Part shown: positions 1 through 64,000 of the stretch, in pieces | Position numbering within the stretch: position 1 is the stretch's first letter | Layout of the letters: each line of letters starts with the position of its first letter | DNA from: Dendrobates tinctorius | Taxonomy: Eukaryota | Assembly (NCBI RefSeq): GCF_039654945.1 | Contig: NW_027361684.1 | Location: 56,854,001-56,918,000 of the forward strand | DNA: 64,000 bases | Reading direction: 5' to 3' | Notes under the pieces: model-generated | What the model was told of the DNA's origin: nothing | Database searches by the model: none | Seen by the model: the letters and a program-made list of their open reading frames with translations, nothing else | Position numbers and translations under genes: made by a program

Positions 1-2262
1 TGAAAACCCCCAACAAATGACACCATTTCGGAAACTAGACCCCCAAGGAACTTATCTATATGTGTGGTGAGCACTTTGAACCCCCCCGTGCTTCACAGAA
101 GTTTATAATGCCTGGCTAGGCATGAAAATGAAAAAAATCGTATTTTTTCCACAAACATGATCTTTTAGTCACCATTTTTTTTTTATTTTCCCAAGGGTAC
201 CAAGAGAAATTGCACCCCAAAAGTTGTTGTCCAATTTGTCCTAAGTACGCTGATACCCCATATGTGGGAGAAAACTACTGTATGGGCACACGTTGGGGCT
301 TGGAAGGGAAGTAGTGACGTTTTGGAATGCAGACTTTGATGGAATGGTCTGCGGGTGTCATGTTGCTTTTGGAGAGCCCCTGATGTACCTAAACTATTAA
401 AACTCCCCACAAGTTACTCCATTTTGGAAACTAGACCCCCCCACGGAACTTATCTAGATGTGTGGTGAGCACTTTGAACCAAGTGCTTCACAGAACTTTA
501 TAACGCCCGGGCGTGAAAATAAAAAAATCATTTTTTCCCACAAAAATGATATTTTTGCCACCAATTTTTTATTTTCCCAAGGGTAACAGGAGAAATTGGA
601 CCCCAAAAGTTGTTTTGCAATTTGTCCTGAGTAGGCTGATACCCCAAATGTGGGGGTAAAACACTGTTTGGGCGCATGGCAGAGCTTGGAAGGGAAGGAG
701 CACCATTTGACTTTTTCAACGCAGAATTGGCTGGAATTGAGATCAGATGCCATGTTGCATTTGGAGAGCACCTGATGTGCCCAAACAGTGGAAACCCCCA
801 ATTCTAACTCCAACCCTAACCCCAACACACCCCTAATCCTAATCTCAGCCCTAACTCTAGCCCTAGCCCTAATCCTAATGGGAAAATACATTTTTTTAAT
901 TTTATTATTTTTCCCTAACTAAGGGGGTGATAACAGGGGGCTTGATTTACTATTTATGGCGGTTTTTATGTTTGGCAGCTGTCACACGCTAAAAGACGCT
1001 TTTTATTGCAAAAATAGTTTTTGCATCACCACATATTGAGAGCTATAATTTTTCCATATTTTGACCCACCGAGTCATGTAAGGTCTTATTTTTTGCGGGA
1101 CGAGTTGACGTTTTTATTGGTATCATTTTTGGCCACGTGACATCTTTTGATCACTTTTATTCCGATTTTTGGGACACAGAATCAACAAAAAACAGCGTTT
1201 CATGAATTTCTTTTGGGGGGGGGGGTGCGTTTACACTGTTCCGCCTGCGGTAAAATTGATAAAGCCCTTTTATTCTTCGGGTCAGTACGGTTACAGCAAT
1301 ACATCATTTAGGTTGGTTTTTTTATGTTTTGGCGCTTTTATGCAATGAAAACAATTTTAAATAAAAAATAATTATTTTTGCATCGCTTTATTCTGCGAGC
1401 TATAACTTTTTTATTTTTTTGATGATGCTGTATGGTGGCTTGTTTTTTGTGGGACAAGATGACATTTTCAGCGGTACCATGGATATTTATATGCGTCTTT
1501 TTGATCGCGCGTTATTGCACTTTTTGTTGGGCAGTATGATAATAAATCATTATTTTTGCTTAGTTTTTTATTTTTATTTTTTAAGAGGTTCGCTAAAGGG
1601 GTTAACTAGTGGGACAGTTTTATAGGGCGGGTCGTTACGGACGCGGCGATACCAAATATGTGTACTATTGTTTTTTTTTATTTCCAAAAAATGAATTTAT
1701 TAGGGAATATTTTTTTTAATTTATTTAGCGATTTTTTTTAAATTATTTTTACACTTTTTTTTTACAGGGGGACATACCTGTCATGTGACAGATCGCTGAT
1801 CTGTCACATCACAGATCACTGTGACAGATCAGCGATCTGTCACAGGCACTGCACAGGCTTTCCTCATGCCTGCGCTGTGCAGGCACTAAGGAAGCCAGCT
1901 CCCTGCAGGCCCCCGAAGGTCCCTGTCGCCATCTTGGATTCGGGGACCTGCACATTGCGCTGCTGTGGGGGGGCAGGGAAGCACGGAGGGAGCCCCCTCC
2001 CTGCCGATGCTTCCCTTTAACCCCTGGTACACCGCGATCGTGGTTGATCACGGTGTGCAAGGGGTTAACGTGTCGGGGGCGGTCCGTCACCGCCCCTGAC
2101 ACATTGTGCCGGGTGTCAGTTGTGATAATCAGCTGACACCCGGCCGCGATCAGCGGCGCTCACCACGTGGGCGCCGCTGATCGCTGTGACGTACTATCCC
2201 GTCCCTGGGAATTAAGTCCCAGGGCACATGGACGGGATAGTACGTCACATGACAGAAAGGGG
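1..2262. mobile_element. Right part of a non-autonomous TTAA-targeting (piggyBac-like) DNA element, left end outside the window
   Basis: Ends ...AGAAAGGGG|TTAA (TTAA at 2263-2266), the reverse complement of a TTAA|CCCCTT terminus. Internal direct repeats at 1-800, several subterminal hairpins at 1790-2250, no transposase ORF. Confidence 0.6.
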
Positions 2263-2418
2263 TTAAAGGAAATACATAAGAGAGACAGAAGATTCGGCAC
2301 TGCTCCTTAACCCCCCAAAGCAGTTCCATGACTGCTATTCAAGTCGAAAATCACACATCTGGACCGACCGCCAAAATACAGTCAGAACGGGTGCTCAATC
2401 CAGAAAAGCAAACATGTA

Positions 2419-2662
2419 ATCTGATTTTGTACAAAAGAGAAAAAAAAGTGATGGCACTCACCGTTCTGTCGTGAAAATTCTTTATTAATTAAAAGGCATT
2501 GGCACGGGAGGAACGTACAGAGAGTGGACAACGGCCGTTTCACTCACTTGCACTTCAACGGGTCCTGATTCCCTCCCGTGCCAATGCCTTTTAATTAATA
2601 AAGAATTTTCACGACAGAACGGTGAGTGCCATCACTTTTTTTTCTCTTTTGTACAAAATCAG
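2419..2662. repeat. Inverted-repeat remnant, Penelope-like pLTR architecture
   Basis: About 90-bp AT-rich arms (2419-2510 vs 2570-2662) containing AATAAA. The spacer reads CCCGTTGAAG...GAAACGGCCG on the minus strand, a degenerate hammerhead-like core. Confidence 0.45.
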
Positions 2663-2883
2663 AATATTTAAAAGGTATTGTTGTAGAGTTACTACTCCTG
2701 TCCATATATTTTATCATAAATTACTGATGCCTAGTGTTGAGCATTCCGATACCGCAAGTATCGGGTATCGGCCGATATTAGCGGTATCAGAATTCCGATA
2801 CCGACTTCCGATACTTTTGTCATATCGGATTCCGGAATCGGAATCGGAAGTTCCCATCATGCTATGAGCCTGCTTGCTTTGAT

Positions 2884-3020
2884 TAAGCCAATGGGAATCC
2901 TCCGAAGTGTGGGCACATCCTGTTAGGCATGTAGGCATGTTAACTATTGGCATGGCTGTGATTGGCTGCCGAAATGATGTCATGATGCACTATAAAAGCC
3001 ACCGCAGCCGCCATTTCTGG
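2884..3020 (+). promoter_or_regulatory. Putative internal Pol II promoter of the hAT element
   Basis: CCAAT near 2889, two reverse CCAAT (ATTGG) near 2946 and 2961, TATAAAAG at 2991-2998, then a YY1-like GCCGCCATTT just downstream. Orientation matches the transposase. Confidence 0.5.
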
Positions 3021-3159
3021 TCACTCTGCTGTGAATTCAGTTAGGGACAGGCTGCTGTAGAAGACTGTGAGGGACAGTTAGAAATAGCGATTCCACCAAA
3101 CATCTAGTGCTTTACCCAGGCTACATAAACCACCACTGTAGCCTTCTTTGCCCTAGCAG

Positions 3160-3910
3160 CAGTGTTCACAGCTGTCTGCAAGGGCTGTGTGAGTGCAGCT
3201 CACGCTGTGGAGTGGGTCCTGCAGCCACGTCAGGCTGTAGGCCACCCAGTGTGATCACTGCTGCCTCATACATCTTTTATTTTTTGAGCTGCATTTTTTA
3301 CATAATTTCAATCTAGTGTGCTTCCATCCGTATCCATATACGTTGGTTGCAAACACTAGTAGTAGACAGCGGAGCCTTTCTGCAGCCTTTCAGTGCTAGT
3401 GTCCACTTTGCTGCACTGTTCACGGCTGTCTGAGAGGTCTCTGACTGTGTGTGAGTGCAGCTCACGCTGAGTAGTGTGTCCTGCAGCTACGTCTGGCTGT
3501 AGGACGCTCAGCGTGCGTCAGTGCCTCACACATATTTTTATTTGAGTGCAGCTCATTTTTTCTTCTATTAGTGTGCATCCATCCGTCTCCATCTACAGTG
3601 GTTGCAAACACTATATAGGAGTACACAGCGGAGCCTTTCTGCAGCCTGTCAGTGCCAGTGCCCACTTAGCTGCACTGTTGACGGCTGTCTGAGAGGTCTC
3701 TGACTGTGTGTGAGTGCAGCTCACGCTGAGTAGAGTGTCCTGCAGCTACGTCTGGTTGTAGGACGCTCAACGTGCGTCACTGCCTCACACATATTTGTCT
3801 TTGAGTGCAGCTCATTTTTTCTTCTCCTATTAGTGTGCATCCATCCGTATCCATCAACATTGGTTGGTTGCAAACACTATATAGGAGTAGATAGAGGAGC
3901 CTTTTTTTCT
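3160..3910 (+). repeat. Three diverged tandem copies of an about 255-260-bp unit in the hAT 5' region
   Basis: GTGTGAGTGCAGCTCACGCTG...TGCAAACACTA...GGAGCCTTT recurs, with units starting near 3163, 3416 and 3675. Confidence 0.8.
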
Positions 3911-4261
3911 GGCTTGTGCCCTGCCGGCGCAGCCAGATTAGTATTACCCAATTTTTTTGGAGCCTCATCTTTTGCATTGTAGGTTACCTGCCTGCATTGT
4001 AATAGCTCCAAAAAGTTGGTGATACTATCAGTTTCAATTCTTTGTTCACATACTTTGAGTTTGTTTCCAACAAAGAAACCACAAAAAAAGTTCACCAAAC
4101 ACTACATTTGGAACTTGTGTAGGCCACATCAGCTCCTATTAAAGTGTAGTCCACACACTTCATAAAATTAGTGTTTCTTGTACTTGTAACCAGCTGTTCA
4201 GGAATAAGCACACTAAGGCCCCCCTTTGTACTTTTCTGCCTATCTTAAGCAGTCTTGCAAG

Positions 4262-4576
4262 ATGAAGAAGGCAGGGAGTAAGGCGCGTGGGCGTGGGCGT
4301 GGAGTTTCAGCAGGGAGAGGACATGGGGATTCTGCAGGGAGAGGATGTGGGGATTCTACAGGTAGAGGACGTGGGGATTCTGGGCCTGCTGCGGGCACCA
4401 GTGGATCAGCATCCCCCAGTTTTAGCAGGCAACAGTCCTTTATGCGCAGCTTTGTAGGACCTCAACGTACCCCACTGCTGCGGGAGGAACAAATTGAAGC
4501 CGTTGTCGGATGGATGGCAGCTAACGCATCGACTTCAATTACTTCCGCATCCTCTCAGGGTCAGAGCACCGAATAG
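4262..4576 (+). CDS. RG-rich N-terminal segment of the hAT transposase, cut off by a single in-frame TAG
   Basis: ATG at 4262 is in the same frame as the 4607-7597 ORF, separated only by TAG at 4574-4576. Encodes MKKAGSKARGRGRGVSAGRGHGDSAGRG... from 21-bp repeats. Confidence 0.65.
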   Translation: MKKAGSKARGRGRGVSAGRGHGDSAGRGCGDSTGRGRGDSGPAAGTSGSASPSFSRQQSFMRSFVGPQRTPLLREEQIEAVVGWMAANASTSITSASSQGQSTE

Positions 4577-4606
4577 CAACCATCTGTCTCTTCACCACCT
4601 GCCAAA

Positions 4607-7597
4607 GTGCCCAGGCAGTCAGAGAGACATGGACAGGAGCCATCACAGTCTCTACTTCTGTTCTCGGAATCTGTTGGCTTGGAAAGAGGGGGCCAGCCAA
4701 GCAGCATTCCTGAATGTGAAGAAGAGGGAGTATGCAGTGATGCGCAACTTCTTTGTCCCTCTGAATCTGAAGAGGCGAGTGGGCCAGTGCCTATGGTCAG
4801 CACACCTCAGTACGCATCAGATGATGACGAGACTCAGTTGCCACTTTCTGGTGCGTACGGTGCTGGCGAGACAACCCCGGAGAAGCAGCTGTTTGAAGAG
4901 GGGAGGGAAGATGATGAGGTCCTTGACCCATCATGGCGTGAGGAACAGGAAGGTGGTGGGAGCAGCTCGGAGGAAGAGATTCCCCTACCGGCCAAAACAG
5001 GAGGCAGAGGGAGGGGGAAGACTTGGTTGCCTGTACCCTCCACTTCGGCACCCGTTAGGAGCATTCCTCATTCCAAAGGCAAACCGGGCGCTCCCAAGAG
5101 TTGCAGTGCGTGGTCCTTTTTTGACACAGTTGCAGATGACATTTGCTTTGTCAAATGCAAGCTGTGTCATCAGAGAGTCAAAAGAGGGAGAAATGTCAGC
5201 AACCTCAATACCACAAATATGTGGAAACATGTGCGCACCAAGCACGAGTTGGAGTTGCAGAGACACCCTGAAGACGTAGGCCAACGTACAGCACCACCTA
5301 CCACCTCTTCAGTTCGTGTTGGGGCCTCTTCCTCCAGCTCACACACTGCTGGTTCGGCTTCCTCACAGGATCGCCAAGGAAGAACCTCTGCCACTGTTGT
5401 CCGGAGACCCTGTCAGATTACACCCATAGCAGCACGTTCCCATCCATCACAGCCATCGGTAGCACAGGCATGGGATAAAAGGCGCCCTTACTCGGCAAAC
5501 CATCCCCGAGCACAGTCTCTGAATGCTGGCATTGCCAAACTTCTGGCAGTTGAAATGCTGTCATTCAGGCTGGTGGACACTGACACCTTCCGGGACTTAA
5601 TGGCATTGGCAGTCCCCCAATACAACGTGCCCAGCCGCTTTTATTTCAGCAGGCGAGCCGTCCCTGCCCTGCAGAAACATGTTGAGGGCAAAATAAAACA
5701 TGCGCTACTAAACGCCGTTAGTAGCAAGGTCCACCTGACCACCGATGCGTGGACCAGTAACCATGGACAGGGACGATACCTTTCCCTCACTGCCCACTGG
5801 GTCAATGTTGTGGAGCCGGGTACGGATCTGGAGAGTGGCGCTGTACGTGTTCTTCCAACGCCACGGATTGCAGGACTCCAGTCTGTACACATAGACTCCT
5901 CCTCCTACTCAAGTTCCTCAGAAACAGCAGAGCAGGAGCCTGTTACGACCGATATGAGCACAGCCGTGGCCAAACGTCAACAGGCTGTACTCAAATTAAT
6001 TTCTTTGGGGAATCGAAGCCACACAGCGCAGGAGCTCTGGAATGCTATCAAGCTGGAGAGCGATGTGTGGTTTGGGCCAGCGAATCTCCAGCCGGGCTTG
6101 GTAGTGTGTGACAATGGCCGAAATCTGGTGGCAGCTCTTGGCCTAGGCAACCTCACACACATCCCATGTCTGGCACATGTTCTTAACTTGGTCGTGCAGA
6201 GCTTTCTGAGGGACTATCCGGATCTTGATGCACTGTTGCACAAGGTCCGCATAGAGTGCGCTCACTTGCGACGTTCCAGCACGGCAAGATCGCGCCTCGC
6301 TGCTCTGCAGCGACGATTTGGCCTTCCGGAACATCGCATCATATGTGACCTACCCACCCGGTGGAATTCAACGTTACATATGTTGGAGCGGTTGTGTGAG
6401 CAGCAGGCAGCAGTTATGGAGTACCAGCTGCATCAGGCGCAAACAAGTCGCACTGTGCGCCGTTCACACTTCAGCACCATTGAGTGGGCCTCTATGAAGG
6501 ACATCTGCCTCGTTTTGCGTGCCTTCGATGAATCCACGCGGATGGCGAGTGCAGATGATGCACTAGTCAGCATGACTGTCCCCCTTATCTGCCTGCTTCA
6601 ACAAACACTGCAAGCACTATGGGATGAGGTTTCGGAAGAGGTGGAGGATGAGGAGTCCCAAATGCCATCTGCTTCTGGACAGTCTGCGCTACGTGTTTCC
6701 TCACAAAGGCCTAGGCAGGGGACACTTTGTGAGGAGGATGAGGAGGAGTCGATGGAGGAGGAAGACATCTCTCCAGAGGAGGGAGGTACACAAACCTCTA
6801 CTCAGTATGTACAGCGAGGGTGGGGTGATGCAGAGCAGGCCGAGGTCACGCCTCAAACAGGGGACAGCGGTTCTTTGGCAGTTGGGAGTCTGCAGCACAT
6901 GGTTGATTTCATGCTGCAGTGCCTGAGAAACGACCGCCGCATCGCCCACATTCTCGTCTCGGCTGATTATTGGGTGTACACCCTCCTAGATCCTCGCTAC
7001 CGGGACAGCGTACAAAGGCTCATACCAACGTTGAACCGGGAGCGTAAAATGCGGGAGTACGAAGAGTCACTGGTGCAGTCCATAATGTTTTCCATTCCAC
7101 CCGACAGCATTGTTGCTATTGCTTTAAAAAGCAGCTCTGTGCGTCGAGGCAGTGGAGGAAACTCTGCACAAAGAGGGAGCAGAGGCAGCGCCGCAGCACA
7201 AGGCAAGACCACTATGGCCCAAATGTGGCAAAGTTTTGTGTGTCCACCACAATTGTCTACAACATCAGCGACGCCTCGAGTCAGCAGGAGGCAACGCTTC
7301 CGTCAGATGGTGTCAGACTACATGTCTTGCCCTGTCGCTGTACTCCCAGATGGCTCTTCCCCCTTCAAGTTTTGGGTCTCTAAGCTGGATACATGGCCAG
7401 AGCTTAGCCAGTATGCATTGGAGGTGCTGGCTTGCCCTGCTGCCAGTGTATTATCGGAACGTGTCTTTAGTGCCGCAGGTGGTGTACTAACAGACCGTCG
7501 CACGCGACTATCTTCCGATAATGTTGACCGGCTGACTTTTCTGAAAATGAACAAGGCCTGGATCTCAAAAGACTTTGCCATTCCTCTTACAGACTAA
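4607..7597 (+). CDS. hAT transposase (ZBED-like: BED zinc finger, RNase H-like DDE core, C-terminal dimerisation domain)
   Basis: BED finger WSFF...CKLC...MWKHVRTKH. Catalytic motifs TTDAW, CDNGRN, CLAH (CxxH), TRWNS and SERVFS. The ORF-track start is GTG; the first in-frame ATG after the TAG is at 4793. Confidence 0.93.
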   Translation: MPRQSERHGQEPSQSLLLFSESVGLERGGQPSSIPECEEEGVCSDAQLLCPSESEEASGPVPMVSTPQYASDDDETQLPLSGAYGAGETTPEKQLFEEGREDDEVLDPSWREEQEGGGSSSEEEIPLPAKTGGRGRGKTWLPVPSTSAPVRSIPHSKGKPGAPKSCSAWSFFDTVADDICFVKCKLCHQRVKRGRNVSNLNTTNMWKHVRTKHELELQRHPEDVGQRTAPPTTSSVRVGASSSSSHTAGSASSQDRQGRTSATVVRRPCQITPIAARSHPSQPSVAQAWDKRRPYSANHPRAQSLNAGIAKLLAVEMLSFRLVDTDTFRDLMALAVPQYNVPSRFYFSRRAVPALQKHVEGKIKHALLNAVSSKVHLTTDAWTSNHGQGRYLSLTAHWVNVVEPGTDLESGAVRVLPTPRIAGLQSVHIDSSSYSSSSETAEQEPVTTDMSTAVAKRQQAVLKLISLGNRSHTAQELWNAIKLESDVWFGPANLQPGLVVCDNGRNLVAALGLGNLTHIPCLAHVLNLVVQSFLRDYPDLDALLHKVRIECAHLRRSSTARSRLAALQRRFGLPEHRIICDLPTRWNSTLHMLERLCEQQAAVMEYQLHQAQTSRTVRRSHFSTIEWASMKDICLVLRAFDESTRMASADDALVSMTVPLICLLQQTLQALWDEVSEEVEDEESQMPSASGQSALRVSSQRPRQGTLCEEDEEESMEEEDISPEEGGTQTSTQYVQRGWGDAEQAEVTPQTGDSGSLAVGSLQHMVDFMLQCLRNDRRIAHILVSADYWVYTLLDPRYRDSVQRLIPTLNRERKMREYEESLVQSIMFSIPPDSIVAIALKSSSVRRGSGGNSAQRGSRGSAAAQGKTTMAQMWQSFVCPPQLSTTSATPRVSRRQRFRQMVSDYMSCPVAVLPDGSSPFKFWVSKLDTWPELSQYALEVLACPAASVLSERVFSAAGGVLTDRRTRLSSDNVDRLTFLKMNKAWISKDFAIPLTD

Positions 7598-7662
7598 ATT
7601 AGTGGTTGGCAACTGTATCCAGGTCTGCTGGTGTGTTCATTTTTCTACCACCTGAACTATAA

Positions 7663-7953
7663 TTCTCATTTGCACAAGGAAAGACTAGAAGCAATGGGAT
7701 GAAACTGAATGGGAAGAGACACAGATTAGATATTAGAAAAAACTTTTTGACAGTTAGAGTGATCAATGAGTGGAACAGGCTGCCACGAGAAGTGGTGAGT
7801 TCTCCTTCAATGGAAGTCTTCAAACAGAGGCTGGACAGACATCTGACTGGGATGATTTAGCGAATCCTGCTTTGAGCAGGGGGTTGGACCAGATGGCCCA
7901 GGAGGTCCCTTCCAACTCTACGATTCTATGATTCTATGATTCTATGATTCTAT
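7663..7953 (+). mobile_element. 5'-truncated CR1 LINE 3' end inserted just after the transposase stop
   Basis: ORF2 C-terminal remnant (RLDIRKNFLTVRVINEWNRLP), GGTCCCTTCCAAC and an (ATTCTATG)n tail typical of CR1. Confidence 0.9.
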
Positions 7954-8104
7954 AATCCCTGTGCTTCAACACAGCCAGTTGTCGCTCAGATGTGTCGTCT
8001 GCACAGAGAAACACACTAGCTCCTGTGTTAGTGGGGTTCAGTAATGCCAGCTGATCCCCTGCTGTATGGACGGCAAAGTCACCAGCTCCATCAACATTCA
8101 AACC

Positions 8105-8509
8105 ACTACTGATTTTTAACCGTGTCCAACTTAGGTCTCTGGCTCCACTGTCTCTACTATTTCCCCTGACCTCCAACCCCGCCATCTACATCTCTGAAGT
8201 GGCGTCAGCACAATCTACACTTGTTCCTGTGGCTCAGTCCCATCAGTTTATCCCCTGATGTGTGTCCGGCAAGGTCTCCTGCTCTGTCCACATTCCCATA
8301 ACCAGTAGTGGGAATGAGGACAGAGCTGGCGAACTTGCCGGACAAACATCAGGGGATCAACTGACGGGACTGAGCACCAGTAACACAGGAACAAGTGTAG
8401 ATTGTGCTGACGCCACTTCAGAGATGTAGCTGGCGGGGTTGGAGGCCAGGGTAAATAGTAGAGACAGTGGAGCCAGAGGCCTAAGTGGAGCATGGTTAGA
8501 ATCAGTAGT
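8105..8509. repeat. Left long inverted repeat (about 200-bp arms, imperfect)
   Basis: ACTACTGATT... pairs with ...AATCAGTAGT, centre near 8300. Arms are diverged homologues of the 180-bp unit. Confidence 0.9.
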
Positions 8510-8562
8510 AGTCCTCAACCTCCATAAAAACCGCTGCCCATTGGCCTCTGCATGCGGCATGC

Positions 8563-10485
8563 GTAATCCTGGGCTCCAACAGTGTCAGTTGGTGTTCAGA
8601 AGTGTCGTCTCCACAGAGCCAAACACATTCGTTCGAGTGTTAGTGGGTTTCAGCACTGCCAGCTGTTCCCCTGCTGTGGAGATGGCAAGTCTCCTGCTGC
8701 CTTCACCTGCCAAAAACAACAGGCCCCAGCCTGCTCCTCGCCTAATCCTGGGCTCCAACAGCGTCAGTTGGTGTTCAGAAGTGTCGTCTCCACAGAGCCA
8801 GACACATTCGTTCAAGTGTTAGTGGGGTTCAGCACTGCCAGCTGTTCCCCTGCTGTGGAGATGGCAAGTCTCCTGCTGCCTTCACCTGCCAAAATCCAGT
8901 AGGCCCCAGCCTGCTCCTCGCCTAATCCTGGGCTCCAACAGCGTCAGTTGGTGTTCAGAAGTGTCGTCTCCACAGAGCCAAACACATTCGTTCAAGTGTT
9001 AGTGGGGTTCAGCACTGCCAGCTGTTCCCCTGCTGTGGAGATGGCAAGTCTCCTGCTGCCTTCACCTGCCAAAATCCAGTAGGCCCCAGCCTGCTCCTCG
9101 CCTAATCCTGGGCTCCAACAGCGTCAGTTGGTGTTCAGAAGTGTTGTCTCCACAGAGCCAGACACATTCGTTCGAGTGTTAGTGGGTTTCAGCACTGCCA
9201 GCTGTTCCCCTGATGTGGAGATGGCAAGTCTCCTGCTGCCTTCACCTGCCAAAATCCAGTAAGCCCCAGCCTGCTCCTCGCCAAATCCTGGGCTCCAACA
9301 GCGTCAGTTGGTGTTCAGAAGTGTCGTCTCCACAGAGCCAAACACATTCGTTCGAGTGTTAGTGGGTTTCAGCACTGCCAGCTGTTCCCCTGCTGTGGAG
9401 ATGGCAAGTCTCCTGCTGCCTTCACCTGCCAAAATCCAGTAGGCCCCAGCCTGCTCCACGCCAAATCCTGGGCTCCAACAGCGTCAGTTGGTGTTCAGAA
9501 GTGTCGTCTCCACAGAGCCAAACACATTCGTTCAAGTGTTAGTGGGTTTCAGCACTGCCAGCTGTTCCCCTGCTGTGGAGATGGCAAGTCTCCTGCTGCC
9601 TTCACCTGCCAAAATCCAGTAGGCCCCAGCCTGCTCCACGCCTAATCCTGGGCTCCAACAGCGTCAGCTGGTGTTCAGAAGTGTCGTCTCCACAGAGCCA
9701 AACACATTCGTTCAAGTGTTAGTGGGTTTCAGCACTGCCAGCTGTTCCCCTGCTGTGGAGATGGCAAGTCTCCTGCTGCCTTCACCTGCCAAAATCCAGT
9801 AGGCCCCAGCCTGCTCCACGCCTAATCCTGGGCTCCAACAGCGTCAGTTGGTGTTCAGAAGTGTCGTCTCCACAGAGCCAAACACATTCGTTCAAGTGTT
9901 AGTGGGGTTCAGCACTGCCAGCTGTTCCCCTGCTGTGGAGATGGCAAGTCTCCTGCTGCCTTCACCTGCCAAAATCCAGTAGGCCCCAGCCTGCTCCTCG
10001 CCAAATCCTGGGCTCCAACAGCGACAGTTGGTGTTCAGAAGTGTCGTCTCCACAGAGCCAAACACATTCGTTCGAGTGTTAGTGGGTTTCAGCACTGCCA
10101 GCTGTTCCCCTGCTGTGGAGATGGCAAGTCTCCTGCTGCCTTCACCTGCCAAAATCCAGTAGGCCCCAGCCTGCTCCTCGCCAAATCCTGGGCTCCAACA
10201 GCGACAGTTGGTGTTCAGAAGTGTCGTCTCCACAGAGCCAAACACATTCGTTCGAGTGTTAGTGGGTTTCAGCACTGCCAGCTGTTCCCCTGCTGTGGAG
10301 ATGGCAAGTCTCCTGCTGCCTTCACCTGCCAAAATCCAGTAGGCCCCAGCCTGCTCCTCGCCTAATCCTGGGCTCCAACAGCGTCAGTTGGTGTTCAGAA
10401 GTGTCGTCTCCACAGAGCCAAACACATTCGTTCAAGTGTTAGTGGGGTTCAGCAATGCCAGCTGTTCCCCTGCTGTGGAGATGGC
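8563..10485 (+). repeat. 180-bp tandem array A (about 10.7 units)
   Basis: AGGCCCCAGCCTGCTCC recurs every 180 bp from 8721 to 10341, with only a few substitutions per unit. Confidence 0.98.
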
Positions 10486-13400
10486 AGTCTCTCCTGCTGT
10501 CTCCGCATTCCAAAGACAGTAGGCCTCTGCCTACACCCTCCTATTTCCTGGGCTTCAACTCAGCCAGTTGTAGCTCGGAAGTGCCGTCCACATGGAAAGA
10601 GATACTTGCTCCCGTGTCTCAGTGGGGTTCAGTAACGTCAGCTGATCCCCTGCTGTGTGGATGGCAGTCTCTCCTGCTGTCACCTCATTCAAAATACAGT
10701 AGGCCTCTGCCTACACCCTCCTATTTCCTGGGCTTCAACACAGCCAGTTGTAGTTCGGAAGTGCCGTCCACACGGAAAGAGATACTTGCTCCCGTGTCTC
10801 AGTGGGGTTCAGTAACGTCAGCTGATCCCCTGCTGTGTGGATGGCAGTCTCTCCTGCTGTCACCTCATTCAAAATACAGTAGGCCTCTGCCTACACCCTC
10901 CAATTTCCTGGGCTTCAACACAGCCAGTTGTAGTTCGGAAGTGCCGTCCACACGGAAAGAGACACTTGCTCCCGTGTCTCAGTGGGGTTCAGTAACGTCA
11001 GCTGATCCCCTGCTGTGTGGATGGCAGTCTCTCCTGCTGTCACCACATTCCAAATACAGTAGGCCTCTGCCTACACCCTCCTATTTCCTGGGCTTCAACA
11101 CAGCCAGTTGTAGTTCGGAAGTGCCGTCCACACGGAAAGAGACACTTGCTCCCGTGTCTCAGTGGGGTTCAGTAACGTCAGCTGATCCCCTGCTGTGTGG
11201 ATGGCAGTCTCTCCTGCTGTCACCACATTCCAAAGACAGTAGGCCTCTGCCTACACCCTCCTATTTCCTGGGCTTCAACTCAGCCAGTTGTAGCTCGGAA
11301 GTGCCGTCCACACGGAAAGAGATACTTGCTCCCGTGTCTCAGTGGGGTTCAGTAACGTCAGCTGATCCCCTGCTGTGTGGATGGCAGTCTCTCCTGCTGT
11401 CACCTCATTCAAAATACAGTAGGCCTCTGCCTACACCCTCCTATTTCCTGGGCTTCAACACAGCCAGTTGTAGTTCGGAAGTGCCGTCCACACGGAAAGA
11501 GATACTTGCTCCCGTGTCTCAGTGGGGTTCAGTAACGTCAGCTGATCCCCTGCTGTGTGGATGGCAGTCTCTCCTGCTGTCACCTCATTCAAAATACAGT
11601 AGGCCTCTGCCTACACCCTCCAATTTCCTGGGCTTCAACACAGCCAGTTGTAGTTCGGAAGTGCCGTCCACACGGAAAGAGACACTTGCTCCCGTGTCTC
11701 AGTGGGGTTCAGTAACGTCAGCTGATCCCCTGCTGTGTGGATGGCAGTCTCTCCTGCTGTCACCACATTCCAAATACAGTAGGCCTCTGCCTACACCCTC
11801 CTATTTCCTGGGCTTCAACACAGCCAGTTGTAGCTCGGAAGTGCCGTCCACACGGAAAGAGACACTTGCTCCCGTGTCTCAGTGGGGTTCAGTAACGTCA
11901 GCTGATCCCCTGCTGTGTGGATGGCAGTCTCTCCTGCTGTCACCTCATTCAAAATACAGTAGGCCTCTGCCTACACCCTCCAATTTCCTGGGCTTCAACA
12001 CAGCCAGTTGTAGTTCGGAAGTGCCGTCCACACGGAAAGAGACACTTGCTCCCGTGTCTCAGTGGGGTTCAGTAACGTCAGCTGATCCCCTGCTGTGTGG
12101 ATGGCAGTCTCTCCTGCTGTCACCTCATTCAAAATACAGTAGGCCTCTGCCTACACCCTCCAATTTCCTGGGCTTCAACTCAGCCAGTTGTAGCTCGGAA
12201 GTGCCGTCCACATGGAAAGAGATACTTGCTCCCGTGTCTCAGTGGGGCTCAGTAACGTCAGCTGATCCCCTGCTGTGTGGATGGCAGTCTCTCCTGCTGT
12301 CACCTCATTCAAAATACAGTAGGCCTCTGCCTACACCCTCCTATTTCCTGGGCTTCAACACAGCCAGTTGTAGTTCGGAAGTGCCGTCCACACGGAAAGA
12401 GATACTTGCTCCCGTGTCTCAGTGGGGTTCAGTAACGTCAGCTGATCCCCTGCTGTGTGGATGGCAGTCTCTCCTGCTGTCACCTCATTCAAAATACAGT
12501 AGGCCTCTGCCTACACCCTCCAATTTCCTGGGCTTCAACACAGCCAGTTGTAGTTCGGAAGTGCCGTCCACACGGAAAGAGACACTTGCTCCCGTGTCCC
12601 AGTGGGGTTCAGTAACGTCAGCTGATCCCCTGCTGTGTGGATGGCAGTCTCTCCTGCTGTCACCTCATTCAAAATACAGTAGGCCTCTGCCTACCCCCTC
12701 CAATTTCCTGGGCTTCAACACAGCCAGTTGTAGTTCGGAAGTGCCGTCCACACGGAAAGAGACACTTGCTCCCGTGTCTCAGTGGGGTTCAGTAACGTCA
12801 GCTGATCCCCTGCTGTGTGGATGGCAGTCTCTCCTGCTGTCACCACATTCCAAATACAGTAGGCCTCTGCCTACACCCTCCTATTTCCTGGACTTCAACA
12901 CAGCCAGTTGTAGCTCGGAAGTGCCGTCCACACGGAAAGAGACACTTGCTCCCGTGTCTCAGTGGGGTTCAGTAACGTCAGCTGATCCCCTGCTGTGTGG
13001 ATGGCAGTCTCTCCTGCTGTCACCTCATTCAAAATACAGTAGGCCTCTGCCTACACCCTCCAATTTCCTGGGCTTCAACTCAGCCAGTTGTAGCTCGGAA
13101 GTGCCGTCCACATGGAAAGAGATACTTGCTCCCGTGTCTCAGTGGGGTTCAGTAACGTCAGCTGATCCCCTGCTGTGTGGATGGCAGTCTCTCCTGCTGT
13201 CACCTCATTCAAAATACAGTAGGCCTCTGCCTACACCCTCCTATTTCCTGGGCTTCAACACAGCCAGTTGTAGTTCGGAAGTGCCGTCCACACGGAAAGA
13301 GATACTTGCTCCCGTGTCTCAGTGGGGTTCAGTAACGTCAGCTGATCCCCTGCTGTGTGGATGGCAGTCTCTCCTGCTGTCACCTCATTCAAAATACAGT

Positions 13401-14820
13401 AGGCCTCTGCCTACACCCTCCTATTTCCTGGGCTTCAACACAGCCAGTTGTAGTTCGGAAGTGCCGTCCACACGGAAAGAGATACTTGCTCCCGTGTCTC
13501 AGTGGGGTTCAGTAACGTCAGCTGATCCCCTGCTGTGTGGATGGCAGTCTCTCCTGCTGTCACCTCATTCAAAATACAGTAGGCCTCTGCCTACACCCTC
13601 CAATTTCCTGGGCTTCAACACAGCCAGTTGTAGTTCGGAAGTGCCGTCCACACGGAAAGAGACACTTGCTCCCGTGTCTCAGTGGGGTTCAGTAACGTCA
13701 GCTGATCCCCTGCTGTGTGGATGGCAGTCTCTCCTGCTGTCACCTCATTCAAAATACAGTAGGCCTCTGCCTACTCCCTCCTATTTCCTGGGCTTCAACA
13801 CAGCCAGTTGTAGTTCGGAAGTGCCGTCCACACGGAAAGAGACACTTGCTCCCGTGTCTCAGTGGGGTTCAGTAACGTCAGCTGATCCCCTGCTGTGTGG
13901 ATGGCAGTCTCTCCTGCTGTCACCACATTCCAAATACAGTAGGCCTCTGCCTACACCCTCCTATTTCCTGGACTTCAACACAGCCAGTTGTAGCTCGGAA
14001 GTGCCGTCCACACGGAAAGAGACACTTGCTCCCGTGTCTCAGTGGGGTTCAGTAACGTCAGCTGATCCCCTGCTGTGTGGATGGCAGTCTCTCCTGCTGT
14101 CACCTCATTCAAAATACAGTAGGCCTCTGCCTACACCCTCCAATTTCCTGGGCTTCAACTCAGCCAGTTGTAGCTCGGAAGTGCCGTCCACATGGAAAGA
14201 GATACTTGCTCCCGTGTCTCAGTGGGGTTCAGTAACGTCAGCTGATCCCCTGCTGTGTGGATGGCAGTCTCTCCTGCTGTCACCTCATTCAAAATACAGT
14301 AGGCCTCTGCCTACACCCTCCTATTTCCTGGGCTTCAACACAGCCAGTTGTAGTTCGGAAGTGCCGTCCACACGGAAAGAGATACTTGCTCCCGTGTCTC
14401 AGTGGGGTTCAGTAACGTCAGCTGATCCCCTGCTGTGTGGATGGCAGTCTCTCCTGCTGTCACCTCATTCAAAATACAGTAGGCCTCTGCCTACACCCTC
14501 CAATTTCCTGGGCTTCAACACAGCCAGTTGTAGTTCGGAAGTGCCGTCCACACGGAAAGAGACACTTGCTCCCGTGTCTCAGTGGGGTTCAGTAACGTCA
14601 GCTGATCCCCTGCTGTGTGGATGGCAGTCTCTCCTGCTGTCACCTCATTCAAAATACAGTAGGCCTCTGCCTACTCCCTCCTATTTCCTGGGCTTCAACA
14701 CAGCCAGTTGTAGTTCGGAAGTGCCGTCCACACGGAAAGAGACACTTGCTCCCGTGTCTCAGTGGGGTTCAGTAACGTCAGCTGATCCCCTGCTGTGTAG
14801 ATGGCAAAGTCTCCTGCTGC
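10486..14820 (+). repeat. 180-bp tandem array B (about 24 units), in phase with array A
   Basis: AGGCCTCTGCCTAC recurs every 180 bp from 10521 to 14661. About 65% ungapped identity to the A unit by manual comparison. Confidence 0.98.
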
Positions 14821-14835
14821 CTACACAGTCGTACC

Positions 14836-15241
14836 ACTACTGATTTTTAACCGTGCTCCAATTAGGCCTGTGGCTCCACTGTCTCTCGTATTTCCCCTGT
14901 CCTCCAACCCTGCCAGTTACAGCTCCGAAGTGGCGTCTGCACAATCCACACTTGTTCCTGTGTTACAGGTGTTCAGTCCGGTCAGTTAATCCCCTGATGT
15001 GTGTCCGGCAATGTCGCCTGCTCTGTCCACATTCCCATTATGGGAATGTGGACAGAGCAGGCGACATTGCCGGACACACATCAGGGGATTAACTGACCGG
15101 ACTGAACACCTGTAACACAGGAACAAGTGTGGATTGTGCAGACGCCACTTCGGAGCTGTAACTGGCAGGGTTGGAGGACAGGGGAAATACGAAAATCAGT
15201 GAAGCCACAGGCCTAAGTGGAGCTTGGTTAAAATTAGTAGT
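14836..15241. repeat. Right long inverted repeat with about 153-bp perfect arms
   Basis: 14886-15038 is the exact reverse complement of 15040-15192 with a 1-nt spacer. Imperfect pairing extends to 14836/15241. Confidence 0.95.
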
Positions 15242-15800
15242 CTACAACCGATATTAAATTTTCTTCAATGCAGCCTCAGCCTGCTCCGTGCTTGTCCCTG
15301 GGCTTCAACACAGCCAGTTGTTGCTCGGAAGTGCCGTCTTCACAGAGTAAAACACTAGCTCCTGTGTTTGTGGGGTTCAGTAACGTCAGCTGTTCCCCTG
15401 CTGTTTTGATGGCAATCTGTCCTGCTGCCTCCCAATTGACAGCACATCAGGCCTCAGCCTGCTAAGTGCTTGTCCTGGGCTCCAACATCGCCAGTTGCTG
15501 CTCATAACTGACTTTGGCACGGGTACTCCCTCCTGCCCAGCTTGGTTCCAGCCCTGCCTGCTGTTTCCGGGAAGTGTCAATGTCAGTTTGCCACCCCAAG
15601 TTGCCATGTCGTGTTGCGGTTGGGTTAGCCGAGGCTAGGGTGCCAGCAGTTTAGGTGCTTCCTATGTGGACTGCGGGTTCTGGTAAGAAAGGCTTGTTCC
15701 ATAGTGCCAGTAGGACAAGCACCCCCTGTAGGACTGTGTGATTCGGTAACTGCGGCCAGCTTGCGGCATGCCAACTTTGCTTTTCAGGGGTAACTTCTGA

Positions 15801-16829
15801 TACCCCTCCGGGTTCCAGCACCGTCAGCTGGTTCTCGTCAGAGCCTTTGGCCTAGGTGCCTCCATCTCGGTATCCGAGTTCCGGCAACGTCTGCTGGTCC
15901 TTGGTAGTGCTTTGTAGCACAGGTACCTCCTGCTTAGTAACCGGGTTCCAGCACCGTCAGCTGGTCCTCGGTTGTGCCATTGGCTCTTATTCCTTCTGCT
16001 GCCCCTCCGGGTGCCAGCACTGTCAGCTGGTCCTCGCTATTTCCATTTGCTCTTGCAGCTTATGCTACCCCTCCGGGTTCCAGCACCGTCAGCTGGTTCT
16101 CGTCAGAGCCTTTGGCCTAGGTGCCTCCATCTCGGTATCCGAGTTCCGGCAACGTCTGCTGGTCCTTGGTAGTGCTTTGTAGCACAGGTACCTCCTGCTT
16201 AGTAACCGGGTTCCAGCACCGTCTGCTGGTCCTCGGTTGTGCCATTGGCTCTTATTCCTTCTGCTGCCCCTCCGGGTGCCAGCACTGTCAGCTGGTCCTC
16301 GCTATTTACATTTGCTCTTGCAGCTTATGCTACCCCTCCGGGTTCCAGCACCGTCAGCTGGTTCTCGTCAGAGCCTTTGGCCTAGGTGCCTCCATCTCGG
16401 TATCCGAGTTCCGGCAACGTCTGCTGGTCCTTGGTAGTGCTTTGTAGCACAGGTACCTCCTGCTTAGTAACCGGGTTCCAGCACCGTCTGCTGGTCCTCG
16501 GTTGTGCCATTGGCTCTTATTCCTTCTGCTGCCCCTCCGGGTGCCAGCACTGTCAGCTGGTCCTCGCTATTTACATTTGCTCTTGCAGCTTATGCTACCC
16601 CTCCGGGTTCCAGCACCGTCAGCTGGTTCTCGTCAGAGCCTTTGGCCTAGGTGCCTCCATCTCGGTATCCGAGTTCCGGCAACGTCTGCTGGTCCTTGGT
16701 AGTGCTTTGTAGCACAGGTACCTCCTGCTTAGTAACCGGGTTCCAGCACCGTCAGCTGGTCCTCGGTAGTGCCATTGGCTCTTGTTCCTTCTGCTGCCCC
16801 TCCAGGTGCCAGTACCGTCAGCTGGTTCA
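15801..16829 (+). repeat. 265-bp tandem array C (about 3.9 units), each unit with four copies of the shared 27-nt stem-loop
   Basis: TACCCCTCCGGGTTCCAGCACCGTCAGCTGG at 15801, 16066, 16331 and 16596. Confidence 0.95.
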
Positions 16830-17159
16830 AGAGGACAAAGAACAGGAAGACAACCACCAAGATGCAGAACAACAAGAGAGAGAAGACAAAGAAGCATAAA
16901 AAAAACAAAGCAGAAGAACATTAAGCATAAGACTAATACTCTGAGCAAATGATATTATCTTATTTATAAGCAGAAGACGACTAAGCAGTGTATGGGGGTG
17001 AGTCCGTTCCTCCTCGTGGTGCCCCTGGAAAAGGCCTGCTGCTGCAGGCCAAACTGAACGCGGACAAATCTTGTTGTAAATCTTTTGTGACAGGCAGAAC
17101 GGAAGGTGTAAACTTCTAACTTTTCTAGATAACAACTACAGGAATGCCTGACACAAACA

Positions 17160-17492
17160 AGAATATGATGAAGAAGAATAGGAAGAAGATGAAGAAGTTG
17201 AATATGTAGAATAATAATTGTTGAATAAGAAGAATATGAAGAATGTAAGAAAAGGAAGAAGAAGAAGAATGTAAAAAAAGGAAGTAGAAGAATTTAAAAA
17301 AGGAAGAAGAAGAAGAATGTAAAAAAAGGAATAAGAAGAAGAATGTAAAAAAAGGAAGAAGAAGAAGAATGTAAAAAAAGGAAGAAGAAGAAGAATGTAA
17401 AAAAAGGAAGTAGAAGAATGTAAAAAAAGGAAGAAGAAGAAGAAGAAGAAGGTAAAAAAGGGAAGAAGAATAAGAAAGAAGAAAGAAGAAGA
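17160..17492 (+). repeat. Purine-rich (GAA)n / AAGAATGTAAAAAAAGG minisatellite inside the hAT 3' end
   Basis: Repeated GAAGAAGAAGAATGTAAAAAAAG units. Confidence 0.9.
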
Positions 17493-18169
17493 CATACATG
17501 TCTGCCAAAATATAAATAAGGCTAACATAGTCAATATCTTTGTAACTCCTAACGTCTTTAAAAAAAAAGTTTAATTCCTGCTATTCCTTTTGATTGGGCT
17601 AAAACTCTATGGCTTTAATGTCTCCTCCACCTCCCACAATACATTCTACATTATTCTTAGTTGTTTTTCTTCATGTAGAATTAACCTACAAGGAAAGAAA
17701 GGGTTTTTTTTAATTCCGATATTTTGGCCCCATTGACTTGCATTGGTTACCGGTATCGGAATCGGCGATACCGATATTTTTTTTTAAGATCGGCCGATCC
17801 ATTCCGATCCGATATTTTCAAGTATCGGCTGGTATCGCTCAACTCTACTGATGCCATAAAGTACGAGTTTCAGAGCAGCCTCTCTAGGAGCCAGAACATA
17901 AGTCTACTTTTTAAGTCCATGCATAACATGGTCAGGTATTCACTTATATGGCTGAAATATAATGTTAGATTTCTCCAGAAAAAGCCTCTGTCAAAAAGGA
18001 AGCTGCAAACTTTTTAGAAAGTGGTTGTCTTCATGAGAAGATCCTTTTAGCATAGATGGTGTTAGCTACTGCTAACAACACAGAACATATAATATTTCAA
18101 GTAAATCTTTAGAAATGATATGGCATATGGATGCAGTTTGCGAGACATACCCTTTACATGCCTAAAGCT

Positions 18170-18320
18170 ATAATAATAATAATTTTATTTCTATAGCGCC
18201 GACATATTCCGCAGCACTTTACATTTCAGAGGGGACTTGTACAGATGATAGACATTACAGCATAACAATAATCACATAGATTATAACAGATACCAAGAGG
18301 AATGAGGGCCCTGCTCACAT
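18170..18320 (-). mobile_element. 3' tail fragment of an L2-type LINE or related SINE
   Basis: Minus strand reads ...TGTAAAGTGCTGCGGAATATGTCGGCGCTATAGAAATAAAA followed by an (ATT)n tail. Confidence 0.5.
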
Positions 18321-20326
18321 AATACTCTTCTTATAACATTTTTGAGATCTCTTGTCATATAAATTGCTTATTATTTTTCTACTTATAGCCCAGACCAGAC
18401 GTATAGCTGCTAAAGTCTATTGCCAGTTCACTGTACTTGCAAAAGTACATTTCTATCTTGCATCCACAGCCAACTGAGTGCCACAAGTATTACAGAGAAG
18501 TCCAGCTTACCTTCTGAGATCTTTCCATTTTCACATCAAATCGCCTGTGAATTTTGAGTGAAAGTTCTTACTCATGGTGTCGAATTGTAGACCGAGCATT
18601 ATATTTATACCCCCACCCCATTAAAGTTCCACCTACAATATTATATCTGACAAACCAGCAAAACGCTTGCTCGTCAGCTGAAACGATCTGTCGGTTTGAT
18701 CAAAAGATCACTGTTCTCGACAGAGAATTGCCCTGTGTAAACGAGAGATGAGCTGCCGAGAACAGTATGCGCACTGAACGAGGTCTTACTGATTGTTCAG
18801 TGACCATCCAAAGCGCGTTAGCATGTGTAAAAAGGCTATTAAATGACCACCGACCGGCAAACATGTTTCCAGAAGGTGGTCATTTAACGTTGCACATGGC
18901 TCAGTGTAAATGCACCCTTAAAGTATGAGCACACGCTAAGTATTTACTGCAAGAATTTCTGCATGGTTTCTGCATCTCTTGGCGGTAAAAATGTAGCATA
19001 AAATATGGGCATTTTTATTGCACTTTTTACTTGCCTTTTTGCTGCACATTTCTCCCCACTCATCAGTATGGGTGAAATCTGCTGCAATTAACATGCTACA
19101 GATTTATTGTGTGAACTTAGCCTATCTATGATTATTTACCTTATAGCTAGCTATATCAATGAACCACTGGGGATATCCTCGTTGCCCCAATCTAGTATAT
19201 ACTGTAACTTTGATAGGAAGAGGCAATGTTTCCAAAACAGAGTTATACATCGTTAAAAGATCCCAGAAGGTGCGCTGGACTTCATACACGTTCCTACTGA
19301 AAAAAAAATCTGTATTCAGAAGGGCAGGTGTCCGTCAATGCACCCATTCGAGAGAATCGGACTGACTATTTAGATGACGCTCTGCTCAAAGTTTGATCAG
19401 AGGGCCAGCATAGTGTCATCTGATTCTCTCAGATGAGGAAATGAGGGAAAAAAAATGTCTCTATCTTCTCCATTCTGTCAATGAGCAGAAATCGGACTCC
19501 ACTCAGATCTCTTCCGAGTGCAATTCGATGTTTCCCACGCACTCACTGACCTGCATGGCCAGGCGTAATGCAAACATCTGATCTAACTTGGTCATGCGGC
19601 GATTCCTATTCTTGAAAAGTGTCTGTCTGAAGGCCCCATACACTAACATTGCTCCAATGTTTTGTTGGATACGCTCATCTGCACCTGCCATAAAGGTGGA
19701 CCAGGAATTGTGGGAGATTCTACATAAATGCACTATATTCCAATGATTTTTCTTCTTACAAAGCATTGACAAATGTTACCAAGTCCCATATTTTTAGATA
19801 CTCAGGCTGAGCATGTTAAAAAAAAATTGGAAGTCTCTTGCAAAATTCTGAGCTTTCTGGACTCAAACATTTCCAGTGATAAGACTGACTGAAAACCATG
19901 CCGATTAAATCTGTTCTGGAAAATAAATTCCTTCAAGTCACAAAGATTAATTTGATCGGGCAGGAACTGATATATTACCATGGTCAACCTTTTAACGATC
20001 GCTAACGACACAGACAACCAACTCGCTGGGGGACACTCGGGAGTCTTCACCATGGAGTTAAGTTATGGACTTTCCACTGCACTGAAACATACGTGTACAG
20101 CTTCTGCTCCACATGATTGGCTACGTTACGTATGTATTGCAACATTTATAACGTTGACATTTTACCATCTATTGAATATTTCATCTTTTTTACTGGAAAC
20201 TTTCCTATGTAGCAGGAATTGAAATGTGACCATGTCTATTACAACTATGTGCATGCAGATTCCTTATGGAGTGTATTTTTATAGAAGCAGTAACATCATT
20301 TGATTACACAACTGTACACAGCTCTT

Positions 20327-20602
20327 GGGGTCACACTGCGTTAATGCAGTCCGTTTAATGGTTTGCGTTACATCGTGACATAACGCGATTAACGCAATCC
20401 GTTAACGCTGCCATTCACTCCCGTTAGGAGCGCCTCGCTAACGCATGCCATAAATCGGCATGTGCTTGCGACGTGCCATCATTCTGTGATGGACCCTCGG
20501 ATATGAGCTGCAGCATCCGGGGGTCCATCACTGCTAGCGCAGATGAAGCATCTGCGCTAGTGGGCTCTTGTTGAACGGACTGCATTAACGCTATGTGAAC
20601 CT
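20327..20602. mobile_element. Palindromic MITE (Harbinger-like)
   Basis: GGGGTCACACTGCGTTAATGCAGTCCGTT pairs with AACGGACTGCATTAACGCTATGTGAACC. Confidence 0.6.
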
Positions 20603-20605
20603 TAA

Positions 20606-20973
20606 GGCTGTGTGCACACGCTGCGGATTAGGTGTGGATTCATCCGCGCGGATTTTGTAAAATCCGCAGGTGAAACCGCAGGTCAAAATACCTGCGGTTT
20701 TACCTGCGGATTGCTCTGCGGTTTTGCCCTGCGGTTTTTCATCTCCTCAATGGAGGAGATGGCAAACCGCAGCAGAATCCGCAGAAAGAATTGACATGTC
20801 AATTCTTTCTGCGGATTGAAAACCGCAGATAATCCACGCGGAAAATTCCGCACCATCTCCATTGCGGTTTTTGATTCCCATAGGGAATCATGGTACTGTA
20901 CACCGCAGCAAAAACTGCTGCGGGTCCGCAGCGGCCGGAACCGCAGCAAAATCCGCAGTGTGTGCACACAGCC
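20606..20973. mobile_element. PIF/Harbinger-type MITE
   Basis: TIR GGCTGTGTGCACAC / GTGTGCACACAGCC with TAA/TTA flanks and many internal CCGCAG/CTGCGG motifs. Confidence 0.8.
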
Positions 20974-21547
20974 TTAGGGATAGGACGCTTGCCATTTTTT
21001 TTTTTACATTTATTGATGGATATAAAATAGCTGTATAGAGTTGAGAAGCAGTTTTGTGTTCCATGTATGTCTCTTTTATTTCTGAAATTTGAATAGATTT
21101 AGAGCAGATTCTATTTTATTGCTTTTTGGGGGATTTAAGACGTAGAGAAAATTTACAGCATGAAACCAATAACAGGTAACCATGCTGCACTTTTCCTTCC
21201 TGTAAAATAACAGACACAACAAAAAAAACAGACAGAACTTATTTGCAGTTGGGTTTTTCTGTTGATATTTACTTCCATTATGTAACGGATTTGTTCTCCG
21301 CATGACTTTTTTTTCTCCATTTAAAAGACGGAAAAGAGAAAAAATAAAATCTAAAATGCAGGTGGGAACAGAGGCTTTTTTACCGGTTGAAAAAAAAAAA
21401 ACCTAGGTTCATCAAGTTCAACCTTTCTATTCATAAAATGTTTTTGTTTTCTGTCCTGCCCCTGATTCAAACTGTCTGAAAAAATGACCTTAATCATTCA
21501 AAAGAAAAAAAAAAAAACAACAAAATTATGCCCTTACAAGTTCCGAT

Positions 21548-21831
21548 TAGTGATGAGCAAGTGTGCCCATTACTCGAGATTTCCGAGCATGCTTGGGTGA
21601 TCTCTGAGTATTTTGGGTGTGCTCGGAGATTTAGTTTGTGTTGCCGCAGCTGCATGATTTGTGGCTGCTAGACAGCCTGAATACATCTGGATATTCCCTA
21701 ACAAACAGGCAACCCCCACATGTATTCAGGCTGTCTAGCAGCCACAAATCATGCAGCTGCGGCAACACAAACTAAATCTCTGAGCACTTCCAAATACTCT
21801 GAGAACACCCGAGCATACTCGCTCAATACTA
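21548..21831. mobile_element. Non-autonomous hAT MITE with termini related to the giant hAT
   Basis: TAGTGATGAGC...GCTCAATACTA termini, degenerate 8-bp TSD GTTCCGAT/CTTCCGAC, internal palindrome. Confidence 0.8.
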
Positions 21832-22764
21832 CTTCCGACAACCACAGGCATAGAAATAAAATTGTGTTGCATTGGAGAAAATGACCTAATGAACATTTTT
21901 AATTGCTACTAATATATGCCTAAACATACAATTTAGTGCAATTTGTATTTAGTAATAAACATACTTAGGATGTGTTAGAAAATACGGAATCTACCTTTTA
22001 TTTTATAGAACAGCTATATGTAAAGAGCTTCTGCTGCACTTCGATCCCGGTAGGAGTTTTTAATTGATATCAGTGCTCAGATTGAGAATTAGACGGCTGA
22101 AAAGGCTTTTATAATTAGCACTTGTTGTGATGAGACATAGTGGATGAGCAATCCCATATTACATAATCAAGTGGAGCACAGATTTCATAGAAAGCAATGA
22201 AAGGTCAAATGCTAGTTCTAATGAGGTAAATCAGCAGAACTGGGCAGCATCCAGTACCCAGCACATTGTACCTGACATTCTGGCAGGATAACGTTGTGTG
22301 GGGGGATCTGTAATCCTCGAATGTAGGAAGAATTACATACAAATTCTAACACAATAAACAAAAAGGGTTAGAACAAAGTCAGCAGCACATCTGTTACACT
22401 ACTGGGAATCCAAAGTAACATTTCCATCAAATCAGATTAATTGCAAAATGAACATTGCATAAAAATAACGCTCATTAGTATACAAGATCTCACATTAGAT
22501 AAATGAATTGTTTAGAATTACTCACCGAAGATGGTTCTCACAGTGTGCACCTATAAGTGGTGTCGCGTAGGTGCACCAGATCATTGCAATCTTTACAGGC
22601 TTATGAACAAGTAAGGACACCCCATTAGTGGTTTCTCGTGTCATGACGGTACTGGTCATGGGCCTTGCCTAGGAGAATAATTTCAGCTGTGCGATTATGG
22701 TGTGGCGTCTTTACTGCACAGTTCATTTCACCACTGTCCTCCACAGTATCTCAAATGGGACATA

Positions 22765-24357
22765 CAGTGCCTACAAGTAGTATTCAACCCCCTGCAGATT
22801 TAGCAGGTTTGATAAGATGCAAATAAGTTAGAGCCTTCAAACTTCACACAAGAGCAGGATTTATTAACAGATGCATAAATCTTACAAACCAAAAAGTTAT
22901 GTTGCTCAGTTAAATTTTAATCAATTTTAAACATAAAAGTGTGGGTCAATTATTATTCAACCCCTAGGTTTAATATTTTGTGGAATAACCCTTGTTTGCA
23001 ATTACAGCTAATAATCGTCTTTTATAAGACCTTATCAGGCCGGCACAGGTCTCTGGAGTTATCTTGGCCCACTCCTCCATGCAGATCTTCTCCAAGTTAT
23101 CTAGGTTCTTTGGGTGTCTCATGTGGACTTTAATCTTGAGCTCCTTCCACAAGTTTTCAATTGGGTTAAGGTCAGGAGACTGACTAGGCCACTCCAACAC
23201 CTTGATTTTTTCCCTCTTGAACCAGGCCTTAGTTTTCTTGGCTGTGTGCTTTGGGTCGTTGTCTTGTTGGAAGATGAAATGACGACCCATCTTAAGATCC
23301 TTGATGGAGGAGCGGAGGTTCTTGGCCAAAATCTCCAGGTAGGCCGTGCTATCCATCTTCCCATGGATGCAGACCAGATGGCCAGGCCCCTTGGCTGAGA
23401 AACAGCCCCACAGCATGATGCTGCCACCACCGTGCTTGACTGTAGGGATGGTATTCTTGGGGTCGTATGCAGTGCCATCCAGTCTCCAAACGTCACGTGT
23501 GTGTTTGGCACCAAAATCTCGATCTTGGTCTCATCAGACCAGAGAACCTTGAACCAGTCTGTCTCAGAGTCCTCCAAGTGATCATGAGCAAACTGTAGAC
23601 GAGCCTTGACATGACGCTTTGAAAGTAAAGGTACCTTACGGGCTCGTCTGGAACGGAGACCATTGCGGTGGAGTACGTTACTTATGGTATTGACTGAAAC
23701 CAATGTCCCCACTGCCATGAGATCTTCCCGGAGCTCCTTCCTTGTTGTCCTTGGGTTAGCCTTGACTCTTCGGACAAGCCTGGCCTCGGCACGGGAGGAA
23801 ACTTTCAAAGGCTGTCCAGTCCGTGGAAGGCTAACAGTAGTTCCATAAGCCTTCCACTTCCGGATGATGCTCCCAACAGTGGAGACAGGTAGGCCCAACT
23901 CCTTGGAAAGGGTTTTGTACCCCTTGCCAGCCTTGTGACCCTCCACGATCTTGTCTCTGATGGCCTTGGAATGCTCCTTTGTCTTTCCCATGTTGACGAT
24001 GTATGAGTGCTGTTCACAAGTTTGGGGAGGGTCTTAAATAGTCAGAAAAGGCTGGAAAAAAAGATAATTAATCCAAACTTATGAAGCTCATTGTTCTTTG
24101 TGCCTGAAATACTTCTTAATACTTTACGGGAACCAAACAGAATTCTGGTGGTTTGAGGGGTTGAATAATAAATGACCCTCTGAATAAACTTTTCACAATT
24201 TAAAAAAAAATTACACAAAGAAATAACATTCTTTTTTGCTGCAGTGCACTTCACACTTCCAGGCTGATCTACAGTCCAAATGTCACAATGCCAAGTTAAT
24301 TCCGAATGTGTAAACCTGCTAAATCTGCAGGGGGTTGAATACTACTTGTAGGCACTG
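22765..24357 (-). mobile_element. Tc1-family transposon, full length and young
   Basis: TA TSDs, identical 46-bp TIR CAGTGCCTACAAGTAGTATTCAACCCCCTGCAGATTTAGCAGGTTT, and inner direct repeats (TATTCAACCCCT) about 190 bp inside each end. Confidence 0.97.
22970..23991 (-). pseudogene. Tc1 DD34E transposase with a single frameshift near 23515
   Basis: Paired-like HTH N-terminus (MGKTKEHSKAIRDKIV) and WSDETK in one frame; QQDNDPKH and [11 protein letters not shown] in the next frame. Confidence 0.93.
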
Positions 24358-24839
24358 TAGATCTGGTCTTTGACTAGGCCATTCAATAACCCTTGAAATC
24401 TTTTTAATCTTAGATTTAGTCTCTATTCACACTGTAATCAGAGAAGCCATTGGCAATGGTTGCAACAGTATTACTGACATCAAAACATCTGCCCCACTTG
24501 TAAGTCAATGAGGTCCTTCAGATACCAATGGGATCCATCATATAAATGAATTAATTTTGTAGGAGTGGAAGCTCTATAGTTCTGTGAAGGCTTACCGGTA
24601 TGTTTATGGCGACTGTCACAGGCCAGTTTCAGGAAGGTTTCAGACAGATGCATTTTAGTATTTAGTGTAACCTTTATAGGGGTGCTCCCTTCTCTAATAC
24701 GTACTGTGTACAGGGCAGGGGCCAGAGATGGATAGAATTACGGAATCAGAAGAGCAGGCAGTGTTACATCTAATATAGTGAAGGGTATAGTTTTGCACAG
24801 CCAACTAGTTTCCAGAGTCCCGGCCACCTCTGCCTGCTA

Positions 24840-25611
24840 TGTAGAAGGGAGGATCGGGCTGCCAGGGCTGCTGAAGTGCCGGGTCCAGAACTGCTGTGGC
24901 CGCAACTTCTGTTGCTGGAGGGAATGCAATTGCAACTGGAGCGAGCCGGTAACCTGAGTGAAGGGGGAGTGGCCAGAGTCAATAAGTAAAAAGGGGCTGC
25001 ACGGGAAAGGGAGAGGTCTTCCCACCAAAACATTGAGCAGGTGCGAATCGCAGCCGCAGTGACGGGAACGTTAGGCCGCAGTATGCAGGCACGGGGCAGC
25101 TGCGTGAGAGACTTACTGATATTAGCGGCGCGGAGGGTAATGCGCTCCAGGCAGAGCATCACAGCGTGGACAACCGGGTGTTGGCTGGCACACCGAGCAG
25201 AGCGGCCATTCAGGTGACGGCAGCTGCTCAGAAAGACACGTGCCGAGTGGAATCTTGTGGAGAGCTCTACCCTTTCGCTCCGCAGTTAAATGGACTAGGG
25301 GCTCAGTGGGCAAAACAGGAGACTGCCCGCTGCTGCCAGAAGCAGGACCGTGTGTTGGGCGACAACGCCTGAACACGCTGCATCGAACATCGCCAGCATT
25401 CTACTACCCACAAGACCTTCAGAGAGTGATGGGCTGCGGAGACAAGATAAGTGAAACTGTTATAAAAAGACTGTCTAGTTAAACAACCATTATTCATTTA
25501 GTTTTCTTTTTGTACCCCTTTTCCCCTGCTACCTCCTTGCGAGGAGTTCATTGCTGTTAATCCCTGATCTGCAACATTTGTGTTACTCCATCCCAGCACC
25601 TGCATATTACA
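24840..25611 (+). repeat. 5' LTR
   Basis: TGTAGAAGGGAGGA...CCTGCATATTACA, homologous to 30803-31584 with substantial divergence. Confidence 0.92.
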
Positions 25612-25613
25612 TT

Positions 25614-25630
25614 TGGCGTAGTCGGCAGGA
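25614..25630 (+). promoter_or_regulatory. Primer-binding site complementary to the tRNA-Ser 3' end
   Basis: TGGCGTAGTCGGCAGGA is the reverse complement of ...UCCUGCCGACUACGCCA and lies 2 nt after the LTR. Confidence 0.85.
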
Positions 25631-25649
25631 CGCAGCATACCAGTCCACC

Positions 25650-28600
25650 ATGGGTGCCCTCAGGTCCAGTTTGCCGTTGAGAGCAATGCTTAGTAACTTC
25701 CCAAAATTCATGGGAGATAACATGATGTTGTGAGATTGGACCAAAGGGCTCAAGAGCATGCTGCATGTGCACCACATGACCCCTGCGCTTCAGGCGGAGA
25801 TAGCGTTAATGGACCTAGACTGAGAGGCCCGGTGTACCGCGATGTTCCGCCCTCCACATGAGGGTGATACATTGGAGAAGGTGGTACAAGTTTTGGAAGA
25901 GATGCACAGGGACCCCACAAACGGAGAGTTGCGCATGCGTTTATTTGGTCGCGTTCACCGAGAAGGGGAGACGGTGATGCAATATATCAACGCATTGCAG
26001 GAGGTGCACGTGCACATTGCTAAAAGGGAATATGTAGTGACTATGGGAGTGAGGCCCCCTGATAGAATTTTGAGGAATCAATTTGTGTCAGGTCTTAGGG
26101 ATGCAAAGCTGAAACAGGCATTGCGAAAACGCTTGCGCACTAGCTCACACATGACTTTCTTAGAGATGGGGCGGAGGCGCACATTAGAGAGCAGGAACAG
26201 AGGGTGACGGCCCTGGCAGGGATGGCCCGTAGCAATGAAGTGCCTACTCCGCCTGCAGTAGAGCCGAAGTGGGCTCAAGAGATTCGGAAAGAGATACAAG
26301 AGATGAGGAAAGAATGGTCCAGTCTCCGGAGAGATTCCGTTCCAGCTCAAGAGCCACTGAGAGAAGACCCCTCAACCAGAGACAGAAAACATACAGGATC
26401 ATGCCTTGCTACTGGACCCAGTTAGGGAGTGAGACCCCTTGGTGCCGAAGGGGGGGGGCTGTGTTTTAAATGCAGGAAGACAGGACACTATACTAGAAGC
26501 TGTGCGAGCCGGAGACGGCCCCCACCAAGGCAACCCTTAAACTAATGGGCTCCGTGGCTGGGGGACGCAACCCGGAGCCGGGAAGACGGTGAAAGGGGGA
26601 AGTAAGACCCGAAAATATAGTTTCTGCGAGACCTACAATCTGGGCCAAAGTGAATGGACGAGCTGTTCACTGCTTTATCGACACCGGGTCACAAGTGACT
26701 ACTCTGCTGGAAACCTACTTCAGACGACACTTTCCACAGGTTTTGCGGCCCGAATAGGGACCAGTAAATCAGATTAACCGTGGCCATTCAGTTGTCCATT
26801 CTGGTCGCTGGAGTGGTCTAGATGGAGATTAAAGTATGCGGGAAGGATGTAGGCCACAATGGGGATGTGTTGGTCGCAGGAGATGCCGGTCGTGGACCCA
26901 TAATGACTCTGGGAATGAATGTGCTGAGGGAGATGGGACAATTTTTGATTAGTGAGCCGCAAAAAACTTTCTTGAATCAATGGAGTCCACGAACCTCGCA
27001 ATGGAAGGTGTTCCAGAGGTTAATCCGAACAGCTCAGGCCCAGGAGATGGAAGAGTCTTGGGGAAAGTGATGATACCAGCGGCTGCAAAGACTAAGTTAC
27101 CGCCTGACCAGACAATGCTCACATTGCCAGTGCGAGACTGTACTCCCCTAGAGGGAGTGGAAGTGCAAATTGAACCCACTGCGACAGATCACATACCCCC
27201 TGGATTGCTCATCACTCGGACACTAGCCACATTTCAAGACTGCAACATTGTAGTGCGGTGTGTCAACCTGGGGACTGAAAGTCTCACCCTTTTACCCAAG
27301 AGTGAAGTGGCCCAAATCCTGGGTATGCCAGAGAAGCTAATGCCACCCAAAGTAGTTGTTGTGCGAGGGGATCCCTGAACTCTAGCAGTTACAGCAACAC
27401 CGGAGACCCCCTCTGGTAGCAAGAAAGAGGGTGGTAGGATCTTGGAGCGGATGCGGGCGGAACTGACAGGACTTTCACCTGAGCAAGTTCAGCAAGCAGA
27501 GAACGTACTGGAGCATTATGAGGAGGTTTTTGCCCGCCATGAAGAGGACTTTGGCTGCACTCAGACCGTCGCTCACGAAATTCCTACCGGGAATGCAGCA
27601 CCAATGAGAGAAAGATAACATTAATTACCCCCTCAGATGTATAAAGAGGTGAAGAAGTTGCTGGTTCATATGCTGCCACGTGGGGTGATACAAGAGAGTT
27701 AGAGTCCGTGGGCAGCCCCCATTGCGCTGGTTCGAACGAAAGATGGAACTCTGCGGTTCTACAGTATGTCGATTATAGGTGGCTGACCGCCTGCACCGTG
27801 TAAGACTCTTATCCGTTGCTCCAAATTGAAGAATCCCTCTCTGCCTTAGGATGGACAAAGTATTTTTCCACCCTTGATCTGGCCAGTGGGTACTGGAAGG
27901 TTCCAATGGCATAACACGACCGGCTGAAAACAGCATTTGTATTGCCCATGGGACTATTCTAGTTCAATCGCATGCCCTTTGGCCTGACTAATGCCCCAGG
28001 GACATTCCAGCACTTTATGGAGAGATGTTTGGGAGATTTGAATTTTGAGGCTACCTTGATGATATCATAGTCTATATGCACACCTTTGAAGAGCACCTAC
28101 AGCGGCTCAAACAAGTGCTGAGCCGGTTACAGAGTCATGGCCTGAAGGTGAAGCCACAGAAATGCCATCTCTTCCGTAAGCAAATTGAGTATTTGGGGCA
28201 TATTGTGTCTATTGAAGGGGTAAGACCTGCACAAGAGAAAGTGGCGGTGGCACAAGAATGTCCCACCCCTATGACAGTGAAAGATGTACAGGCTTTCTTA
28301 GGGCTTACCAGCTACTATCGAAGATTTGTGAAAAACTTCACTTGTATAGTGAACCCTTTGTTGGAACTGTTCAAGGGAGTGTCAGCTGGCGTGAAGAACC
28401 GAACCATCCAGTGGGGAGATGTCAAGAGGACACCTTTCGGGTCTTGAAAATGGCACTCACCGAGGCTCTCATACTTGCTAATGCCGATTTTTCACAGCCA
28501 TTCATTCTTCACACTGACGGAAGTCTATACGGCCTGGGAGCAGTCCTGTTGCAGGTGCAAGGAAGAAAAGAATGGGTGATAGCCTACGTGAGCCAGTCTC

Positions 28601-30270
28601 TGAATGACTCAGAGTGAAACCCAGATGACTATAGCTCTTTCAAGTTGAAGCTGCTGGCCAGGCCCTGGTATGGGCCATGACTGGGAAGTTTGTTGAGTTC
28701 CTATCCAGATCGGAGGTTCTGCTGAGGACGGATAACAATCCCTTAGCCCACCTCGAGAATGAAAAGCTAGGAGCCCTGGAGCAATGGTGGGTGGCCTGCA
28801 TGGCAAAATATCAGTACAAGACTGCCTACCAGGCCAAGGCCGAGAATACGCATGCAGACACCCTCTCCAGAGTGACACATGAATGTCATGGCCGTGATAG
28901 AGATGAAGAGCTCTGCTGGAAGCAGAGGAGATTTCTGGATTCCGGAACCTGTTCACCTCGTTGGTGGCGATGCAGGGACAGCTCGAATAACGGTCTGAAG
29001 AACAGGTGCTAGGGCGGTCTCGGCATGACTGGATCCACTCCAGCAGATGGACAAGGAGACTTCTCAGCTGCGATACTGGGTGGTGTGGAAGCAACTCCCT
29101 AGTCGGAGGGAGAGGAATGTGCTGTCCTCAGGCGATCTGCAAATTCTGGGACAATGGGAAAGACTCTGCTTGAGAGACAGAATGTGTTGTATGGGAAAGT
29201 GCAGCTGTTGCAAGAAGAGGGAGTCACTTGGCAAGTAGTGCTCCCAGAGAAGTCGATCAAGATGGTGGCCAGCGAGGCTCATGAGCGAAGGGCTCACTTC
29301 GGTGAAGAAAAAACATTCTGGTGGCTACAGAGATTGGTGTATCACCCACGACTGAGGAATGCGGTGGAAGATGCTTGCTAACAATGCAGAAACTATGAGC
29401 TGGCTAAGACCCAAGAACAGCGGGCTCCAACATAGACCATTGTGACTTATGCCCCTTTGGAAATCTTGATGATCGACTACCTGACTGTAGGACCAGTGCA
29501 CCTTCGCTATGAACATTGTCTGGTGATGAAGGACCACTTCACCAAGTTTGCTCTGGTAACTCCAACTAGAGATCAGACCGCCGAATCAGCCGCACAGGCC
29601 ATTTCTCAAGATTTCTTCCGCGTGTACAGCTGCCCAAAAAGGATCCACTCAGATCAAGGCGCCTGCTTCCAAGGGCGAGTTATGGAATAACTCCACTGTT
29701 TGTACCGGATTGAGAAGTCTAGTAGAACTACTCACTATCACCCTCAAGGGAATGGGGCCTGTGAATGCTTCAATCGAACCTTGATCCAGATGTTAGGCAC
29801 TTTGGAAGAAGACTGAAAGATACGGTGGCCTGAGTTTGTGGCAGAACTGGTGTGGGTGTACAATAATCGAGTGCACAGCATGACAGGGTTCACGCCGTAC
29901 AGCTTGTTGTTCGGGCGAAAAGGATGAGAGATTACAGAGCTGGACCCGGAGGAGGACTACCTATGGACGGGGATGTCCTCTTGGGTTAAGGAACAGCGGC
30001 ACTGATTGCAGACTTTCCGTCGACTGGTGCAGACGATGTTTTAGGAACCTAAGCACCATGAAGCGCCACCTACTCGCAGACAGCTCTGAAACCCGAGGAC
30101 GGGGTTTTGGTCCGGAATAAGCAGCCCAGGGGGAAATTGGAAAGATGATGGGAGAGGGCTACACACCGAGTGACATGACGGGTTGGCCCCGATGGGCCGG
30201 TTTAAGAAGTTCAGCCTGAACAGGAGGACTGAGCACCCACTAGAGTAGTCTATTGTAGCATGTTGAGGCC
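25650..30270 (+). pseudogene. Gypsy gag-pol, multiply frameshifted and stopped
   Basis: CCHC knuckle CFKCRKTGHYTRSC (about 26460), protease IDTGSQVT (about 26675), RT LDLASGYW and MPFGLTNAPGTFQ, RNase H HTDGS/TDNNPL, integrase IHSDQG and YHPQGNG. Confidence 0.9.
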
Positions 30271-30802
30271 CTACTTGTCCAAAGAACCCAAAAGTGGAGA
30301 AGAGTTGCCAAAAACCGGGGAGCTGCCCCCAGCTTCGGTTCCTGACTTTGATGGAGAGGAGGTAGTGTTAGCTCCATGCTCAAACTCTAATGATGTGCCA
30401 CCTACCCTTCCTGAAGAGATGAACACTGAGTCACCAATGCTGGAAGTTGCTAAAGCGGCAGACTCACCAGGTCAGAGCATTCCTTTACCGCCCACGAGTC
30501 AGCCCGAATTACGCCAGTCAGAGCGAACCACAGCTGGAGTGCCTCCCGCCTGCTATAATCAAGATCAGTTTATTTGGCAGAGAATTATCCAAGAAGTCGA
30601 GAATTGTGAACGACTAGTGAGAGTTCTCGCCCGGTTTTCCTGCCAGAACGCTGAGCAGGCGCGGATTTTTCATTTTAGGGCGCACACAGACTGCCATATT
30701 TCTCATGCGAGGATCATATGGCACTACTCAGACTGACCGTCAAATTCCAGACCCGAGAAAGAGATCTCACCCGTGGAATGGTGACCTAAACGAAGGCGGG
30801 AG

Positions 30803-31584
30803 TGTAGAAGGGAGGACTGGGCTGCCAGGGCTACTAAAGTGCCGGGTCCGGAACTGCTGGAACCGCAACTCCTGCTGCTGGAGGGAATGCAACTGCAGCC
30901 GGAGCGAGCTGATAACCTGGGTGAAGGGAGTCAGTAAGCCAAAAGGTGCTGCGCAGTAAAGGGAGAGGTCTTCCCGCCAGAAAGCTGAGCAGGTGCGGAT
31001 TGCAACCGCAGTTATGGTATGTTAGGCCATAGCGTGCATTGACAGGGCGGCTGCGTGAGAGACTTACTGAGATCAGCGGGCATGCAGGTAACGCGCGCCA
31101 TGCAGAGCATCGCATCACGGACATCCGGGTGTTGGCTGGCACTTAGAGGAACGCATGCCGAGCAGAGCAGACATTCAGGTGAAGGCAGCTGCTCAGAGAG
31201 ACACATGCCAAGTAGAACCTTGCGGAGTGCTCTACCCTTTTGCTCTGCAGTTAAATGGACTAGGGTCTCAGGAGACAAAACCGGAGACCACCCACTGCCG
31301 CCAGAAGCAGGACTATGTATTGGGCGAGGACGCTTAAACACGCTGCACCGACCATTGCCGGCATTCTACTACCCACAGGATCTTCAGAGAGTGATGGGCT
31401 GCGGAGCCACGATAAGTGAAACTGTTATAAAAAAGACTGTCTAGTTAAACAACTGTTATTCAGTTTAGTATTCTTTTTATACCCCTTTTTCCCCTATCTC
31501 CCTGCGAGTTCTTTGCTGTTAAATAATTAAATATAGTTGTTCTGCAGAATTTGTGTTACTGCATCCCAGCACCTGCATTTTACA
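30803..31584 (+). repeat. 3' LTR
   Basis: TGTAGAAGGGAGGA...CCTGCATTTTACA, followed by the TSD GCTA. Confidence 0.92.
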
Positions 31585-32266
31585 GCTACACATATGGCAA
31601 AATATGGCTGAGAGTGGGAATATCCCATTTAGAAAACTTTAATATTGAGATATATATATTAAAAAGAAAATATATTAGACTAATAATGTTCAACACATAC
31701 TGAGAAAAGATTCCAGACCAGCACAGTCATTACTTGGAGCATTCAGCGTGCTCTCTCATCTCTCTAGCTCAGAACATAACTTGGGAAGCTGAGGCTCTGA
31801 ACATTTCCCTCCTTCTGTCATCCTTTTAAAGCCAGATCCTCAATGATAAGCACTAAGTAACTGGTAATATACATAAAATGTACTTTATAAAACTACTCCT
31901 TGGCTTGTATCCCGCTAAAGATGACTCATAGTACACAGGACTAATAAGATATTATACATGGCTTACTTCCATCACTGCTTGGCAAAAGCCAGTGGAATTT
32001 CAACATTTATCCTGCCAAAGTTACTGTACTGTATACAGTGAGTACAGAAAGTATTCAGACCCCTTTAAATTTTTCACTCTTTGTTTCATTACAGCCATTT
32101 GGTAAATTCAAAAAAGTTCATTTTTTTTCATTAATGTACACTCTGCAACCCATCTTGACTGAAAAAAATACAAAAATGTAGAAATTTTTGCAAATTTATT
32201 AAAAAAGAAAAACTGAAATTTCACATGGTCATAAGTATTCAGACCCTTTGCTAAGACACTCATTTA

Positions 32267-32990
32267 CCGTATTTTTCGGATTATAAGACGTTCCAGATGA
32301 TAAGAAGCACCCCAAATTTTGAGAAGAAAAATAGGAAAAAACATTTTTTTTAATAAAATGGTGGTGCTTCTTATAATCCATGCGTTTTATTGCTTACTGG
32401 GGGGTGGTGGCTGCAGTGAAGCGAGGTCCCAGGGTCGATGCTGGAGGAGGAAGGAGTGGGGTGATGCTGCAGGCCGCACGCTGGGATGAGGGGGTGTCCG
32501 ATGCGTAGTGCAGTGCTGCGGGTGCCCGGCGCTGGTGCGGGGGTCTCTGGCGCTGCTGTGGGGGGCTCTGCCAACATTTTTTGAAAGGCCAGAGCACCCC
32601 AACGCCCCCGCAGTTCCGTGGTTTCCTGTGCGGTGGACTCCGGGAAAATGGCCACCTGGGGGCGGCGCATGCGCAGATGGAGATCTCGGCATCTAGCGCT
32701 GAAATCTCATCTCCCGAGACCTTGATGTCGAGATCTCCATCTGCGCATGTGACGCCCCCCGGCAGCTATTTTCCAGGAGTCCACCGCACAGGAAACCACA
32801 GAACTGCGGGGGGCTCTAGCCTTTCACAGGATGTCGGCAGAGCCCCCCGCACCGTCGGAGACCCCAGCAGCACCGCCGGGCACCCCCTCATCCCAGCCTG
32901 CAGTATCGGTACCAGTAAGGTATATACGCATTATAAGACGCACCCCCATTTCCCCCCCAAACTTGGGGGAAAAAAAGTGCGTCTTGTAAG
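32267..32990. mobile_element. CCGTA-terminal (pogo/Tc2-like) MITE nested in the Tc1, right end truncated
   Basis: TA|CCGTATTTTTCGGATTATAAGACG start, internal palindrome centred near 32700, ends GTGCGTCTTGTAAG without a terminal TACGG. Confidence 0.75.
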
Positions 32991-33152
32991 TAAAATGCTG
33001 TCCATTTACTTGTGATCCTCCTTGAGATGGTTCTACTCCTTCAGTGGAGTCCAGCTGGGTTTCATTAAACTGATAGGACTTGACCTTTAAAGGCACACAC
33101 CTGTCTATATAAGACCGCACAGCTCACAGTGCATGTCAGACCAAACGAGAAT

Positions 33153-34162
33153 CATGAGATCAAAGGAACTGGCCAATGAGCTCATAGACAGAATTGTGGC
33201 AAGGCACACATCTGGCCAAGGTTACAAAAGAATTTCTGCAGTACTCAAGGTTCCTAAGAGCACAGTGGCCTCTATTATCCTTAAATGGAAGAAGTTTGGG
33301 ACCACCAGAAGTCTTCCTACACCTGGCGGTCCAGCCAAATTGAGCAATCGTGGGAGAAGAGTCTTGGTGAGAGAGGTAAATAAGAACCCCAAGATCACTG
33401 TGGCTGAGCTCCACAGATGCAGTAGGGAGATGGGAGAAAGTTCCACAAAGTCAACTATCACTGCAGCACTCCACCAGTTGGGCCTTTATGGCAGAATGGC
33501 CCGACAGAAGCCTTTCCTCAGTGCAAGATATATGAAAGCCCGCATAGAGTTTGCTAAAAAACACATGAAGGACTCCCAGACTTTGAGAAATAAGATTCTC
33601 TGGTCTGATGAGACAAAGATAGAATTTTTGGTTATAATTCTAAGTGGTATGTGTGGAGAAAACCAGGCACTGCTCATCACATGCCCAATACAATCCCAAC
33701 AGTAAAACACATTGGTGGCTGCATCATGCTATGGGGGTGTTTTTCAGCTGCCGGGATGGGACGACTGGTTGCCATTGAAGGAAACATGAATGTGGCCAAG
33801 TACAGAGATATCCTGGATGAAAACCTCTTCCAGAGTGCTCTGGACCTCAGACTTAGCCAAAAGTTCACCTTCCAACAAGACAATGACCCTAAGCACACGG
33901 CTAAGATAACAAAGGAGTGGTTTCAGAACAACTCTGTGACCATTCTTGACTGGTCCAGCCAGAGCCCAGACCTAAATCCAATTGAGCGTCTAAGGAGAGA
34001 CCTGAAAATGGCTATCCAACATCCAACCTGACGGAACTGGAGAGGGTCTGGAAGGAAGAATAGCAGAGGATCCCCAAATCCAGGTGTGAAAAACTTTTTG
34101 CATCATTCCCAAGACGACTCATGGCTGTACTAGCTCAAAAGGGTGCTTCTACTCAATACTGA
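33153..34162 (+). pseudogene. Tc1 transposase pseudogene
   Basis: MRSKEL...WSDETKIE, then QQDNDPKH and SPDLNPIE. Frameshifts near 33630 and 34020, stop near 34061. Confidence 0.9.
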
Positions 34163-34875
34163 GCAAAGGGTCTGAATACTTATGACCATGTGATATCAGT
34201 TTTTCTTTAATAAATTTTCTAAAATGTCTATATTTCTGCTTCTTTCAGTCACGATGGGGTGCAGAGTGTACATTAATGAGAAAAATAATGATTTTTTTGA
34301 ATTTACCAAATGGCTGCAATGAAACAGAGTGAAAAAGGGGTCTGAATACTTACCTTACCCACTGTATGTGAACTCCCTATAATACATTTTCACTTCTGCA
34401 TCAAAATTCTGGATCAATTTTATTTGCCATTGGGTATGTATTAAATTAGATTGTAAACAGACCCCATCCATAATTTTTCATTTTAGGGCGCAGAAAGACT
34501 GCCGTATTTCTCATGCAAGGATCACATCACACTCCTCGGCCTGACCGTCGGATTCCGGACCCGAGCATGGCAGCTGGACAGAAATACATCATGCTGTCAG
34601 GCTCAAGTCACGAGAGGTGATGGGCCAGTCCATGCATTGTGATGCGATCCTTGCATGAGAACTGCCGTTGTCTGTTTTTGTTACTTGTCTAGGTTACTGG
34701 CCAGTCCCGCAGCATTGGCCGAACATGCACAATGCTTATAAACTCTTTCCAAAAGAGCTTGTAAGTGCTGCTCTGAATCTGGCTGGGATCACCTGAGCGT
34801 GTTGTTAGCTCCAGATCCCAGCCAGCTTGCGTGCTAATGAAATCCTCCAATATTGCAGAGTCAAAGCTTCCTCAC

Positions 34876-35652
34876 TAGTGAAGAGTGAAAGTGCTCGGAT
34901 AACGTATTATCCGAGCGAGCTCTGGTGTTATCCAAACATCTTGGCTTGCTCGTATATTATGCTAGAGTCTCTGCGGCTGCATGATTTGTGGATGTTAGAC
35001 AGCCTAAACATATGTGGGGATTGGATGCTTATGTTCAATTTGTTTTAATTAATCAATTTTGAAAATACAAAAAAAAAAAAAAGAACATAACATACGACCA
35101 AATATATTATGATCAAATAAGTCACGCAGGACTTAACAAACCTTGCAATGACAACAATATTCATGCGGACAAATAAACAGGTCGCTCAACATTGCAGCTG
35201 CAAAAAAGAAACTACGGTACCTAAATTTTAATATCAGCAAATGAAAAATTATTCTGAAAATTCCAACATAGAGGTTAGAAAGGGAATTTTTTTTTTTAAT
35301 AAATATATTTTTTTTTTAGGGAGGGTGGGAGGATTAGGAGGGAGAAAAGGGATGAAACGGGGGGGGGGGGGGTAACAAGGAGAAATGGTATGGAAAAAGG
35401 GAGGGAGGGAGAGATGAGGGAAATGAAGCGACAAGCAAACATCAACAACCCAGAAACACTTCACGAGAGACCGACCGATCTATTGGGATAGTTTATAAAA
35501 ATCCAAGAAAAATTGTAAAAGAACACACACTGGTGCTCCTGGGTTGACTGAAATTAGTAGCTGCAAGTGAATACACGAGCACGGCCAGATACTCGGATAA
35601 CGCCAGAGCGCGCTCGGATAAGACGTTATCTCAGCACGTTCGCTCATCACTA
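34876..35652. mobile_element. hAT MITE (same termini family as 21548-21831) with an internal foreign insertion
   Basis: TAGTGAAGAG...GCTCATCACTA termini, degenerate TSD TTCCTCAC/TTCCTTGC, and an unrelated purine-rich segment at about 35030-35560. Confidence 0.65.
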
Positions 35653-37053
35653 TTCCTTGCGTAACAGCATCGGAGAATGCACAGTATGAACTAGAGTTGT
35701 ACCGATGCCACTGGTCTGGACCACCAATCACATATGAGTCCCTGTTTCCCAGCAAGTAGATAGTCAGGAGGCTGGGGTGCGGTGTGCTCCTGATTAAGTA
35801 CATGGTACAACCCCATTAATACATTCTTGCAATCATTTATTCTTCTATTTTTTCGCATGCACACTTCAAAAATACTGATGCAAAATACTGCAGTGTGAAA
35901 GTGTCCCAAGGGAAGCCCCTTAAATAATCTGGTTCTTATTTTTTTTTTTTCGAAAGTTTAGGTTGTGCTCTGCAGTATGGCCTAAAACCCATGTGCCCTC
36001 ACTTCTAGTCAACGAGGCTGAGTGATTATCATAAAATGCCTCCGGGAGAAACAACGTCGTGGAGAAAAGTATTGTTCTGAATAAAATGTAATGTATACAT
36101 ATCTGTGGGGAATCCTGAGGACAAAGTCCATTTAGGACAGTAGGTCATAAATACAGGCACAAGGTAATAAAGGCATCCCGAAACATGAGTATTAGGTCTA
36201 TTCTTAAAGATGTGCAAGACAAGATGAAACATACTGGTGGATAAATTGCCGCTAAGGGAGCTGGTTATTTATAGATCAAAGTCAGTGACTTCAAATGTTC
36301 TCCGAGTAAAGCAATCCGGTCCTACAGTCGAAGAAAAGGAAAATGTGGCTTTTCACATAGTCTTATACAGTAAAGTCATTTCTGAAAGTTTAGTTCCACT
36401 AACATGCTTCTCGCATTATTACCTGCCGGCTTTCATCACCACATCACTCGGAAACCGCTCTCCAGCACCACCACCAGAGACGACCATCAATGTGCCCCTT
36501 ACGGTCTTAACACAAAACACCATTAAAAATCATTGAATGTCGCGTCTACTTCCCAAGTCTTTAATAATAATAATAAAATAGTGACATCTTTTATTGCTCG
36601 TAATAAAAGTTTCTATTATTATACTGCCCATACAAGGCAGCGCTCTATTCATTTTATAGTCTTCGGTTATATCCTATAAATATCATCCGGTGACATTTTG
36701 CTTCCCAGGAAGTTAAAATTGCCGCTTCTATCTATATGCATTAAAACAAAGGTTGCTATGGTAACTGGTGGAAATTCATGTAATGAAAATAAGCTTTGAA
36801 TCTCTAATGATGTCAGGCAGCCATATAGGTATGACTTCATGGCTTAAATGCTGCTATATACCCTTTCAGAGACATAAACGTGTGAGGCAGCTGTGAGGAA
36901 AAAAAAAAAAAAACACATTTTATTTCGCAATTTCGTTTTATTAGGTTCTGAAGGAGATGCAGCTATTAAAAAAAAAAAGTTTTGTTCAGTAATATAAAAA
37001 CATACATAAAAACAACTAAATAACAAAAATAGTCCAAAAGAGGACTGGCTTAA

Positions 37054-39779
37054 AGGGAACCTGTTACCAGGTTTGGCCAATATGAGATACGGCCATCACC
37101 TTTCAGGGCTGATATACAGCATTCTATAAGGGCAGTTTCACACGTCAGTGGCACGTGTAGTGACAGTTTTCTCACGTACCGGAGACATTGACACATGTAG
37201 ACCCATTCAAATGAATGGGTCTATGCAGATGTCAGCGGGTTTTCACGGGCTGTGTGTCCGTGTGCAAAACACGCTGACAAGTCCGTTTTAACACAGACAC
37301 ATGACCCGCAACACGTGCTGCTCACGTGCACACGGAGAACTGTTCACACAGTCCTCCGTGCTCACAGACAGCCGCCGGGAAGAAGCGGCTACTTTAAGCG
37401 CTGTTCCTGGCGGCTGTGGTGCTGACCGCGGCTGTAATTCTTCTCTCCTGCTCTGCCGGCAGGAGAGAAGAATGAATGAAATCCCGACGTGGGGTCTCCC
37501 GCATTTTTTGAACCAACCAGACAAAACTTACAGCTGGGGGCTGCATCCCTCAGCTGTCAGCTTCAGCCAGGTTGGTTGTAAAAATAGAGGGGTCCCCACG
37601 CTGTTTTTTTTAATTATTTAAATAAATAATTTAAAAAAACGGCGTGGGGTCCCCCCTATTTTTGACAACCAACCTGACTAAAGCCGACAGCTAAGGGCTT
37701 ATATTCTCAGGCTGGTAAGGGGCCATTGATCATGACCCCCCCAGCTTAAAAACAGCAGCACCCAGCTGCCCAGAAAAGGCACATCTATTAGATGCGAGTA
37801 ATCTGGAGCTTTGTCCAGTTCTTCCCACTTGCCCTGTAGCGGTGGCAAGTGGGGTAATAAGGGGTCAATGGCACTTTTCGATTATAAGGTGCCATTAAGC
37901 CCGGATTAGTAATGGAGAGGTGTCAATAAGATACCGATCCATTACTAATCCTACAGTAAAGAAAGGGTTAAACACACTCACACAATAAGATTAAATTATT
38001 TTAATGAAAAAATACAACACACACACTTTTATTATTTTTATTATACTGGTAATTCCTTAGCGAAGCCCTCGTTCTTCTGAAAAAAAAAAAAAGAGGTGAC
38101 CATAATAAAACAAATCTATACATCACCTGTCCGGCGCTCAGTCACGTTCCACAATGTAAATCCATCTCGGGGGTTAATATATTTACAGTTGGAGCGCTGC
38201 TAATACAGCCACTGCCGACTGTAAATGACTGGGGAATGAATGGAGCAGCCGGCGCCTGCTCAGTAACTAGCGGTGACGTCACCACTCATCACTGAGTGCA
38301 CTCAGCTCCATTCATTCCCCAGACAGTTACAGTCGGCAGCGGCTGTATTAGCAGCGCTCCGGCTGTAAATATATTAACCCCCAAGATGGATTTACGCCGT
38401 GGGACGTGACTGAGCGCCGGACAGGTAATGTATATTGTTGGTTTTATTATGTTCACCTTTTTTTTTTTCAGAATAACGAGGGCTTCGCTAAGGAATTACT
38501 ACTATAATAAAGGTAATAAAAATGTGTGTGTTGCATTTTTTCATTAAAATAATTTATTCTTATTGTGCAAGTGTGTTTATTGAACCCTTTCTTTATTGTA
38601 GGATTAGTAATGGATCGGTGTCTTATTGACACCTCTACATTACTAATCCGGGCTTAATGGCACCTTATAATAGAAAGGTGCCATTAACCCCTCACTACCC
38701 CACTTGCCACCGCTACGTTTTTAGGGTGGGGGGGGCAAGATCAATGGCCCCTTACCAGCCTGAGAATATCAGCCCTCAGCTGTCTGCTTTAGTCAGGTTG
38801 GTTGTCAAATATAGGAGGGACCCCACGCCAGTTTTTTAAATTATTTATTTAAATAATTAAAGAAACAGCGTGGGGACCCCTCTATTCTTCACAACCAACC
38901 TGGCTGAAGCTGACAGCTGAGGGCTGCAGTCCCCAGCTGTAGGTTTCGTCTGGTTGGTTATGAAAATGAGGGAAAACCCACGTCAGGTTTTCATTCATTC
39001 TGCTCTCCTGCCGGCAAAGCAGGAGAGAAGAATCCCAGCCGTGTTCAGCACCAGCCGCCGGGAACAGTGCTTACTGTAGCGCTTCTTCCCAGCGGCGTCC
39101 TTGTGGTCCTGATGCGGCACACGGTTGCCACACGGAGGCACCACATGGACACGGATAGCTCCGGTACTGGTTTTTCCGGTACCAGAATTATCTGGACGTG
39201 TGAAACCGCCCTAATGAATGCTGTATATCTGCCCCCAACCTGACCTGCAAAACAAGAAAAAGAGCATTTATTCTACTCACCTGTGGGGCCGTCCGGTCCG
39301 AGGGGTGTCGCTGGTCTTGGTCCGGCGCCTCCCATCTGCTTACAATCGCTGTCCTCCTTCTTGCTTAATGTTGATGAGGCGTCCACACAGTGTCCCTGCC
39401 ATCACCCTCCTGCGCAGGCGTACTTCTCAAACAGCTACTGGCGCATGCTCACTGCAGTACTTTTCTCTGCCCTCAACAGGGCACAGAAGTATGCCTGCGC
39501 AGGAGGGCAATGCCAGGGACACTATGTGAATGACGTACGGACTCGCCATCCACACAAAGCAAGAAGGAGGATGGCATCGCAAGAAGATGGGAGGCGCTGG
39601 ACCAAGAAGAGCGACACCCATCAGACTGAACCGCCCCGCAGGTGAGTATAATAAAAGTTATTCTTCAGTTGTTCTAGGTCTGGTTGGGGGCAGATATTCA
39701 GCATTATAAAATGCTGTATATAAGGGTTGAAAGGCAGAGGCAGCATCTCATATCGGCCAAACCTGGTGACAGGTTCGCT
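37054..39779. mobile_element. T2/Kolobok-type MITE (TTAA TSD) hosting a 2.1-kb fold-back element
   Basis: TTAA|AGGGAACCTGTTACCAGGTTTGGCC ... GGCCAAACCTGGTGACAGGTTCGCT|TTAA. Confidence 0.85.
37130..39211. mobile_element. 2.1-kb Harbinger-type non-autonomous fold-back element
   Basis: TAA TSD on both sides, TIR GGGCAGTTTCACACGTC / GACGTGTGAAACCGCCC, and about 850-bp internal inverted arms around about 38270. Confidence 0.85.
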
Positions 39780-39783
39780 TTAA

Positions 39784-40669
39784 CCCATTCAAGACCAGGC
39801 CATTTACCACTGTTTCGGACTGGGCACATTGTCAGGTTTTTTCGTACGTGCACTTTATTGAGCTGTAAAAAATGTGCTTATTCGGATATTCAAGTGATTT
39901 TTTTTGTCTTTTTTTCAATGTACATCAGGTGTCAATTATAGGTCACTGTAATATTCTCAATTTTTTTTTTCCTTGCTAATATCAGGCGACATCAGTGGAA
40001 AAAATAAGGGAAACAAGTGTCTGTTTTACCCTTTTATTATTTATTTTGTATGATCACGCAGGACCACTAACATACATTACACAATTTGTTCCCCATTCTG
40101 TAATAATTATTTTTACATAGGACACTTTTTTTATGGGGGCAGCATTATTGGATAGACAGTGACATTTTTATGAAATTCAATTTATTTTTACCTGACATTT
40201 TGTTTAATTTATTTTCTCATCTTATTTTTCATTAATTGTACACATTGTGCCCCCCATAGAGCCATAAAAGACCTTTGGGGGGGGCATTCCAATATTTAAT
40301 TTTTTTTAATTTCAATCCTTATTTCCGTGTATATTAGGCCCAGTTACAATTCAAATGCAACCTCATGGCTGCATAGCAGAGCTCTCCGAATCTCCTAAGA
40401 GCCAGCAGCTCCTGCTGCCTCCCTATAAACAGCGATCACATAACCGATATGTATGGAGAAGGAAGCGTCATCAGTGCTTCCCATTACTGTGTGCATGGTG
40501 CACCTTTAGCACTGTGTGTACAGCAATAGAGAAGGCACAGACGGTAATTAGCCATCACTGCCTTCACTATGGGCACTTCGGCTACTATACAATGACATTT
40601 TAGAATGTCACTACAGTGTAGGAACCAGATCCCCTTGACGTTTAACGTCTATGGCCAGCCCTGAAGCTG
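39784..40669. mobile_element. Degenerate TTAA-flanked (piggyBac-like) non-autonomous element
   Basis: TTAA|CCCATTCA start sharing the TTAA of the neighbouring MITE. The GACG...CGTC...GTTAA end resembles the 1-2262 element. TIR match is weak. Confidence 0.4.
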
Positions 40670-41285
40670 TTAAATAATAACCATGGTTTGAGTTTTTATT
40701 TAAAAAAAATCAATAGTACACATAAAACATATTACAAAGTTTCTTATTTTTATTAGAGAAATCTGCCTCTTTCTCCTCCTATACTGATCTTTCACTCTCA
40801 ATTCATAGGTAATATCTGTGTTCAGTGAAGACTGATTTTTCCATTACTAAGATCGGAGATGGCAGGTGGTGCTTTTAAAATTCTATGGTGGAGAGTGGAA
40901 TGAGGAAAAAGAGGCAGACCATTTTGCTGCAAGTTCTCTTGAAACCACAGTTACAGTTCTAATTAGAACTTTATGAGCTTCAACCTCAGTAGTAATGGGA
41001 AAGCGTATTCGGTAAATACACATTTTTACCCGTGAATTGAGAATTTAAAGCACCACTCCAACATTTTTTGTTTTTTTTTCACCACTGGAGTGATGCTGTA
41101 AACACAAGTCCCTAGTCCCCCAGTCATATACTCACCCACTGGCTTTTCACCGTTTTTTCGGCACCATTTCATGAGCGCAGCTTCGGAGTGGCCGGCATGG
41201 AGACGTTATGTCACAAAGTCTCAATGAAAATATATGAGAGCCAGAGTGAGGCCAGAATGAATCTCTCATTGACTTAAATTGGTTA

Positions 41286-41772
41286 GGCCTGATTAACACA
41301 TCAGTTTTTTTCGTCAGTTAAAATCCGCTAAAATGGCGGACAACGGATCCGTTCTTGTACTGACCACAACGTTTGGCACCGGACCGTTGTTTTGACGGAT
41401 CAGGCGAAGGGAGAATTTTAAATGAACCGCTTCCCCGGGGGGGGGGGGGGGGGGGGGGCATTGGGGTGGGGGGGAGAGAGAGAGAGATAAATTTCCAAAC
41501 ACAGGCATTTCTCCCGGGCATGCGCAATAGAAAATGCGGATCCGGCCGGAGAAAAAAACATTTCATTGTCCGTCCTGCCCGCTTAGTGGACGGCAAAATC
41601 TTGTTGGATCCGTAAAATAACGGATCGAACGGAAGACCATCCGTCAAGATCCGCCGTTAATACAAGTCAATGGGGAAAAAAACAGATCCGCCAACAAAAA
41701 TGCCAGATCCGTTTTTTTTGCAAAACGGCGGATTTTGACTGATGGGGAAAAAACGGATGTGTGAAACAGGCC
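41286..41772. mobile_element. Harbinger-type MITE nested in an older T2-like remnant (about 41046-41960)
   Basis: TTA|GGCCTGATTAACACATC ... GATGTGTGAAACAGGCC|TTA, with a long poly-G run inside. Confidence 0.75.
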
Positions 41773-42463
41773 TTAGTGACCTCCACCTCGCTCCATGAAA
41801 CACTGGAGCTGCCGGCAGGTCACAAACTGGAGGGGACGGACTAGAGTGGCAGGAAAAACAGATGAAAATGCTGGAAGGTGAGTATCAGACAGGGGCAGGG
41901 GACTTGAATTTTAAGCACCATTCCAGAGGTGAAATTTAGAAAAAATGATGGAGTGGTGCTGAGGAGAAAGAAGCAGATTTATATGATATAGATATATTAC
42001 AAAGTTTCTTTTTTTACATTTTTGCATATTATGAAGTTCTGAAAAAATTAAAACGCAATGACTTTTTAAATCAAGAAGTACGTATGAATACCAGAAGACC
42101 ATATGCATGAAGCTGCTGAAGAATAATCAAATATACAATGGCACAGAAATTCTATCAAGGGATTTCGACCCTGCCAAATGAAGTTTTCCATGAAAGTCTG
42201 GCACGGCGTTCAGATCTTGCTGCTTCCACAGCTGAAGTTACATGGCCATCTGTTATTATACTACTGTATGTGCTGCCTGTATTCATAAGTAGGTGGGAAC
42301 CTCAGCCTACATATTTTTGAAGAACTTAAGCCTCAGCAGAACAGACAACATGGATAATATAATGTACAGTTTAAAAATGTGGTTTTGGTTAAATTCATAC
42401 ATTTTTTTTTCACTGTAAATGAAATCACTCCCCAGCCCTATTGACTCCTTATCCCAAGAAAAT

Positions 42464-43294
42464 TGTTACACCTGGTCCCCGTCCTGGCGCTGCGCCCAGG
42501 TCTGCCACTCTTACACCTGGCGCTGCATCCAGGCCTGCCACTGCCTCCTGTTCTGGGCACTCACCTCGAGCCTCTCATGCTGCTGCTCAGAATTCTGGCC
42601 TTCCTCCTGCCTCCTCCTCCTCCTCTTGGCATCCTGTGAGGAGATCTGTAGCTAAGGCTATTAGGGCACGCCCACTCTCTTGCCTTCTTAAAGGGGCGGC
42701 GTGCATTATTCAAAAAATGCAATTAACCAATGGCAGGGCACTGGCTGCTATTTCTGGCCTCTCCGCCATAGGGAGAGCGCCGGAGCAATGAGTATCCATC
42801 ATTGCTACAGCCAGTTCTCTTGCTAACCTGTCTGCGCTGCATCTGCAGTCTCTGTGCATTGTCTAATGCTCTCTGTCTCCACAGCATATCAGTATCCTGT
42901 GTTACATCGTTATATCTGCAACCATCTGGGCCTAAGCCATCCCGTTCTGCCAACAGCCATCCGAGTCCAAGGACTGTGTGAAGGTCACTGGAACCAACTC
43001 CTTTCCAACTACCCGGATCCAGGACCCATCTCATTACGGACTCTGCTGTAACTTTTGTTATCTCTTTTGGTCCCGCTGGGACAGCTGCCACGTGTTTGGG
43101 GTCTAACTGGAGGTAGCACCTGTGTCCTCCGGGTATGCCATTCTGGCCCTGTCTGAGGGGCTTTACTACGGGCACCCGGGGCTCACTAGTCACGCCCCCT
43201 TCGGAGCCCCCCGGACCGTGGTCCCGAGGTTCCACTTAAAAAATAAAAACGAATGTGAACTTCACTATCTCTGCCTCCGCTTCCATTCGTTACA
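42464..43294. mobile_element. Probable solo LTR or LTR remnant
   Basis: TGTTAC...GTTACA ends, near-TSD AAAAT/CAAAT, GC-richer than its flanks. Confidence 0.4.
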
Positions 43295-43715
43295 CAAATA
43301 ACAGGTGAGGAGGTCAAGGTGCCCTCCATTTAAGCTTGTGGGAGTTATCAGGTAGTTGATCCAGCAGTTCTATTGGCCACACTCATGCTTGCCCACCTCA
43401 TCTCATTTTTTTTGTCTATAAGATGAATACTCAACCACTTTAGTAACATCAAAAGATTTCTAATGTAAAAAGACGACAACCCCAAAATTTCAGTCATGTC
43501 CTCGATCCTTTGCCTCACTATTGCTTATAGGGCTACAAGACACCTGGCTGCAGAAGTAGCCTTGCCCCTCTACCTTGTCTGAAGTAGGACAAACAGATCA
43601 TCATTTTCATTTCTTTGTGGTTTTTCACTTCCCTTATTCCAAGATCCACAATGCTTTTTTTTTTTTTTTTTTCCCCAACAACATATGAAGGTTTGTTTCT
43701 TTTGTGAGACAAGTT

Positions 43716-44086
43716 AGGGTATATTCCCACGGTCAGCAAACGCTGCGGGTTGGTCGATGCATACATCCGCAGTGTCCAGATGTTCCAGCATAGTGGATGG
43801 GATTTCAAGTAACCCCATGCCCACTATGCGTGCACTGGCACCCGCGCCTTCCCGGGGGAGACGGACATGCGGCGTGTCTTTCCAGACCGCATGTCTAGTT
43901 ATCTTGCGGAGACGTGAGTCTCCGCAAGATAAATATTACCAGGGCAATGTATAGGACACGATGATTCCGCACGGTTCAATGAACACATGCGGAATCACCT
44001 GCATTCAGAAGTCGGCAGCGCTTTGGATGTAGCGGACATGTGCTGAGTTCAAAGTGCTGCCAGTTACTGACAGTGTGGACATAGCC
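43716..44086. mobile_element. Harbinger-type MITE
   Basis: TTA|GGGTATATTCCCAC ... GTGGACATAGCC|TTA. Confidence 0.65.
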
Positions 44087-46817
44087 TTATAGTTTTGATA
44101 GACACCATTTATTTAACCATACAATTAACTGAAAAAAGGGAAATAAAATGGTAAGTGGGATGGAATTGTGAAAAGATGTAATTCCGCCACTATTTTTTGA
44201 GGTTGAAAGTAAAATTTTCCAGGTCAGTATGATTTTGGTGATGACAAACTTGCATTGCTATTTTTTCATTTAAGTGGTGGAAAAAATTACAAAAGTTTGT
44301 AAGAAAAAAAAAAATTTGGTTTGTTCTCCATTTTCCAAGAACTGTAACATTTTTATTCTTCTATTGATGAAGCTATAGGAGGGCTCAAATTTTGCCTTGT
44401 GATCTTACAGACTTATTATTACATATGGATACAGATGATTTGATCACATTGTATGGTATTTTTAGGGAGGTATGGCGACCAATAAAAACACACTGGAGTT
44501 TTTATTTCTTTTTCGCTTTACGTCATGTACCCTACAGGTTAGTAAATAGTATTGTATATTTTGAGAGCCTGGGCTTCTACCGAAGTGCCAATACCAACTA
44601 CGATTATTTTTTATTTATTTATTTTCAAAGGGAAAAGAAGGGGATAATTAGTATTTTCATATTTTTGTATTAATTTTAAAATCTTTTTATTCTTCATGTT
44701 TTCTTAAGTGACTTGACCATAAGATCCCTTGAAAGCTTGTGTACATACGGCTGCACTGTAGTATATACTCGCAGTGCATGCATCCTGTCGCTGCTCGCCA
44801 CAGGAGTTTGAAGTTAGCAGCCAAAGGGGCCTTCAGGAGATCCTCAGTTGCCATGGTAACCCATCAGTGCCCTGTAATTGTGTAAGGAGATGGACAAGGA
44901 AGAAGAGTCACACAGTTAATGCCTAAACGAGTGTCTGCAAGCGAGCATGGCCATCTGCTGATCGAAGATGATATGAAAAGAGAAAGCAGAGAGAATTACA
45001 TTAGCAGGAACTAAAGACTGAAATACCTGTTCCCTGAGGGAAAAGGTTGGAGGAGACATAAGGTCAGGTGATAGCTGTGGCGCAGTTAATATTTATAAAA
45101 GGCCCAGAAGGGCAGTGAAGGGGAGGAGTCAGCACCTTAACCTGTGGCAGGTCTGCCATGCTGCAGTAGAATTAACTTACAGTTGCCGATACAAGTGAGG
45201 TATACCTAGTAACCAGACCAGAGAGAGGAACAGAATAAAGGGATTTCCCACTACTCATACTGATCACCTATGCTTTTCATTTGAACAACAGAAGGTCTAA
45301 TGCAAGAAGGTGCTGAAGAACAATCAACATTGTACTTAAGATAGATCATCATAAACTATGATCAGTAGGGGTCCAACACCCGGAACCCACACTATTAGCT
45401 ATTATTACCCACGGTTGCCTATGCTCACCCTATTACCATCCCCTTGGCTAATCCCACCCTGCCCACTTACCTGTTCACCATCTGAAAATGTAAGAAAGAA
45501 GCAAGAAGTTAACCCCTGCATTCTCTATGATTTCTTTTTATTCCATGCAGAAGCAGTAATTAGACAATTAGTAACAGCGGTTTGCACTGGCGGACACAGA
45601 CAAGAGAGGCCCCTGTGCAAGAACAATATATGGGCCCTTTGCAGCCCAATAGCTCATCATAATGCACAGTTCCATATGCTTTGGAGGTGGTAGTGGCCCC
45701 CTACCTCCTGGCCCCTGTGAGGCCGCACAGGCTGCATCAATTATATCCGCCCCTGATGATTAGTGTACGATAGTATTCATTTATTTCTTTATGTACAGAT
45801 GTGAAACTCTGCCGTCGGTGCCCAGCATCGCTTTCTCATTTTGAGTCAAGTGATTGTCCCATTGTCCTTATTAGATGAACGTTAGTATTTCAGCTTTGGC
45901 TTTCTGTGACTTAAGAACAAGCAAAATAACAGGTATTTTTATAATTGCCCGACAAGGTCACTTTCCTGCAGATCTGTTACTTGCGTTGTTTTATTTGGGA
46001 AAGTTGTATGTCACAGTTGAAACGAAGCAAATTACTATTGCTTTTTCCTGTGGCCATTTACGTGGCTATTGTAAAAAATAAATATATCCTTTTTCTGACA
46101 TTTTCTGGTCTTACGGCAGGAACAGAAGCATTAAAAGCCATCAGACCTTTGTGACTCATCCACAGCTTCATCTTCCTTAGTTATTAGAGACCAGTGGAGA
46201 GTAATTGTTGTTCAATTTAGCCATACGGTCACGCCTATTGTACGGGTGATGGGTCCGAGAGTCTCATTCACCGAGGATGCAAGGATGGCACAACACAGGA
46301 ACATGGCTGTAATTAGGGGCCATGAGCCAGCTTTCTAAATACAGACCATTCAATCACACAACCCATATCTTCTCCTGATGGAAGACTTTATAACAGAGCA
46401 ATAATTTAATAAATATGGGACTGCATTTTACAACATTTGTACAGAAGAAAATACCAAATAGTTGAACTATTCCGTTTCATATTATAATCATAATCTTAGG
46501 GTATCTATAGCCAGAAACCGCCATATAAAAATACAATTTGTTAAGGTATCTGCACAGAATCTGTCTGATAAATTGCTATAAAAACCCCATAAAAAGAACA
46601 AAATGCACAACAACGTCAAAACAATATTGCTGTGCACTTGTCCCGTTTTATGTCACGTCTTTTAAAAGCTTTGGGTTTCGGAAATGCTGGAGCAGTTAAA
46701 GGAATATTCATTCTTCCACAGGGAAGTCATTCCTCTATGTACTTAAAGGGAACCTGTCATGTCCGCAAGTGCTACTGACCTGCAAATAATGGGTATGGGT
46801 AAGCTCACATTTTCTTG

Positions 46818-47050
46818 AAGAAAAGATCCAGCTATGAAGGATAATAAAATTCAAAAACTTTTATTCCAAATTCAGATAAAATACAAAAAACCCGACCGGG
46901 TTCTGAGTCTAAGAACACTTGTTCGAAAGGCGTCCAGTTCTCCCTGGCAACCTTTCCTCCAGTACCACCGGTTGGGTTTTTTGTATTTTATCTGAATTTG
47001 GAATAAATGTTTTTGGATTTTAATATCCTTCATAGCTAGATCTTTTCTTC
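46818..47050. repeat. Inverted-repeat remnant, Penelope-like
   Basis: About 80-bp AT-rich inverted arms with AATAAA. The spacer contains a CTGAGTCTAAGAACACTTGTTCGAAA hammerhead-like core. Confidence 0.45.
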
Positions 47051-47483
47051 AAGAATATTTGCTATGCACCGTCTCACAGGGACATGCTCCGTGCTCTGAA
47101 GGAATCAAGAGCATTTAAGGGGTGAGCTGAACATATCTCTCCATGCATGGGTAAGTTCACACTGGGCGTTTTTGCTGCATTTTTTTTCTGCAGCAAAATC
47201 TGATTTCTTGGCAGAAAAGAAGCTGCGTCAAAAACGCAAGTTTACGTGCGTTTTTTTCATGCAACTTTGTGTCACTTTGTGCATGGTAATAAAGTTAAGT
47301 TTAGTTAATATATCACAAATAAAAAACAAATATTACCTCCATGATTACGGTAGTTGGGAAACATTAATGTTCATCCTTCTATACCAAAACATGGCTAACA
47401 CCTCACTACATCCAGACACTACCTCACAAGAGTTCACTATCAGGTCACCTCACTACCTGACACTACCTCACAATAGCTTTTAA

Positions 47484-48354
47484 GGCTGTGTGCCCACGTT
47501 GCGTTATTTTAATCGTTTCTGCTGCTGCGGAAATGCTTAAAAAACGCTAACGAAACGCATCACATTGATTTTCAATGCAATTTGCAATTGCTGTGCCCAA
47601 CCTACGGAAAAATCCGCAGCATGTCCATTAATTTTGCGGAATCACAACAATTCCACCGCCATAGGACTGCATTGAAACGCTCACTTTACGCATGTGGCCA
47701 TGCCCACCATGCGAAAAGTGAGCGTTTCATGTGCGGATGGCACCCAAGTCCAGAGGAGAGGAGACTCTCCTCCATTCCCTGGGTACCATATTCCTGTAAA
47801 AAAATAGAATTAAAATAAAAATAGGGATATACTTACACTCTGTTGGCCCCCCGGAGTCCTCCCGACCCTCAGCGGCGCTGCTAGCAAGTTCCGTTCCCAG
47901 GGATGCATTGCGCGAATGACCTCTGTTGATGTAGCTGTCGTGTGACAGCTACGCCATCAGAGGTCATTCGCGCAATGCATCCCTGGGAACGGAACTTGCA
48001 GGCAGCGCCGCTGAGGGATGGGAGGACTCCGGGGGCCGACAGAGGGTAACTATATAAATATTTTTTATTATTTTTAACATTCTATCTTGTACTATTGATG
48101 CTGCATAGGCATCAATAGTAAAAAGTTGGTCACACTTGTCAAGCACTAAGTTTGACAAGTGAGACCAACCTGTGAATCACTTTTCCAAGCGACACTTCAA
48201 ATCTCTTGGAAAAGCACTAGCATTCTGCAAGCTGAAAACGCTTGTGTTTTGCGGGAAAACTCATGCGAATTCCTCATGCGTTTTACCCACGGTGGGGAGT
48301 TGCGGAAATGCTACGGACAATTCCCCAGCAGTCCTGCAATGTGGGCACATAGCC
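47484..48354. mobile_element. Harbinger-type MITE with internal palindrome
   Basis: TAA|GGCTGTGTGCCCAC ... GTGGGCACATAGCC, with internal arms at about 47830-48050. Flanked by CACTACCTCACAA-rich direct repeats. Confidence 0.7.
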
Positions 48355-50672
48355 AACACCTCACTACTACCAGACACTACCTAACAAGAGGTCACTATCA
48401 GGTCACCTCACAATAGCTCTTAACACCTCACAACTACCAGACACTACCTCACAATAGCTCCCTGTCACACTATGGACACCCCACTAACAACACCCCAAAG
48501 CTCTTGGCTGTGAGGCCACTTCCTGCTGGCGATGACTTTTCTGCACAAAAAAAGCAGCAAGCAATGATATCTGCATTTTTGCTGTCAGCAATCCCGCCAC
48601 AGAAGCACAGGATATGTCAGCGATTTTGCCACAGCAGCACAAAGCATGGCAACGAGCCCGCCACAGTAGCACAGAGTATGTCAGCGACTCCTCCACAGTA
48701 CCACAGACTATGTCACCAACCCAGGACTGAGACAAAGAGACACACAGAGAGAGATACAGAGAGAGGGAGATAGACAGAAAAAGAGAGATAGTGGTGTGAA
48801 GTGCCACTGTAGCACACTTATGCAGTGAGGAAGCAGTGACCCACAAAGTTCGAACACAAAATCTCTTTAATGCGTTACTTCACGGGATTAAATGTCCAAT
48901 TCACACACAAGCGCATATAATATTAGTGTCCATTTCACAGCACTACATACTACACGGCATCCTTTAGACTACAGTCACTAAACACTCTGGACCTCCCTTT
49001 GACCATTAGCTGTGGGCGACTGCACCGCCGTGTCAATGCCTCTTTACTCACAGCATAACACAGCCATGATATCCTCTGGTCATAGCCGGGAACCATATCA
49101 TCCTGTTTGTAGTCAAATAAACAGACCTCCTCGACTGGTTGCCATGGACGACTACACCGCTGTGAACGCTCTGGGTGCCAGACCTCTCAGCTCCCTTTGG
49201 CTGTTTGGCTCTGCTGGCCTGTGTTGCCTCACACAGGTAGAGCTCTGCAAAGCCAACTGCTTTGTACTCCTCCAAACACCAGACTGACACTGAACTTGAC
49301 ACTGACCTGACACACCTAAACCCTTTACTGCTGGGATTTTAACTTGGATCTGTGGCCTTCAGCCACATGGAAAACCTGGGCCTGGAATTAAACGAACTGC
49401 ACAACTACAATCCTGCAGACTGTTTCAAAATACAAAAACCCAGAGTAGGTTTTCCCTAAATATGCCTTGGACACTAGCATGTCCAAGACTACACTTATTT
49501 TTATTATCTCTAGTCTGCATTGCAGTCACCACTACGCCCGTGACTGCCATGCACTCCTACGGCCTTTATACGCCTCCATGCACATCCTGGGGAGAACACA
49601 CAGTGACCCCTACCTGGGACACCGGTCACTGCCTCCCAGGTGTCACAAGGTTTATGACCTATGATGACAAAATGACTGCCTCTTCATGGAGCCGTATCTA
49701 CAGCAGTGTTCAGCAGTGTCAGGGAGCTTTTCTTATCCTGGCTTGTACTTAAGCTCTTTATGCTTTTTTCACAGCAATTGGTGAATCTGATGAAGGTCAA
49801 TGATTTGGCTGAAATGTTCTGCTTTTGTCTGTGGATTGCAGATATGAATTAAACACCTTGAATCACATTTTTCTTGAGTGCAAAGTTTTTCAAGATTATT
49901 TATTTTTACAGAGTTGGGCCACAACTTTTGTACCAATGTGCAAAACATATTAATTTGACATATCATAATATGACAAAATGAATGTGACTTGCAACTAAAC
50001 ACTTTGTATTACAATCACGTGCTCCAACACAACCACACAAACATTAGATGCAATGTCACAATGCAACATAGCAATCTTCAGTCTACGTTACTGTGTAGCC
50101 CCAAACACGAGGTACTAGCAAAATTAACATCTCTGACAAGTCACTTGCCTCAGTAGCAGCAGCCAATAGAAGAGGGCCATCTGCCAGAACAATACATGGG
50201 TACTTTGCAATTAATGCACAATTCCACCTGGTTTGGAGGTGAGAAACACATCTCAAGCACATGATCTACAATAACATTATAATCATCCCAACCAGGACAA
50301 TTTTGGGTAAATACCCTATGGAGCTCCTACCAAATATGCAACACCAAAAAATGGAGCAAAAACACCATAATAATAGAATTCAAAGTATCAAAAAATTAAT
50401 GTAGTTGTGATAATAAAAATAACTAAAATACAGACAGGAATAGACAGTACAATGCATAATGAATCTGAAACACATAGCTATTTGATTGAAGTCCAGATGC
50501 ACCAGTGTAGAACAAACACTGCATCATGGAATAAACATGCATGGAGTAAACTATAGTAGCACCTCAAAAAAGTATCCCAGTTTCCATGTCCCAAAACAGT
50601 ATACCATTTAGTAAGGGGCCATAGAATTTCCCCATCCCTCCAAACAGTCAAATTCCCTGTAGTACGTCTTAA

Positions 50673-51138
50673 AGGGAATCTGTCACCGGAATTTGGTGGG
50701 CTATTTAAGTGACTTCTGTCCGGTCCGATGGGTGGTGTTTCCTATCCATTCCTCCTCTCAATTCTTGGCCGCTGTCCGCAATATTTTCTGGAATTGGAGT
50801 AGGTGTCCGCCATAGTCCGGCAAAGCCTAAAAGCATTACTTTGCATGTGCCGGTTAACTATGCCCCGGAACACAGCAAAATATTTCCGGGACATAGTTAA
50901 TCTGCGCATGCGCAGTAATGCTTTTAGGCTTTGCCCGCAGTTGGGCAAAGCATACTGCGCATGAGCGAGGCAAGATTGCATTGCGCACGCGCGGACTATG
51001 GCGGACACCTACTCCAATTCCAGAAAATATTGCGGACGGTGGCCAAGCATGGGGAGGAGGAATGGATAGGAAACACCGCCCATCGGACCGGACAGAAGTC
51101 ATTTAAATAGCCCGCCAAATTCAGGTGACAGATTCCCT
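50673..51138. mobile_element. T2/Kolobok-type palindromic MITE
   Basis: TTAA|AGGGAATCTGTCACC ... GGTGACAGATTCCCT|TTAA, with about 170-bp arms. Confidence 0.9.
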
Positions 51139-52262
51139 TTAAACGGTGCCACCCATATTGCTTATATTAGACCTAGAGACAGGAGATAGGTGGGGAACTT
51201 AAGAAAAGTAAGTAAAGAGGTATATCCTTTCTTACCCATGCTTTTGTCCATGTGCAGGCAGGCACCCCTACGTGCGTTTCGCGGTCGCTTCCTTAAGTAA
51301 CATGGCCTTTTTTTACCTGAACCTCTACAGTGGTGTTCTTTTGCTAATATGAAATATTGATATACTTAAACAATGTTTTTTTAAACCAGCAATAAAAAGA
51401 AATTATCTATGTATGTGTAAAGGGGACAATAAATCCACAGCGTGATAAGGAACACTACACTCCAATTCTATTCTTTGGAAAATGTTATCTTTTTACAGTT
51501 AGATAAACATACAAGAGTCACAACCTAATCATTAAGAATGATTAATAACTGTGGGTTCATTTATGAATCCTTTTACTAAGTAATTTCTGTAATATTCTGG
51601 AACCAGAGGGGGCACTCACTTTATCCTATTTTAATCAAGCTAAGGTAAAAAAAAGGAAAAATGCTATTACGGTATATATTTTCCTGACAGAGCACAAAGC
51701 TGAGGTATTTTGAACTTGACACTTTAACGAGATCAGTCAGTGGTTGAGTCATTTGCAATCCAGATTAAATTACGGCATAATCTGCTACCCTGGTAATAAA
51801 ATCCAAATATGAATATGTTTAGCAGTGTATTTGTCCTTGGAACATCTGTTGTGTTGCGGTGCCCTAAACGAAGTATGAGAAATAACGTCCGTCACCGCTT
51901 TTCTCTTGAAGGTATATCTCGGGAAAGATTTTTCTATTTGTAAGAGAAAATCTAAGCTGCGGATTTTGGTTGCAGATAAAGACATATCTTACAAAATACA
52001 AAACAGTAAGTGTTCCATGGAAACTAACTCGTTCTGGGAACGAAAGGCTGGGACGGAACATCACACATTGTCCTCACTCAATTATTTCATAGCAGGAAAC
52101 AAGCGAGAAGCACGGAGCCAATTTAGCAAGTTCTATTGCAAGGGGGTAGTGAACATTTCCTAGATCTGATATATGGCCTAGTCTGTTCTTTGGGTAAAAA
52201 GAGAATAAACAGACAATGTTTTTTACAATAATGATGTAGATCAGTAGATCAGGTGTGGCTAA

Positions 52263-52662
52263 GGGTATCGTTACACTTAGCGATGGATCAGCGATCCCGA
52301 CAACGATATGGATCGCTGGTGCATCACTAAGTGGTCGCTAGTGAGCTGCCACACAGGCAGATCTCACCAGCGACATAGCAGGGGTCGGGGGTCGCTACTT
52401 ACCTGTCAGACGAGGCGATCCTGACGTCCTCCCGCCCGCGTCCACACGTCGCTCGTCGGCGCCACAGGAAGCCCAGCAGGAAGCGCCCGACGAGAAATGA
52501 TCCAGGACGTTCTCGCGTGACCAGCGATGAGCAGCGGGGGAGCCGGTCAGAGGTAAGTAAGTATCAGACATAGCGATATCGCTAGCAATATCGCTGCTAC
52601 GTCACAAAATCGGTGACATTACAGCGATATTGCTAGCGATATCGCTATGTGTAATGGGGGCT
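52263..52662 (+). mobile_element. Harbinger-type MITE, copy 1 of a locally triplicated family
   Basis: TAA/TTA flanks and AGCGATATCGCT motifs. Homologous to 54435-54821 and 55204-55608 in the opposite orientation. Confidence 0.8.
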
Positions 52663-52695
52663 TTACTCTTTGGGATATTTACACAGAACAACACT

Positions 52696-53018
52696 CAGGA
52701 CTGTTGAACCCGCGTCGTGGAGTCGGTGTCCACTTTGGTGGAGTTGGATTCGGTGTAAAATGGACCAACTTTAACTCCTAAATTACATAATACATTGGGT
52801 TCAGTAGTTCACTGCAGAATGTCCTGTAAATGTTTTCATAAGAATTTAGGAAAGTCATGAAATATCCTATAAATGTCTGTTCTGTTCCTGAGCTAAGGAT
52901 CTCGACTTTTAGCTGAGATGAATCTGTGCTGCACTTTATGTACATGCTCAGTGCTGTGGAGTTAGGATTCATAGAAATTGAGGAGTCGGAGGTTTGGCTT
53001 ACTGACTCCGCAGCCCTG
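52696..53018. mobile_element. hAT-type MITE (CAGGGCTG/GGAGTCGG family)
   Basis: CAGGACTG...CAGCCCTG ends, repeated GGAGTCGG, degenerate 8-bp TSD ACAACACT/CCAACAAT. Confidence 0.6.
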
Positions 53019-53268
53019 CCAACAATGGTCTAACATCACCATATTGGTCAGTATCAGATTCAGGAGTCAGGACTAGGACTAGGAGCTGCATGGAAGGCTT
53101 TCTCTCTTCCTCCACAAAACACCGATGAGTAGACAACACATTAGTGAAAACTGAGCCTACACACCTGAAAAGCCCTGAGTAATTTGGTCATGGGCCCCAT
53201 ACATATGGCCAGAAATGTCAGCTGGCCAATTAGAAAAGAGAAGGCTGTTTATTGCTCAGCCATGTTTT

Positions 53269-53601
53269 TTTTTTTTTTAATCAATTAGTGTTTATTAAAG
53301 ATTTTCAAAACAATACAGTGCCATCAAACAGTAATAACAATAACAGTAACAGAGGTTAACCAAAAATGACCAGAAATAAGTAAGGAAAAGAAAAAGAAGT
53401 AGGGGAGAGAAGCGGGAGGGGGGGTAGGAACGGTAAGGGGAATAGGGGGAAGAGGAAAGGAGTATAGGCATTCACAAGGCACTGTCTAGCAGTTCAGTTA
53501 TAGACAAGGGTTCCTGGCAAACTATGGCAAAATGAGAATATTATGTCAATGATGCTTACTTATTCCCACTCAAGTATACGGTCAAACAAAGTGGAGCGGG
53601 T
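53269..53601 (-). mobile_element. 5'-truncated poly(A) retroposon (L1/Tx1-type 3' end) with a 17-bp TSD
   Basis: TTGCTCAGCCATGTTTT is duplicated at 53252-53268 and 53602-53618. Poly(T) tract and TTTATT (AATAAA on the minus strand) at the left end. Confidence 0.8.
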
Positions 53602-54434
53602 TTGCTCAGCCATGTTTTGTTGCTTATGGTCAACCTATTCTACGACTGCTCCCAAGCGGCATGACACTGCCCGACTCCAATGAATCACCCGACGAAGGGC
53701 ACTATAGGGTTTTGCTATGGAGACCTATATATTCTATGCACACCCTGGGCCCTGGGTGTAGATCCAAATCTTGGATCTGTAACTATGTTGAGAATAGGGG
53801 TCCTGTGATGCCTGTCCTTTCTGGTGCGGTGCCCCCAAATCCAAGCAGAGAAGTAGCTGTTCTTTATAAATTTTTTAAAAGCGTTATAGAAACAGTTGAT
53901 AAAGCACATGTGAAAAAGTGAGTAAAAATCTATTTAAAAAAGATATAAAATGCCAATCATATTCAGCTATAAAAAATGAAGTGGAGGCACCAAAGGGCAA
54001 TTTTGTACACGTCACTACGCAACCAAGAGCTTTTCGCATGGTTTATAAAGAAGCATAATGTTGCCATTGTTAAAGGGGCTGTCCGGTCTGTGTGAATGCA
54101 GACTTCTGAATCCCCCCAGCAGATGCACTGTGAGGATTCATGCGAGTCGAGAAAGGCGGTGATGTATGTTATGATTACTTCTGGCCAGAGCCCGTCGAGT
54201 TGGCACTGCCTAGCTTTATACAGTTTTATTGAGCAAGGCCCCGCCACTAGACGGCCGTGTCACTAGATGGGGTGTGACCTCTCTCTATACAAGTGTATGG
54301 AGAGAGGCCGCGTCCACTCGGCGGGCTCTGGCCGGGACTATGCATAACATACATCACCGGTCTGGGCTCAGAAACCGGCAAATTCTCGCAGTGCACAGTG
54401 CAAGCGCGGGGGGGATTTATAAGTCTACAGTTAA

Positions 54435-54821
54435 GGGCCTGTCATTGCTAGCGATATCGCTTAGTGTATCGCTATAACGTCACTGTTTTTTTTTACGTTA
54501 TAGCGATATTGCTAGCGATATCGCTATGTGTGATACTTACCTCCGACCGCTCCCCTGCTGGTTATCGCTGATCGCGCGAGAATGTCCTGGACCGTTTCTC
54601 GTCAGCTTCCTGCTGGGGCTTCCTGCTGTGACGACGAGCGGGAGGACGTCAGGATCGCCTCGTCTGACACGTAAGTAGCGACCCCCGACCCCTGCGATGT
54701 CGCTGGTGAGATCTGCCTGTGTGGCAGCTCACTAGCGACCACTTAGCGATGTACCAGCGATCCTGACCGCGTCATATCGCTGGTCGGGATCGCTGGTACA
54801 TTGCTAAGTGTGACAGTACCT
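54435..54821 (-). mobile_element. Harbinger-type MITE, copy 2, inserted in a T2-like remnant starting near 54070
   Basis: Reverse-complement homology to 52263-52662, with TAA/TTA flanks. Confidence 0.78.
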
Positions 54822-55203
54822 TTACACAGAGTGACATGAATTTAGAAGACTTTTAAGCTTTGCAATGCTCCTCTGAGAAATTAAATATGCAAATTGTTTC
54901 TTCAGAGAGGCAAACCAGATCTCACACTGTGCAGTGATGAGGTGCTGGCCCCCGAAACACAGTGAGATTGAGATTACTGGGTGGCTTTAATTCTAGATTC
55001 CTGGGTGGCTTTTATTCTAAGTTATGTGATAAGGCTCGTTAAAAGGTTGATATTGACTTTTAGGATTGCTACTTCCAAGAGGTGGCAGAAGAGTTCTAGT
55101 CCTCTTCCTCTCTGAAGAGACAATTTGCACATTTAATTTCCCAGAGGAGCATTGCAAGATTTCAAAGCCTCCTCACCTTGGTATGTCAGACTTGACACAT
55201 TAA

Positions 55204-55608
55204 GCCCCCGTTACACACTGCGATATCGCTAGCAATATCGCTGTAAAGTCACCGATTTTGTGATGTTGCAGCGATATTGCTAGCGATATCGCTGCATGTG
55301 ATACTTACCTCCGACCGGCTTCCCCGCTGGTTATCGCTGATCGCGCAAGAAGCTGCTGGACCATTCCTCGTCGGCCACTTCCTGCGGCGCTTCCTGCTGT
55401 GGCGACGAGCGACACGTGGAGCCGGGCGGGAGGACGCAGGATCGCCTGGTGTGACAGGTAAGTAGCGACCCCCGTCCCTAGCGATGTCGCTGGTGAGATC
55501 TGCCTGTGTGGCAGCTCACTAGCGACCACCTAGAGATGCACCAGCGATCCTGACCGCGTCATATCGCTGGTCGGGATCGCTGATGAGTCGCTAGGTGTAA
55601 CGGTACCC
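55204..55608 (-). mobile_element. Harbinger-type MITE, copy 3
   Basis: TAA flanks on both sides and homology to copies 1 and 2. Confidence 0.8.
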
Positions 55609-57266
55609 TAACTCTCCGCAAGAAGAAATGTTATCTCTTGCTTCCTACAGGTGAGGGGAGATTTATTAGAAATTGTGGAAGTAAAAAATTTTTTAATAAC
55701 TTCATGGAAATCAATTATTAAAAAAAAATAAGGGCAGGAGTGAGATTAATAGCAATTGGAAACCACTCACTTCATCTTTCCTTTGCACTAGCTTTGATAA
55801 ATCTTAATAAATGAATATAGCGATGACAAAAATAGGTTGTATTTGTGCCTTTAAATCCGTGATCTATGAAAGTCCTGAGATTTATGGCAACTCACATTTA
55901 ACAGGAGATTGCCATCATCCAGGCCTTTCTGTCAAAGTGACAATTGGAAATAAACAAGTCCTTTTCACTAAAGTGACAAAAAGCACCCAAAATCAACAAA
56001 ATAAGATCCATATGCCCTAAATATATTTGATGGGAAAACTTTCTCAAAGTTTGTGATGCTGTTTAAAGAGCAACAACAACCAGAGTGAAAACCACAATTG
56101 ATTTTGATTCGGAATACTGAATTTTTTTCAAATGTTTTCAGAACTGTTTTTATGGATAACAATAATAATAATTGCACCACCCTATGTAAAAACTGCAATC
56201 ATAGTGACATAGATACAAAAAAGGCGACACTATGGTTTTACCTTTAGAGAAAGGTTTACTGTATGGTCCACTCTGTATGTAATGCTGTCCTTGGCACTAA
56301 ATTCATGACCTTGTGAACATGATACAAAGTCATATACAAACAAGTATGAAATTCAACCATGGATCGTACACATTGCGCTGGGTTCACACTGGGTTTTTAG
56401 CCTCCAGGACAAAGCACCCAATGTATACATTCAATGGACATTATCACAGATGCCAAAGGGTATGTTTACACATTGAATATTTTCTGTGGAATTTGTTGTG
56501 GAAATTTTTGAAACTGTCCCATTCATCTGAAAAATCCCTTTTCAGTTTGATGGAACGGATTTCCATTTCCAGTGTGAATTCACCCTTACAGTGGGATTAA
56601 TAAGCCATGGACTGATATGAGATACTTTCAAAGACTACAACTGATGGGTGCTGCTGTTAGGCATGTGCTTAACACACCCATCACCAATACAGCCCAAGAT
56701 CATACCTCAATTTGGTAACCCAACAAATTCACTTCTACCCTGCTCTGATCGCCGTTTTCTCTTTCCCACATTGCTTAAAAGTAGAGACAAAAAAATTTAT
56801 TTGCAGGATCCTGATCCAGCAGCTACATCAGTATTCTGTGGTTGTCCGAAGAGAGCCCTGTGAACCGCATTTTACCTTCTGACATCTTCACTGTCTGTTT
56901 TGATTTGCCAGCCTGGCACATTGTTATCATTGTGGTGTGAATCACAAATAATCTCAGGTCAGGCTGGCTAATCAAAAGTAGAGCAGGGATGCCAGCAGGT
57001 AGGTTTGGTAATCACGGAATACTAACGTGGCCACTGGACCAGAATATTGTGAATTGATTTGAAGTTGTGTTTGTCCAGGATAGACCTGCATGATTGTTTG
57101 GTTCATCTAAAGTGAGCTAGCAAAAATCCATACTTTTGCAAAGTTTCTGCCATATGTGAACATTCTCTTTTACTAGTGGAGAGTGACAAGCCAGGTTTGT
57201 TATGTCACACTCTTACCCCTTAGATCCCAGTCTTAGCCTCTCACTTAGCCAAATCAAATCTCAGAC

Positions 57267-57309
57267 TTTGCACTGATGAGGCGCAATACTCAGAAACAGT
57301 GTCTGCAAA
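57267..57309 (+). ncRNA. Minimal type I hammerhead ribozyme motif
   Basis: TTTGCA-CTGATGA-ggcgcaatactca-GAAA-CAGTG-TC-TGCAAA: perfect stem I, both core boxes, GUC cleavage triplet. Stem II is degenerate. Confidence 0.65.
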
Positions 57310-58145
57310 TTTAGATTCTGAGTTGGCTTTTATCCTAAATCATATGGCAAGGCTTGATAAAGGGTCCATATTGTCTTGTAGGATTGCTATTTCCAATAGG
57401 TGACACTATAGAGTTCCAGTCCCCTTCCTCTCTGAAGAGAAAATTCGCACACATTCTCTTATTGTAACAGCTCGGAACCTGAAACCGCTTGTTAGGACCT
57501 ACCGTAGATGTATTTTTCAATATTTGAATCATTATTCACAGGTCAATAGGTAGCCGCCTTTACACATTCAGGTGTGTCTGAAAAATACTACTAGTAACAG
57601 CCTCTATCGGGAAAATTTAGCAGTAAAATACTAAAAAAAAAGACGATGAGAAGCTTTGCCTTTGCTGTGAATTTGCAGATGCCTGTCTATTTTTAATGTA
57701 CAAATTATTATTAATTGAAAGACACAAATATAAAAAGAAAAACTAGTATTGTCTAACAAATGGCAAAGGAAAATATCAACACATAAGCCCAGGTGTTATC
57801 GTTATACACAGCTCAATAAAGATTGTATGGTATTTAGTCAATGCCAGGGAAAAAAAATGCAGAATTAAAATTATTTTGCATGGCGCCTTCAGTCGTCAAA
57901 AAAATAAGGAACAACAAAAAAAATTAATTTGAATTTAACACTAAAGTTAAATGAACATCAAAGACCTTACACAACAATGCCTCTTTCAATGTCACGGAAC
58001 AATGAATACAATATTTCCTACACACCAAAATGATCCGCGTCCTTAAAGGGGTAGGTCACGTGCACAAGTTCAGTATTTGATCAGTTTCCTACCTCAGTAT
58101 TTGTTAGCCAAAACCAGGAGTGGAACAATCAGAGGAATAGTATAA

Positions 58146-58599
58146 GGCTAGTTTCACACTAGCGTTTATGAGCGCAGCGACGGCCTGCGCACGGCCGCCA
58201 CTAAGCCCCGCCCCCTGCCGCGCCCCCACCAGTAGCTCTGCCCACCGGCGCATGACGCTGCATGCGCCCTGCGTCCCCTATCTTTATCACAGGGGGCGCA
58301 GTCCGTGCTCAGTATGCGTTTGGCGGCGCATGCGCCTTTTTGACGGTGCGCTGACGCAACCAAACTGCAGCAGGTTGCGTTTGGCGCAGGTCGGCGCACC
58401 GTCAAAAGGACGCATGCGCCGCCAAACGCATACTGCGCACGGCCTGCGCCCCCTGTGATAAAGATAGGGGACGCAGGGCGCATGCAGTGTCATGCGCCGG
58501 TGGGCGGAGCTACCGGCGGGGGCGCGGCAGGGGGAGGGGCTTAGCGGCGGCCGTGCGCAGGCCGTCGCTGCGCTCATAAACGCTAGTGTGAAACTAGCC
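58146..58599. mobile_element. GC-rich near-perfect palindromic Harbinger-type MITE nested in an older MITE
   Basis: TAA|GGCTAGTTTCACACTAGCG ... CGCTAGTGTGAAACTAGCC|TAA, with about 210-bp arms. The host element at about 58050-58680 has an inverted sibling at about 58710-58895. Confidence 0.9.
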
Positions 58600-59417
58600 T
58601 AATAGAGACACGTCACCACTTCTGTATTCATGATCCACTCATAGTTTTGGCTTCCAGACACTAAGCATGTGCACATGGCCTAAGGCCCAGTGTTAAAGGC
58701 TATGATACTAAGACCCAGTGAACAAGTTGAGTATTTGGGGAGTTTTTCTATACAGTATTTGTAACCCAAAACCAGGAGTGGGTGATAAATACAGAAGTGA
58801 TGACGTGTTTCTATTATACATTTCCTGATTGTTCCACTCCTGGTTTTTGCTGAGGTAAAATACTGACCAAATACTCAACGTGTGACCGTGGCCTTACGCT
58901 CATGACAACTGGTGAGCACACAGGTTTTTTTCCCAGTTTGCTTTGCTTTCCTCTGAGGTTTTCCGTGGCTACGTCCATGCGTCCTTTTTGTGCTACAGAA
59001 AACAGTGCAATAGAAATATAAAAAGACAGTCTTTATTAATACTGTCAACCGCCTTCACAACGTCCCTGACAAACACCTACAAGCTGTCTAGAAAGGCTTA
59101 GAAATGCCCTGTCCACTTTTCTTAATAATGTCTGAAAGCCAAATCAAGCAGCATCTCCTGACAGCCAAAGCTTGTTTTGTGTTCCTAGTTTACTAAACCA
59201 ATTGGCACAGTAGCGTAGCCTGAGGGATCGTTGATAATGAATAATTACAGCTAGGCCCATAGAAATAAAAGCATGAAAAGATAATATTTATATTACAGCA
59301 AAAATATGGATATAATAATGCACTAAGCAACATAGAGATGTATATGTATATATACTATATTATATATATATATACAGTATATATATACATACATACACAC
59401 ACACACATATACAAACA

Positions 59418-61062
59418 CAGCTAGGTCCATATATATTTGGACAGAGACAACATTTTTATAATTTTGGTTCTAGACATTACCACAATGAATTTTAACCAAA
59501 ACAATTCAGATGCAGTTGAAGTTCAGACTTTCAGCTTTCATTTGAGATTATCCACATTAAAATTGGATGAAGGGTTTAGGAGTTTCAGCTCCTTAACATG
59601 TGCCACCCTGTTTTTAAAGGGACCAAAAGTAATTGGACAATTGACTCCAAGGCTATTTCATGGACAGGTGTGGGCAATCCCTTCGTTATGTCATTCTCAA
59701 TTAAGCAGATAAAAGGCCTGGAGTTGATTTGAGGTGAGGTGGTTGCATTTGGAAGGTTTTGCTGAGAAGGAAACAAGCGGTCAAAGGAGCTCTCCATGCA
59801 GGTGAGACAAGCCATCCTTAAGCTGCAAAAACAGAAAAAACCCATCTGAGAAATTGCTAAAACATTAGGAGTTGCAAAATCTACAGTTTGGTACATCCTG
59901 AGAAAGAAAGAAAGCACTGGTGAACTCATCAATGCAAAAAGACCTGAGCGCCCACGGAAGACAACAGTGGTGGATGATCGCAGAATAATCTCCATGGTGA
60001 AGAGAAACCCTTTCACAACAGCCAACCAAGTGAACAACACTCTCCAGGAGGTAGGCGTATCAATATCCAAATCTACCATAAAGAGAAGACTGCATGAAAG
60101 TAAATACAGAGGGTTCACTGCACGGTGCAAGCCACTCATATGCAACAAGAATCAAAAGGCTAGACTGGACATTGCTAAAAAACATCTAAAAAAGCCAGCA
60201 CAGTTCTGGAAGAACATTCTTTGGACAGATGAAACCAAGATCAACCTCTACCAGAATGATGGAAAGAGAAAAGTATGGCGAAAGCGTGGTACAGCTCATG
60301 ATCCAAAGCATACCACATCATCTGTAAAACACGGCGGAGGCAGTGTGATGGCTTGGGCATGCATGGCTGCCAGTGGCACTAGGTGACTAGTGTTTATTGA
60401 TGATGTGACACAGGACAGAAGCAGCCGAATGAATTCTGAGGTATTCAGAGCCATACTGTGGGCTCAGATCCAGCCAAATGCAGCCAAACTGATTGGTCGT
60501 CGTTTCATACTACAGCTGGACAATGACCCAAAACATAAAGCCAAAGCAACCCAGGAGTTTATTAAAGCAAAGAAGTGGAATATTCTTGAATGGCCAAGTC
60601 AGTCACCTGATCTCAACCCAATTGAGCATGCATTTCACTTGTTAAAGACTAAATTTCAGACAGAAAGGCCCACAAACAAACAGCAACTGAAAACCACCAC
60701 AGTGAAGGCCTGGCAGAGCATCAAAAAGGAGGAAACACAGCGTCTGGTGATTTCCATGAGTTCAAGACTTCAGGCAGTCATTGCCAGCAAAGGGTTTTCA
60801 ACCAAGTACTAGAAATGAACATTTTATTTACAATTATTTAATCTGTCCAATTACTTTTGGTCCCTTTAAAAACAGGGTGGCACATGTTAAGGAGCTGAAA
60901 CTCCTAAACCCTTGATCCAATTTTAATGTGGATACCCTCAAATGAAATCTGAAAGTCTGAACTTCAACTGCATCTGAATTGTTTTGTTTAAAAATCATCG
61001 TGGTAATGTCTAGAACCAAAATTAGAAAAATGTCTCTGTCCAAATATATATGGACCTAACTG
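59418..61062 (+). mobile_element. Tc1-family transposon with about 225-bp TIRs
   Basis: CAGCTAGGTCCATATATATTTGGACAGAGAC / GTCTCTGTCCAAATATATATGGACCTAACTG, inserted in TA/CA microsatellite. Confidence 0.93.
59775..60812 (+). pseudogene. Tc1 DD34E transposase pseudogene (start codon apparently lost, two TGA stops)
   Basis: RSKELSMQVRQAIL..., WTDETK, LDNDPKH and SPDLNPIEH motifs. Stops near 59848 and 60384. Confidence 0.9.
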
Positions 61063-61179
61063 ATATATATATATAGAGAGAGCTCAAAAAAATATAGGGA
61101 ACACTTAAACAAAACAATGTAACTCCAAGTCAATCACACTTCATGGGGTAGTAATTTTAATTTACAATAATCATTATTA

Positions 61180-61992
61180 CCGTATATACTCGAGTATAAG
61201 CTGACCCGAGTATAAGCCCAGGCCCCTAATTTTGCCACGGAAAACTGGGTAAGCTTATTGACTCAAGTATAAGCCGGGTATGCATTGTCCCCTCATCCCT
61301 GTCCTGCTCTGTGTGGCTCTCCCCCCTCCAAGTATGCATGGCTCGGCTCCCTGTCCCATCCTTCTATGTATGGCTCAGCTCCCTGTCCTCCCCCATGCTC
61401 CTCCATCCTCCTCAGTGCTCCCCCACCTTCCCCCATCCTCCTCCGTGCTCCCCCATCCTCCTCCGTCGTCCTCTGTGCTCCCCCATCCTCCATTGTGCTC
61501 CCCCCATCCTCCCCGTCCTCCTCCCTGCTCCCCCTGTCCTCCTCCGTGCTCCCCCGTCCTCCTTTGTGCTCCCCCGTCCTCCCCCTATCCATACTCACCC
61601 TCCTGTGGCAATGCTGAACGTCCCCTGCATCCTCCGTTGTCTCAGCGTTGACAGCTTCTTCCTGCATGGAGCGGTCACATGGTACCACTCATTAAGGTAA
61701 TGAATATGGATGCCACACCTATGGGAGTGGAGTCGCGTCCATATTCATTACCTTAATGAGCGGTAACATGTGACCGCTCCATGCAGGAAGAAGCTGTCAG
61801 CGCTGGGACAATGGAGGATGCAGGGGACGTTCAGCGTTGCCACAGGAGGGTGAGTATGACATCCCAGCCACCTACTCTTGCCGCCGCTCCCCCCCCCCGC
61901 TGGTTTCTGCAGAATGACTCAGGTATAAGCCGAGGGCATTTTCAGCACAAAAAAAGTGCTGAAAATCTCTGCTTATACACAAGTATATACGG
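61180..61992. mobile_element. CCGTA-terminal (pogo/Tc2-like) MITE nested in a short Tc1 derivative (about 61080-62103)
   Basis: TA|CCGTATATACTCGAGTATAAG ... CTTATACACAAGTATATACGG|TA, with an internal CT-rich repeat and a hairpin at 61590-61860. Confidence 0.85.
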
Positions 61993-62100
61993 TATGTTTT
62001 ATTGCTCTCAATGCATTACATGTGTAATGAATAAAGACTTGCAACTGGAAGTTGACATTCAGTGATATCTGGGATGTGTTCCCTTTATTTTTTTTGAGCA

Positions 62101-62186
<86 letters not shown>

Positions 62187-62187
<1 letters not shown>

Positions 62188-62432
62188 ATCATAGAAATCA
62201 TAGAGTCGTAGAGTTGGAAGCAGGATTCACTAAATCATCCCAGACAGAGGTCTGTCCAGCCTCTGTTTGAAGACTTCTATTGAAGGAGAACTCACCACCT
62301 CTGGTGGCAGCCTGTTCCACTCATTGATGACTCTGTCAAAAAGTTTTTTCTAATATCTAATCTGTCTCGTCCCATTCAGTTTCATCCCATTGCTTCTAGT
62401 TTTTCCTTGTGCAAACGAGAATAAAGATGACC
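62187..62432 (-). mobile_element. CR1 3' fragment, same family as 7663-7953
   Basis: Reverse-complement homology including a degenerate ATTCTATG tail, with an internal deletion near the 3' stem. Confidence 0.85.
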
Positions 62433-62482
62433 CTTATACAATGTGATATATATACACACATTATATATATATCTCACACACA

Positions 62483-62532
<50 letters not shown>

Positions 62533-62633
62533 AAAAAAAGATAGAGGCAGCACACCATATGGAATTTAGAGAAAAGTGCTTTTTAATAGCCCATGTGGTG
62601 ACGTTTCGGTCTCAAGTGCAGACCTTTCTCAAG

Positions 62634-63512
62634 CAGACCTCCAAAGAAATGCCACCCCACACCATTACTGACCCACTGCCAAACTGGTCATGCTGAAGGA
62701 TGTTGCAGGCAGATCGCTCGCCACGGCGTCTCCATACTCTGTCACGTCTGTCACATGCACTCAGTGCTTTCATCTGTGAAGAGCACAGGGAGCCAGTGGC
62801 ATATTTGCCAATCCTGGTGTTCTGTAGCAAATGCCAAGCGTCCTGCACGGTGTTGGGCTGTGAGCAAATCTCCATCTGTGGACATCGGGCACTCAGACCA
62901 TCCTCATGGAGTCGTTTTCTAACCGTTTGTGCAGACACATGCACATTTGTGGCCTGCTGGAGGTCATTTTGCAGGGCTCTGGCAGTGCTCCTCCTGTTCC
63001 TCCTTGCACAAAGGCTGAGGTAGCAAACCTGCTGCTGGGTTGTTGCCCTCCTACGGCCCCCTCCACACCTCCTGGTGTACTAGCCTGTCTCCTGGTAGCG
63101 CCTCCAGCCTCTGGACACTACGCTGACACAGCAAACCTTCTTGCCACAGCTGGCATTGATGTGCCGTCCTGGATGAGCTGCACTACCTGAGCCACTTGTG
63201 TGGGTTGTAGAATCCATCTCATGCTACCATGAGTGTGAAAGCACAACCAACATTCAAAAGTGACCAAAACATCAGCCAGAAAGTATTGTTACTTGCATGT
63301 GGTCTGTGGTCCCCACCTGCAGAACCACTGCTTTATTGAGGGTGTCTTGATAATTGCCAAAAATTTCCATCTGTTGTCTATTCCATTTGCACAACGGCAT
63401 GTGAAATTGATTGTCAATCAGTGTTGCTTCCTAAGACAGTTTGATTTCACAGACTTTTGATTTACTTGGAATTATATTCTGTTGATTAAGTGTTCCCTTT
63501 ATTTTTTGAGCA

Positions 63513-63515
<3 letters not shown>
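62634..63515 (-). mobile_element. Truncated, decayed Tc1-family element
   Basis: Terminal CTGCTCAAAAAATAAAGGGAACAC on the minus strand. Transposase remnants [12 protein letters not shown] and [13 protein letters not shown]. Confidence 0.8.
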
Positions 63516-63571
<56 letters not shown>

Positions 63572-63593
63572 TACATATACACACACAGACACA

Positions 63594-64000
63594 CAGTTGT
63601 GCTCAAGAGTTAACATACCACGGCAGAATTTTTGCTTTCTTGGCCATTTTTCAGAGAATATGAATGATAACACTAAAACTTTTTCTCCACGCATGGTTAG
63701 TGGTTGGATGAAGCCATTTATTGTCAAACTACTGTGTTTTCTCTTTTTAAATCATAATGACATCCCAAAACATCCAAATGACCCTGATCACAGACTCTTG
63801 CATCTTTCATCCAGCCACTGACATTTCTGGATTGTGAGCCATGGCAAATGCAAAAGAATTTTCAATGGATCTATGGGAAAAGGTAGTTGAACTGTATAAA
63901 ACAGGAAAGGGATACAAAATGATACCCAAGGAATTGACAATGCCAGTCAGCAGCGTTCAAACTGTGATTAACAAATGGAAAATCAGGGGCTCTGTAAAAA
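63594..64000 (+). mobile_element. 5' end of another Tc1-family element, running off the window
   Basis: CAGTTGTGCTCAA start; ATG at 63841 reads MANAKEFSMDLWEKVVELYKTGKGYK, a Tc1 HTH N-terminus. Confidence 0.8.

What the first reader, a model, noticed from the sequence alone, without database searches (positions are those of the whole stretch)
2732..17847. 15-kb hAT transposon that moved as one unit with about 10 kb of organised repeat and hairpin cargo
Seen in sequence: one perfect 8-bp TSD and matching TIRs enclose the promoter, transposase, a stray unit, hairpin 1, array A, array B, hairpin 2, further units, array C and a GAA tract. Established: autonomous hAT elements (Ac, hobo, Tol2) are typically a few kb. 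Inference: the perfect TSD, near-intact transposase and homogeneous arrays suggest a recent insertion whose cargo belongs to the family rather than being random decay. That would make it a DNA transposon carrying a dedicated structured-repeat module.
Basis: partly seen in the sequence, partly recalled or inferred. Interest (0 to 1): 0.85.

Follow-up and report, generated by a model that had tools for sequence, protein, structure and literature searches.

The report
Giant frog hAT transposon with repeat cargo
This is a real, recently inserted 15-kb "jumping gene" of the hAT type in a poison-frog genome; two thirds of it is tandem repeats and large palindromes, all built from one 180-bp unit, which makes it an unusually large example of the known habit of transposons to breed and carry satellite-like DNA.

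Summary
A perfect 8-bp duplication (CTGATGCC) and 11-bp inverted ends (10/11 matching) enclose 15,116 bp. Inside are matching CCGATA-type subterminal motifs, a 1,111-codon BED/DDE/hAT-dimerisation transposase with one TAG stop, and about 9.5 kb of cargo.

A CR1 LINE fragment sits just after the transposase. The whole cargo derives from one ~180-bp unit: lone unit, two ~410-nt palindromes, arrays A and B, extra units, and more distantly array C.

"Moved as one unit" is supported indirectly. The cargo parts differ by 4-36%, but the reading frame is too intact for more than about 1-2% decay. So the cargo types predate this insertion.

"Cargo belongs to the family" could not be tested. No DNA of dendrobatid relatives could be fetched. 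A 42%-identical relative in Leptodactylus fuscus is also large (10.9 kb, perfect TSD and TIRs) with a 6.2-kb tail, unrelated in sequence.

No function of the cargo is shown. It has no coding homologs and no Rfam family. A 27-nt hairpin core is conserved, with some compensatory changes.

Published parallels exist: FEDoR in Rana, Tetris, Helentron repeats, 14-kb ToxhAT. This scan's unchecked notes list similar giant hATs elsewhere in this genome.

Verdict: new variant of a known kind, moderate interest.

The parts
2724..2731 (.). left copy of the 8-bp target-site duplication CTGATGCC
2732..2742 (+). 5' terminal inverted repeat TAGTGTTGAGC
2743..2850 (.). 5' subterminal region with ATTCCGATACC-type motifs in both orientations (likely transposase-binding sites; inferred)
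2880..3000 (+). promoter-like stretch (CCAAT boxes, TATAAAAG); read from the sequence only, not tested
3186..3904 (+). 259-bp tandem repeat, 2.7 copies, 86% alike, upstream of the ORF
4262..7597 (+). hAT transposase gene, 1,111 codons, no intron. It has a BED finger, a DDE/W core alignable to Hermes and a hAT dimerisation domain. There is one in-frame TAG at 4574-4576. A 24-bp x3.5 repeat at 4298-4382 encodes RGRG-rich N-terminal repeats.
7662..7953 (+). nested CR1-like LINE 3' end with (ATTCTATG)n tail
7954..8102 (+). isolated 180-bp-family unit (nhmmer E 1e-34)
8102..8512 (.). palindrome 1, 411 nt. Its arms are diverged array units, K2P 0.094 between arms. DNA fold -207 kcal/mol.
8543..10542 (+). 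array A: nine in-register 180-bp units from 8743 at 97.9% mutual identity, preceded by a partial unit and a first A-type unit at 8563 (97% to the A consensus, offset by one base). It ends with a hybrid A/B unit at 10363-10542.
10543..14830 (+). array B: 23 full units at 98.0% plus a truncated last unit, in phase with A. It has 12 variable columns in a roughly 5-unit higher-order pattern. One open frame runs through it and has no homologs.
14833..15241 (.). palindrome 2, 409 nt, 3-nt loop. The central ~150 nt per arm are perfectly complementary; K2P 0.041 between arms. DNA fold -254 kcal/mol.
15273..15589 (+). about 1.7 further diverged units. The block unit-palindrome-unit at 14687-15430 matches 7958-8702 at 80.5%.
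15794..16826 (+). array C: 265 bp x3.9 at 98%, built of four 66-bp sub-units. It is distantly related to the 180-bp unit (nhmmer E 3e-5 to 7e-4) and shares the 27-nt core.
17156..17492 (+). GAA/AAG-rich low-complexity tract
17700..17847 (-). 3' subterminal motifs (CCGATA, ATCGG) and 3' TIR (reverse complement TAGAGTTGAGC, 17837-17847)
17848..17855 (.). right copy of the TSD CTGATGCC

Best explanation
A single, young, almost autonomous hAT DNA transposon of a frog-specific lineage (TIR TAGWGWTGAGC, ZBED4/6-like transposase) inserted here by cut-and-paste and made the 8-bp duplication.

The stretch between its stop codon and its 3' subterminal region is a permissive tail in which extra DNA builds up. 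A ~180-bp unit, itself made of shorter sub-repeats that share a 27-nt hairpin-forming core, was amplified and diversified inside the element lineage. The likely routes are slippage, unequal exchange and fold-back (inversion-duplication) events. The products are two array types, a 4 x 66-bp array and two palindromes made of inverted units. A CR1 fragment was also picked up.

These cargo types already existed in the parent copy and were carried along, because only the two ends are needed for transposition. Copy numbers may have changed since.

The cargo is most likely non-coding passenger DNA that persists because it does not hinder transposition in a very large, repeat-tolerant genome. It is not a module needed by the element.

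Shown: element boundaries, transposase identity, common descent of all cargo parts, and their divergence relative to the intactness of the ORF. Inferred: how the repeats amplified, that the cargo was co-mobilised, and that it has no function.
For: - Boundaries: TSD, TIR and shared subterminal motifs.
- Transposase: BED and hAT dimerisation domains. Hermes alignment with the D, D, W and E motif contexts conserved: TTDAWT, VCDNGRN, PTRWNST, SERVFS. 79% identity over the full length to a Ranitomeya variabilis protein, and 42-56% to proteins of many frogs.
- Reading frame: colinear and intron-less, with one TAG.
- No internal TIR and no inverted repeat bounding the cargo.
- A profile of the A and B units finds the lone unit, all four palindrome arms, the extra units and array C, and nothing outside the element.
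- Divergences: A versus B 64-70%; palindrome 1 versus 2 K 0.12-0.16; arms K 0.094 and 0.041.
- Simulated neutral decay adds about 1.2 stops per 1% divergence. The chance of no further stop is 0.10 at 2% and 0.01 at 4%.
- Array B has only 12 variable columns, patterned in ~5-unit blocks, with 3-5 private changes. This points to recent block duplication.
- The cargo has no protein homologs and no Rfam family.
- A Leptodactylus fuscus relative (L010:12297-23241) has a perfect 8-bp TSD, 14/14 TIR and an open 918-aa ORF. It also carries a 6.2-kb tail with hairpins and a 41-bp x15 array, unrelated in sequence to this one.
- Published precedent for transposon-borne arrays.
Against: - No second copy of this family could be examined, so co-mobilisation of the cargo rests on the ORF-decay argument. 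That argument assumes palindromes and arrays mutate at about the same rate as the ORF, and that no gene conversion from other copies has refreshed the ORF.
- The 27-nt core is kept as a hairpin across all unit types: 88% of cells paired, 14 double-sided changes, reached by 1 of 500 shuffles. This hints at some constraint, which a pure-passenger view does not predict.
- There is no AATAAA between the stop codon and the 3' end. The cargo might therefore be transcribed with the transposase message.
- The hairpins in the L. fuscus tail look like nested MITEs rather than unit-built palindromes, so the parallel is one of size and position only.
Confidence: 0.68

Rival explanations
1. The element arrived much smaller, carrying only a few units and perhaps one palindrome. 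Most of the 9.5 kb grew at this locus afterwards by unequal exchange and replication slippage. On this reading it did not move as a 15-kb unit.
For: The arrays are 98% homogeneous, with block-patterned variants and almost no private mutations. That is what very recent local expansion gives. Copy number cannot be dated from one copy.
Against: The different cargo types (A, B, C, two palindromes, lone units) are 4-36% diverged, yet the ORF allows at most about 1-2% decay in place. So at least one unit of each type, and the mirrored unit-palindrome-unit blocks, were present on arrival. Only array length is open.
Confidence: 0.3
2. The repeats are a host satellite that an ancestor copy captured, for example by gap repair or aberrant transposition next to an array. 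The element is then only an accidental vehicle.
For: Divergence among A, B and C is deep, as expected of an old satellite family. TE-satellite exchange in both directions is documented.
Against: No unit-like sequence and no 27-nt core on the + strand in the other 49 kb of the window. One lone 17-of-27 match to the core turned up on the minus strand outside the element. All units share one orientation and lie in an ordered, mirrored layout inside the element. The sample is tiny relative to a multi-Gb genome, so this reading is weakly constrained.
Confidence: 0.15
3. The palindrome-bracketed arrays are a selected module of the element. One option is that they are transcribed in the long 3' tail and yield hairpin RNAs or small RNAs that tune silencing of the family. 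Another is that they supply arrays of a dyad-symmetric protein-binding site.
For: A conserved 27-nt hairpin core with compensatory changes across all unit types. Two ~410-nt near-perfect palindromes. No canonical poly(A) signal before the 3' end. Units fold better than shuffles, z -3.3 to -6.4. Unchecked scan notes report similar tails in other hATs of this genome.
Against: No expression or small-RNA data. Rfam gives only sub-threshold generic hairpin hits. The covariation sample consists of related repeats, for which the shuffle control is known to be lenient. The core is unrelated to the subterminal CCGATA motifs. The tail of the L. fuscus relative shares no sequence with this one. Hairpin-prone units may simply amplify more readily.
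Confidence: 0.1
4. Assembly artefact: the palindromes come from chimeric long reads and the array lengths are mis-assembled.
For: Long homogeneous arrays and spacerless palindromes are classic trouble spots for assemblers. The central 150 nt per arm of palindrome 2 is perfectly complementary.
Against: The arms differ (K 0.094 and 0.041), and the two palindromes differ from each other by 12-16%. An artefact would give identical arms. The arrays carry ordered variant patterns. TSD and TIRs are coherent.
Confidence: 0.04

Closest known systems
[quoted passage not shown]
   Same: A dispersed, TSD-flanked frog DNA element whose core is several internal tandem-repeat arrays bracketed by close pairs of inverted repeats: [IR fwd-IR rev-(TR)n-IR fwd-IR rev]. 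A short hAT similarity lies in its flank. Its authors expected an autonomous partner.
   Different: FEDoR is ~3.5 kb, has no ORF and has 22-bp-class repeat units. The present element is 15 kb, encodes a near-intact transposase, has 180- and 265-bp units, and its palindromes are made of the array units. Sequence relatedness could not be tested.
Autonomous hAT elements (Hermes, Ac, hobo, Tol2)
   Same: 8-bp TSD, short TIRs, subterminal repeated motifs, BED plus DDE plus hAT-dimerisation transposase. Alignable to Hermes, with the catalytic motif contexts conserved.
   Different: Three to four times longer than typical. Two thirds of it is non-coding repeats placed after the gene. One nonsense codon.
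10.9-kb hAT of Leptodactylus fuscus (L010:12297-23241, found here)
   Same: Same TIR type (TAGAGATGAGCGAG), perfect 8-bp TSD, homologous transposase (42% identity), and a long (6.2-kb) tail between the stop codon and the right TIR that contains hairpins and a tandem array.
   Different: The tail sequence is unrelated. Its hairpins look like nested MITEs. It has only one short array (41 bp x15).
Tetris foldback transposon (Drosophila virilis), and the Helentron/DINE central tandem repeats of oyster and Drosophila
   Same: DNA transposons that carry internal tandem repeats which can seed or spread satellite-like DNA.
   Different: Different superfamilies, mostly non-autonomous. In Tetris the repeats build the long terminal inverted repeats. 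Here the arrays are internal and in one orientation.
ToxhAT (14-kb hAT-like transposon of wheat-pathogenic fungi; PMC12506042 abstract)
   Same: A hAT-type element of similar size that carries cargo.
   Different: Its cargo is protein-coding genes in a fungus, not tandem repeats.
Tx1 composite elements of Xenopus laevis (from memory; not confirmed in the paper search)
   Same: As I recall, frog DNA-type elements with TIRs and variable numbers of ~400-bp internal tandem repeats.
   Different: Not hAT. The details were not checked here.

Membership tests
hAT superfamily DNA transposon | 8-bp target-site duplication | tested here: met
   CTGATGCC on both sides, 8/8
hAT superfamily DNA transposon | short terminal inverted repeats beginning YARNG | tested here: met
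   TAGTGTTGAGC and TAGAGTTGAGC, 10/11 matching. These are the only perfect pattern matches in the window.
hAT superfamily DNA transposon | transposase with BED zinc finger, RNase-H-like DDE core and C-terminal hAT dimerisation domain | tested here: met
   PF02892 E 6e-8 and PF05699 E 4e-14. Hermes alignment covers the D, D, W and E motif contexts.
hAT superfamily DNA transposon | autonomy: uninterrupted transposase reading frame | tested here: not met
   One in-frame TAG at 4574-4576 in the N-terminal region upstream of the BED finger. The rest is open.
hAT superfamily DNA transposon | multiple dispersed copies with different TSDs | not testable with these tools
   No other copy in the window. 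Genome DNA of dendrobatid relatives is not retrievable. A related element with a different TSD was seen in L. fuscus.
FEDoR-like TR-carrying frog DNA element | order: inverted-repeat pair, tandem arrays, inverted-repeat pair, inside TSDs | tested here: met
   Palindrome 1, arrays A and B, palindrome 2, then array C, compared with the published scheme.
FEDoR-like TR-carrying frog DNA element | non-autonomous, ~3.5 kb, no ORF | tested here: not met
   15.1 kb with a 1,111-codon transposase gene
FEDoR-like TR-carrying frog DNA element | sequence similarity to FEDoR | not testable with these tools
Foldback / Tetris-type element | long terminal inverted repeats built of tandem sub-repeats | tested here: not met
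   The TIRs are 11 bp. The arrays are internal and all in + orientation; only the palindrome arms are inverted.
Gene-capturing (Pack-type) transposon | cargo made of host gene fragments | tested here: not met
   No protein homologs for the only long cargo ORF. Apart from the CR1 fragment, the cargo is unit-derived repeats.
Genomic satellite DNA | the same units in long arrays outside transposon ends | tested here: inconclusive
   None in the other 49 kb of the window. The rest of the genome could not be searched.

The most novel reading that the evidence does not exclude
A lineage of hyloid-frog hAT transposons has evolved a heritable 'tail module': arrays of a hairpin-core unit bracketed by unit-built palindromes. 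The module is maintained by selection on the element, for instance as a source of long hairpin RNA or small RNAs that modulate host silencing. These same elements would be the autonomous partners of FEDoR-type repeat carriers and a substantial driver of satellite spread and genome gigantism in poison frogs.
Probability: 0.1. Interest if true: 0.75.

Novelty: new variant of a known kind. Interest (0 to 1): 0.45.

Why it matters
Transposon-borne tandem repeats are a recognised route by which satellite DNA arises and spreads, but the documented carriers are mostly small non-autonomous elements. Here a near-autonomous hAT carries about 9 kb of one diversifying repeat family, including unit-built palindromes. 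Internal evidence indicates that this cargo travels with the element.

If the many similar notes from this genome hold up, such elements would help explain how dendrobatid genomes reached 6-12 Gb. They would also supply the missing autonomous counterpart for FEDoR-like elements described in Rana. As a single copy it remains a well-documented example rather than a new principle.

Tried and rejected
- Fetching DNA around close relatives failed because the sample files are too large. This covered Ranitomeya variabilis P0001, Dendrobates tinctorius P0005, Anomaloglossus P0008 and R. imitator P0023. One look-up was not sent because no place was free.
- An exact-sequence look-up of the window's own ORF found nothing on record.
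- Engystomops L001 has no recognisable TIR or TSD around its intron-containing homolog, so it is uninformative.
- Dendropsophus L011 has arrays on both sides of the homolog, but no TIR pair lies within +/-10 kb. Only MITEs carry the TIR there.
- The array-B open frame (1,462 aa) was searched as a protein twice. The only results were chance hits to bacterial and tick repeat proteins, so a coding reading is rejected. Pfam hits were sub-threshold.
- The Rfam scan found no ribozyme or known RNA. It gave only generic miRNA-model hits, plus a SNORD17 hit right at its gathering threshold (45.2 bits against 45), all centred on the palindromes.
- Metagenome scan for the 27-nt core: 0 hits. In the scan for the TIR plus subterminal motif I set the spacer wrongly (7 N; the true gaps are 3 and 8). 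Its 8 hits are unrelated microbial contigs. This test is therefore void rather than negative.
- A nested-element origin of the cargo is rejected. No inverted repeats or TSD bound it and there are no extra TIRs.
- No paralogous empty site exists in the window.
- The Tx1 precedent could not be confirmed in the paper library.

Full report
**What is there**

The window is TE-rich DNA of a dendrobatid-type frog. The best protein matches of the element's transposase are Ranitomeya variabilis (79% over the full length), then Phyllobates, Dendrobates, Anomaloglossus and other hyloid frogs.

At 2732 the sequence begins TAGTGTTGAGC. At 17847 it ends with the reverse complement of TAGAGTTGAGC. Both ends are flanked by CTGATGCC. 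These are the only perfect matches to the TIR pattern in the 64 kb. A blind search for an 8-bp TSD plus TIR around the transposase returns this pair.

Both ends carry the same CCGATA, TATCGG and ATTCCG motifs in both orientations. More than half of all window copies sit in those ~340 bp. The observation of one TSD-bounded 15,116-bp hAT element is confirmed.

**The gene**

The reading frame starts at ATG 4262 and ends at 7597, 1,111 codons. It is colinear with frog homologs and has no intron.

It holds a BED finger and the hAT dimerisation domain. It aligns to Hermes transposase through the catalytic core, with the D, D, W and E motif contexts conserved.

There is one in-frame TAG at 4574-4576. 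The R. variabilis protein reads through at that position. There is no frameshift. The copy is therefore strictly non-autonomous, but only just.

**The interior**

- Upstream of the gene there is a 259-bp x2.7 repeat.
- 65 bp after the stop codon comes a ~290-bp CR1-type LINE 3' end with its (ATTCTATG)n tail. A second copy lies at 62.2 kb.
- Then follow a lone unit and a 411-nt palindrome.
- Array A has nine in-register units at 97.9% mutual identity, preceded by a first A-type unit offset by one base.
- A hybrid unit joins A to B.
- Array B has 23 units at 98.0%, in phase with A.
- Next come a 409-nt palindrome and about 1.7 further units.
- Array C is 265 bp, made of 4 x 66 bp, x3.9 copies.
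- A GAA-rich tract leads to the 3' end.

A profile built from the A and B units detects the lone unit, all four palindrome arms (E 1e-15 to 1e-20), the extra units and, weakly, array C (E 3e-5 to 7e-4). It detects nothing outside the element. Apart from the CR1 piece and the GAA tract, the whole cargo is therefore one repeat family that diversified.

A 27-nt core occurs 65 times on the + strand of the cargo and twice per A unit. At the same match threshold it does not occur on the + strand outside the element, and it matches once on the minus strand there.

**Did the cargo move with the element?**

No second copy could be examined, so I used an internal clock.

- The parts of the cargo differ a great deal. 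A versus B is 64% identical in register and 70% with gaps. Palindrome 1 versus 2 gives K2P 0.12-0.16. The arms of palindrome 1 give 0.094 and those of palindrome 2 give 0.041.
- Simulated neutral substitution of this ORF adds about 1.2 stop codons per 1% divergence. The chance of no further stop is 0.10 at 2% and 0.01 at 4%, even before indels are counted.
- The copy can therefore have decayed by at most about 1-2% since its frame was last functional.
- This is far too little for the cargo types to have diverged in place. They were present in the parent copy and came along.

The argument does not fix array length. Array B has only 12 variable columns, arranged in ~5-unit blocks, and 3-5 private changes. 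Block duplications were therefore very recent and could be local.

Two caveats apply. Palindromes and arrays may mutate faster than unique DNA. Conversion from other copies could have refreshed the ORF.

**Is the cargo something else?**

- There are no internal TIRs, and no inverted repeats or TSD bound the cargo, so it is not a nested second element.
- The one long open frame through array B has no homologs among 5.8 billion and 1.8 billion proteins. With a 180-bp unit, an open frame is expected by chance in a fair fraction of cases.
- Rfam gives only sub-threshold generic hairpin hits at the palindrome centres.
- The units fold better than shuffles (z -3.3 to -6.4).
- The 27-nt core keeps a 4+5-bp stem across 20 distinct variants. 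88% of cells are paired, against 26-52% for slid partners. There are 14 double-sided changes, a count reached by 1 of 500 shuffles.
- That is a real regularity. But the variants are related repeats, for which the tool warns the shuffle control is lenient. Hairpin-prone units may also simply amplify better.
- No function is shown.

**Relatives**

DNA around dendrobatid homologs could not be fetched.

In Leptodactylus fuscus a 42%-identical homolog lies in a 10,945-bp element (L010:12297-23241). It has a perfect TSD (CTCCTTAG), a 14/14 TIR (TAGAGATGAGCGAG), an open 918-aa ORF and a 6.2-kb tail. The tail holds hairpins, at least one of which looks like a nested MITE, and a 41-bp x15 array.

That tail is unrelated in sequence to the one here. 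The same TIR type ends short MITEs in L010, in L011 and in this window at 21548-21831.

A long, permissive tail between the stop codon and the 3' end is therefore a recurrent trait of this frog hAT lineage. The particular content is not.

Unchecked notes of this scan list many other 'giant hAT with arrays, hairpins or cargo bay' loci in the same genome. One earlier follow-up judged such an element an instance of the known way transposons carry satellite-like DNA. I could not read those loci and use them only as leads.

**Comparison with the literature**

- FEDoR of Rana temporaria is a 3.5-kb, ORF-less, TSD-flanked dispersed element. It is organised as IR pair, arrays, IR pair, has a short hAT similarity in its flank, and its authors anticipate an autonomous partner.
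- Reviews list MITE-, Helentron-, DINE- and Tetris-borne arrays, mostly in non-autonomous elements.
- hAT elements make up about 3.9% of the Dendrobates tinctorius assembly.
- A 14-kb hAT-type element with gene cargo (ToxhAT) is known in fungi.

The present element is thus a new variant of a known kind. It is a large, near-autonomous hAT whose tail is a self-derived family of arrays and palindromes.

**Verdict**

One unit, recent, and cargo carried along: yes, by inference. A family-wide conserved order and a 'dedicated' module: untested.
- Interest is moderate (0.45).

Noticed in passing
window 21548-21831: A 284-bp palindromic MITE with hAT-type ends (TAGTGATGAGC and, as reverse complement, TAGTATTGAGC) and an imperfect 8-bp TSD (GTTCCGAT / CTTCCGAC). 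It has the same TIR type as the giant element and as MITEs in Leptodactylus and Dendropsophus loci.
   Followed up: partly
window 7662-7953 and 62185-62422 (-): Two copies, 92% alike, of a CR1-like LINE 3' end with an (ATTCTATG)n tail. One is nested in the hAT tail. The other is embedded between (TA)n and (TC)n microsatellites.
   Followed up: partly
window 23119-23991 (-) and 33133-33705 (+): Tc1/mariner (Sleeping Beauty-like) transposase N-terminal ORFs with HTH_SB and HTH_Tnp_Tc3_2 domains. The surroundings are TE-rich.
   Followed up: partly
window 2417-2666: A 250-bp hairpin (95-nt arms, 99% complementary, 60-nt loop) only ~60 bp left of the hAT insertion site. It is probably a young MITE.
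   Followed up: no
window 37417-39053: A stack of inverted-repeat pairs (arms 122-166 nt, 85-92%) that together form a ~1.6-kb near-continuous palindrome or foldback structure.
   Followed up: no
window 52310-55550; 58141-58604; 59450-61033: Further long inverted repeats: 114-135-nt arms about 2.2-3.0 kb apart; a 215-nt-arm hairpin; and 190-nt arms 1.2 kb apart. These are probably other DNA transposons.
   Followed up: no
window 10455-14843 (+): A 1,462-codon open frame runs through array B because the 180-bp unit lacks stops in one frame. It has no homologs and is judged non-coding.
   Followed up: yes
L010:1299-9233 and 23994-26113; L011:12-8188 and 17913-19876: Many 28-41-bp-period arrays of 0.3-2.8 kb surround the hAT homologs in Leptodactylus fuscus and Dendropsophus ebraccatus. 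In L010 they lie outside the TSD-bounded element. In L011 no TIR pair could be found around the homolog, so their relation to it is open.
   Followed up: partly
window 14833-15241: Palindrome 2 is perfectly complementary over the central ~150 nt per arm but mismatched in the outer ~50 nt. This suggests ongoing conversion spreading from the centre, or a recent re-formation.
   Followed up: no

What the first reader, a model, noticed from the sequence alone, without database searches (positions are those of the whole stretch)
7960..16830. About 90 copies of one 27-nt stem-loop with compensatory changes, shared by three otherwise different arrays
Seen in sequence: every array is built around a 10+7+10 hairpin. 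A1 GGGCTCCAAC-AGCGTCA-GTTGGTGTTC (e.g. 8930). A2 GGGGTTCAGC-ACTGCCA-GCTGTTCCCC (9004). B1 GGGCTTCAAC-ACAGCCA-GTTGTAG(T/C)TC (10730). B2 GGGGTTCAGT-AACGTCA-GCTGATCCCC (10804). C1 GGGTTCCAGC-ACCGTCA-GCTGGTTCTC (15810). C2 GAGTTCCGGC-AACGTCT-GCTGGTCCTT. C4 GGGTGCCAGC-ACTGTCA-GCTGGTCCTC. CAAC/GTTG swaps with CAGC/GCTG (co-variation). Many imperfect pairs are G-U on the + strand (they would be A-C on the minus strand), and a T/C polymorphism in B1 toggles G-U to G-C. A mid-stem pyrimidine-pyrimidine mismatch and the loop A-N-N-G-Y-C-A are retained while spacers and periods (180 vs 265 bp) differ. Inference: selection on an RNA structure in a transposase-sense transcript, forming a multivalent protein-binding array (localisation, condensate scaffold or anti-silencing decoy). 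The transposase's RG-rich N-terminus is one candidate reader.
Basis: partly seen in the sequence, partly recalled or inferred. Interest (0 to 1): 0.9.

Follow-up and report, generated by a model that had tools for sequence, protein, structure and literature searches.

The report
Hairpin-core satellite inside frog hAT transposon

Summary
The motif is real: 87 matches to its 21-nt core plus 4 C2 copies, all on the + strand at 7961-16830, where 0.04 are expected. The arrays are not "otherwise different". The A/B units (180 bp = 74 + 106) and the C unit (265 bp = 4 x 66) are built from homologous monomers. Everything lies inside a 15,116-bp autonomous hAT transposon (2732-17847, 8-bp target duplication CTGATGCC). 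The first motif starts about 70 nt after the transposase stop codon, once a private CR1-like insertion is removed.

The 27-nt core is better conserved than the spacers, and it keeps 8-9 of 10 pairs across 8-9 stem substitutions (P about 0.004-0.1). The loop is as conserved as the stem. The robust covariation measures are not significant. Variants within the arrays break pairs freely. Replication template switching can also produce compensatory changes.

Pairing is better on the + strand (82.9% versus 72.1%). No AATAAA lies between the stop codon and 15253. Libraries flagged "RNA?" hold the arrays, but their RNA nature and the strand could not be checked.

Verdict: a transposon-borne higher-order satellite with a constrained dyad core; the RNA-scaffold reading is possible but unproven. 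Other unchecked notes of this scan describe similar arrays behind other hAT transposases in this genome.

The parts
2724..2742 (+). 8-bp target-site duplication CTGATGCC (2724-2731) and 5' terminal inverted repeat TAGTGTTGAGC (2732-2742) of the hAT element
   Evidence: Read directly. The pattern search finds the inverted partner at 17837-17847.
2743..2870 (+). 5' subterminal repeats (GATACCG / CGGTATC / CCGATA motifs), the likely BED-finger binding sites
   Evidence: Motif census; sequence. The same motifs recur at 17716-17831.
3186..3904 (+). 259-bp repeat x 2.7 upstream of the ORF. Each copy carries an ~88-nt hairpin whose tip (CAGC-TACGTCTG-GCTG) resembles the array motif.
   Evidence: TRF. 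Fold: -56.8 kcal/mol, z -6.4.
4262..7597 (+). hAT transposase: RG-rich N-terminal part (4262-4573), in-frame TAG at 4574-4576, then the main ORF 4607-7597 with a BED zinc finger and the hAT dimerisation domain
   Evidence: Pfam; translations. The N-terminus is homologous to that of P0003. The best relative is 79% identical (Ranitomeya variabilis).
7657..7949 (+). 293-bp CR1-like LINE 3' fragment with an (ATTCTATG)n tail; a secondary insertion private to this copy, flanked by CTATAAT
   Evidence: Contigs in X1 and X16 join 7656 to 7950. Word depth here is 10^4-10^5, against 16-700 on the ORF.
7951..8110 (+). First array unit F1 (one type-1 and one type-2 monomer; hairpins at 7961 and 8033)
   Evidence: The junction with the ORF flank is shared by other copies and by organism B.
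8105..8510 (.). Fold-back P1. Each arm is one diverged full array unit, and the 27-nt dyads within it have decayed.
   Evidence: Inverted repeats; alignment of the arms to the units.
8563..10480 (+). Array A, 180-bp unit x about 10.6 (hairpins A1 and A2)
   Evidence: An identical 210-nt circular unitig is present in run X1.
10481..14820 (+). Array B, 180-bp unit x about 24 (hairpins B1 and B2, plus a weaker third hairpin GGCAGT-CTCTCCT-GCTGTC). Variants recur every 4-6 units.
   Evidence: An identical 210-nt unitig is present in X1.
14845..15233 (.). Fold-back P2, with 194-nt arms 96% complementary and 88% like P1
15290..15532 (+). Degenerate units F2 (type-1, type-2, type-1 monomers; hairpins at 15300, 15372 and 15477). 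The ATTAAA at 15253 lies just upstream.
15790..16830 (+). Array C, 265-bp unit x 3.9. Each unit holds four 66-bp monomers (C1-C4), each with one hairpin.
16831..17500 (+). Purine-rich stretch and 26-bp (GAAGAAGAAGAATGTAAAAAAAG)n repeats
17700..17855 (+). 3' subterminal repeats, 3' terminal inverted repeat GCTCAACTCTA (17837-17847) and target-site duplication CTGATGCC (17848-17855)

Best explanation
Shown: the hairpins are the dyad-symmetric core of one ancestral monomer of about 66-74 bp. That monomer has been amplified into three higher-order tandem arrays: A and B (180 bp = a 74-bp type-1 plus a 106-bp type-2 monomer) and C (265 bp = 4 x 66). Two fold-backs are each made of an inverted pair of diverged units. 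All of this lies in the non-coding region between the transposase stop codon and the right end of a 15.1-kb autonomous hAT DNA transposon, which inserted as one piece.

Inferred: the arrays behave as a transposon-borne satellite. They grow, shrink and reshuffle by unequal exchange and by slippage during replication or gap repair. The quasi-palindromic core is kept alike, and kept self-complementary, mainly by DNA-level processes. Hairpin-prone dyads stall synthesis. They provoke short-range template switching and short-tract conversion between neighbouring monomers. This homogenises the 27-nt block, loop included, and makes the two arms complementary again without selection on an RNA.

On this reading the motif is the engine and the best-preserved relic of the array, not a proven functional RNA module.
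For: - Element boundaries: TIR and a perfect 8-bp TSD; transposase domains.
- Monomer homology extends beyond the hairpin.
- A and B are 64% identical and in phase.
- Variants in B recur every 4-6 units, which points to block duplications.
- Other copies carry different junctions: B followed by A, or the ORF flank joined directly to an A-type unit in organism B.
- The fold-back arms are whole inverted units, the expected product of template switching.
- Array word depth is only about 5-8 times that of the ORF in both the 'RNA?' and the '?' libraries, so the arrays travel with the transposon rather than forming a separate satellite.
- Within-array stem variants are as frequent as spacer variants, and most break pairs.
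- Pair retention is equally significant when only Watson-Crick pairs are counted.
- The loop is as conserved as the stem, as expected if whole 27-nt tracts are co-converted.
- Published work shows that replication template switching creates and maintains hairpins and produces apparent compensatory substitutions (PMC8794818), and that it homogenises inverted-repeat arms (PMC8604942).
- Transposon-internal tandem repeats that seed satellites are known (Tetris, PMC4079207).
Against: - Template switching would tend to make the arms perfect, yet every monomer type keeps 1-3 mid-stem mismatches and + strand G-T wobbles.
- The invariant positions C7, G14, C16, G18, T20 and G21 hold across monomer types whose spacers have diverged to 34-56% identity. 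They are lost in the fold-back arms (G21 to A). This looks like purifying selection specific to the arrayed copies.
- The sense orientation, and a start about 70 nt behind the stop codon that is shared with a second species, suggest a link to the transcript. Unchecked notes of this scan report the same arrangement at other hAT copies in this genome.
- No direct evidence for conversion tracts was obtained.
Confidence: 0.42

Rival explanations
1. The arrays are part of a long 3' untranslated region, or read-through tail, of the transposase mRNA. Each monomer folds into a short RNA hairpin: a 4-bp apical stem, an internal loop and a 3-4-bp G-rich base, with a 7-nt loop ANNGYCA. This hairpin is a sequence- and structure-specific binding site for a protein. 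The array would then be a multivalent platform for localisation, stability, or escape from or feeding of silencing.
For: - The + strand pairs better (82.9% versus 72.1%; 28 versus 2 G-U cells) and folds 1-3 kcal/mol better in most types.
- All fixed wobble changes are G-U on the + strand. All three stem changes in C2 keep pairing.
- Double changes occur at pairs 4-24, 9-19 and 6-22.
- Conserved loop bases together with a variable but paired stem and a tolerated internal loop is the classic signature of a protein-bound hairpin.
- The arrays start about 70 nt after the stop codon, with no AATAAA/ATTAAA on the + strand until 15253.
- A 209-nt contig in library X1 ('RNA?') bridges the ORF end and the first unit at the ORF's depth. 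Units A and B are present there as exact unitigs.
- RNAalifold predicts only this hairpin.
- Frogs have a precedent for localised tandem-repeat RNAs: Xlsirts, described as non-coding, highly repetitive, tandemly organised RNAs of the METRO pathway (PMC9624338).
Against: - There is no strand information and no DNA-contamination control.
- The array-to-ORF depth ratio is the same in 'RNA?' and '?' libraries.
- The robust covariation measures are not significant, and only a few independent events underlie them.
- Recent variants break pairs, and the commonest A2 form is the less-paired one.
- The hairpins are weak. In a tandem context they compete with inter-unit pairing.
- There is no Rfam match.
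- A DNA transposon has no evident need for such an RNA.
Confidence: 0.28
2. The motif is read as double-stranded DNA. It would be a clustered binding site for a host transcription factor (invariant E-box CAGYTG, with a CGTCA half-CRE in many copies) or for a transposon protein. The arrays would then act as an enhancer, a chromatin platform or a transposase sink.
For: - The most invariant block is linear and asymmetric (A11, G14, C16-A17-G18-Y19-T20-G21). It straddles the loop and the 3' arm, and the loop is as conserved as the stem.
- Conserved boxes in satellites are usually protein-binding sites (general knowledge).
- Tandem repeats that carry many transposase-binding sites are known in Galileo (PMC3688188).
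Against: - A linear site does not explain the conserved G-rich and Y-rich outer arms, or the coupled changes at 9-19 and 4-24. Only 1 of 24 variants mixes CAAC with GCTG.
- The element's own subterminal motif (GATACCG / CCGATA, at both ends) is unrelated to the dyad. That motif is the likelier BED-finger target, by analogy with ZBED1/DREF binding TATCGATA (from my own knowledge).
- The arrays lie 1-10 kb from the ends, unlike hAT subterminal sites.
Confidence: 0.15
3. The B array (ORF 10455-14843, 1462 codons open) encodes a repetitive protein, and the conservation reflects coding constraint.
For: One + frame of the 180-bp B unit has no stop codon.
Against: - Every frame of the homologous A unit has a stop.
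- No Pfam family passes its threshold, and no protein in 5.8 billion shares words with it.
- One open frame among six in a 60-codon unit is expected by chance about 30% of the time.
Confidence: 0.01

Closest known systems
Transposon-borne internal tandem repeats that seed satellites (Tetris fold-back element of Drosophila virilis, PMC4079207; Galileo, PMC3688188)
   Same: Tandem arrays with units of about 150-260 bp are carried within the boundaries of a DNA transposon. The forms are modular and rearranged, fold-back structures occur, and arrangements differ between copies.
   Different: In Tetris and Galileo the repeats sit inside long terminal inverted repeats, and in Galileo they carry transposase-binding sites. 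Here the TIRs are short (11 bp). The arrays lie between the transposase stop codon and the 3' subterminal region of an autonomous hAT element. They are built from one monomer with a conserved 27-nt dyad, and they do not appear to form a separate satellite (depth only about 5-8 times the ORF).
Quasi-palindromes shaped by replication template switching (PMC8794818, PMC8604942)
   Same: Short imperfect inverted repeats whose arms change in a coupled way, and inverted duplications next to them.
   Different: Those studies concern single hairpins in genes or rRNA. Here the hairpin is multiplied about 90 times, and it keeps characteristic mismatches instead of becoming perfect.
Xlsirt repeat RNAs of Xenopus oocytes (as summarised in PMC9624338; repeat length of 79-81 nt recalled from memory)
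   Same: A frog system with tandem repeats of tens of nucleotides.
   Different: No sequence comparison was possible. Transcription, strand and localisation are all untested here. This array is part of a hAT transposon.
hAT subterminal transposase-binding repeats (Ac AAACGG, Hermes GTGGC; from my own knowledge)
   Same: A short motif repeated many times within a hAT element, with a related hairpin on the 5' side as well (3186-3904).
   Different: Those sites lie within a few hundred bp of the ends, are short linear motifs and occur in both orientations. This element has its own such motif (GATACCG/CCGATA) at both ends, unrelated to the dyad.
Xenopus '1723' element (Kay and Dawid 1983; recalled from memory, not found in the paper library)
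   Same: As I recall it, a long interspersed frog element with inverted ends, an 8-bp target duplication and internal tandem-repeat regions of variable length.
   Different: The details could not be checked, and no hairpin-core motif is known to me from it.

Membership tests
hAT superfamily DNA transposon (the container) | 8-bp target-site duplication | tested here: met
   CTGATGCC at 2724-2731 and at 17848-17855.
hAT superfamily DNA transposon (the container) | Short terminal inverted repeats | tested here: met
   TAGTGTTGAGC versus TAGAGTTGAGC on the opposite strand, 10 of 11 bases matching.
hAT superfamily DNA transposon (the container) | Transposase with a BED zinc finger and the hAT C-terminal dimerisation domain | tested here: met
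   PF02892 at 6e-8 and PF05699 at 4e-14. Relatives are annotated as ZBED-like in dendrobatid frogs. This copy has one in-frame TAG at 4574-4576.
Transposon-borne satellite (Tetris / fold-back type) | Tandem repeats inside the element's boundaries, with arrangements that differ between copies | tested here: met
   The arrays at 7951-16830 lie inside 2732-17847. Contig joints in other copies differ from this one.
Transposon-borne satellite (Tetris / fold-back type) | Repeats form part of long terminal inverted repeats | tested here: not met
   The TIRs are 11 bp. All arrays share one orientation, on the 3' side of the ORF.
Transposon-borne satellite (Tetris / fold-back type) | The same repeats also form long arrays outside the element | tested here: inconclusive
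   Word depth of units A and B is only about 5-8 times that of the ORF. Depth from collapsed contigs is a poor copy-number measure.
Structured functional RNA element | Statistically supported covariation | tested here: inconclusive
   Cells paired reach 82.9%, and the covariation score is 0.299 versus 0.224 in shuffles (0/500). But the measures robust to relatedness are not significant (275/500 and 500/500). The simulated P of 0.004-0.1 holds with Watson-Crick pairs alone.
Structured functional RNA element | Transcribed on the strand that folds | tested here: inconclusive
   Only undirected contigs from libraries flagged 'RNA?' were available, with no silent-stretch control.
Structured functional RNA element | Match to a described RNA family | tested here: not met
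   Rfam at E up to 1 gives only sub-threshold miRNA-like hits on the fold-back centres, on both strands. No tRNA was found.
hAT subterminal transposase-binding repeats | Located within a few hundred bp of both ends and related to the element's subterminal motif | tested here: not met
   The dyads lie 1-10 kb from the ends. The subterminal motif is GATACCG/CCGATA. CGGTATC occurs once per C unit, which may be chance.
E-box (CANNTG) binding-site cluster | Invariant CANNTG in every copy | tested here: met
   Columns 16-21 read CAGYTG in 22 of the 24 distinct variants, because A17 is T in C2 and C3v. C16, G18, T20 and G21 are invariant.
E-box (CANNTG) binding-site cluster | Bound by a bHLH factor, with enhancer activity | not testable with these tools
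   This needs gel-shift, ChIP or reporter assays.

The most novel reading that the evidence does not exclude
A lineage of poison-frog hAT transposons carries, directly behind the transposase stop codon, arrays of a protein-recognised RNA hairpin (G-rich base, internal loop, 4-bp tip, loop ANNGYCA). These arrays make the transposase mRNA a multivalent ribonucleoprotein platform, for example for germ-plasm localisation, for protecting a very long 3' UTR, or for titrating a silencing factor. The flanking 190-bp fold-backs would supply double-stranded RNA that tunes the element's own activity. This would be a new kind of cis-acting RNA module for a cut-and-paste transposon.
Probability: 0.15. Interest if true: 0.8.

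Novelty: new variant of a known kind. Interest (0 to 1): 0.4.

Why it matters
hAT elements make up several per cent of dendrobatid genomes: 3.9% in Dendrobates tinctorius (PMC11152451) and 255 Mb in Oophaga pumilio (PMC6278860). The papers I could search do not mention arrays of this kind.

If the dyad is only a by-product of slippage and template switching, this locus is a clean worked example of two things. One is how a transposon's non-coding tail turns into higher-order satellite DNA and inflates a giant genome. The other is how DNA-level processes can mimic RNA covariation.

If the motif is instead read as an RNA hairpin, it would be an unusual cis-regulatory device for a DNA transposon. 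It would also give a handle on how such elements stay active in frog germlines.

Tried and rejected
Searches and retrievals that led nowhere:
- Cross-species retrieval of array DNA failed. The look-up of encoding contigs returned no DNA for the Ranitomeya, Dendrobates and R. imitator assemblies because the files are too large.
- Two short contigs of more distant relatives, L001 and L002, have no motif in their flanks. L001 does have a tandem repeat of about 320 bp upstream of its ORF.
- I searched the translated B unit as a way to fish array contigs from other assemblies. No candidate was found.
- The degenerate motif was scanned against metagenome contigs. It gave 26 single hits, about the number I estimated from the pattern's information content and a guessed collection size, and no arrays.
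- Rfam and tRNA scans found nothing relevant.
I resent a stretch with fewer copies, as the tool advised.

Readings I rejected:
- The CR1-like tail at 7657-7949 is not part of the array system. It is a private insertion.
- The 1462-codon ORF in array B is not a gene.
- A tRNA or SINE origin of the monomer has no support.
- An assembly artefact is unlikely, because exact 210-nt unitigs of units A and B occur in independent runs.

Not attempted:
- I did not build a covariance model. It could only be searched against this window, and it cannot separate an RNA dyad from a DNA dyad.

Full report
WHAT IS THERE

The window is from an anuran, most likely a dendrobatid (poison-frog) genome. The 996-codon ORF at 4607-7597 carries a BED zinc finger and the hAT dimerisation domain. 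Its best relatives are ZBED-like proteins of Ranitomeya variabilis (79% identity), Phyllobates, Dendrobates and Anomaloglossus.

The finding lies wholly inside one transposon. The 5' end reads CTGATGCC|TAGTGTTGAGC at 2724-2742. The 3' end reads GCTCAACTCTA|CTGATGCC at 17837-17855. These are 11-bp inverted termini and a perfect 8-bp target duplication around a 15,116-bp hAT element. Both ends carry the same subterminal motif, GATACCG/CCGATA.

It is homologous to the N-terminus of a relative's continuous transposase (P0003). In this copy an in-frame TAG at 4574-4576 separates it from the main ORF.

LAYOUT OF THE 3' REGION

The parts run in this order:
- Stop codon at 7595-7597.
- A 293-bp CR1-like LINE tail at 7657-7949.
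- One array unit, F1, at 7951-8110.
- Fold-back P1 at 8105-8510.
- Array A at 8563-10480 (180 bp x 10.6).
- Array B at 10481-14820 (180 bp x 24).
- Fold-back P2 at 14845-15233 (194-nt arms, 96% complementary).
- Degenerate units F2 at 15290-15532.
- About 260 bp of unique sequence.
- Array C at 15790-16830 (265 bp x 3.9, each unit being four 66-bp monomers).
- A purine-rich AAG-type repeat.
- The 3' subterminal region.

Upstream of the ORF there is a 259-bp repeat x 2.7 (3186-3904). Each copy folds into an 88-nt hairpin (-56.8 kcal/mol, z -6.4). Its tip, CAGC-TACGTCTG-GCTG, resembles the array motif.

CHECK OF THE OBSERVATION

The core pattern GGGNNNCARYANNGYCAGYTG, with at most one mismatch, occurs 87 times. 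All hits are on the + strand and lie between 7961 and 16824. Only 0.04 are expected by chance. The four C2 copies bring the total to about 91. All quoted sequences and positions are right.

These copies collapse to 24 distinct sequences and roughly 13 semi-independent monomer lineages. The rest are identical units of homogenised arrays.

The claim that the arrays are otherwise different does not hold. A MAFFT alignment of all monomer types shows homology over about 65 nt, including GGWAGTGCC immediately 3' of the hairpin and a TGGC block. The 180-bp unit is a dimer of a 74-bp type-1 monomer and a 106-bp type-2 monomer. The 265-bp unit is a tetramer. A and B are 64% identical and in phase, and they share several conserved blocks besides the hairpins. 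The arms of P1 and P2 are whole, diverged units. So everything descends from one monomer.

IS THE DYAD CONSTRAINED?

Yes, moderately.
- Within C, stem identity is 0.88, loop 0.79 and the rest 0.56.
- Between type 1 and type 2 the values are 0.61, 0.69 and 0.34.
- Between the A and B consensus units, stems are 34/40 identical against 85/127 elsewhere (P = 0.03).
- Type-1 and type-2 hairpins differ at 8-9 of 20 stem positions yet keep 8-9 of 10 pairs. Random substitution reached this in 0.4-10% of trials.
- Double changes that keep pairing occur at 9-19 (A-U/G-C), 4-24 (C-G/G-C) and 6-22 (C-G/U-A).
- RNAalifold on the 13 monomers returns this hairpin as the only consensus structure.
- In the fold-back arms, where the unit is not arrayed, the dyads have decayed, for example through G21 to A in both motifs of P2.

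IS IT AN RNA STRUCTURE?

The evidence in favour is as follows.
- The + strand pairs better than the - strand (82.9% versus 72.1% of cells; 28 versus 2 G-U cells).
- Most hairpins fold 1-3 kcal/mol better on the + strand.
- All copies are in the transposase sense.
- Without the CR1 insertion, the first hairpin starts about 70 nt after the stop codon.
- The + strand has no AATAAA or ATTAAA between the stop codon and 15253, just after P2.

The evidence against is as follows.
- The two covariation measures that are robust to relatedness are not significant (275/500 and 500/500 shuffles).
- The simulation is as significant with Watson-Crick pairs alone, so it does not distinguish DNA from RNA.
- The loop positions A11, G14, C16 and A17, and the hexamer CAGYTG that straddles the loop and the 3' arm, are as conserved as the stem.
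- Within-array polymorphisms are not depleted in stems (Fisher P 0.7-1.0), and three of five break pairs. The majority A2 form (T4-C24) is the less-paired one.
- The hairpins are weak (-5 to -13.5 kcal/mol). In a tandem context hairpin 2 prefers to pair with the next unit.
- Rfam has nothing.
- Replication template switching is documented to create and maintain hairpins, to mimic compensatory substitutions, and to homogenise inverted-repeat arms (PMC8794818, PMC8604942). So coupled arm changes in a DNA quasi-palindrome do not need selection on RNA.

EVIDENCE FROM PUBLIC RUNS

Runs flagged 'RNA?' of organism A hold about 40% of the sampled words of 7600-17500. Runs of a second organism, B, hold 5-8%. 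Only Logan contigs, which carry no direction, were available.

On 6400-12100 the results were these.
- Contigs in X1 and X16 join 7656 to 7950. The CR1 piece is therefore private to this copy, and the junction between the ORF flank and the first unit is a family feature.
- In organism B, a contig joins 7663 directly to an A-type unit start (8747). The array therefore begins at the same place in a second species.
- Units A and B occur in X1 as exact 210-nt unitigs (180 + 30, the signature of a collapsed tandem repeat). This rules out an assembly artefact.
- Word depth in X1 is 16-23 on the ORF, 86 on A and 138 on B. In X16 it is 350-720 on the ORF and about 3400 on B. The arrays therefore track the transposon at roughly 5-8 times the ORF depth in both kinds of library. 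This fits either DNA or unspliced RNA.
- Other copies join B to A, so the arrangement varies between copies.

Transcription and strand remain untested. No more reads could be laid, so no silent-DNA control could be laid.

MECHANISM

Shown: a higher-order satellite built from one monomer, carried as internal cargo of an autonomous hAT element. It has block duplications (variants recurring every 4-6 B units), inverted unit duplications (P1, P2) and copy-to-copy rearrangement.

Inferred (0.42): growth by unequal exchange and repair slippage. The quasi-palindromic core is kept alike, and kept self-complementary, by short-range template switching and short-tract conversion.

Rivals:
- A protein-bound RNA hairpin array in the transposase's 3' tail (0.28).
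- A double-stranded DNA binding-site cluster built on the invariant CAGYTG (0.15).
- A coding repeat (0.01). It is rejected because all frames of A carry stops and no homologue exists.

COMPARISON WITH KNOWN SYSTEMS

The nearest described things are transposon-internal tandem repeats that seed satellites (Tetris, PMC4079207; Galileo, PMC3688188). There, however, the repeats are part of long terminal inverted repeats. Here they lie between the stop codon and the 3' subterminal region of an autonomous hAT.

The genome papers on poison frogs that I could search report abundant hAT elements but no such arrays (PMC11152451, PMC6278860).

Nothing here tests it.

Unchecked first-reader notes of this scan describe similar ANNGYCA stem-loop arrays behind other hAT transposases in the same genome (s1-386052, s1-376973), and a variable cargo region in this hAT family (s1-389117). 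If they are right, the feature belongs to the family, which modestly raises the chance of a function.

VERDICT

The RNA-scaffold interpretation can be neither confirmed nor excluded. The most economical reading is a transposon-borne satellite with a constrained dyad core: a new variant of a known kind, of moderate interest.

Noticed in passing
window 7657-7949: A CR1-like LINE 3' fragment with an (ATTCTATG)n tail, flanked by CTATAAT, is inserted in the hAT element between the ORF flank and the first array unit. It is hugely abundant in all four runs (word depth 10^4-10^5) and absent from other copies of the hAT.
   Followed up: partly
window 4574-4576: An in-frame TAG separates the conserved RG-rich N-terminal part of the transposase (from ATG 4262) from the main ORF. 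This otherwise young-looking copy, with its perfect target duplication, probably cannot make the full-length protein.
   Followed up: partly
window 3186-3904: A 259-bp repeat x 2.7 lies upstream of the transposase. Each copy forms an 88-nt hairpin (-56.8 kcal/mol) whose tip resembles the array motif. A 50%-identical relative (L001:1-680) also has a tandem repeat of about 320 bp upstream of its ORF.
   Followed up: partly
window 8105-8510 and 14845-15233: Two fold-backs (arms about 190 nt, 88-96% complementary) bracket arrays A and B. If transcribed, they would give long double-stranded RNA. Rfam reports only sub-threshold miRNA-like hits at their centres, on both strands.
   Followed up: partly
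window 10550-14170: Array B has a higher-order pattern. The loop variant TCAGCCA recurs at 10550, 11270, 12170, 13070 and 14150. The variant GGAC recurs at 12890 and 13970. This indicates duplications of blocks of 4-6 units.
   Followed up: no
window 15868, 16133, 16398, 16663: The heptamer CGGTATC, identical to the element's subterminal motif, occurs once in every 265-bp C unit. This may be chance followed by amplification.
   Followed up: no
window 21548-21831: A small element has hAT-like ends (TAGTGATGAGC ... GCTCAATACTA) and an internal 88-nt-arm palindrome (21612-21794). It is probably a non-autonomous relative (MITE).
   Followed up: no
window 23119-23991 (- strand): A 290-codon ORF carries the Tc1/Sleeping Beauty-type transposase HTH domains (PF01498, PF25787). 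It is a Tc1-like element remnant.
   Followed up: no
window 2417-2666: Another fold-back (95-nt arms, 99% complementary, 60 nt apart) lies just outside the 5' end of the hAT element.
   Followed up: no
window 10455-14843: A 1462-codon ORF runs through array B only because one frame of the 180-bp unit lacks a stop. It has no homologue and no domain, and could mislead gene callers.
   Followed up: yes

What the first reader, a model, noticed from the sequence alone, without database searches (positions are those of the whole stretch)
8105..15241. The 180-bp arrays are bracketed by two fold-backs made of diverged array units, with arms that co-evolve
Seen in sequence: the arms align to the unit (GCCAGTT..GAAGTG.CGTC..CTTG.TCC.GTGT..GTTCAGT..TCAG.T.ATCCCCTG.TGTGTG..CACATTC). 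Differences between the two hairpins appear in both arms. The left has AGCACAATCTACAC/GTGTAGATTGTGCT and CTCTGAAG/CTTCAGAG; the right has TGCACAATCCACAC/GTGTGGATTGTGCA and CTCCGAAG/CTTCGGAG. The duplex has therefore been maintained since the hairpin duplicated. Inference: these could be hpRNA/endo-siRNA precursors partly complementary to the array, Dicer/Drosha processing boundaries that release the array RNA, or simply products of intra-palindrome gene conversion.
Basis: partly seen in the sequence, partly recalled or inferred. Interest (0 to 1): 0.78.

Follow-up and report, generated by a model that had tools for sequence, protein, structure and literature searches.

The report
Self-correcting palindromes inside a frog transposon
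Two ~400-base palindromes, each one satellite repeat unit joined to its own inverted copy, sit at both ends of a 180-bp repeat array carried inside a 15-kb frog hAT jumping gene; their arms have changed together, most likely by DNA-level copying between arms rather than for an RNA function.

Summary
There are two palindromes, at 8105-8509 and 14836-15241. They flank 34 copies of a 180-bp repeat. Their arms are diverged repeat units (71-75% identity, E about 1e-23) and lie in phase with the array.

The arms do change together. There are 12 sites where both arms of one hairpin differ from both arms of the other, against 2 arm-specific sites and 0 crossed (P about 8e-5). Seven of the 12 are transversions, so parallel CpG decay does not explain them. 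Arm-specific differences shared by both hairpins in the outer 25 nt show one palindromic ancestor that was later duplicated.

The context changes the reading. The whole region is cargo of a 15.1-kb hAT transposon (2732-17847), with an 8-bp target duplication and an intact transposase ORF.

Related elements in Ranitomeya variabilis carry an unrelated 1-kb palindrome at the same repeat-unit boundary. Its arms also change together.

The best reading is an in-phase inverted duplication of a unit, kept symmetric by arm-to-arm gene conversion.

The small-RNA readings have no support:
- No exact match longer than 12 nt exists between a hairpin and the array.
- Mismatches show no G:U bias on either strand.
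- No run is on record as RNA.

No target-site duplication of a stand-alone MITE flanks either hairpin. Earlier scan notes describe similar palindrome-plus-array modules in other hAT copies of this genome.

The parts
2732..17847 (+). Complete 15.1-kb hAT DNA transposon that carries everything below. TIRs at 2732-2742 (TAGTGTTGAGC) and 17837-17847 (reverse complement TAGAGTTGAGC). 8-bp target-site duplication CTGATGCC at 2724-2731 and 17848-17855.
   Evidence: The same ends occur in R. variabilis L001, with its own TSD GTGACCAC.
4607..7597 (+). Intact 996-aa transposase ORF (zf-BED plus hAT C-terminal dimerisation domain).
   Evidence: 79% aa identity to Ranitomeya variabilis ZBED-like P0001.
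7664..7956 (+). 5'-truncated CR1-like LINE tail with (ATTCTATG)n, inserted between the ORF tail and the first repeat unit. It is not part of the module.
   Evidence: Homology to L001/L002 stops at 7663 and resumes at 7957. Other copies join these two points directly (loose ends at 15295).
7957..8099 (+). Outer flanking repeat unit (old 'U*' type), direct orientation, about 80% identical to the R. variabilis units.
8105..8509 (.). Left palindrome (HP-L). The direct arm 8105-8300 is the next array unit, in phase. Loop about 8301-8308. Inverted arm 8309-8509. 16 mismatches and an 8-nt deletion in the left arm.
8563..10450 (+). 180-bp array, subfamily A, about 10.5 units, 96-100% alike. A hybrid unit lies at 10363-10542.
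10451..14830 (+). 180-bp array, subfamily B, about 24 units, 97-100% alike, 72-77% identical to A.
14836..15241 (.). Right palindrome (HP-R). Direct arm 14836-15038, centre 15039, inverted arm 15040-15241. The inner 153 bp are a perfect duplex (14886-15038 with 15040-15192). All mismatches lie in the outer 50 nt.
15242..15500 (+). About 1.5 outer flanking units of the old U* type, direct orientation.
15790..16826 (+). 66/265-bp array that shares a core motif with the 180-bp units. It is conserved in R. variabilis L001 (82%).

Best explanation
The hairpins are not foreign insertions and not RNA genes.

Each hairpin is one unit of the transposon-borne satellite, in phase with the array, joined tail-to-tail to an inverted copy of itself. 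I infer that such a palindrome arose once, by fold-back or template switching during replication or during gap repair after hAT excision. It arose in the lineage of this hAT subfamily.

The module (about 30 nt of the preceding unit's tail plus the palindrome) was then duplicated within the heterogeneous array. This much is shown: both copies share arm-specific asymmetries.

Afterwards, substitutions in one arm were copied onto the other arm. The mechanism would be arm-to-arm gene conversion, hairpin-templated mismatch repair, or re-synthesis starting at the apex. The pattern is shown; the mechanism is inferred. This gives 12 both-arm differences between the copies and a perfect inner 153-bp duplex in the right copy. 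The outer about 25 nt escape and keep the ancestral asymmetries.

Between the two palindromes, two unit variants (A and B) later expanded and were homogenised by unequal exchange. That is why the array now looks 'bracketed'.

The whole structure moves as passive cargo of the hAT element.
For: - Phase. The core motif lies at 8056+, 8252+, 8346-, 8668+, then every 180 bp to 14787+, then 14991+, 15078-, 15395+.
- Homology of arms to units.
- Site patterns 12:2:0, P = 8e-5, with 7 of 12 transversions and only 2 CpG-type.
- At 4 sites all four outgroup units agree with the right-hairpin state, so both left arms carry the derived base.
- Single origin. A 1-nt indel and two substitutions (8113|8502 = 14844|15234; 8122|8493 = 14853|15225) are arm-specific in both hairpins.
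- Centre-out gradient in HP-R.
- The same behaviour in the unrelated palindrome FB-X of R. variabilis L002: 10 concerted sites. Of its 7 arm-wise columns, I read 1 as lying in the stem and the rest in the asymmetric 28-nt loop that both copies share.
- No wobble bias among mismatches. HP-L has 4 G:U on the + strand, 3 on the - strand and 9 other. HP-R is similar.
- hAT context with TSDs in two species.
- Arm-to-arm gene conversion is an established property of palindromes (PMC8600007, PMC8981503; abstracts).
Against: - Gene conversion is inferred from a pattern in only two copies. Selection for pairing predicts the same split.
- The left hairpin's arms are now as diverged from each other (11%) as from the right hairpin (12-16%). 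Homogenisation is therefore episodic or has stopped there.
- Two sister lineages carry unrelated palindromes at the same unit boundary. A purely accidental origin explains this poorly, and it hints at a mechanistic or selective bias.
- In four runs guessed to be RNA, the share of words held (0.45-0.54) is about what a missing hairpin would give. In the one laid here (X17) the hairpin has no contig although its flanks do. If these runs really are RNA, that could mean processing of a hairpin transcript.
Confidence: 0.62

Rival explanations
1. hpRNA / endo-siRNA trigger. The hairpins are transcribed as part of the transposon's long 3' region, fold into dsRNA of about 200 bp and are diced. The small RNAs act on other hairpin-bearing copies of the family (self-silencing) or on the array. 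Pairing would be kept by selection.
For: - The right hairpin holds a perfect 153-bp duplex, and both fold extremely well.
- Inverted duplications of a hAT element (maize Ac) are known to be transcribed into dsRNA and to produce silencing siRNAs (10.1101/2020.01.07.897926).
- In the guessed-RNA run laid here (X17), contigs cover the unit before and the sequence after the hairpin but not the hairpin. The three sister runs hold a similar share of words.
- Most contigs carry G at 15167, opposite T at 14911. On + strand RNA that is a G:U intermediate of one concerted site.
Against: - No run is on record as RNA. Contigs cannot show level, strand or ends.
- The longest exact match of either hairpin to the array or to the rest of the element is 12 nt. 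Only other hairpins (23 nt) could be siRNA targets.
- Mismatches show no strand-specific G:U excess, and the left hairpin has 9 non-wobble mismatches plus an 8-nt deletion.
- Twelve double substitutions, 7 of them transversions, are far easier by conversion than by compensatory selection.
- Rfam hits are generic palindromic miRNA models, on both strands, below gathering score.
Confidence: 0.15
2. The palindrome-array module is a selected or mechanistically favoured structural part of this hAT family. Palindromes at unit boundaries stall forks or break, and repair between them drives expansion and homogenisation of the enclosed array (a 'satellite nursery'). Alternatively they serve the element in some other cis role.
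For: - R. variabilis relatives (86% nt identity in the ORF) have an unrelated 1-kb palindrome at the same unit boundary. It lies after the first unit behind the ORF and again after the 166-bp x 19.7 array.
- The units between the palindromes are 96-100% homogenised, while the outer units are of the old type.
- Scan notes on other pieces of this genome describe palindrome plus 180-bp array repeated three times (s1-383065, s1-389182; not checked by me).
Against: - Only three elements were compared.
- Duplication of a [palindrome + units] module by ordinary unequal exchange yields the alternation with no role for the palindrome.
- In L001 the arrays next to the palindromes are tiny, 2-3 units.
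- Nothing tests causality.
Confidence: 0.13
3. The hairpin is an independent fold-back MITE that inserted twice into the array, or two such elements that mobilise the DNA between them as a composite.
For: - It is compact and symmetric, with terminal ACTACTGA...TCAGTAGT.
- Its sequence is high-copy in a 2-Gb DNA contig set: 6507 contigs at >=92% on 14600-15790.
- A scan note reports a derived fold-back MITE for another hAT family of this genome (s1-386129).
Against: - There is no target-site duplication: flanks are TTCAAACC / AGTCCTCA and GTCGTACC / CTACAACC.
- The direct arm is itself the next array unit, in phase, and homologous to the units. The hairpin is therefore array-derived and in situ.
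- Homology between the two copies extends about 30 nt into the preceding unit's tail.
- Summed contig depth of the hairpin is similar to neighbouring internal parts of the hAT, not far above them (a weak measure).
- No other copy lies in the 64-kb window.
Confidence: 0.05
4. Each palindrome formed independently from an already diverged direct unit, so the 'co-evolution' only reflects two separate inverted duplications.
For: It also predicts that the arms group within each hairpin (12 concerted sites).
Against: - Both hairpins share the same centre, the same outer ends and three arm-specific differences: a 1-nt indel and two substitutions. A freshly copied arm could not carry these.
- FB-X likewise keeps a shared asymmetric loop and a shared mismatch.
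Confidence: 0.05

Closest known systems
Arm-to-arm gene conversion in genomic palindromes (primate and mouse sex-chromosome palindromes; PMC8600007, PMC8981503, 10.1101/800185)
   Same: Arms of one palindrome stay more alike than homologous arms of a duplicated or orthologous palindrome. Differences between copies appear on both arms, and the spacer is exempt.
   Different: The scale is about 200-bp arms with a 1-10-nt spacer, against 10 kb to 1 Mb arms with long spacers. The location is inside a mobile element and a satellite array, not around testis genes. Homogenisation is incomplete (89-96%, against >99.9%). It shows a centre-out gradient that suggests hairpin or fold-back repair rather than classical inter-arm recombination.
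Transposons with internal tandem repeats that seed satellites: Tetris foldback element of Drosophila virilis (PMC4079207); DTC84 MITE of Donax trunculus (PMC3879986)
   Same: A DNA transposon carries modular internal tandem repeats of about 160-220 bp. These expand into kb-size satellite-like arrays, and the modules occur in rearranged forms.
   Different: Here the carrier is an autonomous hAT with an intact transposase. The arrays are not inside the TIRs. The palindromes are internal, made of the repeat unit itself, and alternate with the arrays.
Inverted duplications of hAT elements that give silencing hairpin RNA (maize Ac/Ds composite insertions, 10.1101/2020.01.07.897926)
   Same: An inverted duplication of hAT-internal sequence that would fold into long dsRNA if transcribed.
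   Different: In maize, dsRNA, 21-24-nt siRNAs and silencing were all shown, and the duplicated parts are TIRs and transcribed Ac sequence. Here nothing is shown at the RNA level. The duplicated part is a non-coding repeat unit with at most 12 nt of exact identity to anything else in the element.
FB-X, the 1-kb palindrome of the Ranitomeya variabilis sister elements (L002 13565-14577 and 17867-18520; L001 several pieces)
   Same: It sits at the same unit boundary, before and after the main array. It is duplicated as unit tail plus palindrome, and its arms change together (10 concerted sites).
   Different: It has no sequence homology to the window's hairpins or to the repeat unit. Its arms are about 500 nt, with a conserved asymmetric 28-nt loop.

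Membership tests
hAT DNA transposon (context of the finding) | 8-bp target-site duplication flanking short terminal inverted repeats | tested here: met
   CTGATGCC on both sides. TIR TAGTGTTGAGC / TAGAGTTGAGC. L001 has the same TIR with TSD GTGACCAC.
hAT DNA transposon (context of the finding) | Transposase with BED zinc finger and hAT C-terminal dimerisation domain | tested here: met
   PF02892 at 33 bits and PF05699 at 52.6 bits, both above cut-off.
Palindrome under arm-to-arm gene conversion | Arms group within each palindrome rather than by side, across duplicated palindromes of single origin | tested here: met
   12 concerted, 2 arm-wise, 0 crossed sites, P = 8e-5. Shared arm-specific indel and substitutions prove single origin.
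Palindrome under arm-to-arm gene conversion | GC-biased direction of the fixed changes | tested here: inconclusive
   Only 4 sites can be polarised: 2 AT>GC, 1 GC>AT, 1 neutral.
hpRNA / endo-siRNA locus | Long inverted repeat able to fold as one RNA | tested here: met
   -346 and -402 kcal/mol, z = -30 and -43.
hpRNA / endo-siRNA locus | Transcription through the hairpin and 21-23-nt small RNAs from both arms | not testable with these tools
   No holder run is on record as RNA. Only contigs were available. The guessed-RNA run X17 has no contig on 14840-15200.
hpRNA / endo-siRNA locus | Extended complementarity to a target (here claimed: the array) | tested here: not met
   Longest exact match to the array or to the rest of the element is 12 nt.
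Stand-alone MITE / fold-back transposon | Own target-site duplication and insertion into unrelated sequence | tested here: not met
   No TSD. The direct arm is the in-phase next unit of the array.
Stand-alone MITE / fold-back transposon | Copies dispersed outside the parent element | tested here: inconclusive
   None elsewhere in the window. Contig depth is comparable to neighbouring hAT-internal segments. A genome-wide search was not possible.
Known miRNA/snoRNA family (Rfam) | Score at or above the family's gathering threshold with default filters | tested here: not met
   0 hits at gathering. With permissive filters only generic palindromic miRNA models appear, on both strands, at 20-53 bits against 68-90 needed. 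There is also a gapped SNORD17 match at 45.2 against 45, which I take to be an artefact of the palindrome.

The most novel reading that the evidence does not exclude
Palindromes at repeat-unit boundaries are a recurrently acquired, functional part of this frog hAT family. Two sister lineages would have gained unrelated palindromes independently at the same boundary, and both keep their arms paired. The reason would be that the palindromes either drive expansion of the enclosed satellite, or give hairpin RNA that is processed and regulates the family.
Probability: 0.12. Interest if true: 0.75.

Novelty: new variant of a known kind. Interest (0 to 1): 0.42.

Why it matters
The locus gives a small, datable example of concerted evolution of palindrome arms at the 200-bp scale, inside a mobile element. 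The evidence has clear parts: a single origin, a later duplication, 12 both-arm changes, and a centre-out gradient.

It also shows that an autonomous vertebrate hAT can carry and spread a structured 'satellite nursery' of arrays alternating with palindromes. That bears on how satellites and hairpin loci are seeded in the giant genomes of poison frogs.

The unrelated palindrome at the same boundary in a sister lineage is the one feature a specialist would want followed up.

As it stands, the finding is an ordinary DNA-level process in an unusual setting. It is not a new RNA system.

Tried and rejected
- Rfam at gathering score found nothing in the window. Permissive scans of both hairpins gave only generic palindrome-like miRNA models on both strands.
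- I tried to fetch other hairpin copies through the 79-aa ORF that spans the right hairpin. No protein in the collection shares words with it.
- More distant hAT relatives (53% aa; D. tinctorius, P. terribilis, a second R. variabilis family; L003-L005) share neither units nor hairpins. The R. imitator locus L006 holds only a truncated 5' part. P0024 gave no DNA.
- Parallel CpG decay as the cause of the both-arm changes is rejected. Only 2 of the 12 are CpG-type and 7 are transversions.
- Independent formation of the two palindromes is rejected because of the shared arm-specific asymmetries.
- The 1462-aa ORF through array B is treated as a by-product of a 180 = 3 x 60 period with near-identical units. 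It was not pursued.
- Findings look-ups by sequence and by a long word list were blank.
- Contig depth ratios (hairpin against flanks) differ between the DNA run and the smaller runs. The tool warns that depth per contig cannot rank parts, and the run kinds are unknown, so I draw no conclusion.
Full report
**1. What is there**

TRF finds a 180-bp array of 34.3 copies at 8642-14819.

The right inverted repeat has arms 14845-15038 and 15040-15233. They are 194 nt long, 96% complementary, with 1 nt between them. The left one has arms 8114-8231/8384-8501 (92%) and 8222-8298/8309-8385 (87%). The two hairpins align over their whole length at 91% column identity.

As single strands they fold at -346 and -402 kcal/mol, with z = -30 and -43. 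In the right hairpin the inner 153 bp (14886-15038 with 15040-15192) pair perfectly, and all mismatches lie in the outer 50 nt. The left hairpin has 16 mismatches spread along the stem and an 8-nt deletion in its left arm.

**2. The arms are array units, in phase**

BLAST aligns the right hairpin's left arm to B units at 71% over 178 nt (E 2e-23). It aligns to the flanking unit 7957-8099 at 75% over 143 nt (E 7e-24).

A conserved core motif maps at 8056+, 8252+, 8346-, 8668+, then every 180 bp up to 14787+, then 14991+, 15078-, 15395+. Each hairpin is therefore the next unit in direct orientation, plus about 20 nt, followed by its inverted copy. After that the array resumes at the spacer.

Neither hairpin has a target-site duplication. 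The array between them consists of two subfamilies. A runs from 8563 to about 10450 (10.5 units). B runs from about 10450 to 14830 (24 units). Each is 96-100% homogeneous, and they are 72-77% identical to each other. Outside the hairpins lie units of an older type, at 7957-8099 and 15242-15500. These resemble each other and are about 80% identical to units in Ranitomeya variabilis.

**3. Do the arms co-evolve?**

In a four-arm alignment, 158 columns are invariant. In 12 columns both arms of one hairpin differ from both arms of the other. Two columns are arm-wise and none is crossed. Singletons number 8, 8, 1 and 5. P(>=12 of 14 | 1/3) = 8e-5.

Seven of the 12 are transversions and only two are CpG transitions. 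Parallel methyl-CpG decay of mirrored sites is therefore not the cause. At four sites all four outgroup units carry the right-hairpin base. The left hairpin thus acquired the derived base on both arms.

Both hairpins share arm-specific differences in the outer 25 nt. These are a 1-nt indel, T/A at 8113|8502 and 14844|15234, and G/A at 8122|8493 and 14853|15225. A newly made inverted copy could not carry such differences. The ancestor was therefore already a palindrome, it was duplicated, and the inner about 170 bp then changed in concert.

**4. Conversion or selection on RNA?**

- The remaining mismatches show no strand-specific wobble excess. The left hairpin has 4 G:U on the + strand, 3 on the - strand and 9 non-wobble.
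- The left arms are now 11% apart, almost as far as from the right hairpin at 12-16%.
- The longest exact match of either hairpin to the array or to any other part of the element is 12 nt. Between the two hairpins it is 23 nt. Small RNAs from the hairpins could therefore not act on the array by siRNA-type pairing.
- Rfam gives nothing at gathering score. At permissive settings it gives only generic palindromic miRNA models on both strands.
- Twelve double changes are much easier to obtain by copying one arm onto the other.
- The centre-out gradient fits hairpin-templated repair or fold-back re-synthesis.
- Arm-to-arm conversion is well established for larger palindromes (PMC8600007, PMC8981503).

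**5. Context: a hAT transposon**

The ORF 4607-7597 (996 aa) has zf-BED and hAT dimerisation domains. The element runs from 2732 to 17847. Its TIRs are TAGTGTTGAGC / TAGAGTTGAGC, it has ATCGG-rich subterminal repeats, and an 8-bp duplication CTGATGCC flanks it.

The closest proteins are from dendrobatid frogs. The best is R. variabilis at 79% aa. A complete R. variabilis relative (L001 11700-23673) has the same TIR and its own TSD, GTGACCAC.

A scan note had suggested this 15-kb hAT (s1-382800). I checked the ends myself.

**6. Comparative surprise**

The R. variabilis elements (86% nt identity in the ORF) carry related units behind the ORF, but not the window's hairpins.

Instead, L002 has the following layout:
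- one unit at 13406-13535;
- a 1-kb palindrome 'FB-X' (arms 13579-14057 and 14086-14564, 95% complementary, 28-nt loop);
- a 166-bp x 19.7 array at 14625-17815;
- a second FB-X at 17867-18520, cut by another insertion.

FB-X has no homology to the window's hairpins or to the units. It starts 33-38 nt after the unit's GGCAA motif; the window's hairpins start about 26 nt after it. The spacer that follows FB-X (TTGCTCCAATTAGGC) is the outer part of the window's hairpin arm (GTGCTCCAATTAGGCC).

The two FB-X copies are 87% alike, while the arms within each are 93-95% alike. There are 10 concerted sites. Of the 7 arm-wise columns, I read 1 as lying in the stem and the rest in the asymmetric loop that both copies share. 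Concerted evolution of arms is thus a property of palindromes in this family whatever their sequence. That favours a DNA-level process.

Unrelated palindromes at the same boundary in two lineages remain only partly explained. This supports the minority reading that palindromes are favoured there.

**7. Abundance and RNA**

Twenty runs from six studies of one organism hold the stretch. None is on record as RNA.

In a 2-Gb DNA contig set, 6507 contigs match 14600-15790 at >=92%. The hairpin's summed depth is of the same order as that of neighbouring internal parts of the element. The family is therefore high-copy, and nothing shows that the hairpin has amplified on its own.

Loose ends show three things: other copies with a left-type loop, arrays without a hairpin, and copies in which the ORF tail joins the first unit directly.

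One run guessed to be RNA (X17) has contigs on the unit before and on 15235-15790 after the hairpin, but none on 14840-15200. Its three sister runs hold a similar share of words, 0.45-0.54. Run kinds are unknown and contig depth is unreliable, so this is only a lead.

Most contigs have G at 15167 opposite T at 14911. The window has the fully paired T:A. The difference also appears in the run guessed to be DNA (X2), so it is probably not RNA editing.

**8. Comparison with known systems**

Transposons that carry internal tandem repeats and seed satellites are known: Tetris (PMC4079207) and DTC84 (PMC3879986). Inverted duplications of the hAT element Ac produce silencing hairpin RNA in maize (10.1101/2020.01.07.897926). 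Arm-to-arm conversion is known from sex-chromosome palindromes.

The present case combines these features: unit-derived, self-homogenising palindromes alternate with arrays inside an autonomous vertebrate hAT.

Earlier scan notes report similar modules in other hAT copies of this genome (s1-383065, s1-389182, s1-376906). I could not read those sequences.

**9. Verdict**

The gene-conversion reading is supported. The small-RNA readings are unsupported but not excluded. The stand-alone MITE reading is not supported.

Noticed in passing
window 7664-7956: A 5'-truncated CR1-like LINE tail ending in (ATTCTATG)n sits inside the hAT, between the ORF tail and the first repeat unit. Contigs from other copies join these two points directly, so the LINE entered this copy or sub-lineage later.
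   Followed up: partly
L002 13565-14577 and 17867-18520; L001 17008-17093, 17873-18432, 18799-18904, 20736-21813: FB-X is a 1-kb palindrome of Ranitomeya variabilis hAT relatives, unrelated to the window's hairpins. It has a conserved asymmetric 28-nt loop and arms that change together. In L001 it is flanked head-to-head by inverted and direct repeat units, which makes a larger palindrome.
   Followed up: partly
L002 about 18508-19400: The second FB-X is interrupted by another insertion. The insert is bounded by an inverted pair, GGTTACTATCCAGCGTGCT ... AGCACGCTGGATAGTAACC, and holds an open reading frame. It was not identified.
   Followed up: no
window 10455-14843 (+): A 1462-aa ORF runs through 24 near-identical B units. 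This is expected when a 180-bp (3 x 60) unit happens to be open in one frame. It was not searched on its own, and nothing indicates a gene.
   Followed up: no
window 2417-2511 / 2572-2666 and 21612-21699 / 21707-21794: Two further near-perfect hairpins lie outside the hAT: 95-nt arms at 99%, and 88-nt arms at 91%. The first lies just upstream of the hAT's 5' end. They are probably other fold-back or MITE-like elements.
   Followed up: no
window 15167 (pairs with 14911): The window has A, giving a T:A pair. Nearly all public contigs that match this arm have G, giving a T.G mismatch, including those of the run guessed to be DNA (X2). This looks like an intermediate state of one of the 12 concerted sites, a CpG site.
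   Followed up: partly
window 14969-15101 (+): With permissive filters, Rfam SNORD17 scores 45.2 bits against a gathering score of 45, with the 238-position model squeezed into 133 nt across the palindrome apex. I take this to be an artefact of the perfect hairpin.
   Followed up: partly
window 3186-3904 and L002 8557-9778: A 259-261-bp tandem repeat lies between the 5' end and the transposase ORF, both in the window and in the R. variabilis relative. The two show only weak sequence similarity. The element thus has arrays on both sides of the ORF.
   Followed up: no
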